From assembly GCA_035352955.1 (NCBI GenBank), contig DAOPYQ010000003.1:76901-140900 (forward strand): a stretch of DNA of 64,000 nucleotides. Reading direction: 5' to 3'. Shown here one piece after another: positions 1 through 64,000 of this stretch (positions within the stretch are counted from its first letter, which is position 1; each line of letters opens with the position of its first letter). Below the pieces are notes generated by a model that was not told the origin of the DNA, searched no databases, and saw only the letters and a list, made by a program, of their open reading frames with translations. This DNA comes from Candidatus Omnitrophota bacterium (GTDB taxonomy: Bacteria > Omnitrophota > Omnitrophia > Omnitrophales > Aquincolibacteriaceae). The position numbers were made by a program, and so were the translations under genes.

Positions 1-706
1 GTTTCCGGTTCTTGATACACCAGAAGTCGAACAGATCACCCTGTTTGGCCACCCAGTTCCCCACCGGCCGCATCCGGCGCCGTGCCACGACCGGAAGTTT
101 TTTCTCCTCACCGTGGGCGAGCGTCATCTTGGCATAGTCCCCGCGCGGGATAAAATCCATCGCACGGTCCACGGCCTTCTGGGCCAGTTCCGCCCACGAG
201 AGGCTCAACGTCAACTCCTCCGCGAGTTTGCGGAGATTGTAGTAGGTTGAATATTTCTCGAAAAACGTGCTGATGCCTTCGCCTTTGGCCTTAAAGATCA
301 CTTCGAGGTCGTTCGTCTCGTCCTGATATTTTTCCTGCTCGACGCCAAGCATGGCGATCTGACCTTCGAAAAATCCCTCGACCCGGTGAAGCACGATCAT
401 GAGCGCGACATAGAAAAGGAAGATCCAGAAAAAAACGGGCAACTTCGTGATCGAGACGATGAAAAGGACGAGCGGGATCAGGTAGGCGAACATGAGGACG
501 TTCAAGCCGGCCCATTTAAAACGCCACCAGACCGAAAAGACCACGAGCGAAAAAGCGACCAGGAGGATGGCAATGCGAAGAAGGTAGATCTCGGGAGAAA
601 CGGTGCCCTTCAGCTGGGACAGCGAAAGAACGATCAGGTAGGTCAGAAGAAAAGCGACCCCGAGGCCGATCGCAAAGACAACTCGCCGCAGGGTCAGTAA
701 ACCCAT
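1..706 (-). CDS. membrane-anchored sensory protein, N-terminal part (gene runs off the window start)
   Basis: My own reverse-complement translation from the ATG at 704-706 is stop-free down to position 2 (235 codons). It is absent from the ORF track because it has no stop in the window. It starts MGLLTLRRVVFAIGLGVAFLL, has several hydrophobic helices, then a soluble part ending GDLFDFWCIKNRK that looks like a GAF-type sensor. The function is inference. Confidence 0.6.
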   Translation of the reverse strand, partial: MGLLTLRRVVFAIGLGVAFLLTYLIVLSLSQLKGTVSPEIYLLRIAILLVAFSLVVFSVWWRFKWAGLNVLMFAYLIPLVLFIVSITKLPVFFWIFLFYVALMIVLHRVEGFFEGQIAMLGVEQEKYQDETNDLEVIFKAKGEGISTFFEKYSTYYNLRKLAEELTLSLSWAELAQKAVDRAMDFIPRGDYAKMTLAHGEEKKLPVVARRRMRPVGNWVAKQGDLFDFWCIKNRK

Positions 707-723
707 TATTACACCATGATCAT

Positions 724-1830
724 CTAAGAAACCGCGATCCCCGTCTGAGGATCAAAGAAATGCGCTTTACTCATATCGAACACCACCTGCAGATCCTGGT
801 TCATGGCCGCCGTATCCTGGTTGGAGACGCGCACGACGAAATTATTGCCGCCGCAGGTCAGGTACAAAAAGATCTCGGACCCCATCGGCTCGACGACATC
901 GACCGTCGCCATGATCGTAAATTCCGGACGCGCGTCCTGGGCGAAAATCTTATCGTAAATGTCCTCGGGACGGATGCCCATCGTGAGGGTCTGGCCTTTG
1001 AACGCCGCGATCCTGGAATAAAAATGCGGCAGGATCCGGAGTTTGATCCCGCGGTCCTGGAAGAAATAATCCCCTTCTTCGGCGACGATCGTCCCTTTAA
1101 GAAAATTCATCGGAGGCGACCCGATAAAACCGGCGACGAACTTGTTGTTTGGGCGTTCGTAAAGATTCACGGGATCGGCGACCTGCTGGACGTTCCCCTT
1201 CAACATGACAACGATCCGGTCCCCGAGCGTGAGCGCCTCGACCTGGTCGTGCGTAACGTAGATCATCGTGCAACGCAGGCGGTTGTGCAGCTTCTGCAAT
1301 TCCATGCGCATCTGGACCCGGAGCTTCGCGTCGAGATTGCTCAGCGGCTCGTCAAAGAGAAAGACCTTCGGTTTGCGGACGATCGCCCGGCCGACCGCGA
1401 CACGCTGGCGCTCCCCGCCGGAAAGTTCCTTGGGCCGGCGTTTCAGCATCTCGACCGTGAGGCCGAGGATCTCGGCGGCCTCGTGGACACGCCGCTCGAT
1501 CTCTTTTTTGGGATAATGCCGGAGTTTGAGACCGAACGCGAGGTTCTCGTAAACGGTCATATGCGGGTAAAGGGCGTAATTCTGGAACACCATCGCGATG
1601 TCGCGGTTCTTGGCCGGAACGTCGTTGACGAGCATTCCGTCGATATAGATCTCGCCTTCGGAGATCTCTTCAAGCCCCGCGATCATCCGGAGCGTCGTGG
1701 ACTTCCCGCAGCCCGAGGGGCCGACCAGCACGACAAACTCGCGGTCCTGGATCTCGAGGCTGACGTTATTGACGGCGCGGACGTCATCCTTGTAGATTTT
1801 CGAGACGTTCTTCAGCGTAACATGCGCCAA
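724..1830 (-). CDS. ABC transporter ATP-binding protein, sugar/glycerol-3-phosphate (MalK/UgpC/MsmX) type
   Basis: 368 aa. Walker A GPSGCGKST, signature LSGGERQRVAVGRA, Walker B VFLFDEPLSNLD, and a MalK-like C-terminal regulatory domain. No permease gene lies next to it. Confidence 0.9.
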   Translation of the reverse strand: MAHVTLKNVSKIYKDDVRAVNNVSLEIQDREFVVLVGPSGCGKSTTLRMIAGLEEISEGEIYIDGMLVNDVPAKNRDIAMVFQNYALYPHMTVYENLAFGLKLRHYPKKEIERRVHEAAEILGLTVEMLKRRPKELSGGERQRVAVGRAIVRKPKVFLFDEPLSNLDAKLRVQMRMELQKLHNRLRCTMIYVTHDQVEALTLGDRIVVMLKGNVQQVADPVNLYERPNNKFVAGFIGSPPMNFLKGTIVAEEGDYFFQDRGIKLRILPHFYSRIAAFKGQTLTMGIRPEDIYDKIFAQDARPEFTIMATVDVVEPMGSEIFLYLTCGGNNFVVRVSNQDTAAMNQDLQVVFDMSKAHFFDPQTGIAVS

Positions 1831-1851
1831 GGGGTTTCTCCGATTTGGGAT

Positions 1852-2688
1852 CTAGGCTAGATATTCGAGCAACAGTGCAAGTTTTTGTTTCAGGTCCGCG
1901 CGGTTAACGACCATATCGATCAGCCCGTGGTCCAGCAGGAACTCGGACGTCTGGAAATCCGCCGGGAGTTTCTGTCGGATGGTCTGCTCGATCACCCGCG
2001 GCCCGGCGAACCCGAGAAGCGCACGGGGCTCGGCCACGATCACGTCGCCGATCGACGCAAAACTCGCCATCACGCCGCCCATCGTCGGGTTGGTGAGGAC
2101 CGAAATAAAGGGAAGCCGTTCTTTCTGGTAACGCGTCAACGCCACACAGGTCTTGGCCATTTGCATGAGGCTCAGGGCGCCCTCGTACATCCGCGCGCCG
2201 CCGCCGGACCCGGAAACCACGATCAGCGGAAGTTTGTTCTCAAGGGCGTGTTCGATCAGGCGCGTGATCTTCTCCCCGACCACCGACCCCATCGACCCCA
2301 TGATGAACCGCGAATCCGTCACGCCCAGCGCGCAACTTTTACCGAGGATCTTCGCCTCGCCGGTCAGGCAGGCGTCCTTGAGGCCGGTCTTTTTCTGGTC
2401 CTGCTTGATCTTTTCGGGATAGGCCTTCACGGCGGAGAATTTCAGAGGATCTTCGGAGCAAAGGTTGGCGTCCATCTCCTTGAACGTGCCTTCATCGGCG
2501 AGCTGGTGGAGGCGGTCCCAGGCCCCCATGATGAAATGGTAGGAGCATTTGGTGCAAACAAGCAGGTTTTCTTTGAGGGTCTTGTTGAACATCACCGTTT
2601 GACAGCTCGGACACTTGGTCCAGAGACCGGCGGGGATACTTTTCTTCCTGAGTCCCTTCGTGACCATCAACGCGGGCGCCTGCGACAT
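1852..2688 (-). CDS. accD: acetyl-CoA carboxylase carboxyltransferase beta subunit
   Basis: Zn-ribbon CPSCQ...CTKC, then GSMGSVVGEK and VSGSGGARMYEG. The track ORF extends to the ATG at 2802. The ATG at 2688 (MSQAPALMVTKG, AGGAA 7 nt upstream) gives the normal AccD N-terminus. Confidence 0.9.
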   Translation of the reverse strand: MSQAPALMVTKGLRKKSIPAGLWTKCPSCQTVMFNKTLKENLLVCTKCSYHFIMGAWDRLHQLADEGTFKEMDANLCSEDPLKFSAVKAYPEKIKQDQKKTGLKDACLTGEAKILGKSCALGVTDSRFIMGSMGSVVGEKITRLIEHALENKLPLIVVSGSGGGARMYEGALSLMQMAKTCVALTRYQKERLPFISVLTNPTMGGVMASFASIGDVIVAEPRALLGFAGPRVIEQTIRQKLPADFQTSEFLLDHGLIDMVVNRADLKQKLALLLEYLA

Positions 2689-2883
2689 AGGATCATTCCT
2701 CGACTTGTTGTATTCCGGAGAGACCGCCTTATAAAAATGCCACGGAAGAGTTCTTGGCACCGGATCCCATTCCGTGGCGGACCATGACGAAAACTGCTCC
2801 ATTATAAAAAATCCTCCTGGTGTGTCAATCGGTTTCTTCCCCCTAAGTGCCGAAATCTCCTGGCTTTACAACATTTTTCCTGC

Positions 2884-4335
2884 ATGGTATGTTGGCGCAT
2901 GGATCCGCAAATCCGTCAAACCCAATCCCAAAAGATGGTCCTCTCCCCGCAAATGCGGGAGTATCTCCGCCTGCTGCATCTTCCTCTCGCGGACCTCCGC
3001 CAGGCCGTCGAAAGCGCCCTGGAGGAAAACCCGCTGCTGGAAGAAACTCCCGGCAAAGAGGAAGAAGAGGCCGTCGAACCCGCGCCCGTTTCTCCCGTGA
3101 TGGAAAGCGACGACGAGATCGATGAAACCGAAGCCGCCCTTCCGGAATGGGCCCGAAAAGAACCGCTTTCCTTCACGCAATCCCCGTCGGACCTGGCGCG
3201 ACGCGATCCTGGGGACGCGAAAAAGATCCGGAATTTCCAGGAAACTCTCATCACCCGACCCGAAAGCCTCTTCGATTATCTCGAGTGGCAGCTCCCCTTC
3301 CTGGCACTCGACAAGTCCGAACAGAAGATCGCCGAAGAGATCCTCGGGAACATCGACCCGGACGGTTACTTGACCGCCTCCTTGGCGGAGATCGCCGCCG
3401 CCACGCACGGCACGTCGGAGCAGGTCGAAGAAGTCCTCCGGAAGGTCCAGCAACTGGATCCGCCGGGCGTCGGGGCGCGCAACCTCCGGGAAGCGCTTTT
3501 GATCCAGCTCGAGAGGAAAGGAACCCCGGTCGCTTTGGCCACAGAGATCGTCCGGGACCATCTGGACCTGCTGGCGAAAAAGGACTGGAAAATGCTGGAG
3601 CGGATCTTCAACGCAAGCGGGCCGGACATCAAAAAAGCGGTGGAGGTCGTCTCCCGGCTCGAGCCAAAACCGGGGCGCAGTTTTTATACCGAGGAAGCGA
3701 TCGCCGTCACGCCGGACGCAACGGTCTCGATCAAGGACGGTACGAATGACGGCCTGGAAATCGACCTCCATAAGGAATTCATTCCCGAGATCCGGATCAA
3801 CCCGGAATACCGGCGAATGCTCCGCGAAAAAGACACCGATGCCCAGACCCGGGAGTTCCTGAAAATGCGGCTTGCGAGCGGCCAGGATTTTTTGAAGGCG
3901 TTGGAGCAACGGAAATCGACGCTCCGTGCGATCACAGAAGAACTCGTCCGGGCCCAGCCGCTCTTTTTCACGCGCGGGTTTTCCGAGCTTCGTCCCCTGC
4001 GCCTCAAGGATATCGCCGAACGGTTGGGGCTCCATGAATCCACCGTCAGCCGCGCGATCCACGGGAAATACCTCAAGACCCCGCAGGGCACGATCCCGTA
4101 CAAAAGTTTCTTTTCAAAAAAACTTGAAACCGCGGACGGAGAAGGCGAATCCCAGAAAAGCATCCTGGAGAGGATCCGTTCGCTGGTCGAAAAGGAAGAT
4201 CCGAAAAAACCGCTGAGCGATCAGGCGCTCCTCAAGGCGCTTGAAGAAAGCGGGATCCGGATCGCGCGCCGCACGGTCGCCAAGTACCGCGACCTCCTGA
4301 AGATCCTCCCCACCCATCTCCGCAGGCAACGGTAG
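2884..4335 (+). CDS. rpoN: RNA polymerase sigma-54 factor
   Basis: N-terminal Q/L-rich region (QKMVLSPQMREYLRLLHLP), an HTH, and the C-terminal RpoN box ARRTVAKYR. The second ATG at 2899 (MDPQIRQ) is an equally plausible start. Confidence 0.95.
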   Translation: MVCWRMDPQIRQTQSQKMVLSPQMREYLRLLHLPLADLRQAVESALEENPLLEETPGKEEEEAVEPAPVSPVMESDDEIDETEAALPEWARKEPLSFTQSPSDLARRDPGDAKKIRNFQETLITRPESLFDYLEWQLPFLALDKSEQKIAEEILGNIDPDGYLTASLAEIAAATHGTSEQVEEVLRKVQQLDPPGVGARNLREALLIQLERKGTPVALATEIVRDHLDLLAKKDWKMLERIFNASGPDIKKAVEVVSRLEPKPGRSFYTEEAIAVTPDATVSIKDGTNDGLEIDLHKEFIPEIRINPEYRRMLREKDTDAQTREFLKMRLASGQDFLKALEQRKSTLRAITEELVRAQPLFFTRGFSELRPLRLKDIAERLGLHESTVSRAIHGKYLKTPQGTIPYKSFFSKKLETADGEGESQKSILERIRSLVEKEDPKKPLSDQALLKALEESGIRIARRTVAKYRDLLKILPTHLRRQR

Positions 4336-4362
4336 CCCGCCCCAAAAACAGGACCTCTTTTC

Positions 4363-5115
4363 CTATTTCGGAAGGGTCCGGTAGGCGTCGCGGATCACGT
4401 TCGAAGCGATCGCCAAGGCTGCGTTATCGCCGCCCCGGCGGCCGCCGCTCACAAGTCCCAACAAATACCCTTTCCGGTCCAGGATCGGCGACCCGCTGTC
4501 GCCGCTATAAAGATGAAAACCGAAACGCACCTGCACGAAGGCCGGCCGGACCCCCTGGGGAGCGGGTTGTTTTAAAACAGCGCTGACCTCCCCGCCGAAA
4601 AGCGACCGGTTGTGGTCGAGGGCGTGCCCCATGCAATAGACTTTTGCTCCTGGCAAAAGACCGTCGGAATTCGCAAGCGGCACATAAGCGAGCGGAAACG
4701 GCGGCACGATGGAGAGAAAGGCGATATCGGTTTCCGGGATCACCTGAAGGATCCGCCCTTCGGCGCGGGTCCCATCAAAAAGTTTCACGGAGACCCCGGC
4801 CGCATCCCGGACGATATGGGCGTTGGTGACAAGGATCCCTCGCGGGTCGATAATGACACCGCTGCCGCTCCGCGCGTACTTGACGATCCTGCCGGGATTC
4901 CGGCTGAGGAAAAGCGCCGCCGTACCACTATAAGCGCCTGCTTTTTGTACGCCGGGTCCGGCCGCATTAACGCTTTCGATCGTCACCAAAGCCGCCGACG
5001 GTTGGGAGGACGCGGACCGCCCGGGAGCGCAGACCCCGGCCGACGCCCCCTCCAAGAGAAAAAAGACAAGGCACAGCAGCGCACAGACCTTCTTTGGCTT
5101 AGACAAAAGGATCAT
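4363..5115 (-). CDS. secreted trypsin-like (S1C/HtrA-fold) serine protease without a PDZ domain
   Basis: Signal peptide MILLSKPKKVCALLCLVFFLLEGASA. Catalytic motifs TNAHIV, a candidate catalytic Asp in ETDIAFL (assignment not verified by alignment), and GDSGSPI. Confidence 0.8.
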   Translation of the reverse strand: MILLSKPKKVCALLCLVFFLLEGASAGVCAPGRSASSQPSAALVTIESVNAAGPGVQKAGAYSGTAALFLSRNPGRIVKYARSGSGVIIDPRGILVTNAHIVRDAAGVSVKLFDGTRAEGRILQVIPETDIAFLSIVPPFPLAYVPLANSDGLLPGAKVYCMGHALDHNRSLFGGEVSAVLKQPAPQGVRPAFVQVRFGFHLYSGDSGSPILDRKGYLLGLVSGGRRGGDNAALAIASNVIRDAYRTLPK

Positions 5116-5185
5116 GCCTAATATTTCGACCGGGTATGCGCGAGACTTGAAACTGAAGCAGCCATGGAGAGAAGAAAACGCGATA

Positions 5186-5258
5186 AGCTGGTGGTCAGAA
5201 TCGAACTGACGACCTGCTGTTTACGAAACAGCTGCTCTACCAACTGAGCTACACCAGC
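5186..5258 (-). tRNA. tRNA-Thr (anticodon CGU)
   Basis: Hand-folded cloverleaf: GCTGGTG/CACCAGC acceptor, GCTC/GAGC D stem, anticodon loop TTCGTAA, T arm GTCAG-TTCGATT-CTGAC. CCA is not encoded. Confidence 0.9.
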
Positions 5259-5287
5259 ATGTCACGTTTTTGAAAAAGCAGGTGGGG

Positions 5288-5296
5288 ATTATACCA
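5288..5296 (-). promoter_or_regulatory. candidate extended -10 promoter (TGgTATAAT) for tRNA-Thr
   Basis: The minus strand reads ...tttggTATAATcc about 25-30 nt upstream of the tRNA 5' end. The -35 is weak. Confidence 0.35.
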
Positions 5297-5316
5297 AAAA
5301 GCCGCAGCAAATCGAG

Positions 5317-6744
5317 TTAAGATTTGAGAAAAACGTCGACCGCCTGCGCAGCCTGGCGACCCTGGCTGATCGCCCAGACCACGAGCGACGCGCCCCGGAC
5401 CGTGTCGCCCGCCGCGAACACACCCGGCGCCGAACTCAGGAAGTTACCGTTCGTCAGCACGTTCCCACGCGCATCGAACTGCACGCCGAGGTCCGTGAAA
5501 AGCTTCGAATGTTCCACGTGCACGAACCCCATCGCAAGGAGCACCAGATCGGCCTGGAGGACGAATTCGGCCCCGGGGATCTCTTTCATCGAATACTGCC
5601 CGGTCGTCTTGTCGAGCGACCATTCCACACGCGCACAATGCGCTTCATGGACGTTCCCGTCCCTGGCGGTGAATCGTTTCGTGGTGATCGCCCAGTCGCG
5701 CTCGCAACCTTCCTCGTGCGACGTGGAGTTCCGCAGGATCTGCGGCCAGTTCGGCCATACCGGATTCCACGGTTCTTTCCATTCCCGCGGCTTCGGGAGG
5801 ATCTCGTACTGATAAACTTTCTTGGCCCCCTGGCGGTTCGACGTTCCCACGCAGTCGGAACCCGTGTCCCCGCCCCCGATCACAAGCACCGTTTTCCCCT
5901 TCGCGGAGATCGCCGGCGCGGCAGAGGCCTCGCCCGAGACCCGACGATTCGAAAGCGTCAGGAATTCCATCGCAAAATGGACCCCCGGAAGTTCCCGGCC
6001 CGGGATCTTGAGGTCGCGCGGTTCCCCGGCACCCATCGTGAGCAGGATCGCGTCAAAATCCTTTTTGAGCTGGGCGGCCGTGACCGTCTCGCCAGCATTC
6101 ACGTTCATTTCAAATTTCACGCCTTCGGCTTTCATCTGTTCGATCCGGCGGTCGAGGACCCATTTTTCCAGTTTGAAATCCGGGATCCCGTAGCGGAGGA
6201 TGCCCCCCGCCTTCGCCGATTTTTCAAATAGCGTCACCTGGTGGCCCCTCCGGCGGAGCTGCTGCGCAGAAGTGAGTCCGGCCGGACCGGAGCCGATCAC
6301 GGCAACGCGCTTGGCGGTCTCGGTTTGCGGCGGCTGCGGTTTCACCCACCCTTCGGCGAACGCCCGTTCGACGATCGCGAGCTCGATCTGCTCGATCGTG
6401 ACCGGCGCCGAATTGATCGAAAGCGTGCACGCCGCTTCGCACGGTGCGGGACAAACGCGCCCCGTCACCTCGGGAAGATTGTTCGTCAGCGAAAGCCGCT
6501 CGTACGCATCGCGCCACTGCCCGCGGTAGACCGCGTCGTTCCACTCCGGGATAAGATTGTAGACCGGGCAGCCGATCGCATGGCAGTACGGAATACCGCA
6601 ATCCATGCACCGGGCCCCCTGTTTTTTCAGGTCCTCGGGAGACAATCGCTGCGGGATCTCTTTATAATCCTTCAGCCGCTCCGCGACCGGTCGCTTCGCC
6701 CCGAGCGCCCGCTGATATTCCAAAAATCCCTCTGGCTTACCCAT
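5317..6744 (-). CDS. gltD: glutamate synthase (NADPH) small subunit
   Basis: 475 aa. Fe-S cysteine clusters (CMDCGIPYC, CPAPCEAAC) and the dinucleotide fold VAVIGSGPAGL. The start overlaps the gltB stop at 6744. Confidence 0.93.
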   Translation of the reverse strand: MGKPEGFLEYQRALGAKRPVAERLKDYKEIPQRLSPEDLKKQGARCMDCGIPYCHAIGCPVYNLIPEWNDAVYRGQWRDAYERLSLTNNLPEVTGRVCPAPCEAACTLSINSAPVTIEQIELAIVERAFAEGWVKPQPPQTETAKRVAVIGSGPAGLTSAQQLRRRGHQVTLFEKSAKAGGILRYGIPDFKLEKWVLDRRIEQMKAEGVKFEMNVNAGETVTAAQLKKDFDAILLTMGAGEPRDLKIPGRELPGVHFAMEFLTLSNRRVSGEASAAPAISAKGKTVLVIGGGDTGSDCVGTSNRQGAKKVYQYEILPKPREWKEPWNPVWPNWPQILRNSTSHEEGCERDWAITTKRFTARDGNVHEAHCARVEWSLDKTTGQYSMKEIPGAEFVLQADLVLLAMGFVHVEHSKLFTDLGVQFDARGNVLTNGNFLSSAPGVFAAGDTVRGASLVVWAISQGRQAAQAVDVFLKS

Positions 6745-9700
6745 CAGATGAAAACCTCCTCGGTCATGTCCGCGGTCTCAGAACCCCGCGTCTGGCGCTC
6801 CCGGAGCTTCTCGAGCGCCTTTTTATAATCCATCGGCATCACCTTCACAAAGCGCGGCAACATCTCATCCCAACTCGCAAGGACCGCCTTCGCAAATTTA
6901 CTCCCGGTGAACTTCGCATGCCGCTCGATGGAGGTCCTGAGAAACGTCGTGTCCTCCGCCTCGACCACCGGCTCCAGATCCACCATTTCAAGATTGCAGC
7001 GCGTGTCAAAAAGCTGGTTCTCATCCAGCACGTACGCGATCCCGCCGCTCATCCCCGCGGCAAAATTCACGCCCGTCTCGCCCAGGATCACGACCCGCCC
7101 GCCCGTCATGTATTCACATCCGTGGTCGCCGACCCCCTCAACGACCGCGATCGCGCCGCTGTTCCGGACACAGAACCGCTCGCCCGCGCGGCCGTGGATA
7201 TAAACCTCTCCGCTCGTCGCGCCGAACAGGTTCACGTTCCCCGTGATCATGTTGTCCTGCGGCCTGAACGTCGACGACTGCGGCGGGTACACGATCATCC
7301 GGCCGCCCGAAAGCCCCTTCCCGAAATAATCGTTCGCGTCACCTTCCAACTCGAACGTGATCCCGTGCGCCAGGAACGCCCCGAAACTCTGTCCCGCCGA
7401 ACCCTCGAACTTGATGTGCAGCGTATCTTCCGGAAGCCCCGCAAGACCGTACCGTTTTGCAACCTCGTAACTAAGCGTCGCCCCGACCGTGCGGTTACAA
7501 TTACGGATCTTCTGTTGAAGCACGACCGGCTGCTTGACCTCAAGCGCGGCCTTCGCCTTCTTGACCAGGTCCGGATCAAGCGACAGTGAAAGATCATGTT
7601 GCTGCTTCGACACGCATCGGATCGATCCGCCCTCCGGCACTTCCGCCTTCGCAAGAACCTTCGAAAAATCCAGCCCCTTGGTCTTGTAATGCTCGATCGC
7701 GTGATTCACCTCCAGCCGCTCCACGTGACCGACCATGTCCTCAAATTTCCTGAACCCGAGTTCCGCCATCCATTCCCGGACCTCCTGGGCCACGAACCGC
7801 ATAAAATTCATCAACGACTCCGGTTTCCCGGCAAAACGCTTGCGGAGCTCCGGATTCTGCGTCGCCACGCCGACCGGGCAGGTGTTCAGATGACACTTGC
7901 GCATCATGATGCAACCGAGCGTCACGACCGTCGAAGTCCCGAAACCGAATTCTTCGGCGCCAAGCAACGCGGCGATCACCACGTCGCGGCCCGTCTTCAG
8001 CTGGCCGTCGGTCTGCACGCGGATCCTGTCACGAAGCTTGTTCATCACGAGCACCTGTTGGGCTTCGGCGAGACCGATCTCCCACGGAGAGCCGGCGTAT
8101 TTGATCGACGAGATCGGCGATGCACCCGTCCCGCCATCGTGCCCGCTGATCAGGACCATGTCCGCTTTTCCCTTCGCAACGCCGGCCGCGACCGTCCCGA
8201 CCCCGACCTCAGAGACGAGCTTCACGGAAACCCGCGCTTCGGGATTGGCGTTCTTCAGATCAAAAATAAGCTGGGCCAGGTCTTCGATGGAATAAATATC
8301 ATGGTGCGGCGGCGGCGAAATGAGCATCACCCCCGGCGTCGAATGGCGAACCTTCGCGATCATCGCGTCCACCTTGTGTCCCGGCAGCTGTCCGCCCTCG
8401 CCCGGCTTCGCCCCCTGCGCCATCTTGATCTGTAGCTCTTTAGAATTCGCCAGATAATGGATCGTCACGCCGAAACGCGCCGAAGCGACCTGCTTGATCA
8501 TGCTCTTTGCGGAATCGCCGTTCGGAAGCGGCAAGTAGCGAGACTCATCTTCCCCGCCCTCGCCGGAATTGCTCGCGGCGCCGAGACGGTTCATGGCGAT
8601 CGCGATCGTTTCGTGGGTTTCCTTACTGATCGACCCAAACGACATCGCCGACGACACGAACCGTTTCACGATGGACTCGACCGGCTCGACCTCGTCGATG
8701 GGCACGGACGCGCCGGGCTTGAATTTAAAAAGGCCGCGGAGCGTACAGAGATTCCGGCTGATATCATTGACCTCGGCCGAATATTTTTTGAACGTCGCGT
8801 AATCGTTCTCGCGCGTTGCCTTCTGGAGAAGCGTGACCGCCATCGGCGACCAGAGATGTTTCTCGGAAAACAGGCGGTAGTGGTACTTGCCGCCGGAGTT
8901 GAGCGAATCCGCCACCGTCTCCCGGACCTGGAAAGCGCTCCGGAACCGTTCGACCGTCTCGCGCTCCACCGCCTCGATCCCGATCCCGTTGATCCGGGAC
9001 GCCGTACCCGGGAAATAGGTCGCTATAAAGTCGTCGTTCAACCCGACCGCCTCGAAGATCTGCGCGCCCCGGTAACTCCGGATCGTCGAGATCCCCATCT
9101 TCGACATGACCTTCAGCAGGCCCTTCTTGACCGCGGTGATGTAATTTTCGATCGCCGTTTCGATCGTGATCTTCCCGGACAGGCACCCGCGCCGCTTCAG
9201 ATCCGCCAGCGTCTCGAAGACAAGGTAGGGATTGATCGCGTTCACGCCGTAGCCGACCAGACACGCAAAATGCTGGACTTCGCGGGCTTCACCGGTTTCA
9301 AGCACCAGCCCTCCGAGGTAACGTTTCCCCACCCGGATCAGATGCTGATGGACCGCCGTTGCCGCCAACAGGGCCGGGATCGGCGCCTGGTCCGCGGAAG
9401 CCCCGCGATCGCTCAGAATGACCAGCGAATGACCTTCATCGATCTTTTTCTCGACGTTCTCGCAGAGTCCCTTGACCGCCTTGGGAAGATCCCCCGCGGC
9501 CGCAGGATTAAAAAGCATGGGAACCGTGGCGACACGAAAACTGCTGAGGTTCGAGGTCTTCAAACGGTCGATATCGTCGTTCGTCAGAACCGGATGGGAA
9601 AGCTTCAGCTGGTGACAGTGCTCCGGCCTCTCCTCCAGAAGATTCCCCTGGCGCCCCACGAAGCTCATCAGCGACATGACCAGGTTCTCGCGGTACGGAT

Positions 9701-11264
9701 CGATCGGCGGATTGGTCACCTGCGCAAAGAGCTGGCGGAAATAATTGTAAAGAAGCTGAGGTCGCTCGGAAAGGACGGCCAGCGCCGCGTCATTGCCCAT
9801 CGAGCCGACCGGTTCCTGGGCATTCTCGGCCATCGGCTGGAGGATCATCTTCTCGTCTTCAAGCGTGTAGCCAAAAATACGCTGGCGCAACGCGAGCGTC
9901 TTCTCGTCCACATCGACCGGGCCCGGGACCTGCAGCAGCCCCTTGAGCTCGATCCGGTTCTCCTCAAGCCACCGGCGGTACGGCTTACGGCGGGAGATGG
10001 CCGACTTGATCTCATTATCCTTGATGACGCGTTTGGCCGCCGTGTCGATCAGGAACATTTTTCCGGGGGCAAGCCGCCCTTTTTCAAGGACGTCCGGCGG
10101 ATTAATATCGAGCACACCGACCTCGGAAGCCATCACGACAAGACCGCTTTTGGTGATCACGTACCGTGCCGGCCGCAGCCCGTTCCGGTCCAGGATCGCG
10201 CCGACTTTCACGCCGTCGGTGAATGCGATCGCCGCAGGCCCGTCCCAAGGTTCCATGATCGCCGCATGGTATTCAAAGAAGGCGCGTTTCGCTTCGCTAA
10301 TGTGGTATTTGCTCCCGAACGCCTCCGGTACCATCATCATCATCGCATGCTCGAGCGAGCGGCCGCCAAGCGTCAAAAGTTCATAGACCGTATCAAATGT
10401 GGCGGAGTCGCTCAGCTGGGTATTGATGATCGGGAGAAGCTTTTTGATCTCCGGGCCGAAGAACTCGGAAGAGATCCGGACTTCGCGGGCCATCATCTTG
10501 TTGATGTTGCCGCGGAGCGTGTTGATCTCACCGTTGTGGGCCATGAAGCGGAACGGGTGCGCGAGAGGCCAGGACGGAAATGTGTTCGTGGAGTAACGTT
10601 GGTGGACCACCGCGAGAGCGCTGACAAAATCCTTTTCGGAAAGGTCGGGATAAAAAACTTCAAACTGCGGTGCGGCGAACATCCCCTTATAAACGATCTT
10701 GGAACAGGAAAGCGAAACAACGTAAAAATCCTCGATCGGCCATCCCGTCGCGAGCGCTTCGTTCTCAAAGACCTTGCGGAGCACATAAAGTTTCCGCTCC
10801 AAAGCGATCCCCTCAAGCCCGTCAAAAGCCACGAAAACTTGCCAGATGGAGGGCATGGATTCCCGGGCCATTTCGCCGAGACATTCCGGATGGACCGGCA
10901 CTTCCCGCCACCCGAGGAGCTTCCCGCCTTCGGCCGCGATCTTGGTTTCGATCATCTTCCGGGCCCGCGCGGAATCCTTCTCATTTTGCGGCAGAAACAG
11001 CATGCCGGCGCCGTAATGACCTTCCGCCGGCAGCTTGAATTTCAAAACCCGCGCGAAGAACTGGTGCGGGATCTGGAGGATCATCCCCGCGCCGTCGCCG
11101 GTCTTCTGATCGCCGCCGACCGCGCCACGATGGACGAGGTTGCAAAGGATCTGCACGCCGTCCCGGACGATCCGGTGGGAACGGGTCCCGTCGATCTTGG
11201 CGACGAACCCGACCCCGCAAGCGTCATGCTCCTGGCTGGGGTGATATAAACCGAATTCTTTCAT
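6744..11264 (-). CDS. gltB: glutamate synthase large subunit
   Basis: 1,506 aa. Ntn amidotransferase start (MKEFGLYHPSQEHDACGVGF), central, FMN and C-terminal GXGXG domains. Confidence 0.97.
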   Translation of the reverse strand: MKEFGLYHPSQEHDACGVGFVAKIDGTRSHRIVRDGVQILCNLVHRGAVGGDQKTGDGAGMILQIPHQFFARVLKFKLPAEGHYGAGMLFLPQNEKDSARARKMIETKIAAEGGKLLGWREVPVHPECLGEMARESMPSIWQVFVAFDGLEGIALERKLYVLRKVFENEALATGWPIEDFYVVSLSCSKIVYKGMFAAPQFEVFYPDLSEKDFVSALAVVHQRYSTNTFPSWPLAHPFRFMAHNGEINTLRGNINKMMAREVRISSEFFGPEIKKLLPIINTQLSDSATFDTVYELLTLGGRSLEHAMMMMVPEAFGSKYHISEAKRAFFEYHAAIMEPWDGPAAIAFTDGVKVGAILDRNGLRPARYVITKSGLVVMASEVGVLDINPPDVLEKGRLAPGKMFLIDTAAKRVIKDNEIKSAISRRKPYRRWLEENRIELKGLLQVPGPVDVDEKTLALRQRIFGYTLEDEKMILQPMAENAQEPVGSMGNDAALAVLSERPQLLYNYFRQLFAQVTNPPIDPYRENLVMSLMSFVGRQGNLLEERPEHCHQLKLSHPVLTNDDIDRLKTSNLSSFRVATVPMLFNPAAAGDLPKAVKGLCENVEKKIDEGHSLVILSDRGASADQAPIPALLAATAVHQHLIRVGKRYLGGLVLETGEAREVQHFACLVGYGVNAINPYLVFETLADLKRRGCLSGKITIETAIENYITAVKKGLLKVMSKMGISTIRSYRGAQIFEAVGLNDDFIATYFPGTASRINGIGIEAVERETVERFRSAFQVRETVADSLNSGGKYHYRLFSEKHLWSPMAVTLLQKATRENDYATFKKYSAEVNDISRNLCTLRGLFKFKPGASVPIDEVEPVESIVKRFVSSAMSFGSISKETHETIAIAMNRLGAASNSGEGGEDESRYLPLPNGDSAKSMIKQVASARFGVTIHYLANSKELQIKMAQGAKPGEGGQLPGHKVDAMIAKVRHSTPGVMLISPPPHHDIYSIEDLAQLIFDLKNANPEARVSVKLVSEVGVGTVAAGVAKGKADMVLISGHDGGTGASPISSIKYAGSPWEIGLAEAQQVLVMNKLRDRIRVQTDGQLKTGRDVVIAALLGAEEFGFGTSTVVTLGCIMMRKCHLNTCPVGVATQNPELRKRFAGKPESLMNFMRFVAQEVREWMAELGFRKFEDMVGHVERLEVNHAIEHYKTKGLDFSKVLAKAEVPEGGSIRCVSKQQHDLSLSLDPDLVKKAKAALEVKQPVVLQQKIRNCNRTVGATLSYEVAKRYGLAGLPEDTLHIKFEGSAGQSFGAFLAHGITFELEGDANDYFGKGLSGGRMIVYPPQSSTFRPQDNMITGNVNLFGATSGEVYIHGRAGERFCVRNSGAIAVVEGVGDHGCEYMTGGRVVILGETGVNFAAGMSGGIAYVLDENQLFDTRCNLEMVDLEPVVEAEDTTFLRTSIERHAKFTGSKFAKAVLASWDEMLPRFVKVMPMDYKKALEKLRERQTRGSETADMTEEVFI

Positions 11265-11363
11265 AGAGATCCCTCACGCTCCGTTGGGCCGCGGCACACG
11301 CGGGCACACGTAAACCTTCGAAATTAAGGTCATTAAGCTAGGGCAAGGCAGGCGATTCGTATT

Positions 11364-11903
11364 CTACTGATTTTGGAGAGTTTTCAAATAAAAAAAACCG
11401 ATAATCGTCTTTCCATCCACGATCTGCTTGCGCCGTATCATCCGGCCCAATTCAGCCAGGCTGAACTCTCCCAATTCAAAATCCTCGTCTTCATCCTTGG
11501 GCGCATGCGCCGGCACCATCCGGTCCGCGAGAAACACATGCATTTTCTCTCCGGAAACGCCCGGCGTCGGGTAGAACTCCAAAAGTTTTTTGAGCCGGCC
11601 GGGCTTCCTCCCGACCTCTTCCATCAATTCCCGTTTGGCCGCCGCCGGAAACGTCTCGCGTGGCTCCCGCCCTCCCGCCGGAAATTCCCAAAGATGCCGG
11701 CCCAGCGGAAAACGGTACTGCTTCACGAGAAGATATTTCCCCGACTTCGTCCTCGGAATGATCACGACGCATCCCGGATGTTCCAGGATCTGGCGCGACA
11801 GGACTTTCCCGTGGGGCGTGTGGATATCACAATCCACCAACCGGATCGGCCCCTTGGAAAAAATGACCTTTTTTTTGAGCGTCCTGTATTTTTTCTGGCT
11901 CAT
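11364..11903 (-). CDS. NUDIX hydrolase (ADP-ribose pyrophosphatase-like)
   Basis: Nudix box GGREPRETFPAAAKRELMEEVG. Confidence 0.85.
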   Translation of the reverse strand: MSQKKYRTLKKKVIFSKGPIRLVDCDIHTPHGKVLSRQILEHPGCVVIIPRTKSGKYLLVKQYRFPLGRHLWEFPAGGREPRETFPAAAKRELMEEVGRKPGRLKKLLEFYPTPGVSGEKMHVFLADRMVPAHAPKDEDEDFELGEFSLAELGRMIRRKQIVDGKTIIGFFYLKTLQNQ

Positions 11904-11965
11904 AAAGAAAAACGGCTCGCTGTCCTTATCGGGGCGAGCCTCACTTCAACATTTCGAAGAAAATT

Positions 11966-12063
11966 TGGAGCGGGATACGGGAATCCCAATGCCCGTGCAT
12001 TGGGACTGCAAACGGATCAAAACTTGACGTTTTGATCCGCGGTCTTCTCTTCCCGTATCTCCC
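11966..12063 (-). other. structured ~98-nt element carrying a copy of the tRNA-Gly 3' end
   Basis: A 13-bp closing helix (with a 4-nt bulge) encloses two perfect hairpins: ggatcaaaac/gttttgatcc and cccaatgc/gcattggg. On the minus strand it ends ...GATTCCCGTATCCCGCTCCA, which matches the tRNA-Gly T-stem, acceptor and discriminator, plus CCA. Confidence 0.4.
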
Positions 12064-12129
12064 AAAAAGCGCGGTGCCGTACACGGCTTTCCTAAAAAGT
12101 GACGGCACCGTGCTGATTCATAAAGAATC

Positions 12130-12200
12130 AGCGGGATACGGGAATCGAACCCGTCTGACCAGCTTGGGAAGCTGGGACATTACCACTATGCTAATCCCGC
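12130..12200 (-). tRNA. tRNA-Gly (anticodon CCC)
   Basis: Hand-folded: acceptor GCGGGAT/ATCCCGC, anticodon loop TTCCCAA, T arm ACGGG-TTCGATT-CCCGT, 4-nt variable loop, discriminator U. Confidence 0.9.
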
Positions 12201-12223
12201 ACAAGATGTCAAAAATGCAACGC

Positions 12224-13138
12224 TCAGATTTTACAGATTTTTTTCAAAACTTCCAGCCGTTTGTCAAAGTCCGCGCGCTTCACTTCCCTGAGCCTCTGGA
12301 GCCCGAATTTCTCCACGGTGAACGACGCAACGATGGTTCCATAGGCGATGGCGGTCTTCATGGTCTTCAGGCTAACCTTCCGCGCCGCGGCCAAATACCC
12401 CATCACGCCGCCGGCAAAACTGTCTCCCGCGCCGGTCGGGTCGTACACGCTTTCAAGCGGGTACGCGGGATAAATGAAAACACCCTCGTGACTGTAAAGC
12501 AGCGCGCCATGCTCCCCTTTTTTGACGATGACATATTCGGGGCCCATATTGTGGATATGCTGCGCCGCCTTGATCAAATTTACCTCCCCGGTCAGTTGGC
12601 GCGCCTCGCCGTCATTCATGAACACCGCATGCACGCGACTGAGAACCTTCAGCACGGCATCACGTTTGTTCTGGATCCAAAAGTTCATGGTATCGCAGGC
12701 AACGAATTTAAGCGTCGAACCGTGCACCTGATCCAACACGGAAAGCTGGAGGTCCGGATCCACATTCGCCAAAAACACGAATTCCGGCATCTTGTCATAA
12801 TTCACTTTCGGTTTGAAATCCAACAGGACGTTCAAATCGGTCTGAAGCGTGATCGCCGAATTCATATCGGCTTCATACTTCCCCTTCCAGTGAAAGGTCT
12901 TGCCCGGCAGCGTCAAGAGGTGGCTGAGATCGATCTCGCGTTCCGTGAGGACCTTGCGGTACTCTTCCGGAAAATCCTTACCCACGACCGCCACCACACC
13001 AACGCGCGTAAAAAAGCTGGCCGCGTACGAAAAGAACGATGCAGATCCTCCAAAGACCGTCTGCTGGACGCCAAAAGGCGTCGAAAGCTCATCAATGGCA
13101 ACGGTTCCGATCACGATCAGATAAGGCGGCTTTGACAT
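12224..13138 (-). CDS. PfkB-family carbohydrate/nucleoside kinase
   Basis: 304 aa. N-terminal GG motif (VFGGSASFFS) and the C-terminal PfkB signature DPTGAGDSFAGG. The substrate cannot be called from sequence alone. Confidence 0.85.
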   Translation of the reverse strand: MSKPPYLIVIGTVAIDELSTPFGVQQTVFGGSASFFSYAASFFTRVGVVAVVGKDFPEEYRKVLTEREIDLSHLLTLPGKTFHWKGKYEADMNSAITLQTDLNVLLDFKPKVNYDKMPEFVFLANVDPDLQLSVLDQVHGSTLKFVACDTMNFWIQNKRDAVLKVLSRVHAVFMNDGEARQLTGEVNLIKAAQHIHNMGPEYVIVKKGEHGALLYSHEGVFIYPAYPLESVYDPTGAGDSFAGGVMGYLAAARKVSLKTMKTAIAYGTIVASFTVEKFGLQRLREVKRADFDKRLEVLKKICKI

Positions 13139-13142
13139 GGTT

Positions 13143-13787
13143 TTATCCTTTGAGTATGTCCTTCAATTGTTGTGCGGCTTTTCCCGTATCCTTCGCCGCA
13201 AATAAGGCCCTGACAACAGCAACGCGGGTCGCCCCCGCATTCATGACCGAGCGAACATTTTCAAGATCGATCCCCCCGATCGCGACCCAGGGGATCCGGA
13301 CACTCCCCGCAACCTGGCGGACAAACTTCAACCCGAGCGCGTTCGCGTCCGGCTTGGTGGGCGTCGTAAATACCGCGCCGACCCCGATATAATCGGCCTT
13401 TTCACGTTGCGCCTCAAGCGCCTGCCGGAGATTATGGGTCGATTTTCCGATCCAGAGCTTCCGCCCGGCCTCGCGGATCAGCTGCCGCGCCGCCGGAACG
13501 GGCAAATCACCCTGCCCGAGGTGGACCCCGTCCGCTCCCGCAGCAAGCGCCAGATCCACACGGTCATTCACAAAAAATAATTTCCTGAAACGCGCCGCGA
13601 TCTTGCGGATCCTGAGACCCGCCCGGAGCATCACAGCATCCGTCAGGACCTTCGAGCGCAGCTGAACGATATCCGTCCCGCCGCGGAAGGCTTGTTCGAC
13701 TTTCCTGAAAAGATCCCCGCGTTCTTCCGCGAGATCCGTGACAGCGTAAAGACTAAAACTCCTGAAAACGTTTTCTTGCCAACCCAT
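13143..13787 (-). CDS. thiE: thiamine-phosphate synthase
   Basis: LYAVTD...IVQLRSK...FFVNDRVDLALAAGADGVHLGQGD...IGVGAVFTTPTK...VAIGGI. The track ORF extends to 14003, but that part overlaps the upstream gene. The ATG at 13787 sits directly after the upstream stop. Confidence 0.9.
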   Translation of the reverse strand: MGWQENVFRSFSLYAVTDLAEERGDLFRKVEQAFRGGTDIVQLRSKVLTDAVMLRAGLRIRKIAARFRKLFFVNDRVDLALAAGADGVHLGQGDLPVPAARQLIREAGRKLWIGKSTHNLRQALEAQREKADYIGVGAVFTTPTKPDANALGLKFVRQVAGSVRIPWVAIGGIDLENVRSVMNAGATRVAVVRALFAAKDTGKAAQQLKDILKG

Positions 13788-13789
13788 AC

Positions 13790-14263
13790 CTAGGCCAGTT
13801 TCAGAGCCTTGATCACACGCGTCGACGACCGCCCCGGGACCATCGGGATCCGCTTCACCTTCCCGCCCCAGGAGAGAACTTCCTTCGCCCCGACGATATC
13901 CTTCAAGGCCCAGTCCGCGCCTTTCACGAGCACGCGAGGCCGGATCGCAAGAATCAGCTTCAGAGGGGTCGGGTCCCCGAAAAGGATCGCATAATCCACG
14001 CACGCAAGCGCCGTCAGGACCTTGATACGGTCCCGCTCGGGATTGACGGGACGGCTGGGATCTTTGTAGGACTTAACGGACTTGTCGGTATTCACGCCGA
14101 CGATCAGGACATCCCCGGCCGCTTTCGCTTTCTGGAGATAGGTCACGTGTCCGAGATGGAGGATATCGAACGTGCCGTTGGTAAAAACGACACGCTTGCC
14201 CCGCGCCCGCATACGGCGGACCCATCCGGGAAGTGTTTTATCGTTGAGGATCTTGGAAGACAT
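13790..14263 (-). CDS. rfaE2: D-glycero-beta-D-manno-heptose-1-phosphate adenylyltransferase (RfaE domain II type)
   Basis: Cytidylyltransferase motif VFTNGTFDILHLGH. I prefer the start at 14263 (MSSKILN, AAAGAGG 9 nt upstream) over the track start at 14332, which overlaps gmhA. Confidence 0.88.
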   Translation of the reverse strand: MSSKILNDKTLPGWVRRMRARGKRVVFTNGTFDILHLGHVTYLQKAKAAGDVLIVGVNTDKSVKSYKDPSRPVNPERDRIKVLTALACVDYAILFGDPTPLKLILAIRPRVLVKGADWALKDIVGAKEVLSWGGKVKRIPMVPGRSSTRVIKALKLA

Positions 14264-14291
14264 CGTACCGGCCTCTTTCGGAAACGTCCGT

Positions 14292-14864
14292 TTATCCGAA
14301 CAGGATCTTTTCCACGACCTCGCACACCGCATGGAGCGCGGTGATATGCATCTCCTGCACGTGCGTCGTTTTGTTAGTCTTGGCGATAAAGCAGTGGCTC
14401 ACGGCGTCTTTCATCGTGCCGCCGTCCTTACCGGTAAAACCTACCGTCAAGATCCCCTGCTGCTTGGCCTGTCCGATCGCCTCGAGAATATTGGGCGAAC
14501 GCCCGCTCGTGGAGATCACGATCAGCACATCGCCTTTTTTCCCAAGCCCCTCGATCTGCCTGGAAAAAACCTTGTCATACCCGAAATCATTCCCGATCGC
14601 CGTCACCGCCGCCATGTCCGCGTTCAACGCGATCGCCGGAAGGCTGACCCGGTCCTTTTCAAACCGGCCGACGAATTCCGCCGCAATGTGCAGCGCGTCG
14701 GAGGCCGACCCGCCGTTCCCGCACAGAAGGACCTTGTTGCCGGCCTTCAAAGCGAGAATGATCGCGTGCGCGATCGAGTTCAACACCTCGATCTGAGCGG
14801 GCGTAAAAGATTTCTGGAAGGCGTCCTGATGTCCCTGAAAGATCGCTTCAAAATGATTTTTCAT
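14292..14864 (-). CDS. gmhA: phosphoheptose isomerase (SIS domain)
   Basis: LLCGNGGSASDALHIAAEF...VISTSGRSPNIL. Confidence 0.92.
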   Translation of the reverse strand: MKNHFEAIFQGHQDAFQKSFTPAQIEVLNSIAHAIILALKAGNKVLLCGNGGSASDALHIAAEFVGRFEKDRVSLPAIALNADMAAVTAIGNDFGYDKVFSRQIEGLGKKGDVLIVISTSGRSPNILEAIGQAKQQGILTVGFTGKDGGTMKDAVSHCFIAKTNKTTHVQEMHITALHAVCEVVEKILFG

Positions 14865-14867
14865 GGG

Positions 14868-15896
14868 CTAACCAAAGAATTTCTTGGCAAGTTCGTAAAG
14901 CTCCGGCGGAACCGTCTTGAGTTCCCCGACCGCTTCCTGAAGCGGCACCGCGACGATCTCGCGGCCGCGCAAACTCACCATTTTTCCAAATTGACCCTGT
15001 TCAATAAGTTCCACGGCTTTCACGCCGAAACGGGTGCCGAGAATACGGTCGAACGCCGTCGGAGTGCCGCCGCGCTGAATGTGGCCGAGCACGGTCGAAC
15101 GGGTCTCGATCCCGGTCTTCTTTTCGATCAATTTCGCGAGCCGGTCACCGATGCCGCCAAGACGGACGTGGCCAAACGCATCCAGTTCTTTCTGCGTGGT
15201 CGCAATATCTTCACCTTTGATCGAAAAACCTTCCGAAACGGCCACCACGCCAAAACGTTTGCCGCGCGCCAGACGCTTCATCAAGGGTGCGCAGATCTCA
15301 TCCGCGGTCATGGAAACCTCGGGGATCAACACGACATCCGCGGCTCCCGCGATGCCCGATTCCAAGGCGATCCAGCCCGCGTGGCGGCCCATGATCTCGG
15401 CCACGATGACACGTTCGTGCGATTCAGCCGTCGTGCGGAGCCTGTCCAGACAGTCCGTCGCGATGCCGAGCGCCGTATCGTAGCCAAAGGTATAATCGGT
15501 CGCGTTCAGATCGTTATCGATGGTTTTCGGAACGCCGACAACGTGCACGCCGTCCTTGAAAAGCTTGTTCCCGGCGCCCAGCGTATCCTCACCGCCGACC
15601 GCCACCAGCGCGTCAAGCTTGTTCTTCGCCATGGTGGCACGGACCTTCTGGACATCGCCTTCCTTCTTGTAAGGATTCGTGCGAGACGTCCCGAGGATCG
15701 TGCCGCCACGCTGAAGGATCCCGGCGACCGAATCATTCGACAATTCGACGAAATCATTCTCAATGATGCCCTTCCACCCGCGTTTAAAACCGATCACCGT
15801 CCAACCGTGAAGCTTTGCCGCGCGGACCACCGCGCGAATCACGGGGTTAAGACCTGGGCAATCGCCGCCGCCCGTAAGTATACCGATACGTTTCAT
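14868..15896 (-). CDS. pfkA: 6-phosphofructokinase (ATP- or PPi-dependent)
   Basis: GILTGGGDCPGLN, PKTIDND, MGRHAG. GGEDT in place of GGDGS hints at the PPi-dependent type. That hint is inference. Confidence 0.92.
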   Translation of the reverse strand: MKRIGILTGGGDCPGLNPVIRAVVRAAKLHGWTVIGFKRGWKGIIENDFVELSNDSVAGILQRGGTILGTSRTNPYKKEGDVQKVRATMAKNKLDALVAVGGEDTLGAGNKLFKDGVHVVGVPKTIDNDLNATDYTFGYDTALGIATDCLDRLRTTAESHERVIVAEIMGRHAGWIALESGIAGAADVVLIPEVSMTADEICAPLMKRLARGKRFGVVAVSEGFSIKGEDIATTQKELDAFGHVRLGGIGDRLAKLIEKKTGIETRSTVLGHIQRGGTPTAFDRILGTRFGVKAVELIEQGQFGKMVSLRGREIVAVPLQEAVGELKTVPPELYELAKKFFG

Positions 15897-15940
15897 TTTC
15901 CTGCTCCTATGTTTTAATGTTTTAGTGATTTAAAAATACT

Positions 15941-16486
15941 TCAAACCTGCGGCGCACCGACTTCTTCGATCCCCTTCACATCACAGATCACCGTGACCTG
16001 GTTGTCGGCGCCCAAAAGCCGTTTCACCCGCTCATACACTTCCTGCTGCATCTCGGAAAGAAGCGATGCCACCTGCCCGCCGGCCCACAGAACCAGCCGC
16101 AACTTCACTTCCACGCTCTTCCCGCTGATAATGACCTTGACCTTCGCGTTTTTAACGAGCGTAAAGTGCTTCAAAGCCTTGAGCGAAGCGTTCTCGATCG
16201 TCCCCATAGAGACCACCACGGCCCCCGCGTCGCTATGAAAGATCACCGCTTCATTCGGCCGGCCGGACTTCACCAGCATTTTGGAAAACGAAAGCCCCAA
16301 GACGATAAAAATGATCCCGACAACCCCCACCTGCACCGACCGCCACGGATTTTGATAAATCTCCTGGAGCCGCAGAATAGCGTCGTCAAACGCCAGCAAA
16401 TGAAGCGACATGATGATCAGCAAACTTCCCAACGTCAAAAAGGAGAAGATCGCGAAGAGCTGAGCGAAGGCATTGCCGACTTTCAT
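15941..16486 (-). CDS. membrane protein, Asp23/AmaP-like (alkaline-shock membrane anchor), tentative
   Basis: Two N-terminal transmembrane helices, then an Asp23-like beta-rich domain (KVKVIISGKSVEVKLRLVLWAGGQV...VTVICDVKGI). Confidence 0.55.
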   Translation of the reverse strand: MKVGNAFAQLFAIFSFLTLGSLLIIMSLHLLAFDDAILRLQEIYQNPWRSVQVGVVGIIFIVLGLSFSKMLVKSGRPNEAVIFHSDAGAVVVSMGTIENASLKALKHFTLVKNAKVKVIISGKSVEVKLRLVLWAGGQVASLLSEMQQEVYERVKRLLGADNQVTVICDVKGIEEVGAPQV

Positions 16487-16489
16487 GGA

Positions 16490-17872
16490 TTACTTCTTGG
16501 TCTTTTCCCCGTCGGGGACTTCAACCTTGCCCACTTCGAGGATGGATTCGATGAACTTCGTGTTGATCCCGCCCTGCCGGAACTTCGGATTGCTCAGGAT
16601 CTTCTGCTGAAGCGGAATGGTGCTCTTGATCGGACCGATCTGCATTTCATAAAGCGCCCGCAGCATCACGCTGATGGCCTCCTGACGGTTCCGCCCGTGA
16701 ACGATGAGCTTGGCGAGCATCGAATCGTAGAACGGCGGCACCGCATATCCGACGTAACCGTGGCTGTCGACGCGCACATGGGGCCCGCCCGGCATCAACC
16801 AGTTGTCGATCTTTCCGGGGCACGGCATAAAATTATTCGCCGGATCTTCGGCATTGATACGGCACTCGATCGCGTGCCCGGTAAATTTGACGTCTTCCTG
16901 CGTTAAGCTGAGCTTTTCGCCCGCCGCCACGAGAAGCTGCTCTTTCACAAGATCCAGCCCCGTCACCATTTCCGTGACAGGATGTTCGACCTGCAGTCGC
17001 GTATTCATTTCCATAAAATAAAAGTTCTCGTCCTTGTCGAGCAGAAACTCGATCGTACCGGCATTCTCGTATTTGAAAGCCTTGGCCGCCCGGATCGCCG
17101 CTTCGCCGATCTTCCTGCGGATCTTCAGGCTCAGGCCCGGCGCGGGAGATTCTTCGACAAGCTTCTGGTGGCGGCGCTGGACCGAGCAGTCACGTTCGCC
17201 CAGGTGCACCACGTTGCCAAAGCTGTCGGCCATGATCTGGACCTCGATATGGCGGGGTTCTTCGATGCATTTTTCAACATAGACGTCCCGGTTACCGAAC
17301 GCGGCCTCGGCCTCGGTCTGGGCCGTCAGAAACGCGCTGATGAGTTTACCATCGTTGTGAGCGATCTTGATCCCCTTACCGCCGCCACCCGCCGACGCCT
17401 TCACGATGACCGGATAGCCGAGCTTCTTGGCAAGGCGAAGGGCGTCTTCCTGGTCCGTCACCACCCCTTTGCTTCCGGGAATAATGGGAACTCCGGCCTT
17501 CTTCATTTCAAGGCGCGCGACGGACTTGTCGCCCGCAAGCCGGATGCTTTCCGGCCGCGGCCCGATGAATTTGATCTGGCAGGATTCGCAAATTTCGGCA
17601 AAATGCGCGTTTTCGGCCAAAAACCCGTAACCGGGGTGGATGGCCTCGACGTCCGCGATCTCCGCCGCGGAGATCAGCGCCGGAATATTGAGATAGCTTT
17701 CAGAACTCGGGGCTTCGCCGATGCAAATAGCTTCGTCCGCCAACTTGACGTGAAGGGACCCTCGGTCAGCCTTCGAGAACACCGCCACCGTCTGAATGCC
17801 CATTTCCCGGCAGGCGCGGATCACACGCACCGCAATTTCACCGCGATTCGCAATCATGATTTTTGAGAACAT
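16490..17872 (-). CDS. accC: acetyl-CoA carboxylase biotin carboxylase subunit
   Basis: 460 aa ATP-grasp protein: [21 protein letters not shown]...GGGGKGI...[14 protein letters not shown]. Confidence 0.96.
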
Positions 17873-17912
17873 ACCGTCTTCCCGTCTAAAAGGTTAAGAG
17901 GTTGAGGAAAGA

Positions 17913-18383
17913 TTACTTCCGGATCTTCAGGATCGGCTGATCGTATTCCACGGTCTGGCCGTTTTGGACCAGGATTTCGACGACCGTTCCGCCCGTCTCA
18001 GCTTTGATCTCGTTCATAAGCTTCATGGCTTCAATGATGCAAAGAACATCGCCTTCTTTGACCGCCTGATTGACCGACACATACGGCGGCTGGTCCGGCG
18101 CAGGCGCGGCATAAAACGTCCCAACCATCGGTGAGCGAACGATCGTCACGCCTTCTTCGACGGCGGCCGGCGCGGCCGCGGCGACAGAAGCCACAGGCGC
18201 CGCCTGCATGATCGGCGCCAGGGGCGCCATCATAGCCCCCATCGAATGACCGCCATCCACCACGATCCTGCCGTTCGGCTGCTTGCGGAGCTTGATCCTC
18301 ATGTTGTCTTTTTCAATCTCGACCTCGTTGACGTTGTGTTCCGCCATGAGTTCCAGAAGTTCTTTGATCTCTTTAATGTTCAT
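17913..18383 (-). CDS. accB: biotin carboxyl carrier protein
   Basis: Biotinylation motif EAMKLMNEI. The ATG at 18383 forms an ATGA overlap with the aroQ stop. The track start at 18434 would overlap aroQ by 55 nt. Confidence 0.92.
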
Positions 18384-18856
18384 TTGCTTTTCCTTGTCGC
18401 ATGGACTTTCTTCTTGGGTTTGATTTTCGAACAATAGGCCACCAGCCCCATCAGCCCGAGGAAATAGCTGTCTTTCCCGAGCCCCGTCACCTGCGCCACA
18501 CAGGCTGGTGCGGTCATGGAGTGTTGCCTGAAATCTTCACGCTTGTAGATATGACTGAGATGGACCTCGACGGCCGGAAGGCCGGAGGCAGCGAGGGCGT
18601 CACGGATCGCAACGCTGGTGTGGGTATATGCGGCGGGATTGATCAGGATCCCGTCATAACGGCCTCGGGCGCCGCCGATCCTGTCGACCATCACGCCCTC
18701 GTGGTTGCTTTGTTCGATGTCGAGCGAAACGCCGAGGATCTTCGCTTCCCGCTCAAGCCCCTGATTGATCTCGCGGAGCGTCACTTTCCCGTAAACCGAA
18801 ACCTCCCGCTCTCCGAGGAGCTGCAGGTTCGGTCCATGGATCACAAGTATCTTCAT
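18380..18856 (-). CDS. aroQ: type II 3-dehydroquinate dehydratase
   Basis: [18 protein letters not shown]...QSNHEG...[16 protein letters not shown]...[12 protein letters not shown]. Confidence 0.93.
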
Positions 18857-18892
18857 ATAAAGAATAATTCCTTAGATGATTGCGGCTTCCGG

Positions 18893-19885
18893 TTAATTTG
18901 CCGACCCCGGCATCATTTCTTTCTCGGCGGAAGCCTGTTCCTTCAGCCCGCCGCAGAAGGCGTACACAACCCCCGCGCCGACGCTGAACGAATAGATCAG
19001 GATGTCCATCAGAAGCGTCAGGGCTAGCGCCCGCTCCGCCGGCAAATAGCGGCTAAAAAGGTAAAGGACACTCGCTTCGCGCACGCCAAGTCCGCCGATG
19101 GACGGAGCCATACTAACGATGCTGATGACGGGTATCAAGATAAAAAATTTCCAGAAGTTGATATCGACACCAAGACTGACCGCGATCAGGTAGTTCACGG
19201 CGATAAAAACCGCTTGCCCGACGAACGACAGCAGGATCGCGACCAGGACCGGCCCCCGGTGGTGCCGGTAACCGTAGATCGCATGATAAACCTCCGCAAG
19301 ACGATGTTTCAGCTTCTCGCTCGGGACCAAAATTTTGAGCCCCTTGAACAGACGGGCGAAACGTTTGCTGGCAAAGAACACGACGAAAAAACCGAGCACG
19401 ACACAGGCCCCGTAAACCGCATATTCGATATAAGGGTTCGAGGCCTCCTTACTAAAATACATCATCCCGAAGACAGCCATCGAGATCGTCGCGAGGAACC
19501 CCAGTAACCGGTCCAGAAGGATCGAGGTCGCGGATTCGATCTTCTTCCCGGAATGCTTATAAGCGTAATAGGCCCGGACCACGTCCCCGCCAAGCGCTGA
19601 CGGTAAGAACAGGTTATAAAAAAGCCCCACAAAGGTGAGGTAATAGCATTCCCCAAACTTCATCCGGATCTCCTGGACGCGGAAAACCCACTGGATACGC
19701 TCCGAGACAATGGCCAGACCGATGAAATATCCGACCACGGCAAAGCCGAACCACTCCCAACGGACCTCGCTCTTGAGGATCCCGAGGGATTCGTGAAGCT
19801 TGTCTCGCATAAGAAAAATCACGAGGCCGAGAACGGCGAAACTGATAAAAAAACGGAGGATCTTGCCCCGGAGACCGTTCTTCAT
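18893..19885 (-). CDS. flippase-like / lysylphosphatidylglycerol-synthase transmembrane-domain family membrane protein
   Basis: Polytopic membrane protein with FYNLFLPSALGGDVVRAYY. The start at 19885 (MKNGLRGK) avoids overlap with the upstream gene. Confidence 0.75.
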   Translation of the reverse strand: MKNGLRGKILRFFISFAVLGLVIFLMRDKLHESLGILKSEVRWEWFGFAVVGYFIGLAIVSERIQWVFRVQEIRMKFGECYYLTFVGLFYNLFLPSALGGDVVRAYYAYKHSGKKIESATSILLDRLLGFLATISMAVFGMMYFSKEASNPYIEYAVYGACVVLGFFVVFFASKRFARLFKGLKILVPSEKLKHRLAEVYHAIYGYRHHRGPVLVAILLSFVGQAVFIAVNYLIAVSLGVDINFWKFFILIPVISIVSMAPSIGGLGVREASVLYLFSRYLPAERALALTLLMDILIYSFSVGAGVVYAFCGGLKEQASAEKEMMPGSAN

Positions 19886-19904
19886 GAGAGAAAGGAAGCG
19901 CCGG

Positions 19905-20273
19905 TCATACGCTCTGGGAAAACTTGATCTGGAGTTGGCTAACGAGGGTTTCAAGCATTTTCTTTTCGTCGTCACTCAGGTTGCCCTGGGTCTTTTCACG
20001 AAGCGCAACCAGGATATCGATCGCTTCCTTCGCTCCTTCGGGATTGAGCTCGGTCTGCTGGGTCATGGGATTGGGAATGTCCCCGAGGTTCATCAGGGCC
20101 TGGTAGCCGAGGGACTGGACCAGGGAAAGAAAGGCCTTGGAAATCGAGGCCGGGGCTTTGGATTTCTCCGCGGGAGGGACAGGTGCGGCCTTAGCCTTGA
20201 CGTTTTCGACCTGCTCTTTCCAGCTGTCGTCGACCTTCTTTTCCGTAAACCGGATATCTTTATTCTTTTCCAT
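19905..20273 (-). CDS. DUF1844-like small protein
   Basis: Pattern FLSLVQSLGYQALMNLGDIPNP...AIDILVALREKTQGNLSDDE. The track start at 20303 is a TTG, so I prefer the ATG at 20273. Confidence 0.65.
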   Translation of the reverse strand: MEKNKDIRFTEKKVDDSWKEQVENVKAKAAPVPPAEKSKAPASISKAFLSLVQSLGYQALMNLGDIPNPMTQQTELNPEGAKEAIDILVALREKTQGNLSDDEKKMLETLVSQLQIKFSQSV

Positions 20274-20452
20274 GACCCCTACGCTTCCGTTTGACCGGTC
20301 CAACCCCCTGGGTTAGACGACTCATTTCGCGCCATTGTAACCGATTTCCTATAAACCTTTCAACCTTTCACAACTTTTCCGTCTAAAACCCACTTCGGAG
20401 ACCCGGTCTCCGAGGCGGTGGGTACGCCGTTCGAAAAAAAACGCCCACGGAT

Positions 20453-20536
20453 AAAAAAAAAGAGGTTCGTGACCGAGTGGGGATCTTTGTGGCCACGAAC
20501 CTCTGCAGGTGAGTCGAGACCCGTAAGTCTCGCAAT
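20453..20536 (-). ncRNA. candidate ~84-nt small RNA (promoter-to-terminator unit)
   Basis: It begins about 7 nt after a TTGACA-N17-TATAGT promoter. It contains hairpin CGAGAC-UUACGG-GUCUCG and a 10-bp terminator stem (gaggttcgtg/cacgaacctc) followed by U9. I recognise no known RNA family. Confidence 0.4.
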
Positions 20537-20542
20537 GAAGAT

Positions 20543-20571
20543 ACTATACTCCCAAAATTCCGGACTGTCAA
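20543..20571 (-). promoter_or_regulatory. near-consensus sigma-70 promoter
   Basis: The minus strand reads TTGACA gtccggaattttgggag TATAGT. The spacer is exactly 17 nt by my count. Confidence 0.5.
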
Positions 20572-20656
20572 CGGCGCGGCCCGCCTTCTCACCCCATATT
20601 TTCATTGCAAAAACCCCAAGTAAAACCCGGCCTTGCTAGAATGACGGGCAGGAAAA

Positions 20657-20698
20657 TAAAAAAAAAAAGAAGGGGCACGGTTTTCCCATATCCCCTTC
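20657..20698 (-). terminator. rho-independent terminator of the giant gene
   Basis: Minus strand: GAAGGGG-atatgggaaaaccgtg-CCCCTTC followed by T11, about 35 nt after the stop at 20734. Confidence 0.7.
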
Positions 20699-20733
20699 TT
20701 TGGTAAAGCCTTACGCCGCGATCGCAACCGGCT

Positions 20734-23700
20734 TTAAGCGGCCGACGCGATCCTCTGGAACGCTTCGAACAGCACCTGCATGTTCTGCAGCATGCCATCG
20801 ATACTCTTCTTCGTGATCGCCAAACCCGAGGCGCCTTCTTTTTCAAAACCCGGCATTTTCAACAAAAGATCGGCCATCTGCTCCGGCGTCATTCCGCTCA
20901 GATTCCAGATCTTCTGGGCGCCGCGCATAGCCACACGACCCACCGCAGCCTGCGAAACGGCCCCCTGAACATTGTCCGCTTCGCGAACCACCACCCCGGT
21001 GACAAAGCTAAGATTCAGAAAGCTCAGAGCATTCGCCGTACCGGTCAAGACATACCCTTTCCCTTTAACCAGGGCCAGGAACTCCGCTGCCTTGGAATTA
21101 AAATCGTGCGCTTGAGGATCAAAAACCCTGATATCCACCTGGCTGATGAACGCCGGCCGGTGGATCTTATTGGCCCACGCCGCAAAATCCAGGAGAACCT
21201 GACGCACCGCGGCAGCATCGATCCCCGAGCCCAGCACCATCGTATCAAACCGCATATTGGGGTTCAGAAGCAGATTAAACTTCAAGAGAGCCAGAAACAC
21301 CTTCGGGTCCTTGAAGCCTTCGATCACTTTCACCAGACGGCCCGCATCCCCGCTGATCGGCAGAGGCATATTCGGCACCGCATTCTGCAACTGCTCCGTC
21401 AGACCCGTAATGGTCCGCTCATCGACAAGCAATGAGATCGCGATGATCACCGGCGCGAGAGCTTCCATATTGTCGCGTGCAATCCCCTCCGTCAGCGCCA
21501 CCGCCACCTTAAGCGCCGGCGTTTTGAGCTCAGATTCCGGGATCCCCATCGCCTTCAGCGCTTCCCGTGTCGTCTCCATCGCCGTCCGGACCTGCTGCTT
21601 TGTAAAATTCTGTTCGACCCACTTGGCTACGGCAAGCTGCCTTTCGGAAACAGAAACGTCCCGGCGTTCGGCGCGCCCGGCTTCGGCGGCCTTGACCTTT
21701 GCAGCCTCCTCGAGACGCTCAGCCTTAGCCTTCGCCGCGAGAGCGAGAGCGATCGCCCGCATCTCATCAAAAGTCGCGCCCCGGTCGATCGCCGTCTTGA
21801 TCGCCACACGCCCGGCGCCCTCAATTTCAGCCAGCGACACCACCGCCGAAAGCAAGAGAACCTCCCGCTCATCCGACGTGGTCGCCTTGTCCGTAATAAT
21901 GTCGCGAAGCGAACGGAAACCAACGATTTCCCGGCCCTCGGCATCGCGGGCGGGAGCATCAAAACTATTAAAGAAATCCGTGTACTTCTGATATCGAGTG
22001 TCCGTCTGTCCCAGAATGAGCCCGGCCGCATCGGGCTTGGCATCCGCGGGAATCTTCAACACGTTCCAGAAGGCGTGACTGACCTGGTGCTTGGATTTTG
22101 CAGCCGCATTCCACACCTTGAAGTCCGCGATGTTATTGTTGTCCTCAAGCGCCAGACCCGGCACCTCGCGGCTCAGAATCTCAAGAGCTTTGTCCGAGGT
22201 CATTTCCAATTTCCCGGCGCGCGGCGACAAAGCCGTACGAACGGACGGCGCTTCGATCCTAGTGACAGCCTCCTCGCTCAGAACCCACTCCTGGGGAAAC
22301 GTATTGATCCCGGAAGTCAATTTTGTGAGATCCAGATCCTTCGGGATCATGACATTCTGCGGCGCGATCCCCCGCACCAGGTGGCGGATGTAAAGATTTC
22401 CTTCAAACGCGAACACCGCAACCACAAAATTCGCATCCAGAACAAACTGCGGATCGTTCGAGCTGACCCGGATCTCCACTTTTTTCTTGTCACCGCTCAA
22501 GCGCACATTGATACGGCTCGGAACACCTTCCAGGTCCGTCCTCGCGGCATTCACGGAAGTTTCGAGAGCCGTCGCCTCCAGTACTTCGGACTGGATCGCC
22601 AACGCCTGCTCCTTCGTGTATGTTTTGAGGCTCCGGATAAGCTCCTGAAGCTCGGTTTTCGTAGCACCTTCGGGGAACCCATACGTTTCAACGATCGTCT
22701 CCAACGTCCGCACAAGCTCCGGCCTTGAATTTTTCATGAAATACGCATTCTCAAACGCACGCACTCTCAAACCCAAATTGGTATCTTGCGGCGTGAACGA
22801 CCGCTGTCTTATAATGGAAGTCAAACGGAAAGCCTCGTCCAATTCGTTCAACGTCATCTCCCGCTTCTCTGCGCGGAGGGTGGAAAGGGCCAGCGACGAA
22901 AACAACCGGAAAGCCTCGTCGGCGCGGGCCTGATCCTCCGGAGCAACGGTAAAGAGTTTCGTTTTGATCGATCTCAGGGTCATGGAGGTATCATCCCCAT
23001 CGTCGTACTTTTGTTTCGCCATCTGGATGATCCCGACGAGGTCCATCGTCGTGATCCCCCGAGCCACACTCTCAGCTTCCGTCAAAGCGCTCAGGATCTG
23101 CGGAGGATCGATCACCCTTGAAAGATCCGAAGCCGTCAAGATGGGCTCTTCCTGTCCGACAACCGTTGGCGTCCTCTGAGCCGCAGTAGAAACCCTGATC
23201 GCTGAAGCCAGCGGCGGCACATTCGCCGCCATGGGAACATCCCGCTTCTCACTGTTGGCGCGAAGTTCCTTCGAAACAGCGGCCTTCGCGGCTTCCGAGA
23301 ATTTCCCGGTAAAAAACGGATTCAATTCCGCGAAAGTATCGCGACTGACCGAGGGCCTCCGGGCCTTCCGGTACAATTGCCACGCGCCATAGATCGCCTT
23401 AACCAACGATTCGTTGCCGGTGGCACTCTGGGTAGCCGCCCAAAACGCGGCATCGATCTCTCTGTCCGTTAAAGTCCCCTGTTGAACAACCTGCAGCGCT
23501 GTCCAATTCACCGTGGGGTCACCCTCCTCCGTCAGACCACGCTTCTCCGCGCGGATTTCTTTGCGCGACGCGGCATCGAGCATGGGACGAAGCCCGTCCA
23601 AATAGTGTTTCACGGCCGCATTGTAGGCCTTGGCTTTGAAAACGCTTGTATTGGCATAAAGATCCTTAACCGTTTTAAGAGCATCCCGGTCCAGCGGCGT

Positions 23701-26700
23701 GTCCACCGGTGTCGCGCTATCAAGTCCGACGCCTCCGTTCCGTCCTTTCCCCAAATCCGCGGCCTCGCTCCGCACCGCAGCGCCGCCGGCGTTAAACCGG
23801 TAGAAAGAGATCAGATCATCGAACAGCGCCATCCATTTTTCGGCACGCACAGCCTGCGAATTCTTGGGATCCAAGGCTCCCGCAAGAAGATCTTCCAAAA
23901 CAACGTGCTTGCGCGCGCGAACGATCTTGACAAGATCCTCAACCGTTTTCGGGGCTTCGACCAGCGCCCCAGCCGTCACAACGGTCCCCGTGGGAGTCAC
24001 GACCATCCCGGCCGTCGCAGCAACCGGAACCGACGTCATGAGCAGACCCGCAGCCGCCAGTTCCTGGATTCCGAGCCGCTTTTCCGCCCGGGTGATGTCC
24101 ACGATCTCGTTAGAACCAAGTAAAACCACCATCACACGGCCTGTTACCTGCCGGACCTCGGTACTGTTCGCGTTCAAGCCGGGCATGTGCTCGTCCCAAA
24201 GTTGACGCAAGATCGGAAAGACAATCCGCGAATTGACCGCGTAGAAATCAAGCCCTTTGAATGCGCCGACACCTTTACGCGCAACGATGGCATTCGCAAG
24301 CGCTTCGATCAGCCGGTCCTGCTCATCAGCGGCAGTAGCCAGACGCAATCTCGTCGCTAAATCAATGACCTCGGGCGCTGTGCTTAAGAATTCTATAGCT
24401 TCCAGATTTATTCCCTTCACCTCCGAGCGGGCGGGAGGACGGACCCCGAGCCGCTTTTCCGCCCGGGTGATGTCCGCGATCTCGTTAGAACCAAGTTTGA
24501 TCCGGTGAGTCACGGGACTCATGGCCCGGTTAATGACGACCCTGTAGGAAACTCCCGTCTTCAATTGTCCTTTGAGGAGCTCCTGCCAACGGAAAGTCCG
24601 ATCATCGAAAACAATCGTCGGCCCATCCGTCGTAACATGCACCGTCATCCCGATCCCCTTTGACGCATTCTTTTCCAAACGTCCCGCCAGGAAAGGAACA
24701 ACCTGGTCGGCGGAAAGTACTTCAGTCGCCAACTGGCGCGCGGCAACGACAACGTCGCGATTAGCCTCAACATGGGCAGTCTCGATCTTCCGCGCCAGAT
24801 CCTCTTTCTGAAGATCGTCGTAGAATTCGGCTCCCAACACGCCCTGCGAAATCTCCGCCGCGGAATAGCCCTTCGAATCGGACTGTTTGATCAGCTCGAT
24901 CTGCGCCGCATTCAAGCCGAAACTCTCAAGGCCCTCGGCCAACCTCGCCATAAGCTCGAAATTAACACCTCGCAGCGTCAGCGCAAGCTGCAACGTCTCA
25001 CGCTGGATCGCCAACGCGAGCCGCTGTCTCGCGCTTTTGATCCGGCCTTTAACAAGATCCCGGTCGATCGACAGGAAATCCTCGGCAAGCTCCGCGGTGG
25101 ACGCACGGTCCAACTCACTGAGCCTCTTAAACTGCGGAACCGCGCCCGTCCAGAGACGCAGCTGCAATTCGATACGTTCGGGGCTGGTTGTGAGCCACCG
25201 TTTAAGAGACTCACTCTGCTTCGGAAAAAGCGTCACAAAAGATTCGGCCAGATCCCTGAAAAGTCCGGTAAAGAGCATCGCCAAAGGTAAAAACAAAGCG
25301 ATCCCCCCCACCGCCAACGCGTACACCGGGATCCCGAGAGATGCATTAGCGAACGCCACCGCCGCCGCCACAGACACTCCGGCACTCAGGGCGAGACTCC
25401 CCCCGCGGATAACCTGCATAGTCTTTTCAGAAAGCGGTGACACCGAAGGCTCTTCGAGGGAAGATTGGTAGACCGCTGACCAGACGAACTTGAGGACTGC
25501 GCGGATCACGGTCGTAGAACCGGCCGCGATCAGCAAAAACACTGCGATAGTCGGCAGAACCGCCAGCGTACCGACTGCTGCTGCCAATGCCTGCAGAAAG
25601 AAAAACGCCGGGATCAACGCCAGCATCCAGCTGGCCGTTTCCAGGCTTCCACGAATCCCGGCTTCCCTGTCCTCACGGGCCTGTTCGGCTTGCATCGCTA
25701 CGGACATCGCCGGATTGAGCGCCGCGTTTGCGAGATTCACCTGACGGCGTTCCGCGACACGCGCGGCTTCTCCCGAGACGTAATAAGAGATCTGGTCATA
25801 AATAACCGCAAGCGACGGGATCGCAAGTGTCGCCGCGACGATCAGGGGCATGATAAAAATCCCGGTCACCCCGGCCAACACTCCGCTGATGAACGGATAC
25901 ACAAGACCGGCGATCGACGTCGCTCCGGCGGCGATATTCGCGCCCAGGGACGTTCCGATCGTCATAAAATCCTTTTTCTCGCCGCGCTTTTCCGCGCGGA
26001 TAGAAAAAGCAAAAGCATTGAAAGCTCTTTCAGCGACCGCAACGGTGATCCTGCCATCATCATCCACCTGCGGGGCGAAAAGAAGCTCCCACAAACGCGT
26101 CAGATCCGGATTAGCAGACATCTTCGGGATTTTCCCTGTCGCCCGCACCATGACCCCCTGACGTTGATGATAAGCCTCCCAGGCCGCCTGGAGGACATTC
26201 CAAACATTTTTGTCGCGTTCCACCGCCTGAGTAAGAACAGCCCTATGAAAAGCCGACTCGATCTCCACCGGGGTCGGCTTAAAATCCATCCCCATCGGAT
26301 CCTTGGCATACGCCTCAACAACCCGGGCAAAGGTTTCTTCGAGAATAGCCGCGTCCTTGATCCTTTTAGGGTCAAAACACTGCGTCTTAAGCGTCGCCAG
26401 GTCCATGTTGGCGGGCGTTCCCAGGCGCTTTTGTTCCTCTAGCCATTTGGAGTACTGTCCCATGGCTGAATCAAGAGCATCCTGGATCTTAGAGATCTTT
26501 ATTTTCTCAGGGGACTCCTCGGCCGCGTTCCGGAACGATGAGCTTTCAATTTCGGCGGCCAATTGGACCCTTTCAAAAGCCCTCCGGATCTGGAAAGATT
26601 CCAGATCCGCCCGCAGGTCCGCGCCGCGTCTTTCCGAGCGCAGACTGGACACGAACAGATCATAGGCCTCATCCACATCCGCCTGCGTGATCCGGGGTTC

Positions 26701-29700
26701 CGCGGTTTTGGGTTGACGGCCCGTCTGTTCGGTAAAAAACGACTTCATGCCGGACAACGTTAAGGCGGCTATTTTCTTGTAAGCTTCCGCTTGTCCCCGG
26801 GCAAGTGTCACCTCTTTGTTGTAAGCCTCCCAAGCCTGTTCGAGAACATTCAACGCGGAACCCGTCGCAAGGGCTGACGCCCGGTTAAAAGCGAACCACG
26901 CCCGAAGACCATTCACCGGCGTTTGCGGATTTACTCCGGTCGTTTCTTCGGCGCGTTTTTCCTGGCGCGACGCAGGCAGGCTCAATGGCTTGAGGATCCA
27001 AAGAACGCCGGCCACAGTGATGGTCGCGTTGGAAGTCGCTGTGGTGGCCCGGAGAATTATCGGCGTTTTGCGGTGACGAACCTCCATAAGAACGGCGTTA
27101 ACGCCCTGGAATTCCTCGTCGGTTAAAAACCGTCCGAGGCTCCCGCCTTTTTTACCATCCTCATATTGAACCACCGGATATTTCGCAAGGACCGCTTCAA
27201 GACGGCTCTGTTCCGCAACATTGTTGGTTTGCTGGGCCTGCGTAAGGGCTTCGGCGATCTGACCGATCTGGACCCGGACCTGGTCGGCGTCGACCTGGAG
27301 GAACTTCGCAAGATCCGCGACCTGCTTCTCGGTAAATACTATCTTCTGCTCCCCGGCAAGCTGCGTCGCCCGTTTTTCTTGGCGTCCGGCAAGTGTCACC
27401 GGGACGGAAAAAAGCGGCCGTATCTCGATCGCATTGTCCTTCATACTCACCGAATATGTTTTTTCCATCGTCTCGGGAATCGAGTCGGGAAGATCCATCT
27501 GAAGCTTGAACTGCGCCAATTCCCCGAGATTTAAACTGTTTTTCGTCAACATCTGATCGTCCCCGGAATAGTTCCCCTCAAAAATGGGGTCTTTTCCGAC
27601 GAGATCGCTGTCCCCGAATCCGAAGATCCGGAGGGCCACGGAAGTCCTGCGGCCTTTATTTCCACGCGCGGTCAGCGTCCAAAGAGTATTCACCACGCGC
27701 GGAATGTTCTCCAATTGCGTTCCGCGGAGCTCCTTGCGGCCAGCGGCATTGAGAAACCCATTCGTCCCGCCAATGATCCCGGCAAAAAGTGTCGGAGAAT
27801 TGAGAAAAGCATTTGTCATGATCGTGTAGCTCGGCGTTTGGGGAGTCGCCTGAAAACCCCGGCTCACGACCGCCCAACCATTCGTATCGGTCAACCGATT
27901 GTTCGCGACAATATAAAAAACCATGTTGGTAATGTCCGAGGAAGTCCCCATCGTCCAACCCGCGAGAACCCCAGTGGGGGTTTTCTCAAGAAAATTCATG
28001 CGAGGAGAAGCCTCAGTGGTCTCGCCTTTACCAAACGAAACAAGTTGCGTCCCCACAGGCACTTCATTTGTTGTAAAAGCACCCGCCACACTCGCTATCG
28101 AGAGAGCAAAGATCAACCCAAGTGCGCGCCACATAGCCGGCAACATTTTCAAATTAACGGGCCCGCGTTCTGACGGCGTTCCGCGGAGCTCCTTGCGGCC
28201 AGCGGCATTGAGAAACCCATTCGTCCCGCCAATGATCCCGGCAAAAAGTGTCGGAGAATTGAGAAAAGCATTTGTCATGATCGTGTAGCTCGGCGTTTGG
28301 GGAGTCGCCTGAAAACCCCGGCTCACGACCGCCCAACCATTCGTATCGGTCAACCGATTGTTCGCGACAATATAAAAAACCATGTTGGTAATGTCCGAGG
28401 AAGTCCCCATCGTCCAACCCGCGAGAACCCCAGTGGGGGTTTTCTCAAGAAAATTCATGCGAGGAGAAGCCTCAGTGGTCTCGCCTTTACCAAACGAAAC
28501 AAGTTGCGTCCCCACAGGCACTTCATTCGTCGTGAAAGCTCTCGCCGAGAGCACTGCCCCAAACGCGAGAGACACGGCCAGCAAAATCGATTGTAATCCC
28601 CGGGAAATATAGATCGGCGATTTCACAACGGGCGCCGTTTCCTCAACGCCGAGGCCAAGCGCTGTAAAAAAGTTCATACCCAACCTGACCCCCAGCGCGC
28701 TAAGCGACCTCATCAGAGTGACATCCGTAAGCACCGGCATCACGGCCAAAAAGTCCCGGATCTCCTGCGTCAAACCCGGTTCGAGCGGACGTGTCGCGAT
28801 AATGTTATTCAACTCGGCAGCGATCTTTTCTTCCTTCTGGGCCCGCGTCATGCGCTTTTCCGCGCGGGTGTACGTGACCAGGATCGCCGGATTCCCAAAC
28901 CTGGAAGGACGGATTTGCACAACAAACGGCCCCTTACCGTTAACAGCCGCTAAAGCGTTCGTCAGGCTTTCCGGACCGGAATAATTGACCGGTTGCTCCG
29001 CCGTATCGCCGCCCATGATGAGAAAAACTCTTGCGGAAGGATTCAGTTCGACAAGACGGGCCACGGCTTCACGGACCCCGTCCAGATTGTCCACCTGCTT
29101 GGGTCCACGATAGTCCCGCCCGTCGATCACAGCGTCCACCTCGCCCCTCTTTTCCGCGCGGGGAGTACCCACGTCCCGATCGTCTTGAATCACGCCACCC
29201 GCAACCGGACCCATTTTTAGTAGATTCATATCCCCCGTAGGAATTTCCGGGGATTTCATCCGCGTGGCGGGTCCGTCCGGAAAGATACTTTTGGAAAGAC
29301 TCGCTCTCTCGTTCCTGTTGCGGATCCAGCGGGCGGCCGAAACCGCTCCGGCGACAACCCCCACGCCAAGGATCACGGCGAGAGACACGCCGGTCGTAAG
29401 AAAAGCCAGTCCTGCCGCCGCCAACGCGATCGCGACGCCGCCGAGAACAATGCTGTCTTTCCAGGCAGGCTGAAAATAAACCATCGAAATTTTGGAGAAA
29501 TCGAACTTCCCCGACGTGAGATCAGGGATCTTCCACTCGGCCAGCATTCTCTTGGCCAGTGTTTCCCTTTCATTAATACTAAAAAGCCTGTCTTGTAGCA
29601 AATGGTGTGCGAAGTTCGTCCTCTCGTCCTGCAGCAGCCACGGACTTTGGGCGGTCTGGGGAAGCTCCCGCTTTTGGTCCTCAGACTTCCCGCCGTTAAT

Positions 29701-31788
29701 GGCAAGAAGCCGCATAAGCTCGTTAACTTTCTCGGGAGTGTAGATCGCGTTAAGCTTTTCGATCGCAGCCTGGCGGACCGCCGGATCCTCACTTCCCAGA
29801 TCCCTTAGCGATGCCGCGGCAATTTCATTTCCCTTGTCCAAGGTCGGCGCAAGCATCTCAGGCAAAATCTGCCCCATTTGAACGGCAATCGTGTCGTCGA
29901 CTATGGCAGTCGCACCGTCGATCCCGACCTGGTCGGGACTGACCTTGCGAAGAACGCGGTACGTTTCACCGCCCTCTTTCGCTTGGACGAGCCGCAACTC
30001 ATTGCGACGAGCCATGGGCCCGTCATTCACGTCAGGAAGGATCCCGGCAGGTGTTGGGACTTCTGCCACTTTGGTTGCGGTCGCAAGTAATTTGCCCAGG
30101 ACCCCCAGTTCCCCAACACCCTGCGCATCCTGGCCGACAGGTCCTTTGAGCGGCTGAGCGAGAAGGGTTTTTTCGACAAAAGACAGCTCGAAATTCTGCT
30201 TTCCGTCCTGGAGCATGGTGGAGCGGTAAAGTCTCTCGTCGGATTTTTCACTAAGGCGCGGGGTGACGATCCCATAGCTCACGGAATTTTCGCGGAAAAG
30301 GTCGCTCATGCCGTCCGTGTGAAAACCGCCCGTGATAAGGACGGCCTTCGTGATCTTGCGCTGGCTCATGGCGTTCTGCATTTCTTTATAGAAGACGCCT
30401 TCACGCTGACGGGCGAAACCGTAGAACTCAAGGCCGGTCTTGAACAGCTCGGTCATCTTTCCGCTAAAAGCCTTGGGCATGACCTCCTGGTCTTTGCGGA
30501 CCGAGGTATCCCCCGCGGCAATGATCGCGGTCTTCAGGCGTTCGACAAGGTTCGTCACGGTCACACGATCCCCGGCATCGACCAGCTCGCGCCACTGCGT
30601 GCGGCTCAACTCCAGATGCAAAAGCTTACGCAAAAGCTCACCGTCCCTGTAAAGGGCAAGGAGGGCCTTCTGCTGAGGCTCCTTGGCTAAGGCATCGAGC
30701 ATCTGCGTAAAAAGGTATTCAATCTCCGCGAACAGGACCTTGGGGTCAAGTTCGGCCCGGAGCGTCACGTAACCGGCAAAAAGGCTGAACGCAGGATAAT
30801 CGCTGAATTTGAATCCTTTGGGGGCGACTTCAGCGGCAAGGCGCTCGAGCACGTCGCGCGGAGAAACTTCCTGCGCGGATTTTCCGACGGAGATGCTCCC
30901 TTCATTGAAACTTTCAAGCGCGGCAAGAAGTTCTTTCGAGACGCCCTTCGTTTTGAGCATTTTGAGAAGCGCGGCCTTTTCTTCGAGTCCCTTGGCTTTG
31001 TCCAGGGACTTTTCCATTTCCTGGATGGCCAGAAGGCGCGTGATCTGCGGCCAGCCGGCCTGGGCGAAAAGGCTGTTAAGATCGACATCGAGGATTCTCC
31101 TGGACTGTTTGGCGAGCTGCTGAACGAAAGGCATGAATTCGCGGCGGCCCAGCTCGAAACGTTTCCAGTCGGCGATCAGGGCGCGCGTCTCGGGCGTAAA
31201 GACCTTGGAGGCGGCCCGGTCGAGCTTCTGATCAAATCCCTGAAAGAAACGGTTGACGTCGGGTTCGGCGCCGAACACTTTCTTCAGCGCTTCGTAGTTG
31301 GCCTTGTAAAGAGGCGCCTGCTCGATGCCGAGTGCTTCGACGTTCTTCTCGTTCTCCATCAGGAACAGTTCGGAACCGGTCAGCTCGCCCTGCTTGGCGA
31401 GTTCGTCGCACAGTTTAAGATTGCGTTCTTCATCGGGAAAAAGGCGGAGATAATCCGCATCGAGTTTGGTCGAGGCCCCTTCCACAAAAATGGTCGTGAA
31501 TCCGTATTTCTTGTTCATGTGCTCCAGAAGTTGCTTGATCTTCATCTGGGCTTGATAATTGGCGTGCGCGTTCTGGATATGAAGGATGAATTGCGGTGCA
31601 GTAGATGCGGGCGCTTCGTAAAGAGCATCGACGGTGCCGAGATCCACGGGAACATCAATGCTTAAATAAGTGGGCAGTTCTCTCTTGGACGCAATTTCGA
31701 TATTAGCACCGGGGGCCCCCCATGCGATCTGTGTCGTGAGAAAGCAAACCACGGTCGCCGCCGCGATCACCTTCAGGCCCTTTTTCAT
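20734..31788 (-). CDS. giant modular secreted/membrane-associated protein (3,684 aa), function unknown
   Basis: One uninterrupted ORF with an ATG start and GGAGGA 8 nt upstream. Signal peptide MKKGLKVIAAATVVCFLTTQIAWGA. Hydrophobic clusters are encoded near 29335-29460, 28540-28600, 28075-28146 and 25240-25980. Contains the repeated RAEKR motif and internal tandem duplications. Confidence 0.9.
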   Translation of the reverse strand: MKKGLKVIAAATVVCFLTTQIAWGAPGANIEIASKRELPTYLSIDVPVDLGTVDALYEAPASTAPQFILHIQNAHANYQAQMKIKQLLEHMNKKYGFTTIFVEGASTKLDADYLRLFPDEERNLKLCDELAKQGELTGSELFLMENEKNVEALGIEQAPLYKANYEALKKVFGAEPDVNRFFQGFDQKLDRAASKVFTPETRALIADWKRFELGRREFMPFVQQLAKQSRRILDVDLNSLFAQAGWPQITRLLAIQEMEKSLDKAKGLEEKAALLKMLKTKGVSKELLAALESFNEGSISVGKSAQEVSPRDVLERLAAEVAPKGFKFSDYPAFSLFAGYVTLRAELDPKVLFAEIEYLFTQMLDALAKEPQQKALLALYRDGELLRKLLHLELSRTQWRELVDAGDRVTVTNLVERLKTAIIAAGDTSVRKDQEVMPKAFSGKMTELFKTGLEFYGFARQREGVFYKEMQNAMSQRKITKAVLITGGFHTDGMSDLFRENSVSYGIVTPRLSEKSDERLYRSTMLQDGKQNFELSFVEKTLLAQPLKGPVGQDAQGVGELGVLGKLLATATKVAEVPTPAGILPDVNDGPMARRNELRLVQAKEGGETYRVLRKVSPDQVGIDGATAIVDDTIAVQMGQILPEMLAPTLDKGNEIAAASLRDLGSEDPAVRQAAIEKLNAIYTPEKVNELMRLLAINGGKSEDQKRELPQTAQSPWLLQDERTNFAHHLLQDRLFSINERETLAKRMLAEWKIPDLTSGKFDFSKISMVYFQPAWKDSIVLGGVAIALAAAGLAFLTTGVSLAVILGVGVVAGAVSAARWIRNRNERASLSKSIFPDGPATRMKSPEIPTGDMNLLKMGPVAGGVIQDDRDVGTPRAEKRGEVDAVIDGRDYRGPKQVDNLDGVREAVARLVELNPSARVFLIMGGDTAEQPVNYSGPESLTNALAAVNGKGPFVVQIRPSRFGNPAILVTYTRAEKRMTRAQKEEKIAAELNNIIATRPLEPGLTQEIRDFLAVMPVLTDVTLMRSLSALGVRLGMNFFTALGLGVEETAPVVKSPIYISRGLQSILLAVSLAFGAVLSARAFTTNEVPVGTQLVSFGKGETTEASPRMNFLEKTPTGVLAGWTMGTSSDITNMVFYIVANNRLTDTNGWAVVSRGFQATPQTPSYTIMTNAFLNSPTLFAGIIGGTNGFLNAAGRKELRGTPSERGPVNLKMLPAMWRALGLIFALSIASVAGAFTTNEVPVGTQLVSFGKGETTEASPRMNFLEKTPTGVLAGWTMGTSSDITNMVFYIVANNRLTDTNGWAVVSRGFQATPQTPSYTIMTNAFLNSPTLFAGIIGGTNGFLNAAGRKELRGTQLENIPRVVNTLWTLTARGNKGRRTSVALRIFGFGDSDLVGKDPIFEGNYSGDDQMLTKNSLNLGELAQFKLQMDLPDSIPETMEKTYSVSMKDNAIEIRPLFSVPVTLAGRQEKRATQLAGEQKIVFTEKQVADLAKFLQVDADQVRVQIGQIAEALTQAQQTNNVAEQSRLEAVLAKYPVVQYEDGKKGGSLGRFLTDEEFQGVNAVLMEVRHRKTPIILRATTATSNATITVAGVLWILKPLSLPASRQEKRAEETTGVNPQTPVNGLRAWFAFNRASALATGSALNVLEQAWEAYNKEVTLARGQAEAYKKIAALTLSGMKSFFTEQTGRQPKTAEPRITQADVDEAYDLFVSSLRSERRGADLRADLESFQIRRAFERVQLAAEIESSSFRNAAEESPEKIKISKIQDALDSAMGQYSKWLEEQKRLGTPANMDLATLKTQCFDPKRIKDAAILEETFARVVEAYAKDPMGMDFKPTPVEIESAFHRAVLTQAVERDKNVWNVLQAAWEAYHQRQGVMVRATGKIPKMSANPDLTRLWELLFAPQVDDDGRITVAVAERAFNAFAFSIRAEKRGEKKDFMTIGTSLGANIAAGATSIAGLVYPFISGVLAGVTGIFIMPLIVAATLAIPSLAVIYDQISYYVSGEAARVAERRQVNLANAALNPAMSVAMQAEQAREDREAGIRGSLETASWMLALIPAFFFLQALAAAVGTLAVLPTIAVFLLIAAGSTTVIRAVLKFVWSAVYQSSLEEPSVSPLSEKTMQVIRGGSLALSAGVSVAAAVAFANASLGIPVYALAVGGIALFLPLAMLFTGLFRDLAESFVTLFPKQSESLKRWLTTSPERIELQLRLWTGAVPQFKRLSELDRASTAELAEDFLSIDRDLVKGRIKSARQRLALAIQRETLQLALTLRGVNFELMARLAEGLESFGLNAAQIELIKQSDSKGYSAAEISQGVLGAEFYDDLQKEDLARKIETAHVEANRDVVVAARQLATEVLSADQVVPFLAGRLEKNASKGIGMTVHVTTDGPTIVFDDRTFRWQELLKGQLKTGVSYRVVINRAMSPVTHRIKLGSNEIADITRAEKRLGVRPPARSEVKGINLEAIEFLSTAPEVIDLATRLRLATAADEQDRLIEALANAIVARKGVGAFKGLDFYAVNSRIVFPILRQLWDEHMPGLNANSTEVRQVTGRVMVVLLGSNEIVDITRAEKRLGIQELAAAGLLMTSVPVAATAGMVVTPTGTVVTAGALVEAPKTVEDLVKIVRARKHVVLEDLLAGALDPKNSQAVRAEKWMALFDDLISFYRFNAGGAAVRSEAADLGKGRNGGVGLDSATPVDTPLDRDALKTVKDLYANTSVFKAKAYNAAVKHYLDGLRPMLDAASRKEIRAEKRGLTEEGDPTVNWTALQVVQQGTLTDREIDAAFWAATQSATGNESLVKAIYGAWQLYRKARRPSVSRDTFAELNPFFTGKFSEAAKAAVSKELRANSEKRDVPMAANVPPLASAIRVSTAAQRTPTVVGQEEPILTASDLSRVIDPPQILSALTEAESVARGITTMDLVGIIQMAKQKYDDGDDTSMTLRSIKTKLFTVAPEDQARADEAFRLFSSLALSTLRAEKREMTLNELDEAFRLTSIIRQRSFTPQDTNLGLRVRAFENAYFMKNSRPELVRTLETIVETYGFPEGATKTELQELIRSLKTYTKEQALAIQSEVLEATALETSVNAARTDLEGVPSRINVRLSGDKKKVEIRVSSNDPQFVLDANFVVAVFAFEGNLYIRHLVRGIAPQNVMIPKDLDLTKLTSGINTFPQEWVLSEEAVTRIEAPSVRTALSPRAGKLEMTSDKALEILSREVPGLALEDNNNIADFKVWNAAAKSKHQVSHAFWNVLKIPADAKPDAAGLILGQTDTRYQKYTDFFNSFDAPARDAEGREIVGFRSLRDIITDKATTSDEREVLLLSAVVSLAEIEGAGRVAIKTAIDRGATFDEMRAIALALAAKAKAERLEEAAKVKAAEAGRAERRDVSVSERQLAVAKWVEQNFTKQQVRTAMETTREALKAMGIPESELKTPALKVAVALTEGIARDNMEALAPVIIAISLLVDERTITGLTEQLQNAVPNMPLPISGDAGRLVKVIEGFKDPKVFLALLKFNLLLNPNMRFDTMVLGSGIDAAAVRQVLLDFAAWANKIHRPAFISQVDIRVFDPQAHDFNSKAAEFLALVKGKGYVLTGTANALSFLNLSFVTGVVVREADNVQGAVSQAAVGRVAMRGAQKIWNLSGMTPEQMADLLLKMPGFEKEGASGLAITKKSIDGMLQNMQVLFEAFQRIASAA
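24071..24496. repeat. intragenic dispersed repeat: two 51-nt copies (50/51 identical) 375 bp apart
   Basis: 24071..24121 and 24446..24496 both read ccgagccgcttttccgcccgggtgatgtcc[a/g]cgatctcgttagaaccaagt. They encode LGSNEI[V/A]DITRAEKRLG. Confidence 0.85.
27717..28527. repeat. intragenic tandem duplication, period 459 bp, with a 352-bp core that is 100% identical
   Basis: 27717..28068 equals 28176..28527 base for base in my line-by-line comparison. Similarity decays after that (ttgtaaaagc versus tcgtgaaagc). The antisense track ORFs 27656..27958 and 28154..28417 share identical peptides. Confidence 0.95.
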
Positions 31789-31850
31789 GTTTTGTATCCT
31801 CCTCGGATCAGATTATGAACCCTTTTTAAAAGATTAAAAAACATAAAGAA

Positions 31851-31878
31851 AATGTAACATATCACGGCCAGTTTGCAA
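31851..31878 (-). promoter_or_regulatory. candidate sigma-70 promoter directly upstream of the giant gene
   Basis: The minus strand reads TTGCAA-N16-TACATT, about 60 nt upstream of the ATG at 31788. Confidence 0.3.
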
Positions 31879-31960
31879 GCCTAAAAATCCCCTCAAGAGG
31901 ACTTTTTTAAGATTTATTGTAAGTCTAACCGAATCAACCATTTGCACAGTTTTTCTCCGC

Positions 31961-32689
31961 TTAAATGGTTACGAATTCAACGCCAAAACCAAGTTGCTCC
32001 TTGCGAACTTCCTCTCGACGGATCTTCCCGGCAACCTGGTACTCCTCCGGAAAATTGGCACTTGGGAAGATATGAATGTCGACCTTGAGTCCCGCAAGGG
32101 GCCCAAGAGCCGAGATCCGATGCGCCGCACCAAGGTCCAAATACTCCGCAAACAGCCCTCCTTCGCTGATATTGGTCGCGATGGCGCGCGTTTGGAGAAC
32201 CTCCCCCTTCGGGCTTGTGATCGTGAGCTTCAGCGGGATCGCCACATGCATACGATGACTGCGGCGCTTTTCGAGCTGGTGCCCCGGCGAATCCTGCGGG
32301 TTTTTTACCCCCGGCGCCATGATGCGCTTTTCCGCGTCCTTGTCAAAAAGGAACGGCCCGAAACTTTCCGCCACTTCCTTTTCGTCCGCGCACACGTCGA
32401 CCTTCCCGGTAAAGCAATTATCCTCGAGATAATGGGCCATCTCCGCGGAGGCCCCATAGATCACACTGTGCTTGGGGCGGATGCAGACCGTCAGCAGCCT
32501 TCGCAGACCGATCGCGTCAAGCGCTCCGGCCTCCTGGAAATTCAAAATGATCCTCTGCAGACGGTGGCGCCGAATGTTCTTCTGGATCTTCCAGGCAACC
32601 TCCTGCACGGATTCAAAGGTCGGCTCTCCTTTCAAGTCAAAGACAGCGACCCCTCCGATCTCTCTGGTGGAATAGTGGAATTTGCTCAT
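31961..32689 (-). CDS. STAS domain - PilZ domain fusion protein (putative c-di-GMP receptor)
   Basis: The N-terminal STAS fold (VAVFDLKGEPTF...IILNFQEAGALDAIGLRRLL) has Ala where SpoIIAA-type proteins carry the phospho-Ser (DAIG versus DSSG). The C-terminal PilZ motifs are RRSHR (RxxxR) and NISEGG (D/N-x-S-x-x-G), about 30 aa apart. Confidence 0.85.
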   Translation of the reverse strand: MSKFHYSTREIGGVAVFDLKGEPTFESVQEVAWKIQKNIRRHRLQRIILNFQEAGALDAIGLRRLLTVCIRPKHSVIYGASAEMAHYLEDNCFTGKVDVCADEKEVAESFGPFLFDKDAEKRIMAPGVKNPQDSPGHQLEKRRSHRMHVAIPLKLTITSPKGEVLQTRAIATNISEGGLFAEYLDLGAAHRISALGPLAGLKVDIHIFPSANFPEEYQVAGKIRREEVRKEQLGFGVEFVTI

Positions 32690-32924
32690 GACAGATTTTT
32701 CCTCTTTTTACTGCGTTCGATCCTTCTGAGGTTCCTGTGAAGTCTCGGGTACATATAACCCGATAACAAATCACCCCGCAAGATCACACAAGGAACGTGA
32801 GGACCTCCTTTCCCATTCATCATTCTCAAGCCTTTCATCACGCTCAAATCATGCGTCATTTTCCGTATCTCCCTTTTTCAAGATTATCAGTCGTTTTACT
32901 ATGCTTTTTTTCACTTCTACATGA

Positions 32925-32953
32925 AACATAACTCAATACAATACTTTTGTCAA
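32925..32953 (-). promoter_or_regulatory. candidate sigma-70 promoter inside the AT-rich island
   Basis: The minus strand reads TTGACA aaagtattgtattgagt TATGTT with a 17-nt spacer. This implies a leader of about 230 nt before the STAS-PilZ ATG. Confidence 0.4.
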
Positions 32954-33170
32954 TATCTTAAATAAATAAATAAGTATTAGATTTAATTAAGTCTTATGTT
33001 TATCAATATATAACAAGTTTAATCAATAATATACTTAGCGCGAGCCATTTCGACACACATTTTAAATATCACCAATGGAAACCAACGGGAGAGAAAAACA
33101 GCGGATTTCAACAGCCCAGGGTCAGCAAAAAGCCTCAGTTCACCCTGGCTCGAAAGAAAGAAACAACACT

Positions 33171-34577
33171 TTAAGCGACCGGCCCCCTCGGAGACTTCCG
33201 AAAAAACTTAATGCGCTCGATCAGCGTTTTTTCGAAACCGATAGGTTTGGGGATGTAATACTGCGCGGATTTATCGAGATAGACTTGGCCTCTGGCTTCC
33301 TCCGGCTTGTCGTGCGGATAAATATATCCGACCCCATGACCGAGATCCTTGGCGCCGGAATACGCGCTACTGCGGAGATGCTGCGGCACCTGCTCGAACT
33401 TTTTGGTCTTGATGTCCTCGGTAGCGGTTTCAATTGCCATGTAACTCGCATTGCTTTTCGGCGCGAGCGCGAGATACGTCACGAGCTGCGAAAGAATGAT
33501 ACGGGCTTCCGGCATTCCGACAAACTCCACGGCCGTAAAACCGCTCGACGCGAGGATGAGCGCCTGAGGGTCCGCGTTCCCGATGTCCTCACTGGCGAAG
33601 ATCACGAGACGGCGCACGATAAACCTGGGATCCTCGCCCGCGTAAAGCATCTTCGCAAGCCAGTAAACCGCCGCGTCCACATCCGAACCGCGAAGGCTCT
33701 TGATGAAGGCGCTGATCGTATCGTAATGCTGATCCTCGTCCCAGTCGTAATGGACGATCTTTTTCTGGCAGGATTCTTCGGCGACCTCCGGCGTAAAATG
33801 AACGATCCCCTTCTCATCCGGCGGCGTCGTCAGGACGCCCACCTCGAGGGCGTTCAATGCGCGCCGGGCATCTCCGGAGGCTTGCCGGGCAATGTGCGCG
33901 AGCGCCTCGGGGGCCGCCTCGATCTTCAAGTTCCCGAACCCTCGGTCCTTGTCGGCAAGCGCCCTCTTCATCAGCGCGATCAGATGGGATTCTTCGTGAG
34001 GCTTCAATTCACAGACCAGGGAGCGGGACAGAAGCGGGCCGCGGATCGCGAACGTCGGGTTTTGCGTCGTCGCGCCGATCAGGATAATGACGCCGGACTC
34101 GACGTCGGGCATCAGGATGTCCTGCTGGGCCTTGTTGAAACGGTGCATCTCATCGATAAAAAGAACGGTCTTGCGGCGCGATTGACGAAGCAACTTCCGC
34201 GCCTCGTCCTGGATCTTCCGCATCTCGGCGACGTTGCTCAACACCGCATTAATCGAGACATAACGCGCGGCGGTCATGCGGGCGATCACCAGCGCAAGCG
34301 TCGTTTTGCCGATGCCGGGCGGGCCGTAAAGGATCAGCGAAGTCAGCCGGTCGGATTCGAGGGTGCGGCGGAGAAGTTTTCCGGGCCCGAGAAGATGGTC
34401 CTGCCCCAGGATCTCCCCGAGGGTCGCCGGCCGCATCCGGACGGCCAGCGGCGCGCCATGCGGGACCTGCAGGGAATCGTCGACTTCGGATTGATGGAAT
34501 AATTCGTCAGAAAAGCCGGAGGAAGGATAACGGATGGAGGACGAAGCTTCGGCTTTCAGTTTTTCGTCATCCTTCAT
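33171..34577 (-). CDS. rarA: replication-associated recombination protein A (AAA+ ATPase)
   Basis: LILYGPPGIGKTTLA, VLFIDEMHRFNKAQQD, and the C-terminal MgsA domain (YDTISAFIKSLRGSDVDAAVYWLA). Confidence 0.93.
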   Translation of the reverse strand: MKDDEKLKAEASSSIRYPSSGFSDELFHQSEVDDSLQVPHGAPLAVRMRPATLGEILGQDHLLGPGKLLRRTLESDRLTSLILYGPPGIGKTTLALVIARMTAARYVSINAVLSNVAEMRKIQDEARKLLRQSRRKTVLFIDEMHRFNKAQQDILMPDVESGVIILIGATTQNPTFAIRGPLLSRSLVCELKPHEESHLIALMKRALADKDRGFGNLKIEAAPEALAHIARQASGDARRALNALEVGVLTTPPDEKGIVHFTPEVAEESCQKKIVHYDWDEDQHYDTISAFIKSLRGSDVDAAVYWLAKMLYAGEDPRFIVRRLVIFASEDIGNADPQALILASSGFTAVEFVGMPEARIILSQLVTYLALAPKSNASYMAIETATEDIKTKKFEQVPQHLRSSAYSGAKDLGHGVGYIYPHDKPEEARGQVYLDKSAQYYIPKPIGFEKTLIERIKFFRKSPRGPVA

Positions 34578-34588
34578 CCGTCATCCTA

Positions 34589-36655
34589 TTAGCTCTGAAA
34601 AGACGCCTGATATTTTTCGACCAGCGTGCGGGCGATCGTATCGTGGATTTTCTGAACTTCGTCGGAAACGAGGGTGCGAACGGGCGACTGATAGATCACG
34701 CGGAACGCGAGGTTCTTGCAGCCTGAGGGAACGCGCTTGCCGCGAAAAAGATCGAACAAAACGACGTCCCGGATCAGCCCCTGCCCGAGGCCGCGGATCT
34801 CGCCCGTCAGATCCCCGCTTTTGACGGAGTCCTTCACAACGATCGAAAGGTCGCGTTCGATCGCGGGATATTTCGGCCATTCCTCGAATTTCCGAACCCC
34901 CCGGGCGTGCTCCAGAAGTTTCTCGAGCGACACTTCCGCGTAATACACCGGCTCCTTAAGATCCCATAGCTTCAAGAGTGCCGCGGACACCTCTCCCATA
35001 AAAGCCACCGGCGTCTGCCAAACGCGGAGCTCCTCGGCGATCCCGGGCGCGAAATAACTTTTTTCGGATTTTGCGACGCAAAGCTCCGTCGCTCCGGCGA
35101 TCCGGAGAATCGCCTCAACACACCCCTTGAGATCATAGAACGTCGCAGGCCTCGCCTGATCGAGCCAGGTCTGCGCCGCTTTCTTGCCGTAAAGGGCGAT
35201 GGCACAAATACACTCTTCCACGGGGTGTTTGTGACTATCGGGCATCGCATAGATATTGGCGATCTCGAACACAGCGACCGAATCAGCGCCCCCGGCATTC
35301 ACGTTCGTCCGGATCACGTTGAGGAGGCTCGTCACCATGGTCGGCCGCATCCAGTGGAGCCCATGCTGAAGCGGATTCACGATCTGCACGGCATGTTTCA
35401 GGTCTTTTTCGGGATCCAACCCGTCTTCGGCGATAAGGCTGAACGTCACGGTCTCGGAAAGCCCCGCGCCGCTTAGCTGCTGACGGACCTTCTGCTCGAG
35501 CGCGAGCCTCGGATTTTCGTTCACGGCGATCGGTGCCCTGGCCGGAAGCGTTTCGGGAATGTTCTCAAAACCGTAGATCCGCGCGATCTCTTCAACAAGG
35601 TCAACCGGACGCGTCAGGTCCGGCCGGAACGAAGGGATGCCGACGGTCCATACTTCGGCGGAATGCTGTTTCACGTCGAGGCCGAGCCTTCCCAGGATGA
35701 GCGAGATCTGGCTCGACTTGATCTCCACACCGAGAACCGACTTCACATCGTCGCTGCGGAGCGAAACGGTCTTGACGGCAAGCTGGGGCTTCTCCCCCGC
35801 CTTGATCATCGCGCTGATGTGGCGCGGCTTGGCGTACTTTTTGATGAGCGCGAGCGCGCGGCGGCTGCCGAGGTCCACGGCTTCGGGGTCCACCCGGCGT
35901 TCAAACCGGTACGAAGAATCGGACGATAACTGGTGCCGGCGCGAAGTCGCCCGGACGCGTCCGGGATTGAAGAAAGCGGATTCGAGGAAAACATTCCGCG
36001 TGCGATCCGTGATCTCGGAATCCTTACCGCCCATGACCCCGGCCAGGGCGACCGCGTGATCGCTGTCGGCAATGACCAGATCGTCGGGTTTGAGTTCAAG
36101 GGAACTGCCGTCGATCATCAAAAGTTTCTCGCCGGCCTTGGCCTTGCGAACCTGGACTTCTTTGCCCTTCAGCAGATCAGCGTCGAACGCGTGGAGCGGC
36201 TGGCCGACCTCAAACAAAACATAGTTCGTGATATCGACAATGAGGTTGATGCTGCGGACACCGCACGCGAGGAGACGGTCCACAATAAAATCCGGCGTCT
36301 TGGTCTCCGTGATCCCTTCGATCAGGACCCCGGTATAATACGGACAGCCTTCGACATCCTTGATCTTGATGTCCCATCCAGGCGGCGGCACACTGCGACC
36401 CGCCTCGGGATCAACCGCAGGACCTTTGACGGAGATATTCTCGACCGCGGCGATCTCGCGCGCGACACCCCAATGGGAAAGCCAGTCGGGACGGTTCGAG
36501 GTGATCTCGATCTCGAAGAGCGTGTCCGAGGGACTCTTGAGCGTCTCGCATTTTTTGACCTCGAGACCGGCAAGCGTCAGACGCTCGGCGATCCGCGAAA
36601 GCGGCGGCGCCAACGTGATGAAATCCTTCAACCAGTTTGTCGATATTTTCATCAA
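34589..36655 (-). CDS. pheT: phenylalanine--tRNA ligase beta subunit
   Basis: MMKISTNWLKDFI..., followed by B3/4, B5 and FDX-ACB-like regions. It lies directly after pheS. Confidence 0.93.
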   Translation of the reverse strand: MMKISTNWLKDFITLAPPLSRIAERLTLAGLEVKKCETLKSPSDTLFEIEITSNRPDWLSHWGVAREIAAVENISVKGPAVDPEAGRSVPPPGWDIKIKDVEGCPYYTGVLIEGITETKTPDFIVDRLLACGVRSINLIVDITNYVLFEVGQPLHAFDADLLKGKEVQVRKAKAGEKLLMIDGSSLELKPDDLVIADSDHAVALAGVMGGKDSEITDRTRNVFLESAFFNPGRVRATSRRHQLSSDSSYRFERRVDPEAVDLGSRRALALIKKYAKPRHISAMIKAGEKPQLAVKTVSLRSDDVKSVLGVEIKSSQISLILGRLGLDVKQHSAEVWTVGIPSFRPDLTRPVDLVEEIARIYGFENIPETLPARAPIAVNENPRLALEQKVRQQLSGAGLSETVTFSLIAEDGLDPEKDLKHAVQIVNPLQHGLHWMRPTMVTSLLNVIRTNVNAGGADSVAVFEIANIYAMPDSHKHPVEECICAIALYGKKAAQTWLDQARPATFYDLKGCVEAILRIAGATELCVAKSEKSYFAPGIAEELRVWQTPVAFMGEVSAALLKLWDLKEPVYYAEVSLEKLLEHARGVRKFEEWPKYPAIERDLSIVVKDSVKSGDLTGEIRGLGQGLIRDVVLFDLFRGKRVPSGCKNLAFRVIYQSPVRTLVSDEVQKIHDTIARTLVEKYQASFQS

Positions 36656-36700
36656 AACCTTTCGACCCGGATCAAAACCCGGTCTTGCAGAAGTTATGCA

Positions 36701-36835
36701 AATTGTCCTCGCGCCAATGCGCGAGGACTATCGCGTGCGGCCCTACGGACAACCCGCTACGCGAATTGCCTTCGCGCCAATGCGCGAGGACTATCGCGTG
36801 CGGCCCTACGGACAACCCGCTACGCGAATTGCCTC
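36701..36835. repeat. 63-bp tandem repeat (2.1 copies) in the pheS-pheT spacer
   Basis: Units start at about 36701 and 36764, with a partial third from 36827. Each contains the palindrome tcctcgcgc-caat-gcgcgagga and a second imperfect stem. The last unit overlaps the pheS stop codon and its final codons. Confidence 0.9.
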
Positions 36836-37794
36836 AAAAACCGCAGATCGTTCTCGTAAAAATGGCGGATATCGTTGATGCCGTGGCGAAGCATGGCAAT
36901 ACGCTCGACGCCCATACCGAACGCGAACCCCTTGGTCACGCTCTTGTCATAGCCGACCTCATCAAAAACGTTCGGGTCCACGCTCCCCGCGCCGAGGATC
37001 TCAAGCCACCCCTTCCCCCACTGGATATCGATCTCAACGCTCGGTTCGGTAAACGGAAAAAAGTGCGGGCGGAAACGGATCTTGGTTGAAGATCCGAAAA
37101 GTTCGCGCAGAAAAAGATGGAGCACGCCCTTCAGATCGCTGAACGTGACGGCGCCGTCGACCATCAGGCCCTCGATCTGGTGGAACATGAACGAATGGCT
37201 CGCGTCGACGGTGTCCGGGCGGTACACGCGTCCCGGTGCGATGATCTTAAGGGGCGGTTTCCGGTCTTTCATCACGCGGATCTGTACGGTCGACGTTTGG
37301 GACCGGAGCAGTTGTCCCCGTGGCGTATAGAACGTATCAAAGGAATCGCGCGAGGGATGGTCCAGCGGGATATTGAGTGCCGTAAAATTATGAAATTCAG
37401 TCTCGATCTCGGGGCCTTCGACGGTTGCGAACCCCATCCGGTGAAAGATCGCCGAAATTTCGCGGATCGTCTGTTGAAGGATGTGGATGCTCCCCTTGGG
37501 AAGCGGAACTCCGGGAAGCGTCGGGTCGAAAATCTCCCCGGAAGCCCCCGCTTGCGGCGCCTTGGCGCGTTGCTCCTCGACCGCGGCCTCAAGCCATTGT
37601 TTCACGCGGTTAAGTTCGGCACCGACCGCCTTTTTTTCTTCGGCCGGAACCGCACCAAGCTGCTTGAAAAGTTCGGTGAGTTTTCCTTTTTTTCCGAGGT
37701 AGGCGACGCGGAAAGCCTCGATCCCGTCCGGGGAATTCGCACGGGCAAGAGCCTCCCGCGCTTCATTTTCCAATTGGACGATCCGGTCTTTCAT
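36820..37794 (-). CDS. pheS: phenylalanine--tRNA ligase alpha subunit
   Basis: 324 aa class II aaRS: FRPHFFPFTEPSVEID, GAGSVDPNV, AFGMGVERIAMLRHGI. Confidence 0.95.
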   Translation of the reverse strand: MKDRIVQLENEAREALARANSPDGIEAFRVAYLGKKGKLTELFKQLGAVPAEEKKAVGAELNRVKQWLEAAVEEQRAKAPQAGASGEIFDPTLPGVPLPKGSIHILQQTIREISAIFHRMGFATVEGPEIETEFHNFTALNIPLDHPSRDSFDTFYTPRGQLLRSQTSTVQIRVMKDRKPPLKIIAPGRVYRPDTVDASHSFMFHQIEGLMVDGAVTFSDLKGVLHLFLRELFGSSTKIRFRPHFFPFTEPSVEIDIQWGKGWLEILGAGSVDPNVFDEVGYDKSVTKGFAFGMGVERIAMLRHGINDIRHFYENDLRFLRQFA

Positions 37795-37809
37795 GGGGAC
37801 ACCGTTTCA

Positions 37810-37842
37810 CGGACCGGGTTCGTGACTCGCGAACCCGGTCCG
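37810..37842 (-). promoter_or_regulatory. perfect 13-bp stem / 7-nt loop hairpin between rplT and pheS
   Basis: cggaccgggttcg-tgactcg-cgaacccggtccg. No U-tract follows on the transcribed strand. Confidence 0.45.
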
Positions 37843-37855
37843 CGGATGGGTACTG

Positions 37856-38206
37856 CTAGGCTTTTTTGACGAACTTAATGATCTCTTGAAACGTCTTTTC
37901 ATCCCGCGCCGCGATCTCGGCCAGGGACTTCCGGTTCAGCGTGATCTTCGCCTTTTTGAGCGCGTCGATCAGGCGCGAGTAGGTCATCCCGTTAGCACGG
38001 CACGCCGCATTAATACGGGCGTTCCAAAGCTGACGAAACTGGCGCTTGCGCTGTTTGCGGTCGCGGGTCGCGAACGCCATCGCGCGGGCCACGGTCTCTT
38101 TCGCGGTCCGGAGCAATTTCCGGCGGCCGCTGAAGAACCCCTTGGCGCGTTTGAAGATCTTTTTCTTTTTCTTGCGGGATGCTACGGTATTGGTTGTCCT
38201 TGGCAT
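37856..38206 (-). CDS. rplT: 50S ribosomal protein L20
   Basis: MPRTTNTVASRKKKKKIFKRAKGFFSGRRKLLRTAKE... Confidence 0.97.
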   Translation of the reverse strand: MPRTTNTVASRKKKKKIFKRAKGFFSGRRKLLRTAKETVARAMAFATRDRKQRKRQFRQLWNARINAACRANGMTYSRLIDALKKAKITLNRKSLAEIAARDEKTFQEIIKFVKKA

Positions 38207-38277
38207 ACATGACTCCTTCTAAACCATCAGTGATTGGGCAACGAGTTGTGCGTCACTCGCCGCTCGTGACTAAACTT

Positions 38278-38478
38278 TCAACGATCGTACGGCATGCAGC
38301 GCTTGATCGCGTTGCAATGCATCGCTTCCACCTGGAGCGGACGGCGGGACTGGCGCTTGCTCTTCGGCGAGCGGTCCGCCATCATGTGACGCCGCTTCGA
38401 GCGCGGGGCGATCACTTTCCCGCTGCTGGTGATACGGTAACGCTTCTTCATTGCTTTCTTGGTTTTTAATTTTGGCAT
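38278..38478 (-). CDS. rpmI: 50S ribosomal protein L35
   Basis: MPKLKTKKAMKKRYRITSSGKV... Confidence 0.95.
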   Translation of the reverse strand: MPKLKTKKAMKKRYRITSSGKVIAPRSKRRHMMADRSPKSKRQSRRPLQVEAMHCNAIKRCMPYDR

Positions 38479-38488
38479 TTTATTTTCC

Positions 38489-39085
38489 TCATGCTGTCTT
38501 CTGCGGCGGCGGAGTTGCCGGCGCCGTGGGTTGGGATGAAGCCGATACAGCTTCTTTTTTCTTCACGGGCGCGATCTTGGTCAGGTAGACCTGAATGGCC
38601 TTCCCTTCCAACCCGACGTTGCGTTCGATCATCGCGATATCCGAGAGGTCTAGCACAAAACGGTTCACAAGTTGGCGGCCCTTGTCCACGTACACGATCT
38701 CGCGACCCCGGAAGAAGACCGTCAGCTTCACCTTGTCGCCGCGTTCGATGAAACCGCGCGCGTTGCGGAGCTTGGTCTGGTAATCGTGGTCCCCGATTTT
38801 GGTCGTCATTTTGACTTCCTTGATATCGATGACCTTCTGCTTCTTGCGGGACTCTTTTTCCTTCTTCTCAAGCATGTACAGGTATTTCCCGAGATCCATG
38901 ATGCGGCAGACCGGAGGGGTCGTCGTTCCCGCGACTTCCACGAGGTCGAGCCCGGCATCCTGCGCCTTCTGAAGCCCTTCCTGCGATGTCACGATCCCGA
39001 ACTGTTCCCCGGCAGCCCCGATCAAACGGATCTGCGGCGAGCGGATACGCTCGTTTGCCCGAACTTTCTGTGAACTGAGTGCCAA
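38489..39085 (-). CDS. infC: translation initiation factor IF-3
   Basis: ANERIRSPQIRLIGAAGEQFGIV...DLVEV...PPVCRIMDLGKY. The start codon at 39083-39085 is TTG, with GGAGG 4 nt upstream. Confidence 0.93.
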   Translation of the reverse strand: MALSSQKVRANERIRSPQIRLIGAAGEQFGIVTSQEGLQKAQDAGLDLVEVAGTTTPPVCRIMDLGKYLYMLEKKEKESRKKQKVIDIKEVKMTTKIGDHDYQTKLRNARGFIERGDKVKLTVFFRGREIVYVDKGRQLVNRFVLDLSDIAMIERNVGLEGKAIQVYLTKIAPVKKKEAVSASSQPTAPATPPPQKTA

Positions 39086-39111
39086 TGCGCCTCCTTATGG
39101 GTTATACAGAA

Positions 39112-40848
39112 TTAAATTCTTTGCGCGATTTCCTGGCGAATACGCTGGATCATCGCTTCCGGGGCCTGCACCCCGAGGTCCTGACGCCCGCGCCCGCGGA
39201 CCGCGACCTGCCCTGCTTCCATTTCTTTGTCACCAATGACAAAGACATAGGGAATCTTCAACATTTCGGCTTCGCGAATCTTGTAACCGATCTTCTCGGA
39301 CCGGAAGTCCGAATCCACGCGAAGGCCCGACTGCTTCAACTTCTCGACGATCGTCCCGGCAAAGGCTTCCTGCTTCTCCGAGATCGTCGTGACACGAACC
39401 TGAACCGGCGACAACCACACCGGAAAAGCACCCGCGTAATGTTCGACCAATATCCCGATAAAACGTTCCAGACTTCCGAAGATCGCCCGGTGGAGCATAA
39501 TCACGCGATGCTCCCGGCCGTCCTCGCCGACATAATTCAGATCGAACCGCTCCGGGAGGTTCATATCCAGCTGGATCGTCCCGCACTGGAGCGTCCGCCC
39601 GATCGCATCCTTGAGATGAAAATCGATCTTCGGCCCGTAAAACGCGCCGTCCGCCTCATTGACCTTGTAAGGCATCTTCATTTCATCAAGCGCGTCTTTG
39701 AGTCCCGCCGTCGCGACCGCCCACTGCTCCTCGGTCCCGATCGATTTCGGAGGTCTCGTAGAAAGCTCCACATGATAATCAAAACCGAACGTTTTGTACA
39801 CTTCATCCGTAAACCGGATGATCTCGATCACGCTCGCCTTGAGGTTCTCCGGCGTCGCGAACACATGCGCGTCATCCTGCGTAAAACCGCGGACGCGGAA
39901 AAGACCGGCCAGCACGCCGGACCGCTCGTAGCGGTGTACTTTTCCGAACTCCGCCACCTTAAGCGGTAGTTCACGGTAGGAATGCTTTTCCTCCTTGTAC
40001 ATCAGCATGCCCCCCGGACAATTCATCGGCTTCAGCGCGTAGATCTCCTTCTCACGCTCGAGAAAGAACATGTTTTCGCGGTAATTGTCCCAGTGGCCCG
40101 AAATCTTCCAAAGTTGCTCACGGAGGATCGTCGGAGTTTCGACCTCCACATAGCCAAACGCGGAAAGCTTCTCCCTCATGAACGCGATCAAGAGATTCTT
40201 AAGGAGCAACCCCTTCGGTTTCCAGAACGGAAGCCCCGGACCTTCTTCATGAAAGCTGAAAAGTCCGAGCTGCTTGCCGACTTTGCGGTGATCACGTTTG
40301 AGCGCTTCTTCCTGCTGTTTCAGGTACGCGTCGAGCTCTTTCTGGGAGAAGAACGCTGTTCCGTAGATCCGCTGAAGCATTGCATTGTTCTCGTTCCCGC
40401 GCCAGTAAGCGCCTGCGACGGAAAGAAGCTTGAAGGCTTTAACCTCGTCGCTATTGAGAACATGCCCGCCCTCGCAAAGATCCGTGAACGGCCCATTCTG
40501 CACCAGGTTGACCGTCGCGCCGGGGATCCCGTCGATGATCTCAAGCTTGTACCGCTGCCCTTTATCACCGAAAAACTTGCGGGCCTCTTCTTTGGACACC
40601 GACCATTGTTTGAACGCCTGGCGTTCCTTCACGATCGCTCGCATGCGTTCTTCGATCTTCGGAAGATCCTCTTCCTGGAACGTCACCGACGACTCGAAAT
40701 CATAGTAAAACCCTTCATCGATAACGGGACCAATGGCGAATTTCGTGCCGGGATAGAGTTCAAGAACAGCTTGGGCGAGGATGTGCGATGCAGAATGCCG
40801 CAACCTGTAGAGCGGTTCGTAGTTTTTATCGTCTGACATATCTGACAA
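39112..40848 (-). CDS. thrS: threonine--tRNA ligase (short form, no N-terminal TGS domain)
   Basis: It begins in the editing-domain region (RHSASHILAQAV), then has the class II core and the anticodon-binding domain. The track start at 40848 is a TTG; an ATG at 40839 is the alternative. Confidence 0.93.
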   Translation of the reverse strand: MSDMSDDKNYEPLYRLRHSASHILAQAVLELYPGTKFAIGPVIDEGFYYDFESSVTFQEEDLPKIEERMRAIVKERQAFKQWSVSKEEARKFFGDKGQRYKLEIIDGIPGATVNLVQNGPFTDLCEGGHVLNSDEVKAFKLLSVAGAYWRGNENNAMLQRIYGTAFFSQKELDAYLKQQEEALKRDHRKVGKQLGLFSFHEEGPGLPFWKPKGLLLKNLLIAFMREKLSAFGYVEVETPTILREQLWKISGHWDNYRENMFFLEREKEIYALKPMNCPGGMLMYKEEKHSYRELPLKVAEFGKVHRYERSGVLAGLFRVRGFTQDDAHVFATPENLKASVIEIIRFTDEVYKTFGFDYHVELSTRPPKSIGTEEQWAVATAGLKDALDEMKMPYKVNEADGAFYGPKIDFHLKDAIGRTLQCGTIQLDMNLPERFDLNYVGEDGREHRVIMLHRAIFGSLERFIGILVEHYAGAFPVWLSPVQVRVTTISEKQEAFAGTIVEKLKQSGLRVDSDFRSEKIGYKIREAEMLKIPYVFVIGDKEMEAGQVAVRGRGRQDLGVQAPEAMIQRIRQEIAQRI

Positions 40849-41119
40849 ATCTTGAAAAAAATTTCCTCCGTAATAATGGTGAAAGAGGCCGTATTGTACA
40901 ATCGAGGCTCAAAACCCGCAACTCTTTTCCTAACTTGTTGTCCGCTCTTGAATTAGGTCGTCTTGAAACACGCCGGCATGATTTGTTTTTGTTTCCGCCT
41001 TCCTTTCTCTGTGAATTTTTTTCACAAAAAATTGTGCCATTTTTAAACGCGACACACCCGGCGCATAAATCGCCTTCTCGTAACCTATTTAATACAAATA
41101 GGTTATGGGATTTAAATTC

Positions 41120-41134
41120 TGGCACGAAAACTGC
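41120..41134 (+). promoter_or_regulatory. sigma-54 (-24/-12) promoter upstream of hsp20
   Basis: TGGCACGaaaaCTGC against the consensus TGGCACG-N4-TTGC. GG-N10-GC spacing is correct. The -12 element lies 54 nt upstream of the ATG at 41188. Confidence 0.6.
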
Positions 41135-41187
41135 CACATAAAGAGCAGGAAGTTCAAACATCAACTTATTAAAAGGGAGGAAATACC

Positions 41188-41643
41188 ATGAACCCACTGA
41201 CCAAATATCAAAGCCACTGGTTCGATCCGCTCGAAACGATGTCGGACCTTCAAGGGGATATCAACCGCCTTTTCTCAACCTCGCTCCGGAGAAGCCAGCC
41301 GGGATTCGCCGCAGATTATTTTCCGGCAGTCGATCTCCATGAGTCGGAGACTCAATACGCCCTTTCCATGGACGTGCCCGGGATGGAACGGAAAGACCTG
41401 GACATCTCCGTAACCGGCAACACGCTCACGGTCAAAGGCGAGCGGAAGAGCGAGGAAAAAAAGAAAGAAAAGGGATGGTTCTATTCCGAACGGAAATACG
41501 GATTTTTCCAGCGATCGATCGAACTCCCGACCGAAGTGGACGGGGACAAAATCACCGCCACCTACAAGGACGGGGTGCTTGAGTTGCTCGTTCCGAAATC
41601 GGAAAAAGCCCGGCCCAAACAGATCCGGGTCGATGTAAAATAA
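41188..41643 (+). CDS. Hsp20/alpha-crystallin small heat-shock protein
   Basis: The alpha-crystallin domain reads PAVDLHESETQYALSMDVPGMERKDLDISV...GVLELLVPK. RBS GGGAGG. Confidence 0.93.
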   Translation: MNPLTKYQSHWFDPLETMSDLQGDINRLFSTSLRRSQPGFAADYFPAVDLHESETQYALSMDVPGMERKDLDISVTGNTLTVKGERKSEEKKKEKGWFYSERKYGFFQRSIELPTEVDGDKITATYKDGVLELLVPKSEKARPKQIRVDVK

Positions 41644-41650
41644 ACGCCCG

Positions 41651-41694
41651 GGGGACAGGTTCCTGTGACCGACCTGTCCCCTGCGGATTTTTTG
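41651..41694 (+). terminator. rho-independent terminator (possibly partial) after the first hsp20
   Basis: ggggacaggt-tcctgtgaccg-acctgtcccc followed by tgcggatttttt. Confidence 0.65.
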
Positions 41695-41740
41695 TGTTCG
41701 CCAGGAGTGACTCAAAGAAGTAAACAGAGGAGGTTCTTCC

Positions 41741-42454
41741 ATGACTGAATCCGATACGCCCCAAAAGAAGATCCAGGCATCCCATGTAATAATCGCGTTG
41801 CTTATTCTCGTCGTTTTGCTGCAAACGGCGGTCCTTCTGCACCAAAACCGCCGGCAGGCCTCGCTCGAACGGCAGCAACGCAAAGAGACTTACGAAGCCG
41901 TTCTTCCACGCCCTCCTTTCAGAGGGCACGCATTGGCAGCGAACCGCGCGACGCCGCAACCGGTCGCAGCCAATCCCGCCGCAAGTTTTTTCGAGGAAGA
42001 TCCGTTCGAGGAATTCGACGCGGTGTCGCGGAGGATAAGCAATATGATGCGGAGCGCCATGATGTTCAGCGCCCCGGCACTGCAAAGCATGCGGCAGGCG
42101 ATGAACCAGGACCTTGGCTCCGCGTTCTCGCCGTCGGTCGATCTTGAAGAAACGGAAAAATCTTATATCGTGCGGAGCGATCTTCCGGGTCTCGAAAAGG
42201 ACAAGATCAATCTGACGGTCCGGGATAACGCTCTCACGATCGAGGGTATGCGCGAAACGAGCCAGGAAACCCAGGACACGAGCAGCGGTTTTTACGCTCA
42301 CGAAAGGAGCTATGGCTCCTTCTCGCGGACCGTCCCCCTCCCCGGCCCGGTGGATGAGTCAAAGATCGCCGCCGAATACAAAAACGGCGTCTTAACGATC
42401 ACCTTGCCGAAGATCAAGGGGCAAACGAACGTGCAAAAAGTCCCGATCCAATAA
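41741..42454 (+). CDS. Hsp20-family protein with an N-terminal transmembrane anchor
   Basis: The N-terminus SHVIIALLILVVLLQTAVLL is hydrophobic. The C-terminal alpha-crystallin domain reads PSVDLEETEKSYIVRSDLPGLEKDKINLTV...GVLTITLPK. Confidence 0.88.
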   Translation: MTESDTPQKKIQASHVIIALLILVVLLQTAVLLHQNRRQASLERQQRKETYEAVLPRPPFRGHALAANRATPQPVAANPAASFFEEDPFEEFDAVSRRISNMMRSAMMFSAPALQSMRQAMNQDLGSAFSPSVDLEETEKSYIVRSDLPGLEKDKINLTVRDNALTIEGMRETSQETQDTSSGFYAHERSYGSFSRTVPLPGPVDESKIAAEYKNGVLTITLPKIKGQTNVQKVPIQ

Positions 42455-42459
42455 GAAAA

Positions 42460-42502
42460 GGCCAGGCATCCTTTTCCTAAGAGGATGCCTGGCCTCCCTT
42501 TT
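42460..42502. terminator. bidirectional terminator hairpin between convergent genes
   Basis: 12-bp stem ggccaggcatcc/ggatgcctggcc with a T-run on plus (cccttttt) and an A-run before it. The stop of the minus-strand VanZ-like gene lies inside it. Confidence 0.7.
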
Positions 42503-42896
42503 TCCGCGGACCTTCCTGATGCTTCCGTAGCAAGATCACGTCGTCATAGAAAAAAACACCCAAGACGGCATAAGCCGCGTCAAAAAAAACTGTCTCGATC
42601 TGGGCATGACGGCCGGGAACGAAGCTCTGCCGCCATTCGTCAAAGCAGGCGAAAAGAACGATCAGGACTACGGAAAGAAGCGAAAGCGTCCAGACATTCA
42701 GTTTAATATTCAGGTGGGCCAGCGCCCGCGCCAACAGGACCCCGAAAACCGTGTATTCCACCCAATGCGCTGCCTGATGGGCCCAGTAGCTTCGCGGGAG
42801 GTACTGCCCGGGGATCGACGAAAGGCCCGCAATGATCAACATCCACAAGATGGGCGGAAAACCGAAAACCCAAAAACGCCTTTTCCATGCTTCCAT
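42477..42896 (-). CDS. VanZ-like family membrane protein
   Basis: FACFDEWRQSFVPGRHAQIETVFFDAAYAVLG. I prefer the start at 42896 (MEAWKRRF). The track extension to 43133 runs into the tRNA-Val gene. Confidence 0.7.
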   Translation of the reverse strand: MEAWKRRFWVFGFPPILWMLIIAGLSSIPGQYLPRSYWAHQAAHWVEYTVFGVLLARALAHLNIKLNVWTLSLLSVVLIVLFACFDEWRQSFVPGRHAQIETVFFDAAYAVLGVFFYDDVILLRKHQEGPRKKGGQASS

Positions 42897-43096
42897 ACGT
42901 TGTCTCCGGAAGGGTCTTATGAAAACGACCGGCAGTGAAATGAAACTTTGACCGCCCCAGCAGCATCCATCGTCCTGCCGGGGACCCCGCGGATGATCGG
43001 AAATATAAAAGGCCTGCGCTGTCCCAATACCGATCATCCCGCCAGCGGCGGGATGGGGCTGCGCAAATCTCCATTGATAAAAGGAAAATAAAGACT

Positions 43097-43170
43097 TGCG
43101 CTGTAGAGGATTCGAACCTCTGACCCCTACCATGTCAAGGTAGTGCTCTAACCAACTGAGCTAACAGCGC
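43097..43170 (-). tRNA. tRNA-Val (anticodon GAC)
   Basis: Hand-folded: GCGCTGT/ACAGCGC acceptor, anticodon loop TTGACAT, T arm AGAGG-TTCGAAT-CCTCT, discriminator A. Confidence 0.92.
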
Positions 43171-43230
43171 TTGTAAAGAAAACTCCTGGAAGGACGCACA
43201 TCTTAAACTGCCGCCTCGGGGAATTCAACG

Positions 43231-43250
43231 AAAAAAGAGGTCCGACCTCT
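43231..43250 (-). terminator. small terminator at the end of the pilus cluster
   Basis: Minus strand: AGAGG-tcgga-CCTCT followed by T6. It overlaps the TAG stop of the last gene. Confidence 0.45.
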
Positions 43251-43713
43251 AAAGATCGAGTTTGCGGGTCGTCTGGTCTTTAAGATTCGTGACAATGACC
43301 GAATCGGGAGCGATCGAAGTGACTTCATAATCCCCGATCCGGCCCTTGGGCTCGATCATCTGTCCGTTGAGGATCGCAAACGGCTGCGTGGGATTGTAAA
43401 TAATCCCTTCGAGAACGATCCCCGCCACGACGGGAGCTGCCGGGGGCGTAACGACATGGGACACCGCAACCGAAGGTTTCGGAATCCGGACCGGACGATT
43501 CCCGGCAAGGCTCGCCTCCCCCTTCACGATAAAAACATAAGCCCCGGCCGCCACAAAAATACCCCCCATAAAAAGAAAAACGATAAGTCTCCAGTTGTTT
43601 TTTTTCCGGACAACTTCGATTTTCGGCATCGAAACGTCCCGCACCGGAACGACCGGCGCTTCGGATTCCTTCGTCGCCTGGATCTGTTTCAGGTAATCAT
43701 AAACAATGCTCAT
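43249..43713 (-). CDS. GspB/PilP-like bitopic protein (T2SS protein B-like C-terminal domain)
   Basis: I prefer the ATG at 43713, which forms an ATGA overlap with the ExeA-like stop. One transmembrane helix (WRLIVFLFMGGIFVAAGAYVFIV). C-terminal LEGIIYNPTQPFAILNGQMIEPKGRIGDYEVTSIAPDSVIV. Confidence 0.6.
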   Translation of the reverse strand: MSIVYDYLKQIQATKESEAPVVPVRDVSMPKIEVVRKKNNWRLIVFLFMGGIFVAAGAYVFIVKGEASLAGNRPVRIPKPSVAVSHVVTPPAAPVVAGIVLEGIIYNPTQPFAILNGQMIEPKGRIGDYEVTSIAPDSVIVTNLKDQTTRKLDL

Positions 43714-44516
43714 TGGATCTCTTCCATCGAAGCGAGCAGGATATCCTGGTCGAGCACCTTCTGTTTTCGGACGAATCCGAGCAACAGCGCGCGATCGCAA
43801 AGAAGATTGATCAGACGCGGAACACCTTTCGAAAAGTCGTTGATCACCTGGTACGCCTCCGGCGTCACCATGACTCCTTCCGCCCCCGATCGGGAAAGGC
43901 GGAAATCCACGTAGGCCTTTACATCGCCGGAGTCGAGCGGCTGAAGGTCATATTTGATCACGACGCGCTGATAGATCTGACGGAGGTCATAACGGCGAAG
44001 GTTGGCCTTGAGCTCCGGCTGCCCCACCAGAACGATCTGGAGCAACTTGCCGTGCTTCGTCTCGAGATTCGACAAAAGGCGTATCTGCTCGAGCTGGCGC
44101 GGCTTCAGGTTCTGTGCCTCATCGATCACGAGCACCGCGTTCCCCTGCTGCAGGCTCAGATCGATCAAGAATGCATCGAGTTTTTTTACAATATCAAGGC
44201 GGGTCTTTTTCTCGGCTTCAAGCCCGAAATCCTCAACGATCGCCTGCAAAAGCTGGATATCGCTGAAGTAAGGGCTCAGGATCAGCGAGGTCCGGACGGT
44301 CTTGGGAAGGCGTTCCATAAGCGCTTTGCAAAGCGTGGTTTTCCCCGTCCCGACTTCCCCGGTGATCAAAAGAAGTCCCTTACGTTCTTCGATCCCGTAC
44401 ATCAGGGACCCGAGGGCTTCCTGATGGGAACGGCTTTCAAAAAAGAGATCGGCGTCGGTCGTGATGTGAAAAGGCTGGGTCTTGAATCCGTAAAACTCGC
44501 AAAGGGCCGTGGTCAT
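43710..44516 (-). CDS. ExeA/GspA/MshM-family AAA ATPase
   Basis: ITGEVGTGKTTLC, VLVIDEAQNL, LVGQPEL, PRLINLLCDRALL. ATGA overlap with the secretin stop. Confidence 0.88.
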   Translation of the reverse strand: MTTALCEFYGFKTQPFHITTDADLFFESRSHQEALGSLMYGIEERKGLLLITGEVGTGKTTLCKALMERLPKTVRTSLILSPYFSDIQLLQAIVEDFGLEAEKKTRLDIVKKLDAFLIDLSLQQGNAVLVIDEAQNLKPRQLEQIRLLSNLETKHGKLLQIVLVGQPELKANLRRYDLRQIYQRVVIKYDLQPLDSGDVKAYVDFRLSRSGAEGVMVTPEAYQVINDFSKGVPRLINLLCDRALLLGFVRKQKVLDQDILLASMEEIQ

Positions 44517-46054
44517 ATGCCTTGCATTTTTTGATCGATCTTGGTCCGGTCCAGAACATCCGCCGGAAGCACGGTCGAAGGTTTCACGATCTTCACCGTC
44601 AGAAAAATAACGAGATCCGTTTTCAACCCGTTATTGGTGTTCCGGTCGAAGATCTTCCCCAAAAGGGGTATCTTACTCAAATAAGGGACTCCCCCGACCT
44701 CGGTCGTCTTCGCATCGCTCAGAAGCCCGCCCATCACCGCCGTATCCCCATCATCAACGACCATTTGCGTCTCGGCCTCACGGGTATCGATGATCGGATA
44801 GGAGGCGATCGTCGCCGTGCCCAGCGTTCCGCCTTTAACGTCCACCGTGCCATTTTGATTGGAAACCGTCGGATGCACGATCAGATTGACCTTGTCCTCA
44901 TTGTCGCCGACGATCTGGGGAACCACCTTGAGCTGAATGCCGATATTCTGATAATACGAAAGCGAGCCACCGACCGTGTTGTTGACATTCGTGCTCGACG
45001 TAGTCTCCAGGATCGGGTACTGCTTACCAACCAGGATCGTCGCCTCGCGCCCATCCATCGTCAAAACGGTCGGCGTAGACAACGTGTTGGTATTTTCATC
45101 CTGTTGAAGCGCGTGCAAAACCATTTGAAATTTCGTCCCATTCACCTTGGCGAGATTGAATTCAAGACCTGAATTCGCGGCAGTCGTCCCGGTCTCCATG
45201 GGAACAAAAGCATCCGGAGTGACAGACGTCGGAAAACGACTCCCGAGCCCCGCGGTAAAATCCTTGTTGAAGATTGAGGCGCTCCCGGGCGTTTCCGTCG
45301 GCGTCCCGAAGTTGATCCCGAGATCAAAAAGCTTCTGCGCCGTCACTTCCAGAATGACTCCCCGGATCAGGACCTGTTTCGGCGCAACATCCATTTCGAC
45401 GATAAGCTTCGCGATCTGACGGACCACGGTCGGTGTATCGGAGACCGCCAGGATCTTTGTGCGGGTCATTTTTGTCGTGTTGGCCGGCGCCGTCGGCGGC
45501 GTATAAGTGCTGCTGCCGGAAGAACTGTCCGGGACACTCATCAAACCGCTCGTCGACGCGGAAAACCCCCAGCCTTGCTTGTTCACGACATCAAGCACCG
45601 AAACCTTGCCGTCCTTGGTCAAGAACGGCTGGATCATTTTTGCGACATCCGCGGCCTCGATATGCGTCAGTTTGAAAGCCTCGATCTTCATGCCGCCGGA
45701 GGCGAACAACGCATCATCCTCTTTTTTCTGGTCTTCCTGCAGTTTCGTGAGAGTCGAAACGGTCAGGATACCCCCGTCCTGGGTATAACCGAGATCGTAC
45801 ATCTTGAGAATGATCTTGAGCGCGGTCTTCCAGTCCACATTCTCGAGATCCACCGTCACGAGCCCGAACACTTCAGGCGTCGTCACGATATCGATCTTCT
45901 TCCCCTCCTGCTCGGCCTTCTTCTCGATGGCCTTGAGAACGGTCGCGATATCCGTATCCTTGAACTTAAGGCTTCCCAACTCGGCCGCAAAGGCCGCGGA
46001 CGTCGCGGCGCACAGAACCAACGCTGCGATCACGATGATGGTTCGGACCTTCAT
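44513..46054 (-). CDS. type II/IV secretin (PilQ/GspD/MshL family)
   Basis: C-terminal secretin domain ...GGVPYLSKIPLLGKIFDRNTNNGLKTDLVIFLTVKIV. Signal peptide MKVRTIIVIAALVLCAATSAAFA from the ATG at 46054 (GGAGGA upstream). The track start at 46069 is a GTG. Confidence 0.92.
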   Translation of the reverse strand: MKVRTIIVIAALVLCAATSAAFAAELGSLKFKDTDIATVLKAIEKKAEQEGKKIDIVTTPEVFGLVTVDLENVDWKTALKIILKMYDLGYTQDGGILTVSTLTKLQEDQKKEDDALFASGGMKIEAFKLTHIEAADVAKMIQPFLTKDGKVSVLDVVNKQGWGFSASTSGLMSVPDSSSGSSTYTPPTAPANTTKMTRTKILAVSDTPTVVRQIAKLIVEMDVAPKQVLIRGVILEVTAQKLFDLGINFGTPTETPGSASIFNKDFTAGLGSRFPTSVTPDAFVPMETGTTAANSGLEFNLAKVNGTKFQMVLHALQQDENTNTLSTPTVLTMDGREATILVGKQYPILETTSSTNVNNTVGGSLSYYQNIGIQLKVVPQIVGDNEDKVNLIVHPTVSNQNGTVDVKGGTLGTATIASYPIIDTREAETQMVVDDGDTAVMGGLLSDAKTTEVGGVPYLSKIPLLGKIFDRNTNNGLKTDLVIFLTVKIVKPSTVLPADVLDRTKIDQKMQGI

Positions 46055-46074
46055 GATTCCTCCGTTCACTCTGC

Positions 46075-46548
46075 CTATTTCAGATGAAGTTCAAATTCCG
46101 ATGTTTTATCTTTAAGTTTCACACTATCGGGCTGTATCTTGACTACCTGAAACCCGTTCAGGGTGTCCCCTTCTTTCAGAAAAGTCTGATTAATGACCGC
46201 CGTGGGGATCTTGTCACCCCACAGGATGCCTTCCAGAACCAGCATGCTCCGGGGATCTCTCGGGCCGATCTGTCCCCCCACGAACGGATCACGCTCAACG
46301 GAAAGCGCGTCCGTCACTCCGTTAAATCTCCCAAAAAAACTATCGTCCAAAACCGGCTTTCTCTTGACCAGAGAAGGAACAGAAACGGTCCCACCCTGAA
46401 ATGAGACGGATGCGGCAACGTTCGGAGCCGGGAGCGGCAAAACCCGCTTCGCAGCGTTGATCTTTTTGACAAGAGAACCCGTCGCCGACACCAAGAGAAG
46501 TGCCGTGACGACCACGACCCCGAGTTCAATGATCTCTTTTTTTCTCAT
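46075..46548 (-). CDS. PilP/MshK/GspC-like pilus assembly protein
   Basis: An N-terminal transmembrane helix and C-terminal LEGILWGDKIPTAVINQTFLKEGDTLNGFQVVKIQPDSVKL. The ATG at 46548 has GGAG 5 nt upstream; a GTG at 46554 is the alternative. Confidence 0.6.
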   Translation of the reverse strand: MRKKEIIELGVVVVTALLLVSATGSLVKKINAAKRVLPLPAPNVAASVSFQGGTVSVPSLVKRKPVLDDSFFGRFNGVTDALSVERDPFVGGQIGPRDPRSMLVLEGILWGDKIPTAVINQTFLKEGDTLNGFQVVKIQPDSVKLKDKTSEFELHLK

Positions 46549-46550
46549 GG

Positions 46551-47138
46551 TCACTCCAAAAAAAACAGGCTGAGTTCAAGGACGGCCGAAAGAGGCGGCG
46601 AATCCGCGGACCGTCTAACGACATCCAGACGTTCCACCGCCATGTACGCCGGCAAGATTTTTCGCAAAGCCTCGATATACCGGATCAGGTTCAGGTACTC
46701 GCATTTCACGGTCATGGTAACCAGCTGAACCTTCGCGGGCTTCCCGTCCACGCGCAGGACCTCGCCGCGGCTGTCTCTGAAATTCCCGGCAGGCTTCGTC
46801 GTAATTTTGTCCACCTTGATCTGGAATTTGTAGGCGTATTCCGTAAGCATCAAAAGAGACTTCGCCTCCTCGGCCGGAAATCTCCGCAAAAGCTCCTGGC
46901 GGATTTTCATGAAATAGGCGGCCGCCTGGTCCGGATTCTTCTGTTCCCGGATCACTTGTCCGACCCATTTAAGCTGTTCCTCGACCAAATGATATTTTCT
47001 CCGAAGAGAGATCAGTCGCTCGTCCGTCTTCCAATCGACGAACACCTGGAAGGCCAGGGCCAGAGCCAGGACGGCGAGGCTGCCGGCAAAGATAGCGACT
47101 TGCGACGCTGATATTTTAGGCTTTCCGACTTCAATCAT
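46551..47138 (-). CDS. PilO/MshJ/GspM-like pilus assembly protein
   Basis: I prefer the start MIEVGKPKISASQVAIFAGSLAVLALALAF at 47138. One transmembrane helix, a coiled segment, then a ferredoxin-like C-terminal part. The assignment rests on position and topology. Confidence 0.55.
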   Translation of the reverse strand: MIEVGKPKISASQVAIFAGSLAVLALALAFQVFVDWKTDERLISLRRKYHLVEEQLKWVGQVIREQKNPDQAAAYFMKIRQELLRRFPAEEAKSLLMLTEYAYKFQIKVDKITTKPAGNFRDSRGEVLRVDGKPAKVQLVTMTVKCEYLNLIRYIEALRKILPAYMAVERLDVVRRSADSPPLSAVLELSLFFLE

Positions 47139-48702
47139 TTTTAAACACGCCCCTGATACGGAATTCGGACCCCGAAACGGGTTCCGCATAAACATTCCCA
47201 AAAAAAGACGACCCTTTGAGCCTTTTGACGAGCGCTTCGGCCGCACCAGCCCGCTGCAATTCGGGAAGGTTTACCGTCACCTCAAGCGCCAATCGACGCC
47301 CCGCGGCATCGAGATCAAAACGCTTGAGCACGAGCTCCGGCGGCAGCAGGTACCCCAAAAGTTTAAGCATCTTTTCAGCCGGAACGACGCCGCGGTCGAT
47401 TTCGCGCGTCAAAAAATACCGGGGAAACGCCGCGGACGAAAGGTCGGAAAACGTCCCCAGGGTTTGCAAGTGACGCTTGGCAAACGCGAGACGGTCCAAA
47501 TAATAACCGGTCTCGATCTTCGCGAAAAAAAACGGCGTTGCGAGAATCGCCGCCATAGCGAGCGTCCCCAAAGCCAGAAATTTCCTCTGCATCGCCTCAA
47601 ACTTCGCGGTACGGAACTCATACGGGAGAAAATTCACGGTTTCATGTCCTCCGAGCACTCCTGCGATCCCGCTGACACACTGACTCAGACGAACTGGGTC
47701 CTGAACGCCCTCCCCTTGTTTGCATTGAATCGTCGGAGGAAGAAGAAAATGATGGACGCCGATCCCGAGCTCGCGCCCCAGAAAAACATCGAGGTTCTTA
47801 AACTTCGTCCCGTGGCCGGTCAGATAAAGCGCGACGGGCTTTTCATCCTTAAGGTTCGTCATGAAGTACGTGAAGGAATAACGGACCTCACGGACCAGCC
47901 CCTCGAGAAGCGGCCGCAATAAATTGAAAAATTTGGCCTCCCGGCCCTCCCCGCTCCCGACCGGAGACTCTTCGAGAGGAACGCCGATCGACAGCACCGC
48001 GGCTTCGATCTCGCTATCGGCCTCGGGGGTCTGGAATTTTGTTCCAAGAAACAAGGGATCATTCAGGATCAGTTGGACCTTAGAGTACGAAAAACCCAGT
48101 GTCCGGATAAAGATCAGCTTCCCTTTGACGTAGATGGAAAGGGTCGAATCACCGTATCCGAGATCCAGCACCGCCTGAGGGGCTGACCCCTGCCCGTAGT
48201 TTTCGAGGATCTTCGCGTTGTTCAGAGGCGCAGCGGTAACCTGCGCCACTTCGTACCCGAACCGTCCGAGCATGCGGACATAGTCACTCAAAAGTTTTCG
48301 GTTCACGACCGAATAAAGCGCCACCTCTTGTTTAGCGCCTTCCTCATCGGAAAATTCTTTAACAACGTCGTAATTAAAAAAAACATTCTCTTGGCTAAGC
48401 GCCCCGTCCTCCTTCGCCTGCCAAGCGATCGCGGAGGCAAGTTCTTTGGGGGGCATTGCGGGAAGTATCGTGGCCTTGACGGTGATCACCCGGGGATCGG
48501 AAATGGTGAGGTAAACCTTCCGAGCGTTCACTTTATTCTCTTTGACAAACTGACGGAGGGTTTCGCTGATCCGGGACTTGAGGTCTTCCGTCGGAGGAAT
48601 CGTCAGAACCTTCTCCTGACGGATCACGAGAGACGGACCATCCTTGTCTAACAGAAGCACCTTCAGCCGGTGCCGTCCGATCTCAAGTGACAAAAATTGC
48701 AT
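47131..48702 (-). CDS. PilM-PilN fusion (MshI-like) pilus assembly protein
   Basis: An actin-like ATPase-fold N-terminal part (LSLEIGRHRLKVLLLD...) followed by a PilN-like segment (NFLPYEFRTAKFEAMQRKFLALGTLAMAAILATPFF). Confidence 0.75.
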   Translation of the reverse strand: MQFLSLEIGRHRLKVLLLDKDGPSLVIRQEKVLTIPPTEDLKSRISETLRQFVKENKVNARKVYLTISDPRVITVKATILPAMPPKELASAIAWQAKEDGALSQENVFFNYDVVKEFSDEEGAKQEVALYSVVNRKLLSDYVRMLGRFGYEVAQVTAAPLNNAKILENYGQGSAPQAVLDLGYGDSTLSIYVKGKLIFIRTLGFSYSKVQLILNDPLFLGTKFQTPEADSEIEAAVLSIGVPLEESPVGSGEGREAKFFNLLRPLLEGLVREVRYSFTYFMTNLKDEKPVALYLTGHGTKFKNLDVFLGRELGIGVHHFLLPPTIQCKQGEGVQDPVRLSQCVSGIAGVLGGHETVNFLPYEFRTAKFEAMQRKFLALGTLAMAAILATPFFFAKIETGYYLDRLAFAKRHLQTLGTFSDLSSAAFPRYFLTREIDRGVVPAEKMLKLLGYLLPPELVLKRFDLDAAGRRLALEVTVNLPELQRAGAAEALVKRLKGSSFFGNVYAEPVSGSEFRIRGVFKND

Positions 48703-48719
48703 GAACCGCCTTCGTTCGC

Positions 48720-49274
48720 TTAAAGGTACTTGTTCACTTTAACGGAAGAACTTTGCGTGCTAGTCCCATCTAGTGTATCGGACGAACCCGTCCCGTTTTT
48801 AGCGATTAAATCGACCTTTATTCGCCGGACATTGGCCGGTGTCACGGGCTGGGTCAAGGGCGCGTCGCTGGCATCGGTGTAAGTGAAAAGCGATCCTCCG
48901 ACGCCCGCAATCGTCATGTCCGCAGGCATGTAATACGGCACAAGGGCATCGGCCCCGGTAGCGATCTTCCGGTACAGTTTCCCCGCCGTCAATCGGTATT
49001 CGATCGTCTGGTCATCCTGATTCGTCACGATAACTTGGTTCGCGCCGGCCGTGGTGACGGCTTTGCAGAAACGAAGCCCCTTCGCGGTCTTATCCCCTTC
49101 TGTCAGGATCTCAAGGGCGTCGGCCGCAAGCGTGTCGGCCCGAACCTGGTTGGGAAGATAAAAAGTGGTCTTCGTAACAAACCCCAGGATATGAAGACCG
49201 CCCACGACGAGCAAGGCGGCGATCAGCGTCACCATCACCAGCTCGATCAATGTAAATCCCGATTGTTTTTTCAT
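48720..49274 (-). CDS. minor pilin (prepilin-type N-terminal cleavage/methylation domain)
   Basis: MKKQSG|FTLIELVMVTLIAALLVVGG. ATGA overlap with the upstream gene. Confidence 0.8.
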   Translation of the reverse strand: MKKQSGFTLIELVMVTLIAALLVVGGLHILGFVTKTTFYLPNQVRADTLAADALEILTEGDKTAKGLRFCKAVTTAGANQVIVTNQDDQTIEYRLTAGKLYRKIATGADALVPYYMPADMTIAGVGGSLFTYTDASDAPLTQPVTPANVRRIKVDLIAKNGTGSSDTLDGTSTQSSSVKVNKYL

Positions 49275-49642
49275 GGCGCGTACGTCACATCTTTGGCGAT
49301 GGAACCGTAAAGCGTTGCCAGGACCGCCGAAGTCCCCGAACGCTTAGCGGTCAGCACGATGTCTTTCCTTTCCGCACCGTTGCTTCCTGTCACCGTCGTC
49401 ACCGTCCAGTTAACGATCATGGAGTTGATCGTGGAACTTCCCGTCGCCACGGAGGCATACGCCGTGTTATTCAGCCGCTCCATTTCACTGCGCGCCGCGT
49501 TGCCGGCAATGGTCAAATCTCCGGACGATATCGTCCCCTGAACCTGCTGGCCGATCATATACCCGACCGGGATCGCGATAAGCGTCAGGATGATCATCGC
49601 CATGATCAATTCAATCAGGGTGACTCCTCGTCGGCAATTCAT
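49271..49642 (-). CDS. minor pilin (prepilin-type N-terminal cleavage/methylation domain)
   Basis: MNCRRG|VTLIELIMAMIILTLIAIP. Confidence 0.8.
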   Translation of the reverse strand: MNCRRGVTLIELIMAMIILTLIAIPVGYMIGQQVQGTISSGDLTIAGNAARSEMERLNNTAYASVATGSSTINSMIVNWTVTTVTGSNGAERKDIVLTAKRSGTSAVLATLYGSIAKDVTYAP

Positions 49643-49657
49643 TTTTCGCTTCCCACC

Positions 49658-50686
49658 TCAGCACCCCGTTCCGATCTTCACTTCATCGATTGAGATAGGT
49701 TCTTTACCGCTTGCGTTATTTGTATACTTCGTACCGAATTGAAGCGTCCCGGTCGTATTCCGGACCGTCACAACCGTCGTGTTGGAATTTTTCAGCACCC
49801 CGTCCACATAGATCCTCATACCCGAACTGCCCCAAGCGCCTTGCACAAGATACCACGTCCCCAAAACCGGGGTAACGTTACTGTTCAAAACCGTGGTCAC
49901 TCCTCCCGAATTTGTAAGTTCAAGCGCGAATTTTCCGCCATTGAAAGTGATCCCGTACGCCGTCACCGAATTGTTTGAAAGATGCCCCTTGAAAACAATG
50001 CCCCCGCTGGCACCGACCGAACCATCCACACGGACACGCACAAGGATCGAACCGCTCGTGGTCAAATCCAGCCCGGAGCTATCCGCGACCCAGGCATACG
50101 TATGGGTATTCGAAATATTGAACTTCAGGGCATAATCCAAAGCGCCGTCCGGGCCGGCCACCCACGCCGTCTGGGACGGCTGGTTTCCCATGATGGTCGC
50201 CTGATAAGTTCCGGAGGTCGGAGAACTGCTGCCGGAACCTTCCGGAAATTCCCAGTCATAGACCGCAGTTCCCGTTCCGGCCGGAGGCGGAGGGATCCCG
50301 GTACCGTCGCCTTCCATGTAGATCTGCACTTTGTTCGAGGCCAACTCATACTGGGCAAAAACGGTCCGCGAAATCGAACCAGCGGGCGAGACGGAAGTTC
50401 CGGTACATTTGAGTTGATAGATCCCGCAGCCGGATGCCACTTGCACCAGATTGATCTGGTTATTCGCGTCGATGTTCGAAACGGGAAGCGCCGCGCCGGT
50501 CGATCTCAGGTTGAAGATCCCTCGATGGATACCGGCCTGCGCAAGATAAAGCGCGTCCATGTTCCGGTTCTGGGATTCGTTGCGGGTGACACTGTTGGTG
50601 ATGTAAAACGTAGCACCGAAGACAATGATGGGGACAAGAATAACGATTAACAGAACAGCCGGCAGAGCAAAACCCCTGCTCTTCAA
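49658..50686 (-). CDS. PilX/GspK-like minor pilin with a C-terminal LamG/concanavalin-A-like lectin domain
   Basis: TTG start. The N-terminus MKSRGFALPAVLLIVILVPIIVFG is PilX_N-like and lacks Glu5. The C-terminal region ...LTTSGSILVRVRVDG...GTWYLVQGAWGSSGMRIYVDGVLKN...GTKYTNNASGKEPISIDEVKIG follows the LamG pattern. Confidence 0.7.
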   Translation of the reverse strand: MKSRGFALPAVLLIVILVPIIVFGATFYITNSVTRNESQNRNMDALYLAQAGIHRGIFNLRSTGAALPVSNIDANNQINLVQVASGCGIYQLKCTGTSVSPAGSISRTVFAQYELASNKVQIYMEGDGTGIPPPPAGTGTAVYDWEFPEGSGSSSPTSGTYQATIMGNQPSQTAWVAGPDGALDYALKFNISNTHTYAWVADSSGLDLTTSGSILVRVRVDGSVGASGGIVFKGHLSNNSVTAYGITFNGGKFALELTNSGGVTTVLNSNVTPVLGTWYLVQGAWGSSGMRIYVDGVLKNSNTTVVTVRNTTGTLQFGTKYTNNASGKEPISIDEVKIGTGC

Positions 50687-50705
50687 TGGAACCCCCGCGA
50701 AAGGA

Positions 50706-50740
50706 GCGTGAGCGGCAGCCGCTTTGGCCGCCGCTCACGC
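50706..50740 (-). promoter_or_regulatory. 11-bp hairpin directly after the major pilin gene (attenuator/stabiliser candidate)
   Basis: gcgtgagcggc ... gccgctcacgc. On the transcribed strand a T8 run precedes it, and no U-tract follows. Confidence 0.4.
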
Positions 50741-50762
50741 ATTACGAAAAAAAAGGCGACAA

Positions 50763-51131
50763 CTAGTCTGTAAAAGAGCCGGTCGTGCTGTTGTAAACGT
50801 AGGCGCCATTGGCAGGCCCTGTATAGCCCGTGGCAGTCTTGGTCCAGTCCTGCTGGATCCCGTCCTGATCCAGGACCGTCGTGAAGCACTTATTGGTCTT
50901 TGAACAAGCTCCGTTGGAAGCACTGTCCAGCGTTGCGGGATAAGCCTTGTTCTTCGCGAAATAGGTGTAAATGCCGGAACGAACGCCGCCCACGACCCCC
51001 TGCTCGGCTGCCGTCTTCGCATCCGTCTGGAGATCATAGTATTTGGGAATGGCCACAACCGCCAGAAGCCCCAACAAAACAATCACCATGATCAATTCAA
51101 TGAGCGTAAAGCCTCTTTTATTCATCAACAT
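50763..51131 (-). CDS. type IV major pilin
   Basis: MLMNKRG|FTLIELIMVIVLLGLLAVVAIPKY from the ATG at 51131 (AAGGAGA 6 nt upstream). Two Cys residues lie in the C-terminal part (GACSKTNKC). Confidence 0.88.
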   Translation of the reverse strand: MLMNKRGFTLIELIMVIVLLGLLAVVAIPKYYDLQTDAKTAAEQGVVGGVRSGIYTYFAKNKAYPATLDSASNGACSKTNKCFTTVLDQDGIQQDWTKTATGYTGPANGAYVYNSTTGSFTD

Positions 51132-51179
51132 TTTCGTTCTCCTTTCGCTGAACTGCTGCACTCAATTAACAACTTTAGA

Positions 51180-52394
51180 CTAACGGCGGAAAAGACTGAT
51201 CATATTCCACATCGGGAGGAACATCCCGAGCGCCAGCACCAGGACCATCAGACCGAGGATCACGATCAGCATCGGTTCGATCAAAACCATCAGATTGCTA
51301 ACAATGTAATCCACCTGCATATCATAATAGTCCGAGACCTTCAAAAGCAACTCATCTATTTTTCCGGTCTCTTCCCCCACCCGGACCATCCGCACCACCG
51401 ACGGAGGGAAAATACCGCTCTCCTTCATCGGCTGTGTCATCCCGGTACCTTCGGTCACGCTGACCCGGATCTTTTCGATCGCCCCGGCGACGACGCGGTT
51501 GTCGGCGCTTCCGTAAGCGATTTCGAGAGCCTTGAGCGCCGCGATCCCGCTTTGCAAAAGAATGGCCATCACCCTGGCAAAACGGGACATCTCGGCCTTG
51601 AGGATTAACGGACCCAACACAGGGACCTTGAGCCACACGCGGTCAAAAAGAAGTTTCCCCGAAGGGGTTTGCGCAAACCTTACGATCAAGATCCCCGCCG
51701 CGACCGCACCGATCGCGATAAAGACACCGTAGTGCTGCATCACATCGTGGATGCCGAGCAGGATCCGGGTCGGGAGCGGCAATTCGACATTGCTCTGTGC
51801 AAAAAGTTTCGCAAAGCGCGGGATGATAAAATTCGTCAGCGCAAGAAACGCGAGCACGATCGCGCTCAGCACGATCGTCGGATAACGCAACGCGGATTTC
51901 ACGCGCAACCGCAGCTTTTCTTCCGCCTCGCCGAGATACATCAGCCGCTCCAGGATCTCCTCAATCCGGCCCGACGTTTCCCCGGCACGGAACATGTTCA
52001 CATAAAGAGGCGTAAAGATCTTGGGATAGCGCGCCAGACTGTCTGAGATGCTCGCGCCCCCGCGAATGCTCGTGATCAACCCGTCGACCATACGTTTCAG
52101 CACGGGATTGCGGTCCTGCTCGCTGATCACCTCCAGCGACGCAATGGCCGTAAGACCCGCTTTGATAAGCGTGTAAAATTCGCGGGTAAACGCGTTGATA
52201 TCGGCGATCTTGAGACGGCGGAATTTTAAAAGAAATTCCGTGGAGAGGTCCGCGCCTTCCGGGCGTATCCATACGGGGGTCATCCCCTGCTGCCGGAGCT
52301 TGGCCGAAACATCGAGATCGGAGTCGGCCGTCATTTTCCCTTCCGTGACATTTCCGAAATTATCGCGGGCCTTATAGAGGAAGGAAGCTTCCAT
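51180..52394 (-). CDS. type II secretion / type IV pilus platform protein (GspF/PilC/MshG family)
   Basis: 404 aa with two T2SSF repeats and three transmembrane segments. The TAATG junction overlaps the ATPase stop. Confidence 0.93.
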   Translation of the reverse strand: MEASFLYKARDNFGNVTEGKMTADSDLDVSAKLRQQGMTPVWIRPEGADLSTEFLLKFRRLKIADINAFTREFYTLIKAGLTAIASLEVISEQDRNPVLKRMVDGLITSIRGGASISDSLARYPKIFTPLYVNMFRAGETSGRIEEILERLMYLGEAEEKLRLRVKSALRYPTIVLSAIVLAFLALTNFIIPRFAKLFAQSNVELPLPTRILLGIHDVMQHYGVFIAIGAVAAGILIVRFAQTPSGKLLFDRVWLKVPVLGPLILKAEMSRFARVMAILLQSGIAALKALEIAYGSADNRVVAGAIEKIRVSVTEGTGMTQPMKESGIFPPSVVRMVRVGEETGKIDELLLKVSDYYDMQVDYIVSNLMVLIEPMLIVILGLMVLVLALGMFLPMWNMISLFRR

Positions 52395-54064
52395 TATTCG
52401 ATCTCGGTGACCCGGAGGACCTCTTCCAGCGTAGTGATCCCACGCTGAAGTTTCTCGAATCCGTCCTGCCTCAAGGTCTTCATTCCCTGTTCAATGGCCT
52501 TTTTGCGGATATCGGTGGAGGGCCGCTTGGCATCAACCATGCTTTTGATCTCGTCGGTCATCAGCATCAACTCAAAAATACCGGTACGGCCGAGGAACCC
52601 GGTCTGATTGCAACGAGAGCATCCCTTGCCGCGGATCAACTGAGTGCCCTCGGGAAGCCCCGCGTTCTTAAGCGCCGCAGGAGAGGGCGAATACTGCTCA
52701 CGGCATTTCGTGCAGTTCTCGCGAACGAGCCGCTGCGCGAGAATAGCCACGACGGTGCTCGAAATAAGGAACGGTTCGATCCCCATATCGATCAGACGCG
52801 TCAGAGCCGACGGCGCATCGTTCGTATGCAACGTCGAAAAAACAAGGTGCCCCGTAAGAGACGACTGAATCGCCACTTCAACCGTTTCGCGGTCGCGGAT
52901 CTCACCCACCATCATCACATCGGGGTCCTGGCGGAGAAACCCGCGAAGACCGTTGGCGAACGTGATCCCGGCCTTGGCATTAACCTGAGTTTGACGGACA
53001 CGCGGGATAACGAACTCCACCGGGTCCTCGATCGTCACGATATTCTTGTCCTCGGTATTGATCCGGGAGATCGCGGAATAAAGAGTCGTCGTTTTACCGC
53101 TTCCCGTCGGGCCTGTCACGAGAATGATGCCAAACGGCCGGGCAATAAGTTTCGTAAAGACCTCCAGGTTCTCTTTCGAAAAACCGAGTTCGCCAAGATT
53201 CGGGAGCATCGCACGCTTGTCGAGAAGGCGAAGGACCACGTTCTCCCCGAAAACCGTCGGAAAAGTCGACACGCGAATATCCAGATCCTTACCTTCCAAC
53301 TCCATGTGGATCTTGCCATCCTGAGGCTTGCGGTTCTCCGTAATATCCATTCCGGAGAGGATTTTGACCCTCGAAACAACGGCGCTGTGGATCGGCAAAG
53401 GAAAGGTCGTGATCTGTTGAAGCAGTCCGTCCACGCGGAAACGCACCGAAACGATACCCTCCTCAGGTTCAATGTGAATATCGGACGCACGGGCCTGAAC
53501 GGCCTGGGAAAGAAGGCTGTCCACAAGCTTGCTAACGGGTGTCTGCTCCGAGATCTCCCCCATCAGAGTTTCCTGCATGCTCGGAGCTTTTCCCTTTTCG
53601 AGCGATTTTACGATCTCCGCGACCGAACCGAAAGAACGGTAATAGGCATTGAACGCCTTCTGAAAACCGGACGAGGAAACCAAGATCGGATCGACCGCGT
53701 CATACGGGGTACTCTTCCGGACAAAGTCGATGGCGACAATGTTCTGGGGATCAACCATCCCGACGGAGATCGTCTTGCCCGTCGTGAAAAGCGGAATCAT
53801 GGCATATTTCTTGGCGGCGCTCTCGGGGATCAGTTTGACAAGGGAACGGTCGAGGCGATAACTGCTGAGATCGATATAAGGAATACCGAGGATCGCAGCC
53901 TTGATATTGGCGACGTCTTCTTCGGTCACAAAACCATTCCTGACGAGCACCACTTCGAGAGGCTGCCCGACGCGCGAGGCTTCTTTTTGCGCCTTTTCAG
54001 CTTGGTCCGGCTGGAGAAGTTCCTGCTTCAGTAACAACTCGAGGATCTTCGCCTGCGGAACCAT
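52394..54064 (-). CDS. type II secretion / type IV pilus assembly ATPase (GspE/PilB/MshE family)
   Basis: N-terminal T2SSE_N domain, Walker A GPTGSGKTTT, Asp box, Walker B MVGEIRD, His box, and the tetracysteine motif CTKC...CSRC. Confidence 0.95.
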   Translation of the reverse strand: MVPQAKILELLLKQELLQPDQAEKAQKEASRVGQPLEVVLVRNGFVTEEDVANIKAAILGIPYIDLSSYRLDRSLVKLIPESAAKKYAMIPLFTTGKTISVGMVDPQNIVAIDFVRKSTPYDAVDPILVSSSGFQKAFNAYYRSFGSVAEIVKSLEKGKAPSMQETLMGEISEQTPVSKLVDSLLSQAVQARASDIHIEPEEGIVSVRFRVDGLLQQITTFPLPIHSAVVSRVKILSGMDITENRKPQDGKIHMELEGKDLDIRVSTFPTVFGENVVLRLLDKRAMLPNLGELGFSKENLEVFTKLIARPFGIILVTGPTGSGKTTTLYSAISRINTEDKNIVTIEDPVEFVIPRVRQTQVNAKAGITFANGLRGFLRQDPDVMMVGEIRDRETVEVAIQSSLTGHLVFSTLHTNDAPSALTRLIDMGIEPFLISSTVVAILAQRLVRENCTKCREQYSPSPAALKNAGLPEGTQLIRGKGCSRCNQTGFLGRTGIFELMLMTDEIKSMVDAKRPSTDIRKKAIEQGMKTLRQDGFEKLQRGITTLEEVLRVTEIE

Positions 54065-54098
54065 AGGTCCTCCGGAAGCAGCCGGCTGAAATGCGCGC

Positions 54099-54467
54099 CT
54101 AGCTTCCTATCAGTTTCTGAATGGTTTGTTTGAACGTTTCCTGATTGAACGGCTTCGTCAGGTAGGCATCGGCGCCGACTTCTTCGGCCATTTTCTTGTC
54201 GGCCACGCTTCCTTTTGCGGAAAAAATAACAATGGGAATGTGGTCATACGTCTTGTCGAACTTGAGCATCCGGCAAACCTTGTAACCGTCCAACTTGGGA
54301 AGCATCAGATCGAGAAGGATCATATCGGGACTTTCCTTGCGGGCCGTATTGAGCCCTTCCTGCCCGTCCCTCGCCGTCAGGACCTCGTAGCCGAGCGCGA
54401 TGAGGCGCGCCTCCACGATCGAAAGAATGTCCGGCTCATCGTCCACAACCAAAATTCTTTTTTTCAT
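54099..54467 (-). CDS. single-domain response regulator (CheY/PilH-like receiver)
   Basis: ILVVDDEPD...ILLDLMLPKLDG...FSAKG...YLTKPF. No output domain. Confidence 0.92.
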   Translation of the reverse strand: MKKRILVVDDEPDILSIVEARLIALGYEVLTARDGQEGLNTARKESPDMILLDLMLPKLDGYKVCRMLKFDKTYDHIPIVIFSAKGSVADKKMAEEVGADAYLTKPFNQETFKQTIQKLIGS

Positions 54468-54584
54468 TGTTCGCTCCGTCCTTTATCTTATCAAGAGAAC
54501 ATACGGAATACCACACTGCCGGAAACCCAAGTCCCCGGTCGACCCCAGATGAAATATCGACACAACCGACGCGAACTGAATCAA

Positions 54585-55199
54585 TTACGAACGCTTGGCG
54601 AGATACGCTTCGAGGAGCTTCCGGAGCTTGGAAAAAGCCTTCCCGCGGTGGGACACGACATGTTTCATCACCGGAGGCACTTCACCAAACGTTTTCTGGT
54701 ACGGCGGATAGAAAAAAAGAGGGTCGTAACCGAATCCCCCGGCACCTTGCAACTCGCGCGTGATCAGGCCATGAACTTGCCCGCGAACGACCCCGACCAG
54801 TCGGTCGGGTTCCGCAAGCGCGATAGCGGATTCGTAATACGCCGTACGTTTTTCATCGGGTACGTCCTTGAGGGAAGCGAGAAGCTTTTCATTATTGGAC
54901 TCATCCGTGCGATACTCGGAGAACCGGGCAGAAAAAACGCCAGGGGCCCCGCCGAGAGCTTCGCAGCAGATCCCGGAATCCTCTCCGATCGTGAGCATCC
55001 CGGTTTGTTCGGCATAGCCGAGCGCCTTGATCTTGGCGTTCTCTTCAAACGTCCTTCCGGTCTCTTCGACACTGGACACTTGCGGGAAGTCCTTGAGACT
55101 GAGACAGCGGACCGGGAGACCGACCACAAGGTCCTGGAGTTCCTTGAGCTTTTTCAGGTTCGACGTGGCCAACAAAAGCCGGACGGGTTCCTCAGACAT
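54585..55199 (-). CDS. rdgB: non-canonical purine NTP (dITP/XTP) pyrophosphatase
   Basis: [14 protein letters not shown]...[21 protein letters not shown]...GFGYDPLF...HRGKA. The start at 55199 overlaps the rph stop by 8 nt. Confidence 0.9.
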
Positions 55200-55902
55200 T
55201 TTTTTTCTGGATCGCCGAAAGTTCGCGGATCCCTTTTTTGCCAAGTTTCAGGAGCTGCATGAGTTTCGCCTCGGAAAAGGGTTTTCCCTCGGCCGTCCCC
55301 TGGACTTCCACCAGCTTGCCGGAGCCCGTCATGACAACATTCATATCGACCTCGGCCGTGGAATCTTCCGCATAACAAAGGTCGAGCACGGCATTCCCGT
55401 TCACCACTCCGACGCTCACGGCCGCAACGGAATCAAGGACCGGACTTTTTTTGAGAAGCCCCTGGTCCATCAGCTTTTTCACGGCATGCATCAGGGCGAT
55501 ATAACAGCCGGTGATCGACGCGGTACGCGTCCCGCCGTCGCCCTGAATCACGTCCGCATCAAGCCAGATCGTCCTCTCGCCGAGATTTTTAAGGTCCACG
55601 ATCGAACGAAGGCTCCGCCCGATCAACCGCTGGATCTCCTGCGTGCGACCCGAGAGTTTTCCTTTGGCGGCTTCGCGCGCGATACGTTCATTGCACGACG
55701 CGGGCAACATCCCGTACTCCGCAGTCACCCAGCCCTTTCCCTCAACCTTGCAGAAAAAAGGGACTTTTTCCTCAACCGAAGCCGTGCAGATCACCTTGGT
55801 GTCGCCCATCTCGATCAGACAGGAACCGTGCGCGTTCTTCAGATAATTTGTCCGGACGGTCACGTTGCGAAGCTGGTCGTTTTTGCGTTTATCGATCCTC
55901 AA
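55192..55902 (-). CDS. rph: ribonuclease PH
   Basis: [32 protein letters not shown]...[15 protein letters not shown]...[19 protein letters not shown] pattern. Confidence 0.95.
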
Positions 55903-55911
55903 GAGATCCTC

Positions 55912-56625
55912 CTATCGGATGTTAAGTACTTTATGGAGCTGGACGCCGACCCGCACGTCCGGAAGCCGGCGGCTCCCAAAACGTTGCAGGGTGTTCAAAA
56001 GTTTCATCAGTCGAGGATCGTCGTACCCTTCCCGCCCCCGGCTCGCGGGCTGTAAAAAAACAGGAGTCGCGGGCGCAACGGCCGCCACCATACAAAGGTG
56101 ATCATCATACTCGATCTCATCAATGTCTTTGGAGACCACGATCTTCAGATAGGTCTCCTTCCCCCGCGCAATCTTAAGGAATTTCGCGTGATCATCAAGA
56201 AAATCCTTTTCATGGCTGACGCTTGAAAGCTTGAGGTCCATCGCGATCAAGTCGCAATCTTTCACCACGTCTTCGAGCGCCTGCCAAAGGATCCCGTTCG
56301 TTTCGAGCAAAATCTTGTAATGTTTCTCGCGGAGACGGTGACAGAGCGGTTTCAGGAACGGCACGTAAAGGAGCGGCTCGCCGCCGGTGAGGCTCACGTA
56401 AGCGTGCGGCCCCGCCTCCGTCTCAAGCCGGTCAATCTCGGCCACCACTTCATCGACCGACATCTCCCGGCCTTCCCGGCCGAGTTCATCGCAGTATTCG
56501 CATTCTATGTGGCATTCTTCGAACCGGACGAACAGATGCCGCTCTCCCATTCTCGGGCCTTCGCCCTGAAGCGAGGAAAAGATCTCGGTGATACGCGCCC
56601 GGTCAGCGGTCGGAGGGTGTTTCAT
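55912..56625 (-). CDS. queE: 7-carboxy-7-deazaguanine synthase (radical SAM)
   Basis: ITEIFSSLQGEGPRMGERHLFVRFEECHIECEYCD. I prefer the ATG at 56625; the track start at 56661 is a TTG deep inside queC. Confidence 0.9.
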   Translation of the reverse strand: MKHPPTADRARITEIFSSLQGEGPRMGERHLFVRFEECHIECEYCDELGREGREMSVDEVVAEIDRLETEAGPHAYVSLTGGEPLLYVPFLKPLCHRLREKHYKILLETNGILWQALEDVVKDCDLIAMDLKLSSVSHEKDFLDDHAKFLKIARGKETYLKIVVSKDIDEIEYDDHLCMVAAVAPATPVFLQPASRGREGYDDPRLMKLLNTLQRFGSRRLPDVRVGVQLHKVLNIR

Positions 56626-57295
56626 AAGATAAGAGCGGATCCGCAAACCCTGCTTCCGCAAAGCCTTTAGCGCGGAGCAAGCAGGAGTCGCACTCTCCGC
56701 AGGGCTTGTCGCTTCCTTCGTAGCAAGACCACGTCCGCTCGAAAGGAACGCCGAGTTTTTGACCGAGAAGGACGATCTCCTTTTTGGATAATCGGATGAG
56801 CGGCGCCTTGATCTCGATGCGTTTGCCTTCGATGCCAGCCCGAGTCCCGAGATTCACGGCATCCGCAAACGCTTGGAGATACTCCGGACGGCAATCCGGA
56901 TAACCGCTGTAATCCAGCGCGTTGACCCCGATGAAAACAGTACCGGCCTGAACGATCTCCGCGCAAGAAATGGCCATGGCAAGAAACACGCTGTTCCGCC
57001 CTGGGACGTACGTCGCCGGGATCCCGCCGCCGGAGATCGTCGCCGCGTCCCGGTGCTTCGGAAGCGGCGCTTTTTCGTCCAGGAGCGCGCTCCCCTTCCA
57101 CGGCATGCTGAGCGACGCGAAGTAGTGCTTGAGTCCGAGCGATCGCGTCATGTTCTGGGCGAGGGATATTTCCTTGTAATGACGCTGGCCGTACTCGATC
57201 GAAAGCGCGACGGGTTCGAAGCCCTCCCGGCGCGCGGCATACAAAGTGACGGTCGAATCGAGCCCTCCGGACAAAAGACAAACAGCCCGGTTCAT
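56603..57295 (-). CDS. queC: 7-cyano-7-deazaguanine synthase
   Basis: AVCLLSGGLDSTV and the C-terminal Zn cysteines CYEGSDKPCGECDSCLLR. Confidence 0.94.
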   Translation of the reverse strand: MNRAVCLLSGGLDSTVTLYAARREGFEPVALSIEYGQRHYKEISLAQNMTRSLGLKHYFASLSMPWKGSALLDEKAPLPKHRDAATISGGGIPATYVPGRNSVFLAMAISCAEIVQAGTVFIGVNALDYSGYPDCRPEYLQAFADAVNLGTRAGIEGKRIEIKAPLIRLSKKEIVLLGQKLGVPFERTWSCYEGSDKPCGECDSCLLRAKGFAEAGFADPLLSYETPSDR

Positions 57296-58161
57296 GGGAT
57301 TTTAACGACCTTGACGCTTTTGAGCTCTTCACCGAGGAACGCTTCGCCGATCCGCGCAAAATTGCGGACATAATCCGTCACACGGATCTTGAGCGGCGCA
57401 CGACGGTCCGCACGGCAGAGGATCCCCCGTCTTTCGAGGAGCGCTTTCAGCTTCAACACCGTCGGGATCGCGGAATCGATCAACCGCACCTTCGGGCCCA
57501 TCACACGGGCAATCACTTTCCCAAGCAACGGATAATGCGTGCAACCGAGGATGAGCGTGTCGATGTTCTTCCTTTTGATCGGAGCGAGATACTTTTTCGC
57601 AGTACCCAAAGCGATCGCATCCTCGAGCCAGCCTTCCTCGGCAAGGTTCACGAAAAGCGGACAGGCCTTCAAAAAATATTCTGCGTCGATGGCGCGGTCC
57701 GTTAACGCTTTGGCGTAACTTCCGCTTTCGATCGTGGCGTTCGTGGCAATCACCCCGATACGGCGGTTGCTCGTGGAAGCCAGCGCTTCTTCCGCGGCAG
57801 GCGTGATCACATCAAGGACCGGAACGGGAAGCGTCCGGCAAAGGGTCTTATACGCAACGCTGGAGGCAGAGTTACATGCGATGACAAGCGCCTTGACCTT
57901 CTGCTTGAGAAGGTAACGGGCGCACTCTTCAGAGCGTCGGCGGATTTCATCCGTGGACTTGGTGCCGTAAGGAAGATGGGCCAGATCGCCCAGATAAAGA
58001 ATCTCCTCGGCAGGAAGCATCCGGCGAAGCTGCCGGACAACGGTCAGGCCGCCGAGGCCCGAATCAAAAACACCAATGGGCCGCTTCGAGAAACGGGCGG
58101 ACATCGCCTTCGCTTCTGATTTTGTCGCGGGCCGAAAAACAACGGAAGGCATGCGAGACAC
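57292..58161 (-). CDS. murI: glutamate racemase
   Basis: IGVFDSGLGGLTV...ACNSAS...LGCTHYPLL. The start at 58161 is a GTG. The ATGs at 58152 or 58104 (MSARFSKRPIGVFDSG) are alternatives. Confidence 0.92.
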   Translation of the reverse strand: MSRMPSVVFRPATKSEAKAMSARFSKRPIGVFDSGLGGLTVVRQLRRMLPAEEILYLGDLAHLPYGTKSTDEIRRRSEECARYLLKQKVKALVIACNSASSVAYKTLCRTLPVPVLDVITPAAEEALASTSNRRIGVIATNATIESGSYAKALTDRAIDAEYFLKACPLFVNLAEEGWLEDAIALGTAKKYLAPIKRKNIDTLILGCTHYPLLGKVIARVMGPKVRLIDSAIPTVLKLKALLERRGILCRADRRAPLKIRVTDYVRNFARIGEAFLGEELKSVKVVKIP

Positions 58162-58185
58162 CTTAATTCGTCCGGGGCGGCAACA

Positions 58186-59253
58186 TCACAGGACGCTCAC
58201 TTTTTTCATCGCGTCTTTGATACGGCCCAGACCTTCTTCCATTTGCTTGATATCAAGGGCATAACTGAGACGCAGTCGCTCGGGCGCCCCGAACCATTCT
58301 CCCAAATAGGCGATAACTTTGTATTCCTGAACCAGGACGCTCAGGAACTTGCGCGCATTATTGCACTTGGGCAGCACATAAAAAGCGCCTTCCGGTTTCC
58401 AAAGGTCAAAGCCGAGATTCAAAAGCCCCTGGTAAATAAAATCCCGCCGCTCGCGCCAGACAAGTTGCTGCTTCTTGATATAGTCCTTGGGCGCTTTCAT
58501 GGCATGGAGGGCCATGTCCTGTCCGACAAGGTTGGTATTCATGGAAGTATGGGTTTTTTCTTCGCAGACATCCTCCACCACCTTCTTGTCCGCGCTCCAT
58601 AAATAGCCGACCCGCACTCCGCACATGCAATAGGTCTTGGAAAAGGAATTGACCGTAATCACATGATCGCCCTGGAGATGATAATTTTCGCGTTCATAGA
58701 TCAGGTCCTTATAAACTTCGTCCGAGACCACATAAACACCGAGCTTTTGCGTAACCCGTTCGATCTCCTTAAGCGTTTCGATCGACTCCACGCACCCCGT
58801 GGGATTGGAAGGTGAGTTAATGAGCACGGCTTTACATCCCACAACCTTCTTTTTAAAATCCTCGATATCGATCCGTCCCCCAACCAGGTCTGTATAGACA
58901 GGAACCATGCCGGCCATTTCGATAATGGGAGGATAAGAATAGTAGTAAGGCCGGGGCAAAAGAATCTTCCCGCCTTTGCCCCAACTCCGGAAAATAAGGT
59001 CCAGCGCCTCGGAAGCGCCGTTTGTGATGACGAAGTTTTCGGCCGTAGATCCGGAATATTCATGGCTCAGGGCTTCTCTCAATTTGAACTCGCCCTGGAT
59101 AAGCCCGTAACGAAGATCCCTTTTTAAATGAATGCCCTCAAAGGCTTCGCTGGGAGGAGGCAGATCGGGCTGACCGGACCCGAAACTGATGTATCCCTGG
59201 CCTTGCTTGCCGATAAAATCCGCCGGACTTTTAAGTTTAAGAAGTTCAGACAT
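58186..59253 (-). CDS. pyridoxal-phosphate-dependent aminotransferase (class I/II)
   Basis: NPTG, and SFSKTYCMCGVRVGY (the PLP lysine motif). Confidence 0.88.
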   Translation of the reverse strand: MSELLKLKSPADFIGKQGQGYISFGSGQPDLPPPSEAFEGIHLKRDLRYGLIQGEFKLREALSHEYSGSTAENFVITNGASEALDLIFRSWGKGGKILLPRPYYYSYPPIIEMAGMVPVYTDLVGGRIDIEDFKKKVVGCKAVLINSPSNPTGCVESIETLKEIERVTQKLGVYVVSDEVYKDLIYERENYHLQGDHVITVNSFSKTYCMCGVRVGYLWSADKKVVEDVCEEKTHTSMNTNLVGQDMALHAMKAPKDYIKKQQLVWRERRDFIYQGLLNLGFDLWKPEGAFYVLPKCNNARKFLSVLVQEYKVIAYLGEWFGAPERLRLSYALDIKQMEEGLGRIKDAMKKVSVL

Positions 59254-59380
59254 GGCAGAACCCGAATTCCGGCAGCGACTCGAGCCGAACAGGCACTGTC
59301 CGATACGCTTCGTTCATCAACATGACATCCCACGCTCTTTCCGAGAAATGATTCTCATAAGTTCATCCGTTAAGACAACG

Positions 59381-59665
59381 TTACTTCTCATCTTCATCAT
59401 CGTCCGCTTCCTCGTCTTCCATTTCCGGCGCCTCGTCATCGATGATGCAAATCACTTCGTCCCGCTGCACTGTTTCGTCTTCGTCAAAATAAACTTCGGT
59501 GAGGATCCCCGAAGCCGGCGCCGAGATCACCACGACCGAATCCTCGGTCACAAGCTCGACCAGATCGTCACCCTCATTCACCGGATCCCCTTCTTCAATG
59601 AACCACTTCTTGATGGCAGCCTCGTCAACTTTCGAACCAAGACCTTTTGCAAGGACTTCAATCAT
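59381..59665 (-). CDS. lipoyl/biotinyl-domain-like small protein lacking the modifiable lysine, with an acidic tail
   Basis: 94 aa. The fold pattern ...GDDLVELVTEDSVVVISAPASGILTEVYF...DEVICII aligns to lipoyl/BCCP domains. Asp/Ser sits where the DKA/MKM lysine belongs. The C-terminus is EMEDEEADDDEDEK. RBS AAGGGAGA; 37 nt downstream of lipA. Confidence 0.7.
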   Translation of the reverse strand: MIEVLAKGLGSKVDEAAIKKWFIEEGDPVNEGDDLVELVTEDSVVVISAPASGILTEVYFDEDETVQRDEVICIIDDEAPEMEDEEADDDEDEK

Positions 59666-59702
59666 CTTCCGATCTCCCTTTTATTGGAATTTTTAGGACC
59701 GG

Positions 59703-60605
59703 TCAGATACCGGTCTGCGTTTCCGCCGTCCCAAGGGTCCGCTCCGCGCCGGGGCCCGCAAAGGTTTCCTTCGCATGATATGAACTCCTCACGTACGCCC
59801 CGGAAGAAACCTTGTCGAACCCCATGGCCCGAAGCTTCCGGGCCAGGTCTTCAAATTTCTCCGGTGAAACATATTCTTGCACTTCAATGTTTTTGGGTCC
59901 CGGCTGGAGATACTGCCCAAGCGTCAGAATGCTAACGCCCACGGAAAGCAGGTGCCGGCCGGTTTCAAGGATTTCAGGAACGGTTTCACCGAGCCCCAAC
60001 ATCAGGCCGCTTTTTGTGACCCGCTCCGGCGCCAAGCGTTTGGCGGTCTCAAGCGTCTTCAGAGAACACTGATAATCCGCCTGAGGCCGGACGAACGCCT
60101 GAAGGCGCTCGACCGTCTCAAGATTATGATTAAAAACGTCGGGCGCGGACTCCACCACGCGACCGATCAGCGCTTCGCGCGCATGGAAATCCGGTGTCAG
60201 CACCTCAACCCGCGAATCGGGAATTTCCCGTTTCACGGCGCCGACCGTTTCGGCATAATGACCCGAACCTTCGTCCGCAAGGTCATCCCGCGTGACAGAA
60301 GTGATCACCACATATTTCAGCCCCAACTCCTTGGCCGCAAAAGCAACGCGCTCCGGCTCATCCGCCCGCAACATCTCCGGACGGCCGGTCCGCACGGCAC
60401 AAAAACCGCAGTGGCGCGTGCAAATCTCTCCGAGGATCATAAACGTGGCCGTATCCCGGGCGTAACATTCGTGGCAGTTCGGACACCTCGCGGAGCGGCA
60501 CACGGTGTTCAGCTGATATTTTTTCAGGATCGCGTGCGTCTTCTCGGCAGAGTCTTCAGGCAGAGAACGCCTCAACCAATCGGGGAATCTTCTAAAGGAA
60601 CGCAC
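59703..60605 (-). CDS. lipA: lipoyl synthase
   Basis: Two cysteine clusters, CRSARCPNCHEC and CTRHCGFC (radical SAM CxxxCxxC). Confidence 0.95.
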   Translation of the reverse strand: MRSFRRFPDWLRRSLPEDSAEKTHAILKKYQLNTVCRSARCPNCHECYARDTATFMILGEICTRHCGFCAVRTGRPEMLRADEPERVAFAAKELGLKYVVITSVTRDDLADEGSGHYAETVGAVKREIPDSRVEVLTPDFHAREALIGRVVESAPDVFNHNLETVERLQAFVRPQADYQCSLKTLETAKRLAPERVTKSGLMLGLGETVPEILETGRHLLSVGVSILTLGQYLQPGPKNIEVQEYVSPEKFEDLARKLRAMGFDKVSSGAYVRSSYHAKETFAGPGAERTLGTAETQTGI

Positions 60606-60732
60606 CAGAGGTCCTTTACATTAAACCGGGTTCACAACGCGAAATGAGTGTGGATTTTAATCGGAAAACTCCCGGGGTGTCAAGAGCAACAGACGGCCGG
60701 GAAAGACTCGCAACTCTTTTAAAAAAAACGGT

Positions 60733-61401
60733 TTAACGCAGGAACGGCACAAGCAACGGCCGGGGAATCCCGATATCGGCCACTTCGATCTTTCCGGCAT
60801 GCGCCGGACCTTCCTGGCGGGTCAATCCACGCTTCGGAAGCCCCAGCGTCACGGTCCGTTCTGCCGTCACCGCATCCCCGTGAATTTCCCCCGTATCCGC
60901 GTCAAGACCTGAGGGAATATCAATACTCACGACCGGCCGGCCGCTCCGGCGAATCGCCCGGATCGCGGAAGCGAACACCCCGCGGACCGGGCTGTTAAGG
61001 CCAATCCCGAAGATCGCATCCACAATCACCGCCGCCTTCCGGCTACAGGCTTCGAAAACACGTTCTGTCATTTTGGGACGAGCCAACGTCATCGGGATCT
61101 TCATTTTCCGGGCGATCCTGAAATTAAGAAGCGGGTCGGGTTTCAATTGCTCAGGATCCTCGAGAAGAACGACGCGCACGGGACTGCCGTGATTGACCAG
61201 ATCGCGGGCAACCACAAGACCGTCGCCTCCGTTATTCCCCTTCCCCGCAAAGACCAGGACCGGGCAGTTTCCGTATTCACGGATCACGGCACTCGCAACC
61301 GCGCGACCGGCGTTCTCCATTAAGAGAATGGAAGGAATGGAATATTTCTCGATCGAGGCCTGATCAAGACGCCTCATCTGCTCCGATGTGACGGCTTTCA
61401 C
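60733..61401 (-). CDS. nnrE: NAD(P)H-hydrate epimerase (YjeF N-terminal domain only)
   Basis: LMENAGRAV...VFAGKGNNGGDGLVVARDL...DAIFGIGL. Confidence 0.88.
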   Translation of the reverse strand: MKAVTSEQMRRLDQASIEKYSIPSILLMENAGRAVASAVIREYGNCPVLVFAGKGNNGGDGLVVARDLVNHGSPVRVVLLEDPEQLKPDPLLNFRIARKMKIPMTLARPKMTERVFEACSRKAAVIVDAIFGIGLNSPVRGVFASAIRAIRRSGRPVVSIDIPSGLDADTGEIHGDAVTAERTVTLGLPKRGLTRQEGPAHAGKIEVADIGIPRPLLVPFLR

Positions 61402-61410
61402 GCCGGCCTC

Positions 61411-62865
61411 TTACGGATTCTTTTTTTCCGGAGAAACCGAAGGACGCCCGACAGGTCCGCGGACGGCGGGTTTTGCTCCAGTATCCATCACGGCTGATTC
61501 GTTGCCGAGAAAAACCGTCAATTTCTGAAACCCCAGCCGGAGCGTGTCAAGACTCCGGCCCCAGGTCCCGAGTTCGCGGGTCGCGGCCGTGATCTTCCGC
61601 TCCATGCGACTCCGATAACGGCGGTGTTCTTCCTCGATTTTTCCGCACCGGGTTTCGAAATCCAAAAGCTTCGCTTCGTAGGCCTTCCGCTCCTGCGTCA
61701 ACCGGGTATACTCCAGACGCAAGGCATCGCACTCCTGAGCCTTCGCGGCAAGCTCCCCCACCCGTTTTTCCAAAGCCACCAGAGCGTTATCCCTCGCGCG
61801 GAGCGCTTCCTCCTTGACCCGAAGTTCTTCCGCGACGACCGCGGAATTCCGCTCAAACGCGTCAATCTTTTTCAAAGCTTCTCTTTCGCGTTCTTGGATG
61901 CTGCTCAGTTCCCGGGACAAAAGTTCCATGGCCTTGGATTTTTCAACGATCTCGTTTTCAAACGTCTGCGCTTTGTCCATCCAGCGTTGTACTTCAGACT
62001 GTTTCGCGTTGGACTCCGATTCCTTCTGGGTTAAAAGCCGTTCCAGCTCCTCGGCCCGCGCGGCAGATTCCCGGATCTTTTCTAATTCAGCGGACAGCTG
62101 CGCCAGCTCTTCCGTTTTCCTCGCGAGCGCATCTTCGAGCTCATAGACCCGGTCGCCGAGCGCCGTTGCCTTAAACCGCCATTCGTCAGACTCCTCTTTC
62201 TTCTGGGCCTCGCGACGCCGCATCTCCTCCCGAAGGCCTTCATCGTCTTGCGCGGGCACTTCGTGAACAGACGGCTCCGGCGCCGAAGCGGGTGCCTCAA
62301 AAACCTGCGGCGGGGCCTCCTGGATCTTTTCGAGCTTTTCCGAAAGATCTTTCGCCCGCTTTTTCCAATCCGCATCTTCAGCGACCGGCGGCACGGGAGA
62401 AATCCCGGACGCTTCCTGAGAGGTCTTCGACGGAACCTTGGGTTCCTCCTGAGAGATCTCCGGAGAGAAAGACCGGGGGGTCTCACCCTCAACAGGCACC
62501 GATGGAACCGGAGCGGCTTTTCCGGAAGCGGGCTTGGTGCCGTCTTTCAGAAAATAGGAAAGGTCCGGCTTCTGCGGCCAGAGGATCTGATAACAGTTTT
62601 TTTTGATCACTTCGTGGTTAGAGATCTCGGTCACGGTGCCGAGTTTCTGAAAAAAACCTTTGATCCGCGTGGCGGCGGTAAAAGAAAGACCATCGAGAAG
62701 AATGAGGGGAAGATTCGAGATCGCCTGCTCGGCATCACTGCGGTCAAGGTCGAAGATCTCACTCAGCCGTTTGGCGAGATCTTTCTTCTTCTTTGAAGGA
62801 AAGGATTGCAGAATGACGCTCCAGTCCTCAGATTGTTGCGGAGACTTCGCTTCATCCATTGCCAT
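61411..62865 (-). CDS. hypothetical long coiled-coil protein with a small N-terminal globular domain
   Basis: The ATG at 62865 has AGAGAGG 7 nt upstream; the track start at 62928 is a TTG. A Pro/Glu-rich linker is followed by about 250 aa of heptad-like E/K/R/L-rich sequence. Confidence 0.7.
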   Translation of the reverse strand: MAMDEAKSPQQSEDWSVILQSFPSKKKKDLAKRLSEIFDLDRSDAEQAISNLPLILLDGLSFTAATRIKGFFQKLGTVTEISNHEVIKKNCYQILWPQKPDLSYFLKDGTKPASGKAAPVPSVPVEGETPRSFSPEISQEEPKVPSKTSQEASGISPVPPVAEDADWKKRAKDLSEKLEKIQEAPPQVFEAPASAPEPSVHEVPAQDDEGLREEMRRREAQKKEESDEWRFKATALGDRVYELEDALARKTEELAQLSAELEKIRESAARAEELERLLTQKESESNAKQSEVQRWMDKAQTFENEIVEKSKAMELLSRELSSIQEREREALKKIDAFERNSAVVAEELRVKEEALRARDNALVALEKRVGELAAKAQECDALRLEYTRLTQERKAYEAKLLDFETRCGKIEEEHRRYRSRMERKITAATRELGTWGRSLDTLRLGFQKLTVFLGNESAVMDTGAKPAVRGPVGRPSVSPEKKNP

Positions 62866-62962
62866 GACTCGACCTCTCTTTTTGAATTTTCGCTTCGGCC
62901 GGAAAGAGTTTACGGGTATTATACCCAAAAATCAGAAAGGCAAAAGAACATCCTCAAATTTT

Positions 62963-63925
62963 ATGCTCCGTCTCGGTTCTATTAAACTTAAAATACCGGT
63001 CTTTCAGTCCCCCATGGCAGGGTGCACCGATCCGGCCTTCCGTTTGATCGCCCGCGAACACGGACTGGAGCTCGCCTTCACCGAAATGATCTCCGCCGAA
63101 GCACTCGTCCGGGGGCACAAAACAACCGCCGCGTTCCTCCGCCGGGTCCGGGGAGACAAACCTCTCGGCGCGCAACTCGTCGGCCACAATCCAGTCTCCA
63201 TGGGCAAGGCCGCAGCGATTATCGAAGACATGGGACTGGATATCCTCGACCTCAATTGCGGCTGCCCCGTTCGGAAAGTCGTCTCCCCCGGCGCGGGATC
63301 CGCGCTTCTGCAAACTCCGGACCTTGCGAAAAAGATCTTCGCGAGCGTCATGGCACATATCAAAAAAATCCCCGTTACGGTCAAAATGCGGACCGGTTTC
63401 GAGGACGCGTCCGGAAAAGAGGCGGTCCGCCTCGCCCGGATCGCGGAAGATTGCGGGCTTTCGGCCGTCACCGTCCACGGGCGCACCCGGCTTCAGGCCT
63501 ATACCGGAAAAGCGGACTGGAACGCGATCGGCCACATCAAACGATCCGTCAAGATCCCGGTCTTCGGGAACGGCGATATTTTTGCACCCGAAGACGCGGT
63601 CCGCATGCTCGAAACCGCTGGCTGTGACGGGGTTGCCATCGGGCGCGGAGCCCTTGGAAATCCATGGCTTTACGAAGGAATCCTCGCCCTTCTGAAAGGA
63701 AAAACGCCGGCCACGCCGTCATTTGAAGAGAAAAAGCGCGTTGCTCTTAGGCACATCCGTCAGGAAGTGAAATTCGAGGGAGAAAAAACGGGGGTATTAC
63801 AGTCCCGCAAGATCGCCTGCTGGTATTTCAAGGGGTGTCCGAACGTGGCGCAGTTCCGGGAAAAGATCAACCGGGCGAACACACTCCGGGACCTGACCAA
63901 AGAGATCCGGGATTTTGGAACTTAG
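62963..63925 (+). CDS. dusB: tRNA-dihydrouridine synthase
   Basis: KIPVFQSPMAGCTDPAFR...LNCGCP...TVKMR...TVHGRT...GNGDI. I prefer the ATG at 62963. The track ORF start at 62660 is antisense to the neighbouring gene. Confidence 0.92.
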   Translation: MLRLGSIKLKIPVFQSPMAGCTDPAFRLIAREHGLELAFTEMISAEALVRGHKTTAAFLRRVRGDKPLGAQLVGHNPVSMGKAAAIIEDMGLDILDLNCGCPVRKVVSPGAGSALLQTPDLAKKIFASVMAHIKKIPVTVKMRTGFEDASGKEAVRLARIAEDCGLSAVTVHGRTRLQAYTGKADWNAIGHIKRSVKIPVFGNGDIFAPEDAVRMLETAGCDGVAIGRGALGNPWLYEGILALLKGKTPATPSFEEKKRVALRHIRQEVKFEGEKTGVLQSRKIACWYFKGCPNVAQFREKINRANTLRDLTKEIRDFGT

Positions 63926-64000
63926 CCCGGCTTATTTCGACCAGTGCCTCCGAACCCAGTCCGACGAACGGTCCGAGGAAGAACGGTAAGCGATGGAATA

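What the first reader, a model, noticed from the sequence alone, without database searches (positions are those of the whole stretch)
27610..28635. Perfect 352-bp tandem duplication (period 459 bp) inside the giant gene, each copy preceded by a signal-peptide-like segment
27717..28068 and 28176..28527 are identical at every base I compared. Similarity then decays, which implies a very recent duplication, ongoing gene conversion, or an assembly artefact.

Each 153-aa unit encodes a beta-rich domain: FTTNEVPVGTQLVSFGKGETTEASPRMNFLEK...GGTNGFLNAAGRKELRGT. A hydrophobic stretch ending in AxA comes immediately before each domain: LLAVSLAFGAVLSARA|F and MLPAMWRALGLIFALSIASVAGA|F. The second even begins with Met (codon 28144..28146).

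These look like intact Sec signal peptides with signal-peptidase sites buried at about aa 1060 and 1215 of a larger protein. That would fit formerly independent small secreted-protein genes fused in frame. It would also fit signal-peptidase-type internal cleavage sites.
Basis: seen in the sequence. Interest (0 to 1): 0.65.

Follow-up and report, generated by a model that had tools for sequence, protein, structure and literature searches.

The report
Duplicated signal-peptide cassette, Omnitrophota polyprotein-like gene
A real, perfectly copied 352-base stretch doubles one "signal peptide + small domain" unit inside a 3,684-residue Omnitrophota protein, and that protein looks like a string of separate pre-proteins joined by a repeated five-residue junction motif (R-x-E-x-R), which offers candidate processing sites for the long proteins of this phylum.

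Summary
Window 27717-28068 and 28176-28527 are identical (352 nt, offset 459). They lie on the minus-strand ORF 20734-31788 (3,684 aa) of a Candidatus Omnitrophota MAG. A second MAG that differs by 3 SNPs carries the same two copies, so an assembly artefact is unlikely.

The repeat period equals one cassette of 153 aa: a basic linker, a 13-residue hydrophobic core ending AxA, a 118-aa orphan domain, and a terminal RKELR.

R-x-E-x-R occurs 15 times in this protein against about 1 expected, and nowhere else in the window. In 48 long relatives, R-[S/A]-E-x-R occurs 242 times against 5.4 expected. All relatives are Omnitrophota and share a Tiki/TraB/EreA-like N-domain and a conserved C-terminal tail.

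In relatives, the stretches between motifs hold whole ordinary proteins: glutamate dehydrogenase, malic enzyme, a response-regulator receiver. Some cassettes start with Sec-, lipoprotein- or Tat-type signals, and three Tat signals pass curated cut-offs.

Best reading: this is a polyprotein-like gene whose cassettes duplicate often. Here an older duplicate was homogenised by gene conversion. Cleavage at the motif is inferred, not shown. The domain itself has no homologue among 1.84 billion representative proteins.

The parts
20734..31788 (-). Long ORF of 3,684 aa (NCBI HNX68498.1, Candidatus Omnitrophota MAG). Layout: signal peptide, conserved N-domain, about 14 motif-delimited cassettes, conserved C-terminal tail.
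   Evidence: No Pfam or NCBIfam family matches.
31714..31788 (-). N-terminal signal-peptide-like segment, aa 1-25 (MKKGLKVIAAATVVCFLTTQIAWGA). Its second half is unusually conserved across the family.
30007..31713 (-). Conserved N-domain, aa 26-594. The fold matches the EreA/ChaN/Tiki/TraB/RRSP superfamily. Invariant residues: H75, Q81, E103, E156, E355, R462, GGFH487-490.
28537..28599 (-). First signal-peptide-like segment, aa 1064-1084 (GLQSILLAVSLAFGAVLSARA), with A-R-A just before F1085.
28183..28536 (-). Domain copy 1, aa 1085-1202 (FTTNEVPVG...AAGRKELR). An orphan domain.
28176..28527 (.). Perfect repeat, upstream copy in coding sense (codons 1088-1204 plus 1 nt).
28183..28197 (-). RKELR junction motif that closes cassette copy 1 (aa 1198-1202).
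28078..28182 (-). Non-identical 105-nt linker, aa 1203-1237 (GTPSERGPVNLKMLPAMWRALGLIFALSIASVAGA). This is the second signal-peptide-like segment: K/R n-region, 13-residue h-region, A-G-A. Met1215 is at 28144-28146.
   Evidence: No SD upstream of Met1215.
27724..28077 (-). Domain copy 2, aa 1238-1355, ending in RKELR (27724-27738).
27717..28068 (.). Perfect repeat, downstream copy in coding sense.
29320..29457 (-). Hydrophobic stretch of 46 aa, aa 778-823 (one long or two membrane helices), between the N-domain and the first RAEKR.
21661..30006 (-). Span that holds the other R-x-E-x-R motifs. First bases on the coding strand: 30006, 29160, 28866, 27384, 26967, 26640, 25998, 24465, 24090, 23847, 23565, 23553, 22875, 21675. 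Each motif is 15 nt.
   Evidence: 15 observed versus 1.1 expected, maximum 7 in 2,000 shuffles.
24066..24121 (.). 56-nt patch around RAEKR, 95% identical to 24441-24496. It sits in two cassettes that are otherwise only 35% identical in protein. This is a second conversion-like tract in the same gene.
24441..24496 (.). Partner of the 56-nt patch.
20737..21660 (-). C-terminal region, aa 3377-3684, ending ...FEAFQRIASAA. The tail pattern ...[ST]xx[AS]A is shared by nearly all complete family members.
   Evidence: tblastn matches to L017 and L024.

Best explanation
The two identical stretches are the bodies of two adjacent copies of one 153-aa cassette. The cassette lies in the hypervariable middle of an Omnitrophota-specific, polyprotein-like gene.

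Cassette layout. A cassette runs from one R-x-E-x-R junction motif to the next. Here it consists of a short basic linker, a signal-peptide-like helix ending A-x-A, a 118-aa orphan domain, and RKELR.

Origin of the perfect identity. The cassette was duplicated some time ago, because the signal-like parts and the neighbouring silent sites have diverged. Its domain part was then recently homogenised by gene conversion. That explains why 352 of the 459 nt are perfect and the rest is unrelated.

Proposed mechanism (inferred, not shown). The long precursor is cut at or next to the junction motifs, most simply on the cytoplasmic side. Each cassette then becomes a separate polypeptide. Cassettes that begin with an export signal are exported and trimmed by signal peptidase. 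On this reading the duplication doubles the dose of one small secreted protein (FTTNE...RKELR).

Candidate protease. It is unknown. The conserved N-domain has the fold of a hydrolase/protease superfamily (Tiki/TraB/RRSP/EreA) and is one candidate.
For: SHOWN, the repeat:
- The repeat is exact and its period equals the distance between the two RKELR motifs.
- The same two copies occur in a second MAG that differs by 3 SNPs, and in several assemblies.
- The F-T-T codons flanking the perfect tract differ at all 3 silent sites, and the 33 codons before them share 3-4 residues.
- A second conversion-like 56-nt patch lies around another motif.

SHOWN, the motif:
- 15 R-x-E-x-R in the protein against 1.1 expected.
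- With the slightly different pattern R[ASQKN]E[KLRIM][RW], 16 matches in the giant ORF and none in any other ORF over 150 aa in all six frames of the window.
- 242 R[SA]ExR against 5.4 expected in 48 long relatives.
- Density is 1.75 per 1,000 aa in family ORFs against 0.22 elsewhere. Nearly all of the 'elsewhere' cases are adjacent paralogues or frameshifted continuations.
- Only the five motif positions are conserved.

SHOWN, the cassettes:
- After a motif, a hydrophobic helix follows within 35 aa three times more often than background.
- These helices include AxA Sec signals, lipoboxes and Tat signals.
- 4 of 7 Tat-like signals lie within 40 aa after a motif, against 9.4% expected.
- Three internal Tat signals reach the PF10518 and TIGR01409 cut-offs.
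- Between motifs, relatives carry whole proteins: a receiver domain at 1752-1873 between motifs at 1734 and 1879; glutamate dehydrogenase; malic enzyme; HEAT repeats at 3064-3145 between motifs at 3046 and 3154. No Pfam domain is interrupted by a motif.
- Recent cassette-sized DNA repeats recur in relatives, for example L014 with 302 nt at 100% and period 291, equal to its motif spacing.

INFERRED:
- Two identical domains, each behind an N-in type signal, cannot both be exported from one uncut chain.
- Tat and lipoprotein signals work only near a free N-terminus (established knowledge of the Sec, Tat and Lol pathways).
Against: - No proteomic or biochemical evidence of cleavage exists.
- Only about 18% of motifs are followed by a hydrophobic helix.
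- In copy 1 the signal-like helix lies 85 aa after the preceding RAEKR, behind two weakly hydrophobic stretches. It would not be N-terminal even after cleavage at the motif.
- The N-domain has its own signal peptide and is probably extracytoplasmic. That fits badly with it acting as a cytoplasmic processing protease.
- The fold superfamily also contains esterases and haem binders, and no Pfam model matches the N-domain.
- Motif codons are far more uniform (CGY-TCC-GAG-NNG-AGG in relatives) than background codon usage. A constraint at the nucleic-acid level could therefore also be at work.
- Short reads cannot exclude more than two copies.
- The domain's structure and function are unknown.
Confidence: 0.55

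Rival explanations
1. Assembly artefact: the assembler wrongly expanded a single-copy region, or joined strain variants.
For: - A 352-nt perfect repeat is longer than a short read.
- The ENA contig has only about 7.8x coverage.
- No copy-number variants are available for comparison. The 90% cluster holds only three members.
Against: - The 105-nt linker is unique sequence joined to the end of the repeat on one side and to its start on the other. Any molecule that contains it must carry at least two copies (sequence logic).
- The same structure appears in several assemblies of different contig lengths and sources, and in a MAG with 3 SNPs.
- Assemblers usually collapse repeats rather than expand them.
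- Similar cassette repeats occur in independent relatives.
Confidence: 0.05
2. Ordinary multi-pass membrane or surface protein. The hydrophobic stretches are plain transmembrane helices, the chain is never cut, and R-x-E-x-R is a structural, binding or topogenic linker motif.
For: - The protein has several clearly longer hydrophobic blocks: 778-823, 1958-1997, 2051-2099, 2130-2178.
- Omnitrophota long proteins are reported to be rich in TM helices (preprints 10.1101/2023.11.21.568195 and 10.64898/2026.06.07.730766).
- Most motifs are not followed by a helix.
- No cleavage data exist.
Against: - The two h-regions are about 13 residues long and end in AxA.
- Two identical domains would end up on opposite sides of the membrane.
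- Internal Tat signals and lipoboxes in relatives have no role in an uncut chain.
- Hexameric enzymes such as glutamate dehydrogenase, and a stand-alone receiver, sit exactly between motifs.
- The motif is conserved while its flanks are not.
Confidence: 0.25
3. Simple, very recent tandem duplication with no gene conversion. The linker was created or replaced at the time of the event.
For: - Zero differences in 352 nt.
- One border is abrupt.
- Full-unit perfect tandem duplications do occur in relatives, for example L014 with 302 nt at 100% and period 291.
Against: - A tandem duplication of a 459-nt unit should give 459 identical bases, not 352.
- The residues A-F-T-T next to the tract are conserved in protein but differ at every silent site. 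That indicates an older paralogous copy which was partly overwritten.
- A second partial homogenisation tract exists in the same gene.
Confidence: 0.15
4. Separate proteins arise by internal translation initiation rather than proteolysis. The start would be at Met1215, or at the x codon of the motif, which in relatives is often GTG, ATG or TTG inside an SD-like GAGGTGAGG.
For: - In relatives the motif is typically CGC TCC GAG GTG/ATG AGG. That sequence contains GAGG(TGA), and about 40% of x codons are NTG.
- Products starting M-R-... would have textbook signal-peptide N-termini.
- The organism uses GAGGAGG-type SD sequences.
Against: - In this window the motif is CGC GCG GAA AAG CGC, with no SD-like core and AAG at x.
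- There is no SD before Met1215.
- A quarter of x codons are GCG, ACG or TCG.
- Met/Val/Leu are not enriched after the motif.
- With no stop codons, internal starts would give nested products running to the end of the ORF.
Confidence: 0.07

Closest known systems
Flavivirus/pestivirus polyprotein processing (internal signal peptides cut by host signal peptidase, with a protease site just upstream on the cytosolic side). From my own knowledge.
   Same: One long ORF. The order is junction site, hydrophobic signal ending in small residues, then exported domain, as in RKELR - linker - ...SVAGA|FTTNE. The arrangement is repeated along the chain.
   Different: Cellular and chromosomal rather than viral. 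The junction motif is R-[S/A]-E-x-R, not dibasic-small. Cassettes also include cytoplasmic enzymes and Tat or lipoprotein signals. No cleavage has been demonstrated.
Tandem-unit polyproteins cut at short basic motifs: nematode polyprotein allergens, yeast alpha-factor precursor, filaggrin. In bacteria, Porphyromonas gingivalis RgpA/Kgp/HagA, cut after Arg/Lys. From my own knowledge.
   Same: Near-identical units repeated in tandem. Each unit is closed by a short Arg-containing motif. Copy number tunes the dose.
   Different: Those units are all of one kind. Here most cassettes are unrelated to each other and only the junction is shared. Many units carry their own export signal.
Omnitrophota giant proteins (West-Roberts et al. 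2023, bioRxiv 10.1101/2023.11.21.568195; 2026 preprint 10.64898/2026.06.07.730766, 'multi-enzyme metabolic clusters').
   Same: Same phylum. Long ORFs with signal peptide and TM helices, many unrelated domains or enzymes tiled on one chain, and frequent internal repeats. Cleavage into smaller products has been hypothesised.
   Different: - This protein is 3.7 kaa, not over 10-30 kaa, and has no SecA, C39, S8 or dockerin domains.
- Those papers state that cleavage points are unknown.
- In word searches of the two preprints I found no mention of a junction motif, and the 2026 preprint treats internal signal-peptide calls as chunking artefacts.
- A search for the motif strings across the library returned nothing relevant among the 15 papers listed.
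Tiki/TraB/PrgY/EreA/ChaN/RRSP structural superfamily (relevant to the N-domain only).
   Different: No sequence-level match to any Pfam or PDB family. A large helical insertion is present. The catalytic equivalence of the residues has not been checked by superposition.
Identical intragenic repeats kept uniform by recombination in bacterial surface proteins (for example alpha C/Rib of group B streptococci). From my own knowledge.
   Same: Nucleotide-perfect repeats hundreds of bases long inside a secreted protein gene. Copy number probably varies.
   Different: Only two copies are seen. Identity covers part of the unit, and each unit has its own signal-like helix.

Membership tests
Sec-type (signal peptidase I) signal peptide | Positively charged n-region | tested here: met
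   Copy 1: K...SR before the core. Copy 2: K1214 and R1221.
Sec-type (signal peptidase I) signal peptide | Hydrophobic core of about 7-15 residues, shorter than a membrane span | tested here: met
   ILLAVSLAFGAVL and ALGLIFALSIASV, 13 residues each.
Sec-type (signal peptidase I) signal peptide | Small neutral residues at -3 and -1 (AxA) | tested here: met
   A-R-A|F1085 and A-G-A|F1238.
Sec-type (signal peptidase I) signal peptide | Located at the N-terminus of the translated chain | tested here: not met
   The segments start at aa 1064 and 1215 of a 3,684-aa ORF. No SD precedes Met1215. This would be met only after upstream cleavage.
Sec-type (signal peptidase I) signal peptide | Score from a trained predictor, and experimental cleavage | not testable with these tools
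   No SignalP or DeepTMHMM was available, and there are no proteomic data.
Gene-conversion tract between paralogous repeats | Sharp-edged block of identity flanked by diverged but homologous sequence | tested here: met
   352 nt at 100%. The flanking A-F-T-T is conserved in protein with all silent sites different, and the rest of the unit is unrelated.
Gene-conversion tract between paralogous repeats | Other tracts in the same gene or family | tested here: met
   A 56-nt 95% patch in cassettes that are 35% identical in protein. Partial repeats in relatives.
Polyprotein with a defined junction or cleavage motif | Short motif recurring between otherwise unrelated units, far above chance and specific to the gene | tested here: met
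Polyprotein with a defined junction or cleavage motif | Units correspond to complete, independently functional proteins | tested here: met
   In relatives: receiver, glutamate dehydrogenase, malic enzyme, HEAT and TPR units between motifs, and units with their own Sec, Tat or lipoprotein signals. For the window's own cassettes no function is known.
Polyprotein with a defined junction or cleavage motif | Demonstrated cleavage products and a cognate protease | not testable with these tools
   This needs proteomics or biochemistry. The N-domain fold is only suggestive.
Tiki/TraB/EreA-like superfamily (N-domain) | Shared fold | tested here: met
   [not shown]
Tiki/TraB/EreA-like superfamily (N-domain) | Catalytic His/Glu set in equivalent positions | tested here: inconclusive
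   H75, E103, E156 and H490 are invariant, but no structural superposition of residues was done.
Tiki/TraB/EreA-like superfamily (N-domain) | Match to a family sequence model (Pfam TraB, Erythro_esteras, Cofac_haem_bdg) | tested here: not met
   No Pfam or NCBIfam hit at E<=1. No PDB sequence hit.
Type IV pilin (considered for the module) | Class III signal: short leader, G|F, Glu+5, with the hydrophobic helix after the cleavage site | tested here: not met
   The hydrophobic helix lies before A|FTTNE, not after it.
Type IV pilin (considered for the module) | Sequence similarity of the globular part | tested here: inconclusive
   The single PDB hit is PilA 6xxd, E 0.017-0.04 over 57 residues. 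There is no profile to confirm it.
Omnitrophota 'Archaeovorin'/dockerin-type giant proteins | Over 30,000 aa with SecA DEAD, C39/S8 peptidase or dockerin domains | tested here: not met
   3,684 aa and none of these Pfam domains. Criteria are from 10.1101/2023.11.21.568195.

The most novel reading that the evidence does not exclude
This Omnitrophota family encodes true bacterial polyproteins. The family has an N-terminal Tiki/TraB-like domain, 1 to more than 15 cassettes, and a conserved C-terminal tail. Members range from about 935 to more than 4,000 aa.

On this reading each protein is a string of unrelated pre-proteins: cytoplasmic enzymes, and Sec, Tat and lipoprotein substrates. They are released by site-specific cleavage at R-[S/A]-E-x-R. 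Cassettes are gained, lost and homogenised by recombination.

The window's perfect repeat would then be a freshly converted pair of secreted-protein cassettes. The motif would supply the missing 'cleavage points' for Omnitrophota long and giant proteins.
Probability: 0.45. Interest if true: 0.85.

Novelty: new variant of a known kind. Interest (0 to 1): 0.7.

Why it matters
Omnitrophota are known for very long, multi-domain, membrane-associated proteins. How these proteins are made functional is an open question. Published work proposes cleavage but states that no cleavage points are known (10.1101/2023.11.21.568195).

This locus, read with 79 related loci, gives a concrete and testable candidate. 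It is a five-residue junction motif that is 45-fold enriched, specific to the family, falls between whole proteins, and is often followed by a real export signal.

If processing is confirmed, it would be a cellular counterpart of viral polyprotein expression. It would also be a way to co-express many proteins at fixed ratios from one ORF in a tiny genome. The motif could then be used to split such ORFs for structure prediction and annotation.

The duplication itself shows that cassettes still turn over, and that cassette dose can change in single steps.

Tried and rejected
- A full-length protein search timed out.
- A word-indexed search with a single-copy version of the cassette found nothing, not even the protein itself. 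That index appears not to return long proteins, because the N-domain search listed only proteins of 1,257 aa or shorter and missed the window's own product.
- Scans of genome contigs and metagenome contigs with the module found no relative.
- The exhaustive HMMER search found only the same gene.
- phmmer of the module against 79 related family proteins gave nothing significant. The domain is therefore an orphan.
- Single-sequence AlphaFold of the module region was useless (pLDDT 32). No fold search was possible for the module.
- The afdb50 library was not available.
- Pfam and NCBIfam on the long protein and on the module gave no hits.
- An HMM of the C-terminal 420 aa of relatives did not hit the window protein. 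Only the last few residues and weak tblastn matches link the C-termini.
- I first thought that in some genomes the cassette string is a separate gene next to an N-domain gene. Most such neighbours proved to be tandem paralogues or frameshifted continuations. Only L006/L043 shows a stop between the two parts.
- I rejected the idea that the motif hides a reassigned stop codon, because several different Arg codons are used.
- Literature searches for the motif strings returned nothing relevant among the papers listed.
Full report
THE OBSERVATION

Window 27717-28068 and 28176-28527 are identical at all 352 positions, at an offset of 459 nt. Past 28068/28527 about 20 nt of partial similarity follow. 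Below 27717/28176 similarity stops at once.

The repeat lies on the minus strand, inside ORF 20734-31788 (3,684 aa). In protein terms the domain copies begin at F1085 and F1238. The perfect tract covers codons 1088-1204 and 1241-1357.

The three codons before the tract (F-T-T) encode the same residues in both copies. They differ at every silent site (TTC ACG ACG versus TTT ACA ACA). The 33 codons before those share only 3-4 residues.

IS THE DUPLICATION REAL?

- The exact 3,684-aa product is on record on four contigs from several sources: ENA ERZ795026 NODE_10, NCBI HNX68498.1, and JGI/IMG.
- A different MAG (GCA_035403665.1) differs from the window by 3 SNPs in 11,620 nt. It carries both copies, and none of the SNPs lies in the repeat.
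- The 105-nt linker is unique sequence joined to the repeat end on one side and to the repeat start on the other. Any molecule that contains it must therefore hold at least two copies.
- More than two copies cannot be excluded from short-read assemblies.

ORGANISM AND CONTEXT

The flanking genes are ordinary chromosomal housekeeping genes: gltBD, accBCD, pfk, thiE, pheST, thrS and mgsA. The long protein is annotated only as hypothetical, from a Candidatus Omnitrophota MAG. It matches no Pfam or NCBIfam family.

THE PROTEIN FAMILY

The first ~600 residues have 43 homologues in the protein collection. They also have 208 relatives among GTDB species genomes. The 79 loci kept (L007-L085) are all from Omnitrophota or unnamed MAGs.

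Family members range from about 935 aa to more than 4,000 aa, and many run off the fetched loci. They share three features:
- a signal-peptide-like N-terminus;
- the N-domain;
- a C-terminal tail ending ...[ST]xx[AS]A. The window protein ends ...QRIASAA.

The middle is hypervariable. Outside the two ends, the window protein matches almost nothing in relatives.

THE JUNCTION MOTIF

Each domain copy ends in RKELR. The pattern R-x-E-x-R occurs 15 times in the window protein (mostly RAEKR) against 1.1 expected, with a maximum of 7 in 2,000 shuffles. With the slightly different pattern R[ASQKN]E[KLRIM][RW], there are 16 matches in the giant ORF and none in any other ORF over 150 aa in all six frames of the window.

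The distance between the two RKELR motifs is 153 aa, or 459 nt. That equals the repeat period.

In 48 long relatives, R-[S/A]-E-x-R occurs 242 times against 5.4 expected, with a median spacing of 225 aa. Each lineage prefers its own variant, for example RSESR nine times in L013 and RAEAR five times in L012.

Only the five motif positions are conserved, with a mild preference for a small residue at -1. Motif density is 1.75 per 1,000 aa in family ORFs and 0.22 in other ORFs of the same loci. Most of the latter lie in adjacent paralogues or frameshifted continuations.

WHAT LIES BETWEEN MOTIFS

In relatives, the stretches between motifs hold complete ordinary proteins:
- a response-regulator receiver at 1752-1873, between motifs at 1734 and 1879 (L022);
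- glutamate dehydrogenase (E 1e-58), HEAT repeats at 3064-3145 between motifs at 3046 and 3154, and malic enzyme (L084);
- a TIM-barrel enzyme and TPR repeats (L037).

No Pfam domain is interrupted by a motif.

A hydrophobic helix follows a motif within 35 aa in 18% of cases, against 6% background. These helices include textbook Sec signals ending AxA, lipoboxes (LALGC, LTGC) and twin-arginine signals.

Four of seven Tat-like signals lie within 40 aa after a motif, where 9.4% is expected. Three internal Tat signals reach the curated cut-offs of PF10518 and TIGR01409. In many relatives the first motif and the first such helix follow the N-domain directly, with no membrane span in between.

The simplest reading is a string of [signal - protein - motif] units, that is, a polyprotein.

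THE TWO HYDROPHOBIC STRETCHES IN THE WINDOW

Both stretches have basic residues, a 13-residue core and A-x-A before F-T-T-N-E. The cores are short for membrane spans.

If both stretches were uncleaved spans in one chain, the two identical domains would sit on opposite sides of the membrane. Met1215 has no Shine-Dalgarno sequence, although real starts in the window have GAGGAGG or AGGAG. Independent translation is therefore not supported.

One complication remains. The first stretch lies 85 aa after the preceding RAEKR, behind two weakly hydrophobic segments. Copy 1 is thus a less clean 'pre-protein' than copy 2.

HOW THE REPEAT AROSE

A fresh duplication of a 459-nt unit would give 459 identical bases. 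Instead, 352 are perfect, the adjacent conserved residues differ at silent sites, and the rest is unrelated. That pattern fits an older duplicate that was recently overwritten by gene conversion.

A second tract of this kind exists in the same gene. A 56-nt patch around RAEKR (24066-24121 versus 24441-24496) is 95% identical, in two cassettes that share only 35% protein identity.

Relatives show the same behaviour:
- L014 has 302 nt at 100% with period 291, equal to its motif spacing.
- L014 also has 348 nt at 96% with period 336.
- L008 has 660 nt at 99% with period 2,283.

THE DOMAIN ITSELF

No homologue was found by any of these searches:
- the word-indexed search;
- the genome and metagenome scans;
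- exhaustive HMMER over 1.84 billion representatives, which found only the same gene;
- phmmer against the related family proteins.

The only lead is a weak match to Thermus PilA (6xxd), with E 0.017-0.04. The pilin-type signal is not present. The structure prediction failed.

MECHANISM: SHOWN VERSUS INFERRED

Shown: the repeat, its reproducibility, the cassette unit, the motif statistics, the export signals and whole proteins in cassettes of relatives, and the N-domain fold.

Inferred: cleavage at or next to the motif, export of signal-bearing cassettes, and trimming by signal peptidase.

The protease is unknown. The N-domain is a candidate by fold and by constant co-occurrence, but it probably lies outside the cytoplasm. 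A trypsin-like peptidase gene lies 16 kb away.

UNEXPLAINED

In relatives, motif codons are much more uniform (CGY-TCC-GAG-NNG-AGG) than background codon usage, and they often form an SD-like GAGGTGAGG. The window's version (CGC GCG GAA AAG CGC) does not.

COMPARISON WITH WHAT IS KNOWN

Two preprints on Omnitrophota giant proteins describe many TM helices, tiled enzymes and frequent repeats. One hypothesises cleavage but says cleavage points are unknown. In word searches of those two preprints I found no mention of this motif, and a library-wide search for the motif strings returned nothing relevant among the papers listed.

The closest working analogies are flavivirus-type polyproteins with internal signal peptides, and tandem-unit polyproteins cut at short basic motifs.

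VERDICT

- The duplication alone is ordinary.
- The architecture it exposes is a new variant of a known kind and is directly testable.

Noticed in passing
window 21661-30006 (minus strand); L006-L085: An R-[S/A]-E-x-R junction motif (RAEKR in the window) punctuates the long protein and its Omnitrophota relatives. There are 15 against 1.1 expected here, and 242 against 5.4 expected in 48 relatives. The motif is specific to this gene family.
   Followed up: yes
L007-L085 motif codons; window motifs listed: Motif codons are far more uniform than background. Relatives use CGY-TCC-GAG-NNG-AGG/CGG, which often reads GAGGTGAGG (SD-like) and gives TGA in the +1 frame. The window uses CGC GCG GAA AAG CGC. 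This could reflect a nucleic-acid-level constraint or concerted evolution. It is unexplained.
   Followed up: partly
window 24066-24121 and 24441-24496: A 56-nt patch of 95% identity around RAEKR lies in two cassettes that are otherwise only 35% identical in protein. This is a second conversion-like tract in the same gene.
   Followed up: partly
L037 (~aa 3083), L048 (~aa 687), L019 (~aa 807), L021 (aa 659, 1331), L050 (aa 1313), L013 (aa 895): Twin-arginine signals and lipoboxes lie deep inside long ORFs of relatives, usually just after a junction motif. Three of the Tat signals pass the PF10518 and TIGR01409 cut-offs.
   Followed up: yes
L084 aa 2176-2619 and 3607-3857; L022 aa 1752-1873; L037 aa 1938-2187: Whole housekeeping-type proteins are embedded as cassettes in family members: glutamate dehydrogenase, malic enzyme, a CheY-like receiver, and a TIM-barrel enzyme.
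   Followed up: partly
[not shown]
   Followed up: partly
window 20737-20800 (minus strand); C-termini of P0004-P0042 and L007-L082: Nearly all complete family members end in an amphipathic helix with the tail ...[ST]xx[AS]A (for example RIASAA, RLAASA, TAAAA). This may be a C-terminal sorting or degradation signal.
   Followed up: no
L006 8001-19222 (= L043): In one relative the N-domain protein (1,073 aa) stops, and a 3,386-aa motif-rich ORF starts 45 nt later in another frame. This could be a split gene, a frameshift or an assembly error. It also contains a tandem ~104-aa 'motif-TM-domain' cassette pair at about 65% identity.
   Followed up: partly
window 36701-36834: A 63-nt tandem repeat (2.1 copies, 97% identity) lies at the pheS 3' end and the pheS-pheT intergenic region.
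   Followed up: no
window 4363-5115 (minus strand): A 250-aa trypsin-like serine peptidase gene (Pfam Trypsin_2) lies 16 kb from the long gene. It is a conceivable Arg-specific processing enzyme, but this is pure speculation.
   Followed up: no
window 27715-28173 (+ strand): A 152-aa ORF on the opposite strand spans exactly one repeat period. There is no evidence that it is coding, and I take it to be a shadow of the minus-strand gene.
   Followed up: no
window 31961-32689 (minus strand); L005 1693-2430: A STAS + PilZ domain gene lies immediately upstream of the long gene. This arrangement is conserved in the closest relative (P0001 locus).
   Followed up: no
tool behaviour: The word-indexed protein search returned no protein longer than 1,257 aa and missed the window's own 3,684-aa product. 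The family at first looked like ~1,000-aa proteins. The genome scan showed that many members are 2,000 to more than 4,000 aa.
   Followed up: yes

Follow-up and report, generated by a model that had tools for sequence, protein, structure and literature searches.

The gene at 31961..32689 joins a STAS domain to a PilZ domain, and its product is best read as a STAS adaptor gated by c-di-GMP, with a core role independent of the giant gene lying next to it (probability about 0.6). STAS-PilZ is an old, vertically inherited core gene of its Omnitrophota lineage. The giant gene is inserted beside it in one sub-lineage only; if STAS-PilZ controls it at all, this would be a secondary co-option specific to that lineage. 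The domain architecture, the motif conservation, the synteny, the promoters, and the coupling to a small gene, orf57, were observed directly.

PilZ receptors are classified by the function of their non-PilZ part, and partner-switching logic is usually driven by serine phosphorylation. A STAS output domain would link c-di-GMP directly to partner-switching logic. The phylum Omnitrophota comprises uncultivated, ultra-small bacteria that may be predatory; the strong conservation of the family in this phylum makes STAS-PilZ a likely central regulator there.

Domain architecture and fold

The open reading frame described in the initial annotation as a STAS-PilZ fusion is real, as supported by Pfam, the AlphaFold2 model, and Foldseek. 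It lies on the minus strand, which had been left unstated.

31961..32689, minus strand: STAS-PilZ gene, open reading frame with ATG start, 242 aa
32345..32689, minus strand: STAS domain, approximately residues 1-115
residues 116-141 of STAS-PilZ, minus strand: linker with helix
31964..32266, minus strand: PilZ barrel, residues 142-242
31961..31963, minus strand: STAS-PilZ stop codon

Pfam placed STAS at residues 7-89 (23.7 bits; cut-off 22.6) and PilZ (PF07238) at residues 140-241 (28.9 bits; cut-off 22.5); both scores barely exceed their cut-offs and are backed independently by the AlphaFold2 model and Foldseek. The model (pLDDT 87.9, pTM 0.85) shows a β-α STAS fold followed by a β-barrel, the strands of which (residues 151-239) have pLDDT values of roughly 80-92. 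When compared with the PDB by Foldseek, the N-terminal domain resembles SpoIIAA, RsbV, RsfB, and RsbS (target TM 0.72-0.78; E-values down to 2e-5), and its STAS matches include 4hyl, 1til, 1th8, 1thn, 6m36, and 8ih8 (target TM 0.70-0.78). The C-terminal domain resembles MotI, the PilZ domain of BcsA, VCA0042, and PlzA. No solved chain in the PDB covered both STAS and PilZ, the best query TM-score being 0.40. The protein falls far below both NCBIfam cut-offs, scoring 15.4 bits against 53.45 for TIGR00377 and 16.0 against 114.75 for TIGR02886. Both a signal peptide and a DNA-binding domain are absent. From its sequence, the product is predicted to be a cytoplasmic two-domain protein and a putative c-di-GMP receptor. 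The window, that is, the whole 64-kb stretch of DNA analysed here, contains no second STAS-PilZ copy detectable with the family HMM at E ≤ 10.

Conservation of the c-di-GMP motifs and of the position equivalent to the phospho-serine

Three short elements of the gene bear on its mode of control.

32252..32266, minus strand: RRSHR, the RxxxR c-di-GMP motif, residues 142-146, in the interdomain linker at the start of PilZ
32156..32173, minus strand: NISEGG, the (D/N)xSxxG c-di-GMP motif, residues 173-178
32513..32515, minus strand: codon of Ala59, equivalent of the phospho-serine Ser58 of SpoIIAA in the profile alignment to 1auz

In the AlphaFold2 model, RRSHR is placed after the linker helix (residues 135-141) and before the first strand of the barrel (residues 151-158). 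NISEGG is located 27 residues after Arg146 of RRSHR, which is the canonical spacing. Both motifs had been described as intact, and this was borne out in the family: Arg142, Arg143, Arg146, Asn173, Gly177, and Gly178 are invariant in all 119 full-length members, and Ser175 is present in 111 of the 119. The pN/pS value of STAS-PilZ was 0.25.

Ala59 occupies the phospho-serine position, because Asp58-Ala59 is paired with Asp57-Ser58 of SpoIIAA in the profile alignment; the earlier assignment of alanine to the phospho-acceptor position of STAS is confirmed. Across the 119 members, this position is occupied by Pro (42), Ala (24), Thr (21), Ser (9), Asp (7), Gln (7), Glu (4), His (3), and Val (2). 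Proline is the commonest residue, and Ser or Thr is found in only 30 members: the phospho-site shows no constraint within the family. Among the remoter STAS-PilZ relatives (25-33% identity), most retain a canonical DSLG or DTLG together with the PilZ motifs; they appear to be the counterparts of the tandem upstream paralogue of other genomes described below. This combination suggests that PilZ was joined to a probably phosphorylatable STAS first, and that the loss of Ser/Thr probably came later, in the paralogue found in the window. The initial annotation had proposed that control by phosphorylation was replaced by c-di-GMP binding. Alanine at the site agrees with this proposal, but the lack of constraint in the family and the DSLG or DTLG of the distant relatives do not.

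The STAS-PilZ family and its gene neighbourhood

Altogether 284 STAS-PilZ homologues were retrieved. Contigs of 100% identity stem from JGI metagenomes such as Ga0209099. The family is small (50 proteins at E ≤ 1e-3 among 1.84 billion representatives), and its named members are Omnitrophota without exception. The gene is embedded in a conserved housekeeping order, pheS-pheT-rarA-(orf57)-STAS-PilZ-DUF1844-LPG_synthase_TM-aroQ-accBC, and the slot between rarA and DUF1844/LPG_synthase_TM is retained down to 39% STAS-PilZ identity. In 14 distant loci, a tandem STAS-PilZ paralogue is located directly upstream in the same operon; in L054, L035, L036, L048, and L051, this paralogue, orf57, and STAS-PilZ are found together. 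In genomes without the giant gene, DUF1844 lies directly downstream of STAS-PilZ, and it therefore marks the far edge of the giant insertion.

19905..20303, minus strand: DUF1844 gene (PF08899, 82.9 bits)

DUF1844, LPG_synthase_TM, aroQ, accB, and accC are the ancestral downstream neighbours in nearly all loci. This constancy, together with the YchM STAS-ACP complex (3ny7) at rank 15 of the structural matches, might mean that STAS-PilZ acts on the lipid and fatty-acid genes that follow it (DUF1844, LPG_synthase_TM, accB, and accC), with YchM as precedent. We consider this very improbable. Approximately 140-680 nt lie between STAS-PilZ and the lipid operon in giant-less loci, and STAS-PilZ has its own promoter and is placed after a different upstream operon. 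Anti-sigma antagonists, rather than SLC26 STAS domains, head the structural matches, and housekeeping synteny may hold no functional signal.

Association with the giant gene

The giant gene and its conserved N-terminal domain are positioned as follows.

20734..31788, minus strand: giant gene, 3,684 aa; hydrophobic, signal-like segment at the N-terminus
30199..31656, minus strand: conserved N-domain of the giant protein, residues ~45-530, EreA/ChaN/TraB/TIKI-like fold by fold comparison

The rest of the protein is hypervariable, with about 10 R[AQ]EK[RW] motifs and several hydrophobic segments. No Pfam domain was found in the 3,684 residues, and a sequence search of the N-domain against PDB and Pfam gave nothing significant; fold comparison alone was informative. 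The possibility that the giant gene was recently acquired by horizontal transfer was rejected, the GC content being uniform at 0.56 without a compositional signal.

STAS-PilZ is co-directional with the giant gene and upstream of it, and the gap between the two open reading frames is exactly 172 nt, as had been noted initially. From this arrangement, second-messenger control of the production, export, or activity of the giant protein had been suggested; STAS-PilZ would then be a dedicated c-di-GMP-dependent regulator, forming one module with its neighbour. Some observations favour such a link. The pair is adjacent and co-directional throughout the clade at STAS-PilZ identities of at least ~72% (18 GTDB species and 18 metagenome loci), although one insertion inherited vertically would also give clade-wide adjacency. 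The orf57-STAS-PilZ-giant unit was tandemly duplicated at least twice, in two genomes, with STAS-PilZ copies 82% and 93% identical to each other. Both copies remained intact with all motifs present, and only in these tandem arrays is STAS-PilZ located downstream of a giant gene. In L041, the same site holds an unrelated giant ORF, which is YD-repeat-like and at least 3,184 aa long. In addition, small pilZ genes beside giant genes are reported for Omnitrophota in a preprint (bioRxiv 10.1101/2023.11.21.568195).

The wider distribution makes a dedicated regulator unlikely. Among 43 informative species-level loci, STAS-PilZ is followed by the giant gene in 18 and by an unrelated giant ORF in another, whereas in 24 loci STAS-PilZ occupies the same position, equally conserved and with identical motifs, and no giant gene is there. 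Conversely, 18 of the 38 metagenomic homologues of the giant N-terminal region have no STAS-PilZ within 5 kb, one of these 18 having too little upstream sequence to judge. Ten of the homologues lacking STAS-PilZ were checked; they are placed behind UvrD, ValRS, a histidine kinase, and other unrelated genes, one of them Pfam-unmatched. In the lineage of L057 and L070, STAS-PilZ was deleted to a remnant of ~15 codons, and orf57 and the giant gene were retained. Moreover, STAS-PilZ carries, as noted above, neither a signal peptide nor a DNA-binding domain, whereas the giant N-domain follows a signal-like segment. The co-occurrence check proposed in the initial annotation thus gave a divided answer: the pair is always adjacent in one clade, but each gene is found without the other elsewhere. 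Given the giant-less loci, the deletion lineage, and the separate promoters described below, second-messenger control of the giant gene is unsupported as the core role of STAS-PilZ.

The adjacency might instead be accidental, if the gap between STAS-PilZ and DUF1844 were a permissive hot spot for the integration and expansion of large secreted-protein genes to which STAS-PilZ is functionally unrelated. Three unrelated inserts at this one site are consistent with a hot spot: the R[AS]ExR-type giant, the YD-repeat-like giant of L041, and, in L027, a protein of 807 aa whose N-terminus has a hydrophobic, signal-like segment. The unit is bordered by Y1 (RAYT-like) transposase genes in L006 and ENA contig 6en2VV56, and the occurrence of the giant family behind UvrD and other housekeeping genes, the uniform GC content, and the giant gene's own promoter fit as well. 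However, both duplicated STAS-PilZ copies are intact down to 82% identity, which suggests selection on each copy rather than passive hitch-hiking. We regard an accidental adjacency as possible but somewhat doubtful.

The intergenic region

The following elements were located between STAS-PilZ and the giant gene.

31883..31906, minus strand: 10-bp, A/U-flanked hairpin, AAAAGUCCUC-UUGA-GGGGAUUUUU, directly 3' of the STAS-PilZ stop
31851..31878, minus strand: separate promoter of the giant gene, TTGCAA, 16 nt, (TGT)TACATT extended -10
31822..31831, minus strand: 5'-UTR motif of the giant gene, TTTTAAAAAG, AAAG core invariant in 20 loci
31798..31804, minus strand: Shine-Dalgarno sequence of the giant gene, GAGGAGG, following the 5'-UTR motif

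In the intergenic alignment of 20 loci, the giant promoter is conserved clade-wide as TTGAAA-N13-TGTTACATT; it has 8 of 12 consensus matches by hand count, which is below what the consensus scan reports, and its support is this alignment. With this conserved promoter, the giant gene does not require co-transcription with STAS-PilZ. The hairpin, which was not called by the consensus scan, is a weak candidate for a terminator. That each gene has a conserved promoter of its own, and that a hairpin lies between the two, further disfavours a single regulatory module.

Similar elements consisting of a hairpin and a T-run were seen by eye in L029, L015, and L012. The giant-type promoter pattern with an N15 spacer, the conserved spacer being N13, has its sole match in the window at 20334..20363, upstream of DUF1844, which is uninformative. 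A riboswitch or structured leader was rejected, as an Rfam search at E ≤ 1 over 31500..33300 gave a chance rRNA fragment only. A structured intergenic RNA was rejected likewise: the fold was not better than those of shuffled sequences (z = -0.53).

The answer to the giant-gene question is mostly negative yet useful. Because this giant family is served by a separate promoter and can generally do without STAS-PilZ, claims of second-messenger control need a basis in expression or interaction, not in adjacency.

orf57 and the operon promoter

Upstream of STAS-PilZ, a small gene and a promoter were identified.

32686..32859, minus strand: orf57, small basic 57-aa protein, MTHDL..GKGGP..LSGYMxPKLHRxLRRxERxRKRK, with its own Shine-Dalgarno site
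32925..32953, minus strand: sigma-70-type promoter of the orf57/STAS-PilZ operon, TTGACA, 17 nt, TATGTT, with an AT-rich tract upstream

The stop codon of orf57 overlaps the ATG of STAS-PilZ in an ATGA, so that the two genes are translationally coupled. orf57 was matched in 33 fetched loci, distant ones included; its Shine-Dalgarno sequence AGGAG is conserved among relatives, and its pN/pS of 0.38 indicates purifying selection. No existing annotation of orf57 was found anywhere, and it had no Pfam match. The operon promoter has 10 of 12 consensus matches. It is the only such site in the window, none of 100 shuffles matched, and its TTGACA is invariant in 19 loci. On the best reading, the actual operon partner of STAS-PilZ is this translationally coupled, previously unannotated gene. 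orf57 is missing from many family loci (e.g. L001, L031, and L040-L047), and it therefore cannot be a universal partner of STAS-PilZ. An origin of orf57 as a decayed upstream paralogue was ruled out by the five loci, listed above, that carry both beside STAS-PilZ.

Proposed role and signalling context

As a c-di-GMP-gated adaptor, STAS-PilZ would be transcribed with the coupled orf57 from its own strong promoter. Judging from the motifs, the PilZ barrel and the RxxxR of the interdomain linker would bind c-di-GMP. By analogy with YcgR, PlzD, and MotI, c-di-GMP at the domain junction might change the presentation of the N-terminal STAS domain. The output would be binding or release of a partner by STAS, which we infer because STAS is a protein-protein interaction domain; the switch would be set by the second messenger and not by serine phosphorylation. 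The likeliest partners seem to be orf57 and, in distant relatives, the second STAS-PilZ paralogue.

Signalling by c-di-GMP exists in the lineage, as judged from a GGDEF gene ~10 kb from STAS-PilZ in L001 and from a T2SS ATPase with an MshEN domain encoded in the window. Upstream in the window, at 43.7-54 kb, is a T2SS/T4P-like locus. The scanned ORFs of the window included no anti-sigma kinase (HATPase_c_2), no PP2C phosphatase, and no sigma factor of the sigma-70 family, and the ±10 kb surveyed in relatives had none either. The sole sigma factor seen was rpoN (2884..4335).

As a counter-point, the strict clade-wide adjacency of the giant gene and the duplication of the whole unit would suit a tighter coupling with the giant gene than the preferred reading provides for. 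In a quite improbable extension, orf57, STAS-PilZ, and the giant gene would form a self-contained, duplicable cassette, in which a partner switch of c-di-GMP and orf57 times giant expression. STAS-PilZ bound to c-di-GMP would release or capture the small basic orf57 protein, which would act on the giant promoter or the 5'-UTR element (TTTAAAAAG). Such a PilZ-based switch would time the expression of a surface or predation polyprotein, possibly self-processed; it may be cut at R[AS]ExR by its own TIKI/TraB-like N-domain.

Comparison with known systems

Functional analogies are circuits that feed c-di-GMP into sigma/anti-sigma or STAS partner switching, namely RsiG-σ(WhiG) of Streptomyces and HsbA-HsbD of Pseudomonas. 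RsiG belongs to neither the PilZ nor the STAS proteins, and HsbA, which consists of one phosphorylatable STAS domain, activates a diguanylate cyclase without sensing c-di-GMP itself. RsiG-σ(WhiG) is mentioned in the abstract of PMC13232838. No paper describing the STAS + PilZ architecture was found in the literature searched.

According to West-Roberts et al. 2023 (bioRxiv 10.1101/2023.11.21.568195), small pilZ genes are located immediately downstream of Omnitrophota giant genes, and the giants, with sizes given as above 30,000 aa, are grouped as Archaeovorin and Dockerin types. As in the window, a small PilZ gene of the same phylum adjoins a very large, poorly annotated gene for a membrane or secreted protein. 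In contrast, STAS-PilZ of the window is upstream of its 3,684-aa neighbour, which has no Archaeovorin or Dockerin domains, and no STAS is mentioned for the pilZ genes of the preprint.

A sensing module is fused to STAS also in YtvA (LOV-STAS), RsbR (globin-like + STAS), and SLC26/SulP (C-terminal STAS), and YtvA (2mwg) and the stressosome (7b0u) were among the Foldseek matches of STAS-PilZ. The order in STAS-PilZ is reversed, however, with STAS first, and the sensor is PilZ. The tandem STAS paralogues of the relatives recall RsbR/RsbS, but an RsbT-like kinase was not seen.

STAS-PilZ shares the STAS fold with SpoIIAA, RsbV, and RsfB, and its LD-x-x-G-L loop between β3 and α2 aligns with DSSGL of SpoIIAA. 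It differs from these proteins in having Ala at the phospho-serine position and an extra PilZ domain, with no kinase or phosphatase nearby. With YcgR, PlzD (VCA0042), and MotI/DgrA, it shares the C-terminal PilZ barrel, RxxxR in the linker, and (D/N)xSxxG ~27 residues further on, and its PilZ half matches MotI (5vx6) and VCA0042 (2rde, 1yln, and 3kyg) in Foldseek. These receptors are small cytoplasmic adaptors working through protein-protein contacts, as STAS-PilZ is proposed to be by analogy. The N-terminal domain of STAS-PilZ, in contrast to that of YcgR and PlzD, is a SpoIIAA-type STAS and not PilZN/YcgR_N.

STAS-PilZ: domains and fold

STAS-PilZ, for which the initial annotation had proposed that phosphorylation was replaced by c-di-GMP binding, is probably a c-di-GMP-gated STAS adaptor (probability roughly 0.6). 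The gene is real and lies on the minus strand.

31961..32689, minus strand: STAS-PilZ gene (ATG start, 242 aa)

Pfam assigned a STAS domain to residues 7-89 (23.7 bits; cut-off 22.6) and a PilZ domain to residues 140-241 (28.9 bits; cut-off 22.5). Both scores were marginal, and the domains were therefore checked structurally. The AlphaFold2 model, with 20 family members as input, had a pLDDT of 87.9 and a pTM of 0.85; it comprises a β-α STAS fold (5-114), a linker helix (135-141), and a β-barrel (151-239). In Foldseek searches against the PDB, the N-terminal half resembled anti-sigma-factor antagonists (4hyl; SpoIIAA, 1til/1th8/1thn; RsbV, 6m36; RsfB, 8ih8) with target TM-scores of 0.72-0.78, and the C-terminal half matched the PilZ proteins MotI (5vx6), BcsA (5ej1/4p00), VCA0042 (2rde), and PlzA (7mie). 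No single solved chain in the PDB covered both halves; the top query TM-score was 0.40. The observed fusion of the two domains is confirmed. The expected motifs RRSHR and NISEGG are present at residues 142-146 and 173-178, and the alanine described at the STAS phosphorylation position is Ala59, which a profile alignment places on phospho-Ser58 of SpoIIAA.

Conservation of the phosphorylation position

A word-indexed search gave 284 relatives, nearly all of 239-255 aa. Every named one belongs to Omnitrophota, and a protein encoded in a Candidatus Omnitrophota MAG shows 100% identity. When 1.84 billion cluster representatives were scanned exhaustively with HMMER, just 50 proteins reached E<=1e-3; those with names were again Omnitrophota.

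The PilZ motifs do not vary among the 119 full-length members, and STAS position 59 is under no constraint (P 42, A 24, T 21, S 9, D 7, Q 7, E 4, H 3, V 2). Distant relatives (25-33% identity) mostly carry a canonical DSLG or DTLG together with the PilZ motifs, and appear to be a second protein, paralogue A. This gene lies directly upstream of the window-type gene (paralogue B) in 14 distant loci and has been lost from the window's clade.

L003 9259..10014, and L032, L045, L047, L049, L054 and 8 other relatives' loci: paralogue A, 243-261 aa, upstream of paralogue B

The coexistence of phospho-loop and PilZ domain in these relatives indicates that the fusion predates loss of the phospho-site. 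The alanine itself stands, but replacement of phosphorylation by c-di-GMP is too simple a description, given the unconstrained site and the apparent age of the fusion.

Genomic context of STAS-PilZ and the giant gene

The window was compared with 45 GTDB species-representative loci and several long metagenome contigs. The synteny of paralogue B is constant (thrS-infC-rpmI-rplT-pheS-pheT-rarA-[A][orf57]-B-DUF1844-LPG_synthase_TM-aroQ-accB-accC-x-pfk), and these housekeeping neighbours are kept even at 39% identity (L054). As originally described, the giant ORF begins 172 nt downstream of STAS-PilZ on the same strand.

20734..31788, minus strand: giant ORF, 3,684 aa
19905..20303, minus strand: DUF1844, retained beyond the giant gene

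Gene directly downstream of paralogue B in the 45 GTDB species loci
Giant gene with the window's N-terminal domain: 18/45
Unrelated YD-repeat-like ORF of at least 3,184 aa (L041): 1/45
No giant gene: 24/45
Uninformative, contig ends: 2/45

The giant-less loci include L020, L024, L026, and L027, at 66-70% identity. Together with the retained DUF1844, they mean that the giant gene was inserted between B and DUF1844 in a single sub-lineage. Two unrelated large genes, both starting with a hydrophobic, signal-like segment, were found at the same site.

L041 9743..19294: YD/Rhs-repeat-like ORF, at least 3,184 aa
L027 11118..13541: 807-aa ORF

The site downstream of STAS-PilZ may be an insertion hot spot. 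That this explains the proximity of the two genes is possible, if rather unlikely; such an explanation concerns adjacency only and is compatible with the adaptor model.

An alignment of the giant N-terminal domain, used to scan metagenomes, picked up 38 loci. STAS-PilZ is directly upstream in 18, all at the rarA position and with an N-domain identity of at least 56%. Two loci keep the rarA position.

L057 4380..5000, and L070: deletion variant, STAS-PilZ lost, orf57 intact, giant gene retained

In L057 a STAS-PilZ remnant of about 15 codons (SKFHYSTRE.GGV) is left. In this variant the giant promoter is gone, and the giant gene follows orf57 by about 160 nt. In the other 18 loci (21-52% identity), a broad family HMM detected no STAS-PilZ within 5 kb, one locus having too short an upstream sequence for a judgement. 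The upstream gene in ten of these encodes UvrD (three loci), ValRS, a histidine kinase, a LOG-family protein, a Na/H exchanger, or others, one of the ten giving no Pfam match. In the suggested co-occurrence check, the genes adjoin in 18/45 GTDB and 18/38 metagenome loci, and each also occurs without the other. In the distant relatives L040 (19857..20723), L045 (20087..20719), and L049 (19748..20722), where no giant gene adjoins STAS-PilZ, a homologue of the giant N-domain (26-27% identity) starts about 9-10 kb downstream on the same strand.

orf57, promoters and intergenic signals

32925..32953, minus strand: orf57/STAS-PilZ promoter (TTGACA, 17-nt spacer, TATGTT)
32686..32859, minus strand: orf57, unannotated ORF for a 57-aa basic protein; its stop overlaps the STAS-PilZ ATG (ATGA)
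31883..31906, minus strand: 10-bp A/U-flanked hairpin between the STAS-PilZ stop codon and the giant promoter
31851..31878, minus strand: giant gene's own promoter (TTGCAA, 16 nt, TGT-TACATT)
31822..31831, minus strand: giant 5'-UTR motif TTTAAAAAG, conserved in all 20 aligned loci

orf57, overlooked earlier, is in fact the gene to which STAS-PilZ is coupled, by translation. Its AGGAG Shine-Dalgarno site is conserved, as is the pattern MTHDL..GKGGP..LSGYMxPKLHRxLRRxERxRKRK, and it was matched in 33 of the fetched loci, distant ones among them. The pN/pS is 0.38, with synonymous sites near saturation; no Pfam match and no annotation were found in any source checked. The TTGACA of its promoter is invariant and preceded by an AT-rich tract; the window copy, with 10/12 consensus positions, is unique in the window.

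The 20-locus alignment of the 172-nt spacer revealed a second conserved promoter and the Shine-Dalgarno site of the giant gene. Located about 30 nt upstream of the start codon, TTTAAAAAG may act as an operator or RNA element. Hairpin and T-run elements are clearer in several relatives, as judged by eye. The separate promoter and the hairpin mean that giant expression does not need co-transcription with STAS-PilZ, read-through being possible. The proposed c-di-GMP control of the giant through STAS-PilZ thus loses ground: each gene occurs alone, and the giant has its own promoter.

Duplicated units and features of the giant protein

ENA contig 6en2VV56 has the order rarA, Y1_Tnp, orf55, STAS-PilZ (P0037), giant (3,744 aa), orf55, STAS-PilZ (P0027), giant (5,668 aa). 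In CAZDVO01, one contig (L022) ends with a 2,016-aa giant gene directly followed by another orf57 and by residues 1-48 of another STAS-PilZ; a different contig (L052) starts with the remainder of a STAS-PilZ, behind which lies a giant ORF (at least 3,269 aa). The STAS-PilZ copies are 82% identical in the 6en2VV56 genome and 93% in CAZDVO01, where they are closer to each other than to copies across genomes. The whole orf57-STAS-PilZ-giant unit thus appears to have been duplicated independently, with both STAS-PilZ copies kept intact. Such duplications keep alive a giant-gene link, although it seems improbable that STAS-PilZ is a dedicated giant-gene regulator by lineage-specific co-option. Y1_Tnp (RAYT/IS200-like) genes flank the unit in L006 (19782..20429), L055 (713..1357), and 6en2VV56, and could be linked to the way it was rearranged or duplicated.

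The giant protein contains ten R[AQ]EK[RW] motifs (aa 877, 975, 1469, 1608, 1931, 2442, 2567, 2648, 2746, 2972). In every giant protein that relatives encode at this position, the top over-represented pentamer is likewise R[AS]ExR (RAEAR, RAEVR, RSEMR, RSEVR, RSETR; in L052, RSESR nine times). The motifs resemble boundaries between modules or sites of proteolytic processing; a preprint on giant genes describes the cleavage points as unknown (West-Roberts et al., bioRxiv 10.1101/2023.11.21.568195).

28177..28539 and 27718..28080, minus strand: tandem duplication inside the giant gene, DNA 360/363 identical

The encoded residues 1084-1204 and 1237-1357 are identical; the repeat either arose by duplication very recently or reflects an assembly collapse/expansion.

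Proposed mechanism and relation to known systems

In the c-di-GMP-gated adaptor, the ligand is predicted to bind the PilZ barrel together with the RxxxR of the linker and would re-orient the STAS domain, which would then bind or release a partner, with orf57 and paralogue A as candidates. Re-orientation of the N-terminal domain on ligand binding is established for YcgR, PlzD, and MotI-type receptors. The neighbourhoods examined showed no RsbW-type kinase, no PP2C phosphatase, and no sigma factor of the sigma-70 family; rpoN is the sole sigma factor found in the window.

Databases label the family "PilZ domain-containing protein" or "anti-anti-sigma regulatory factor", so that both domains are visible to annotation pipelines. 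No description of their combination was found in the searchable literature, and no solved structure contains both. The protein is of moderate interest to specialists in c-di-GMP and partner switching; for the giant-gene question it matters less, since support for the proposed coupling is weak.

43710..54064, minus strand: T2SS/T4P-like locus (AAA_22 ATPase, secretin, PilM-like, N_methyl pilin, Laminin_G_3, T2SSF, T2SSE)

The T2SSE ATPase of this locus has an MshEN domain, of the c-di-GMP-binding type. The same preprint describes a T2SS-like locus ahead of Omnitrophota giant genes and small pilZ genes behind them. These pilZ genes and the window's locus also keep the giant-gene link alive; with its T2SS/T4P-like locus, the window likewise shows the upstream secretion system of that pattern.
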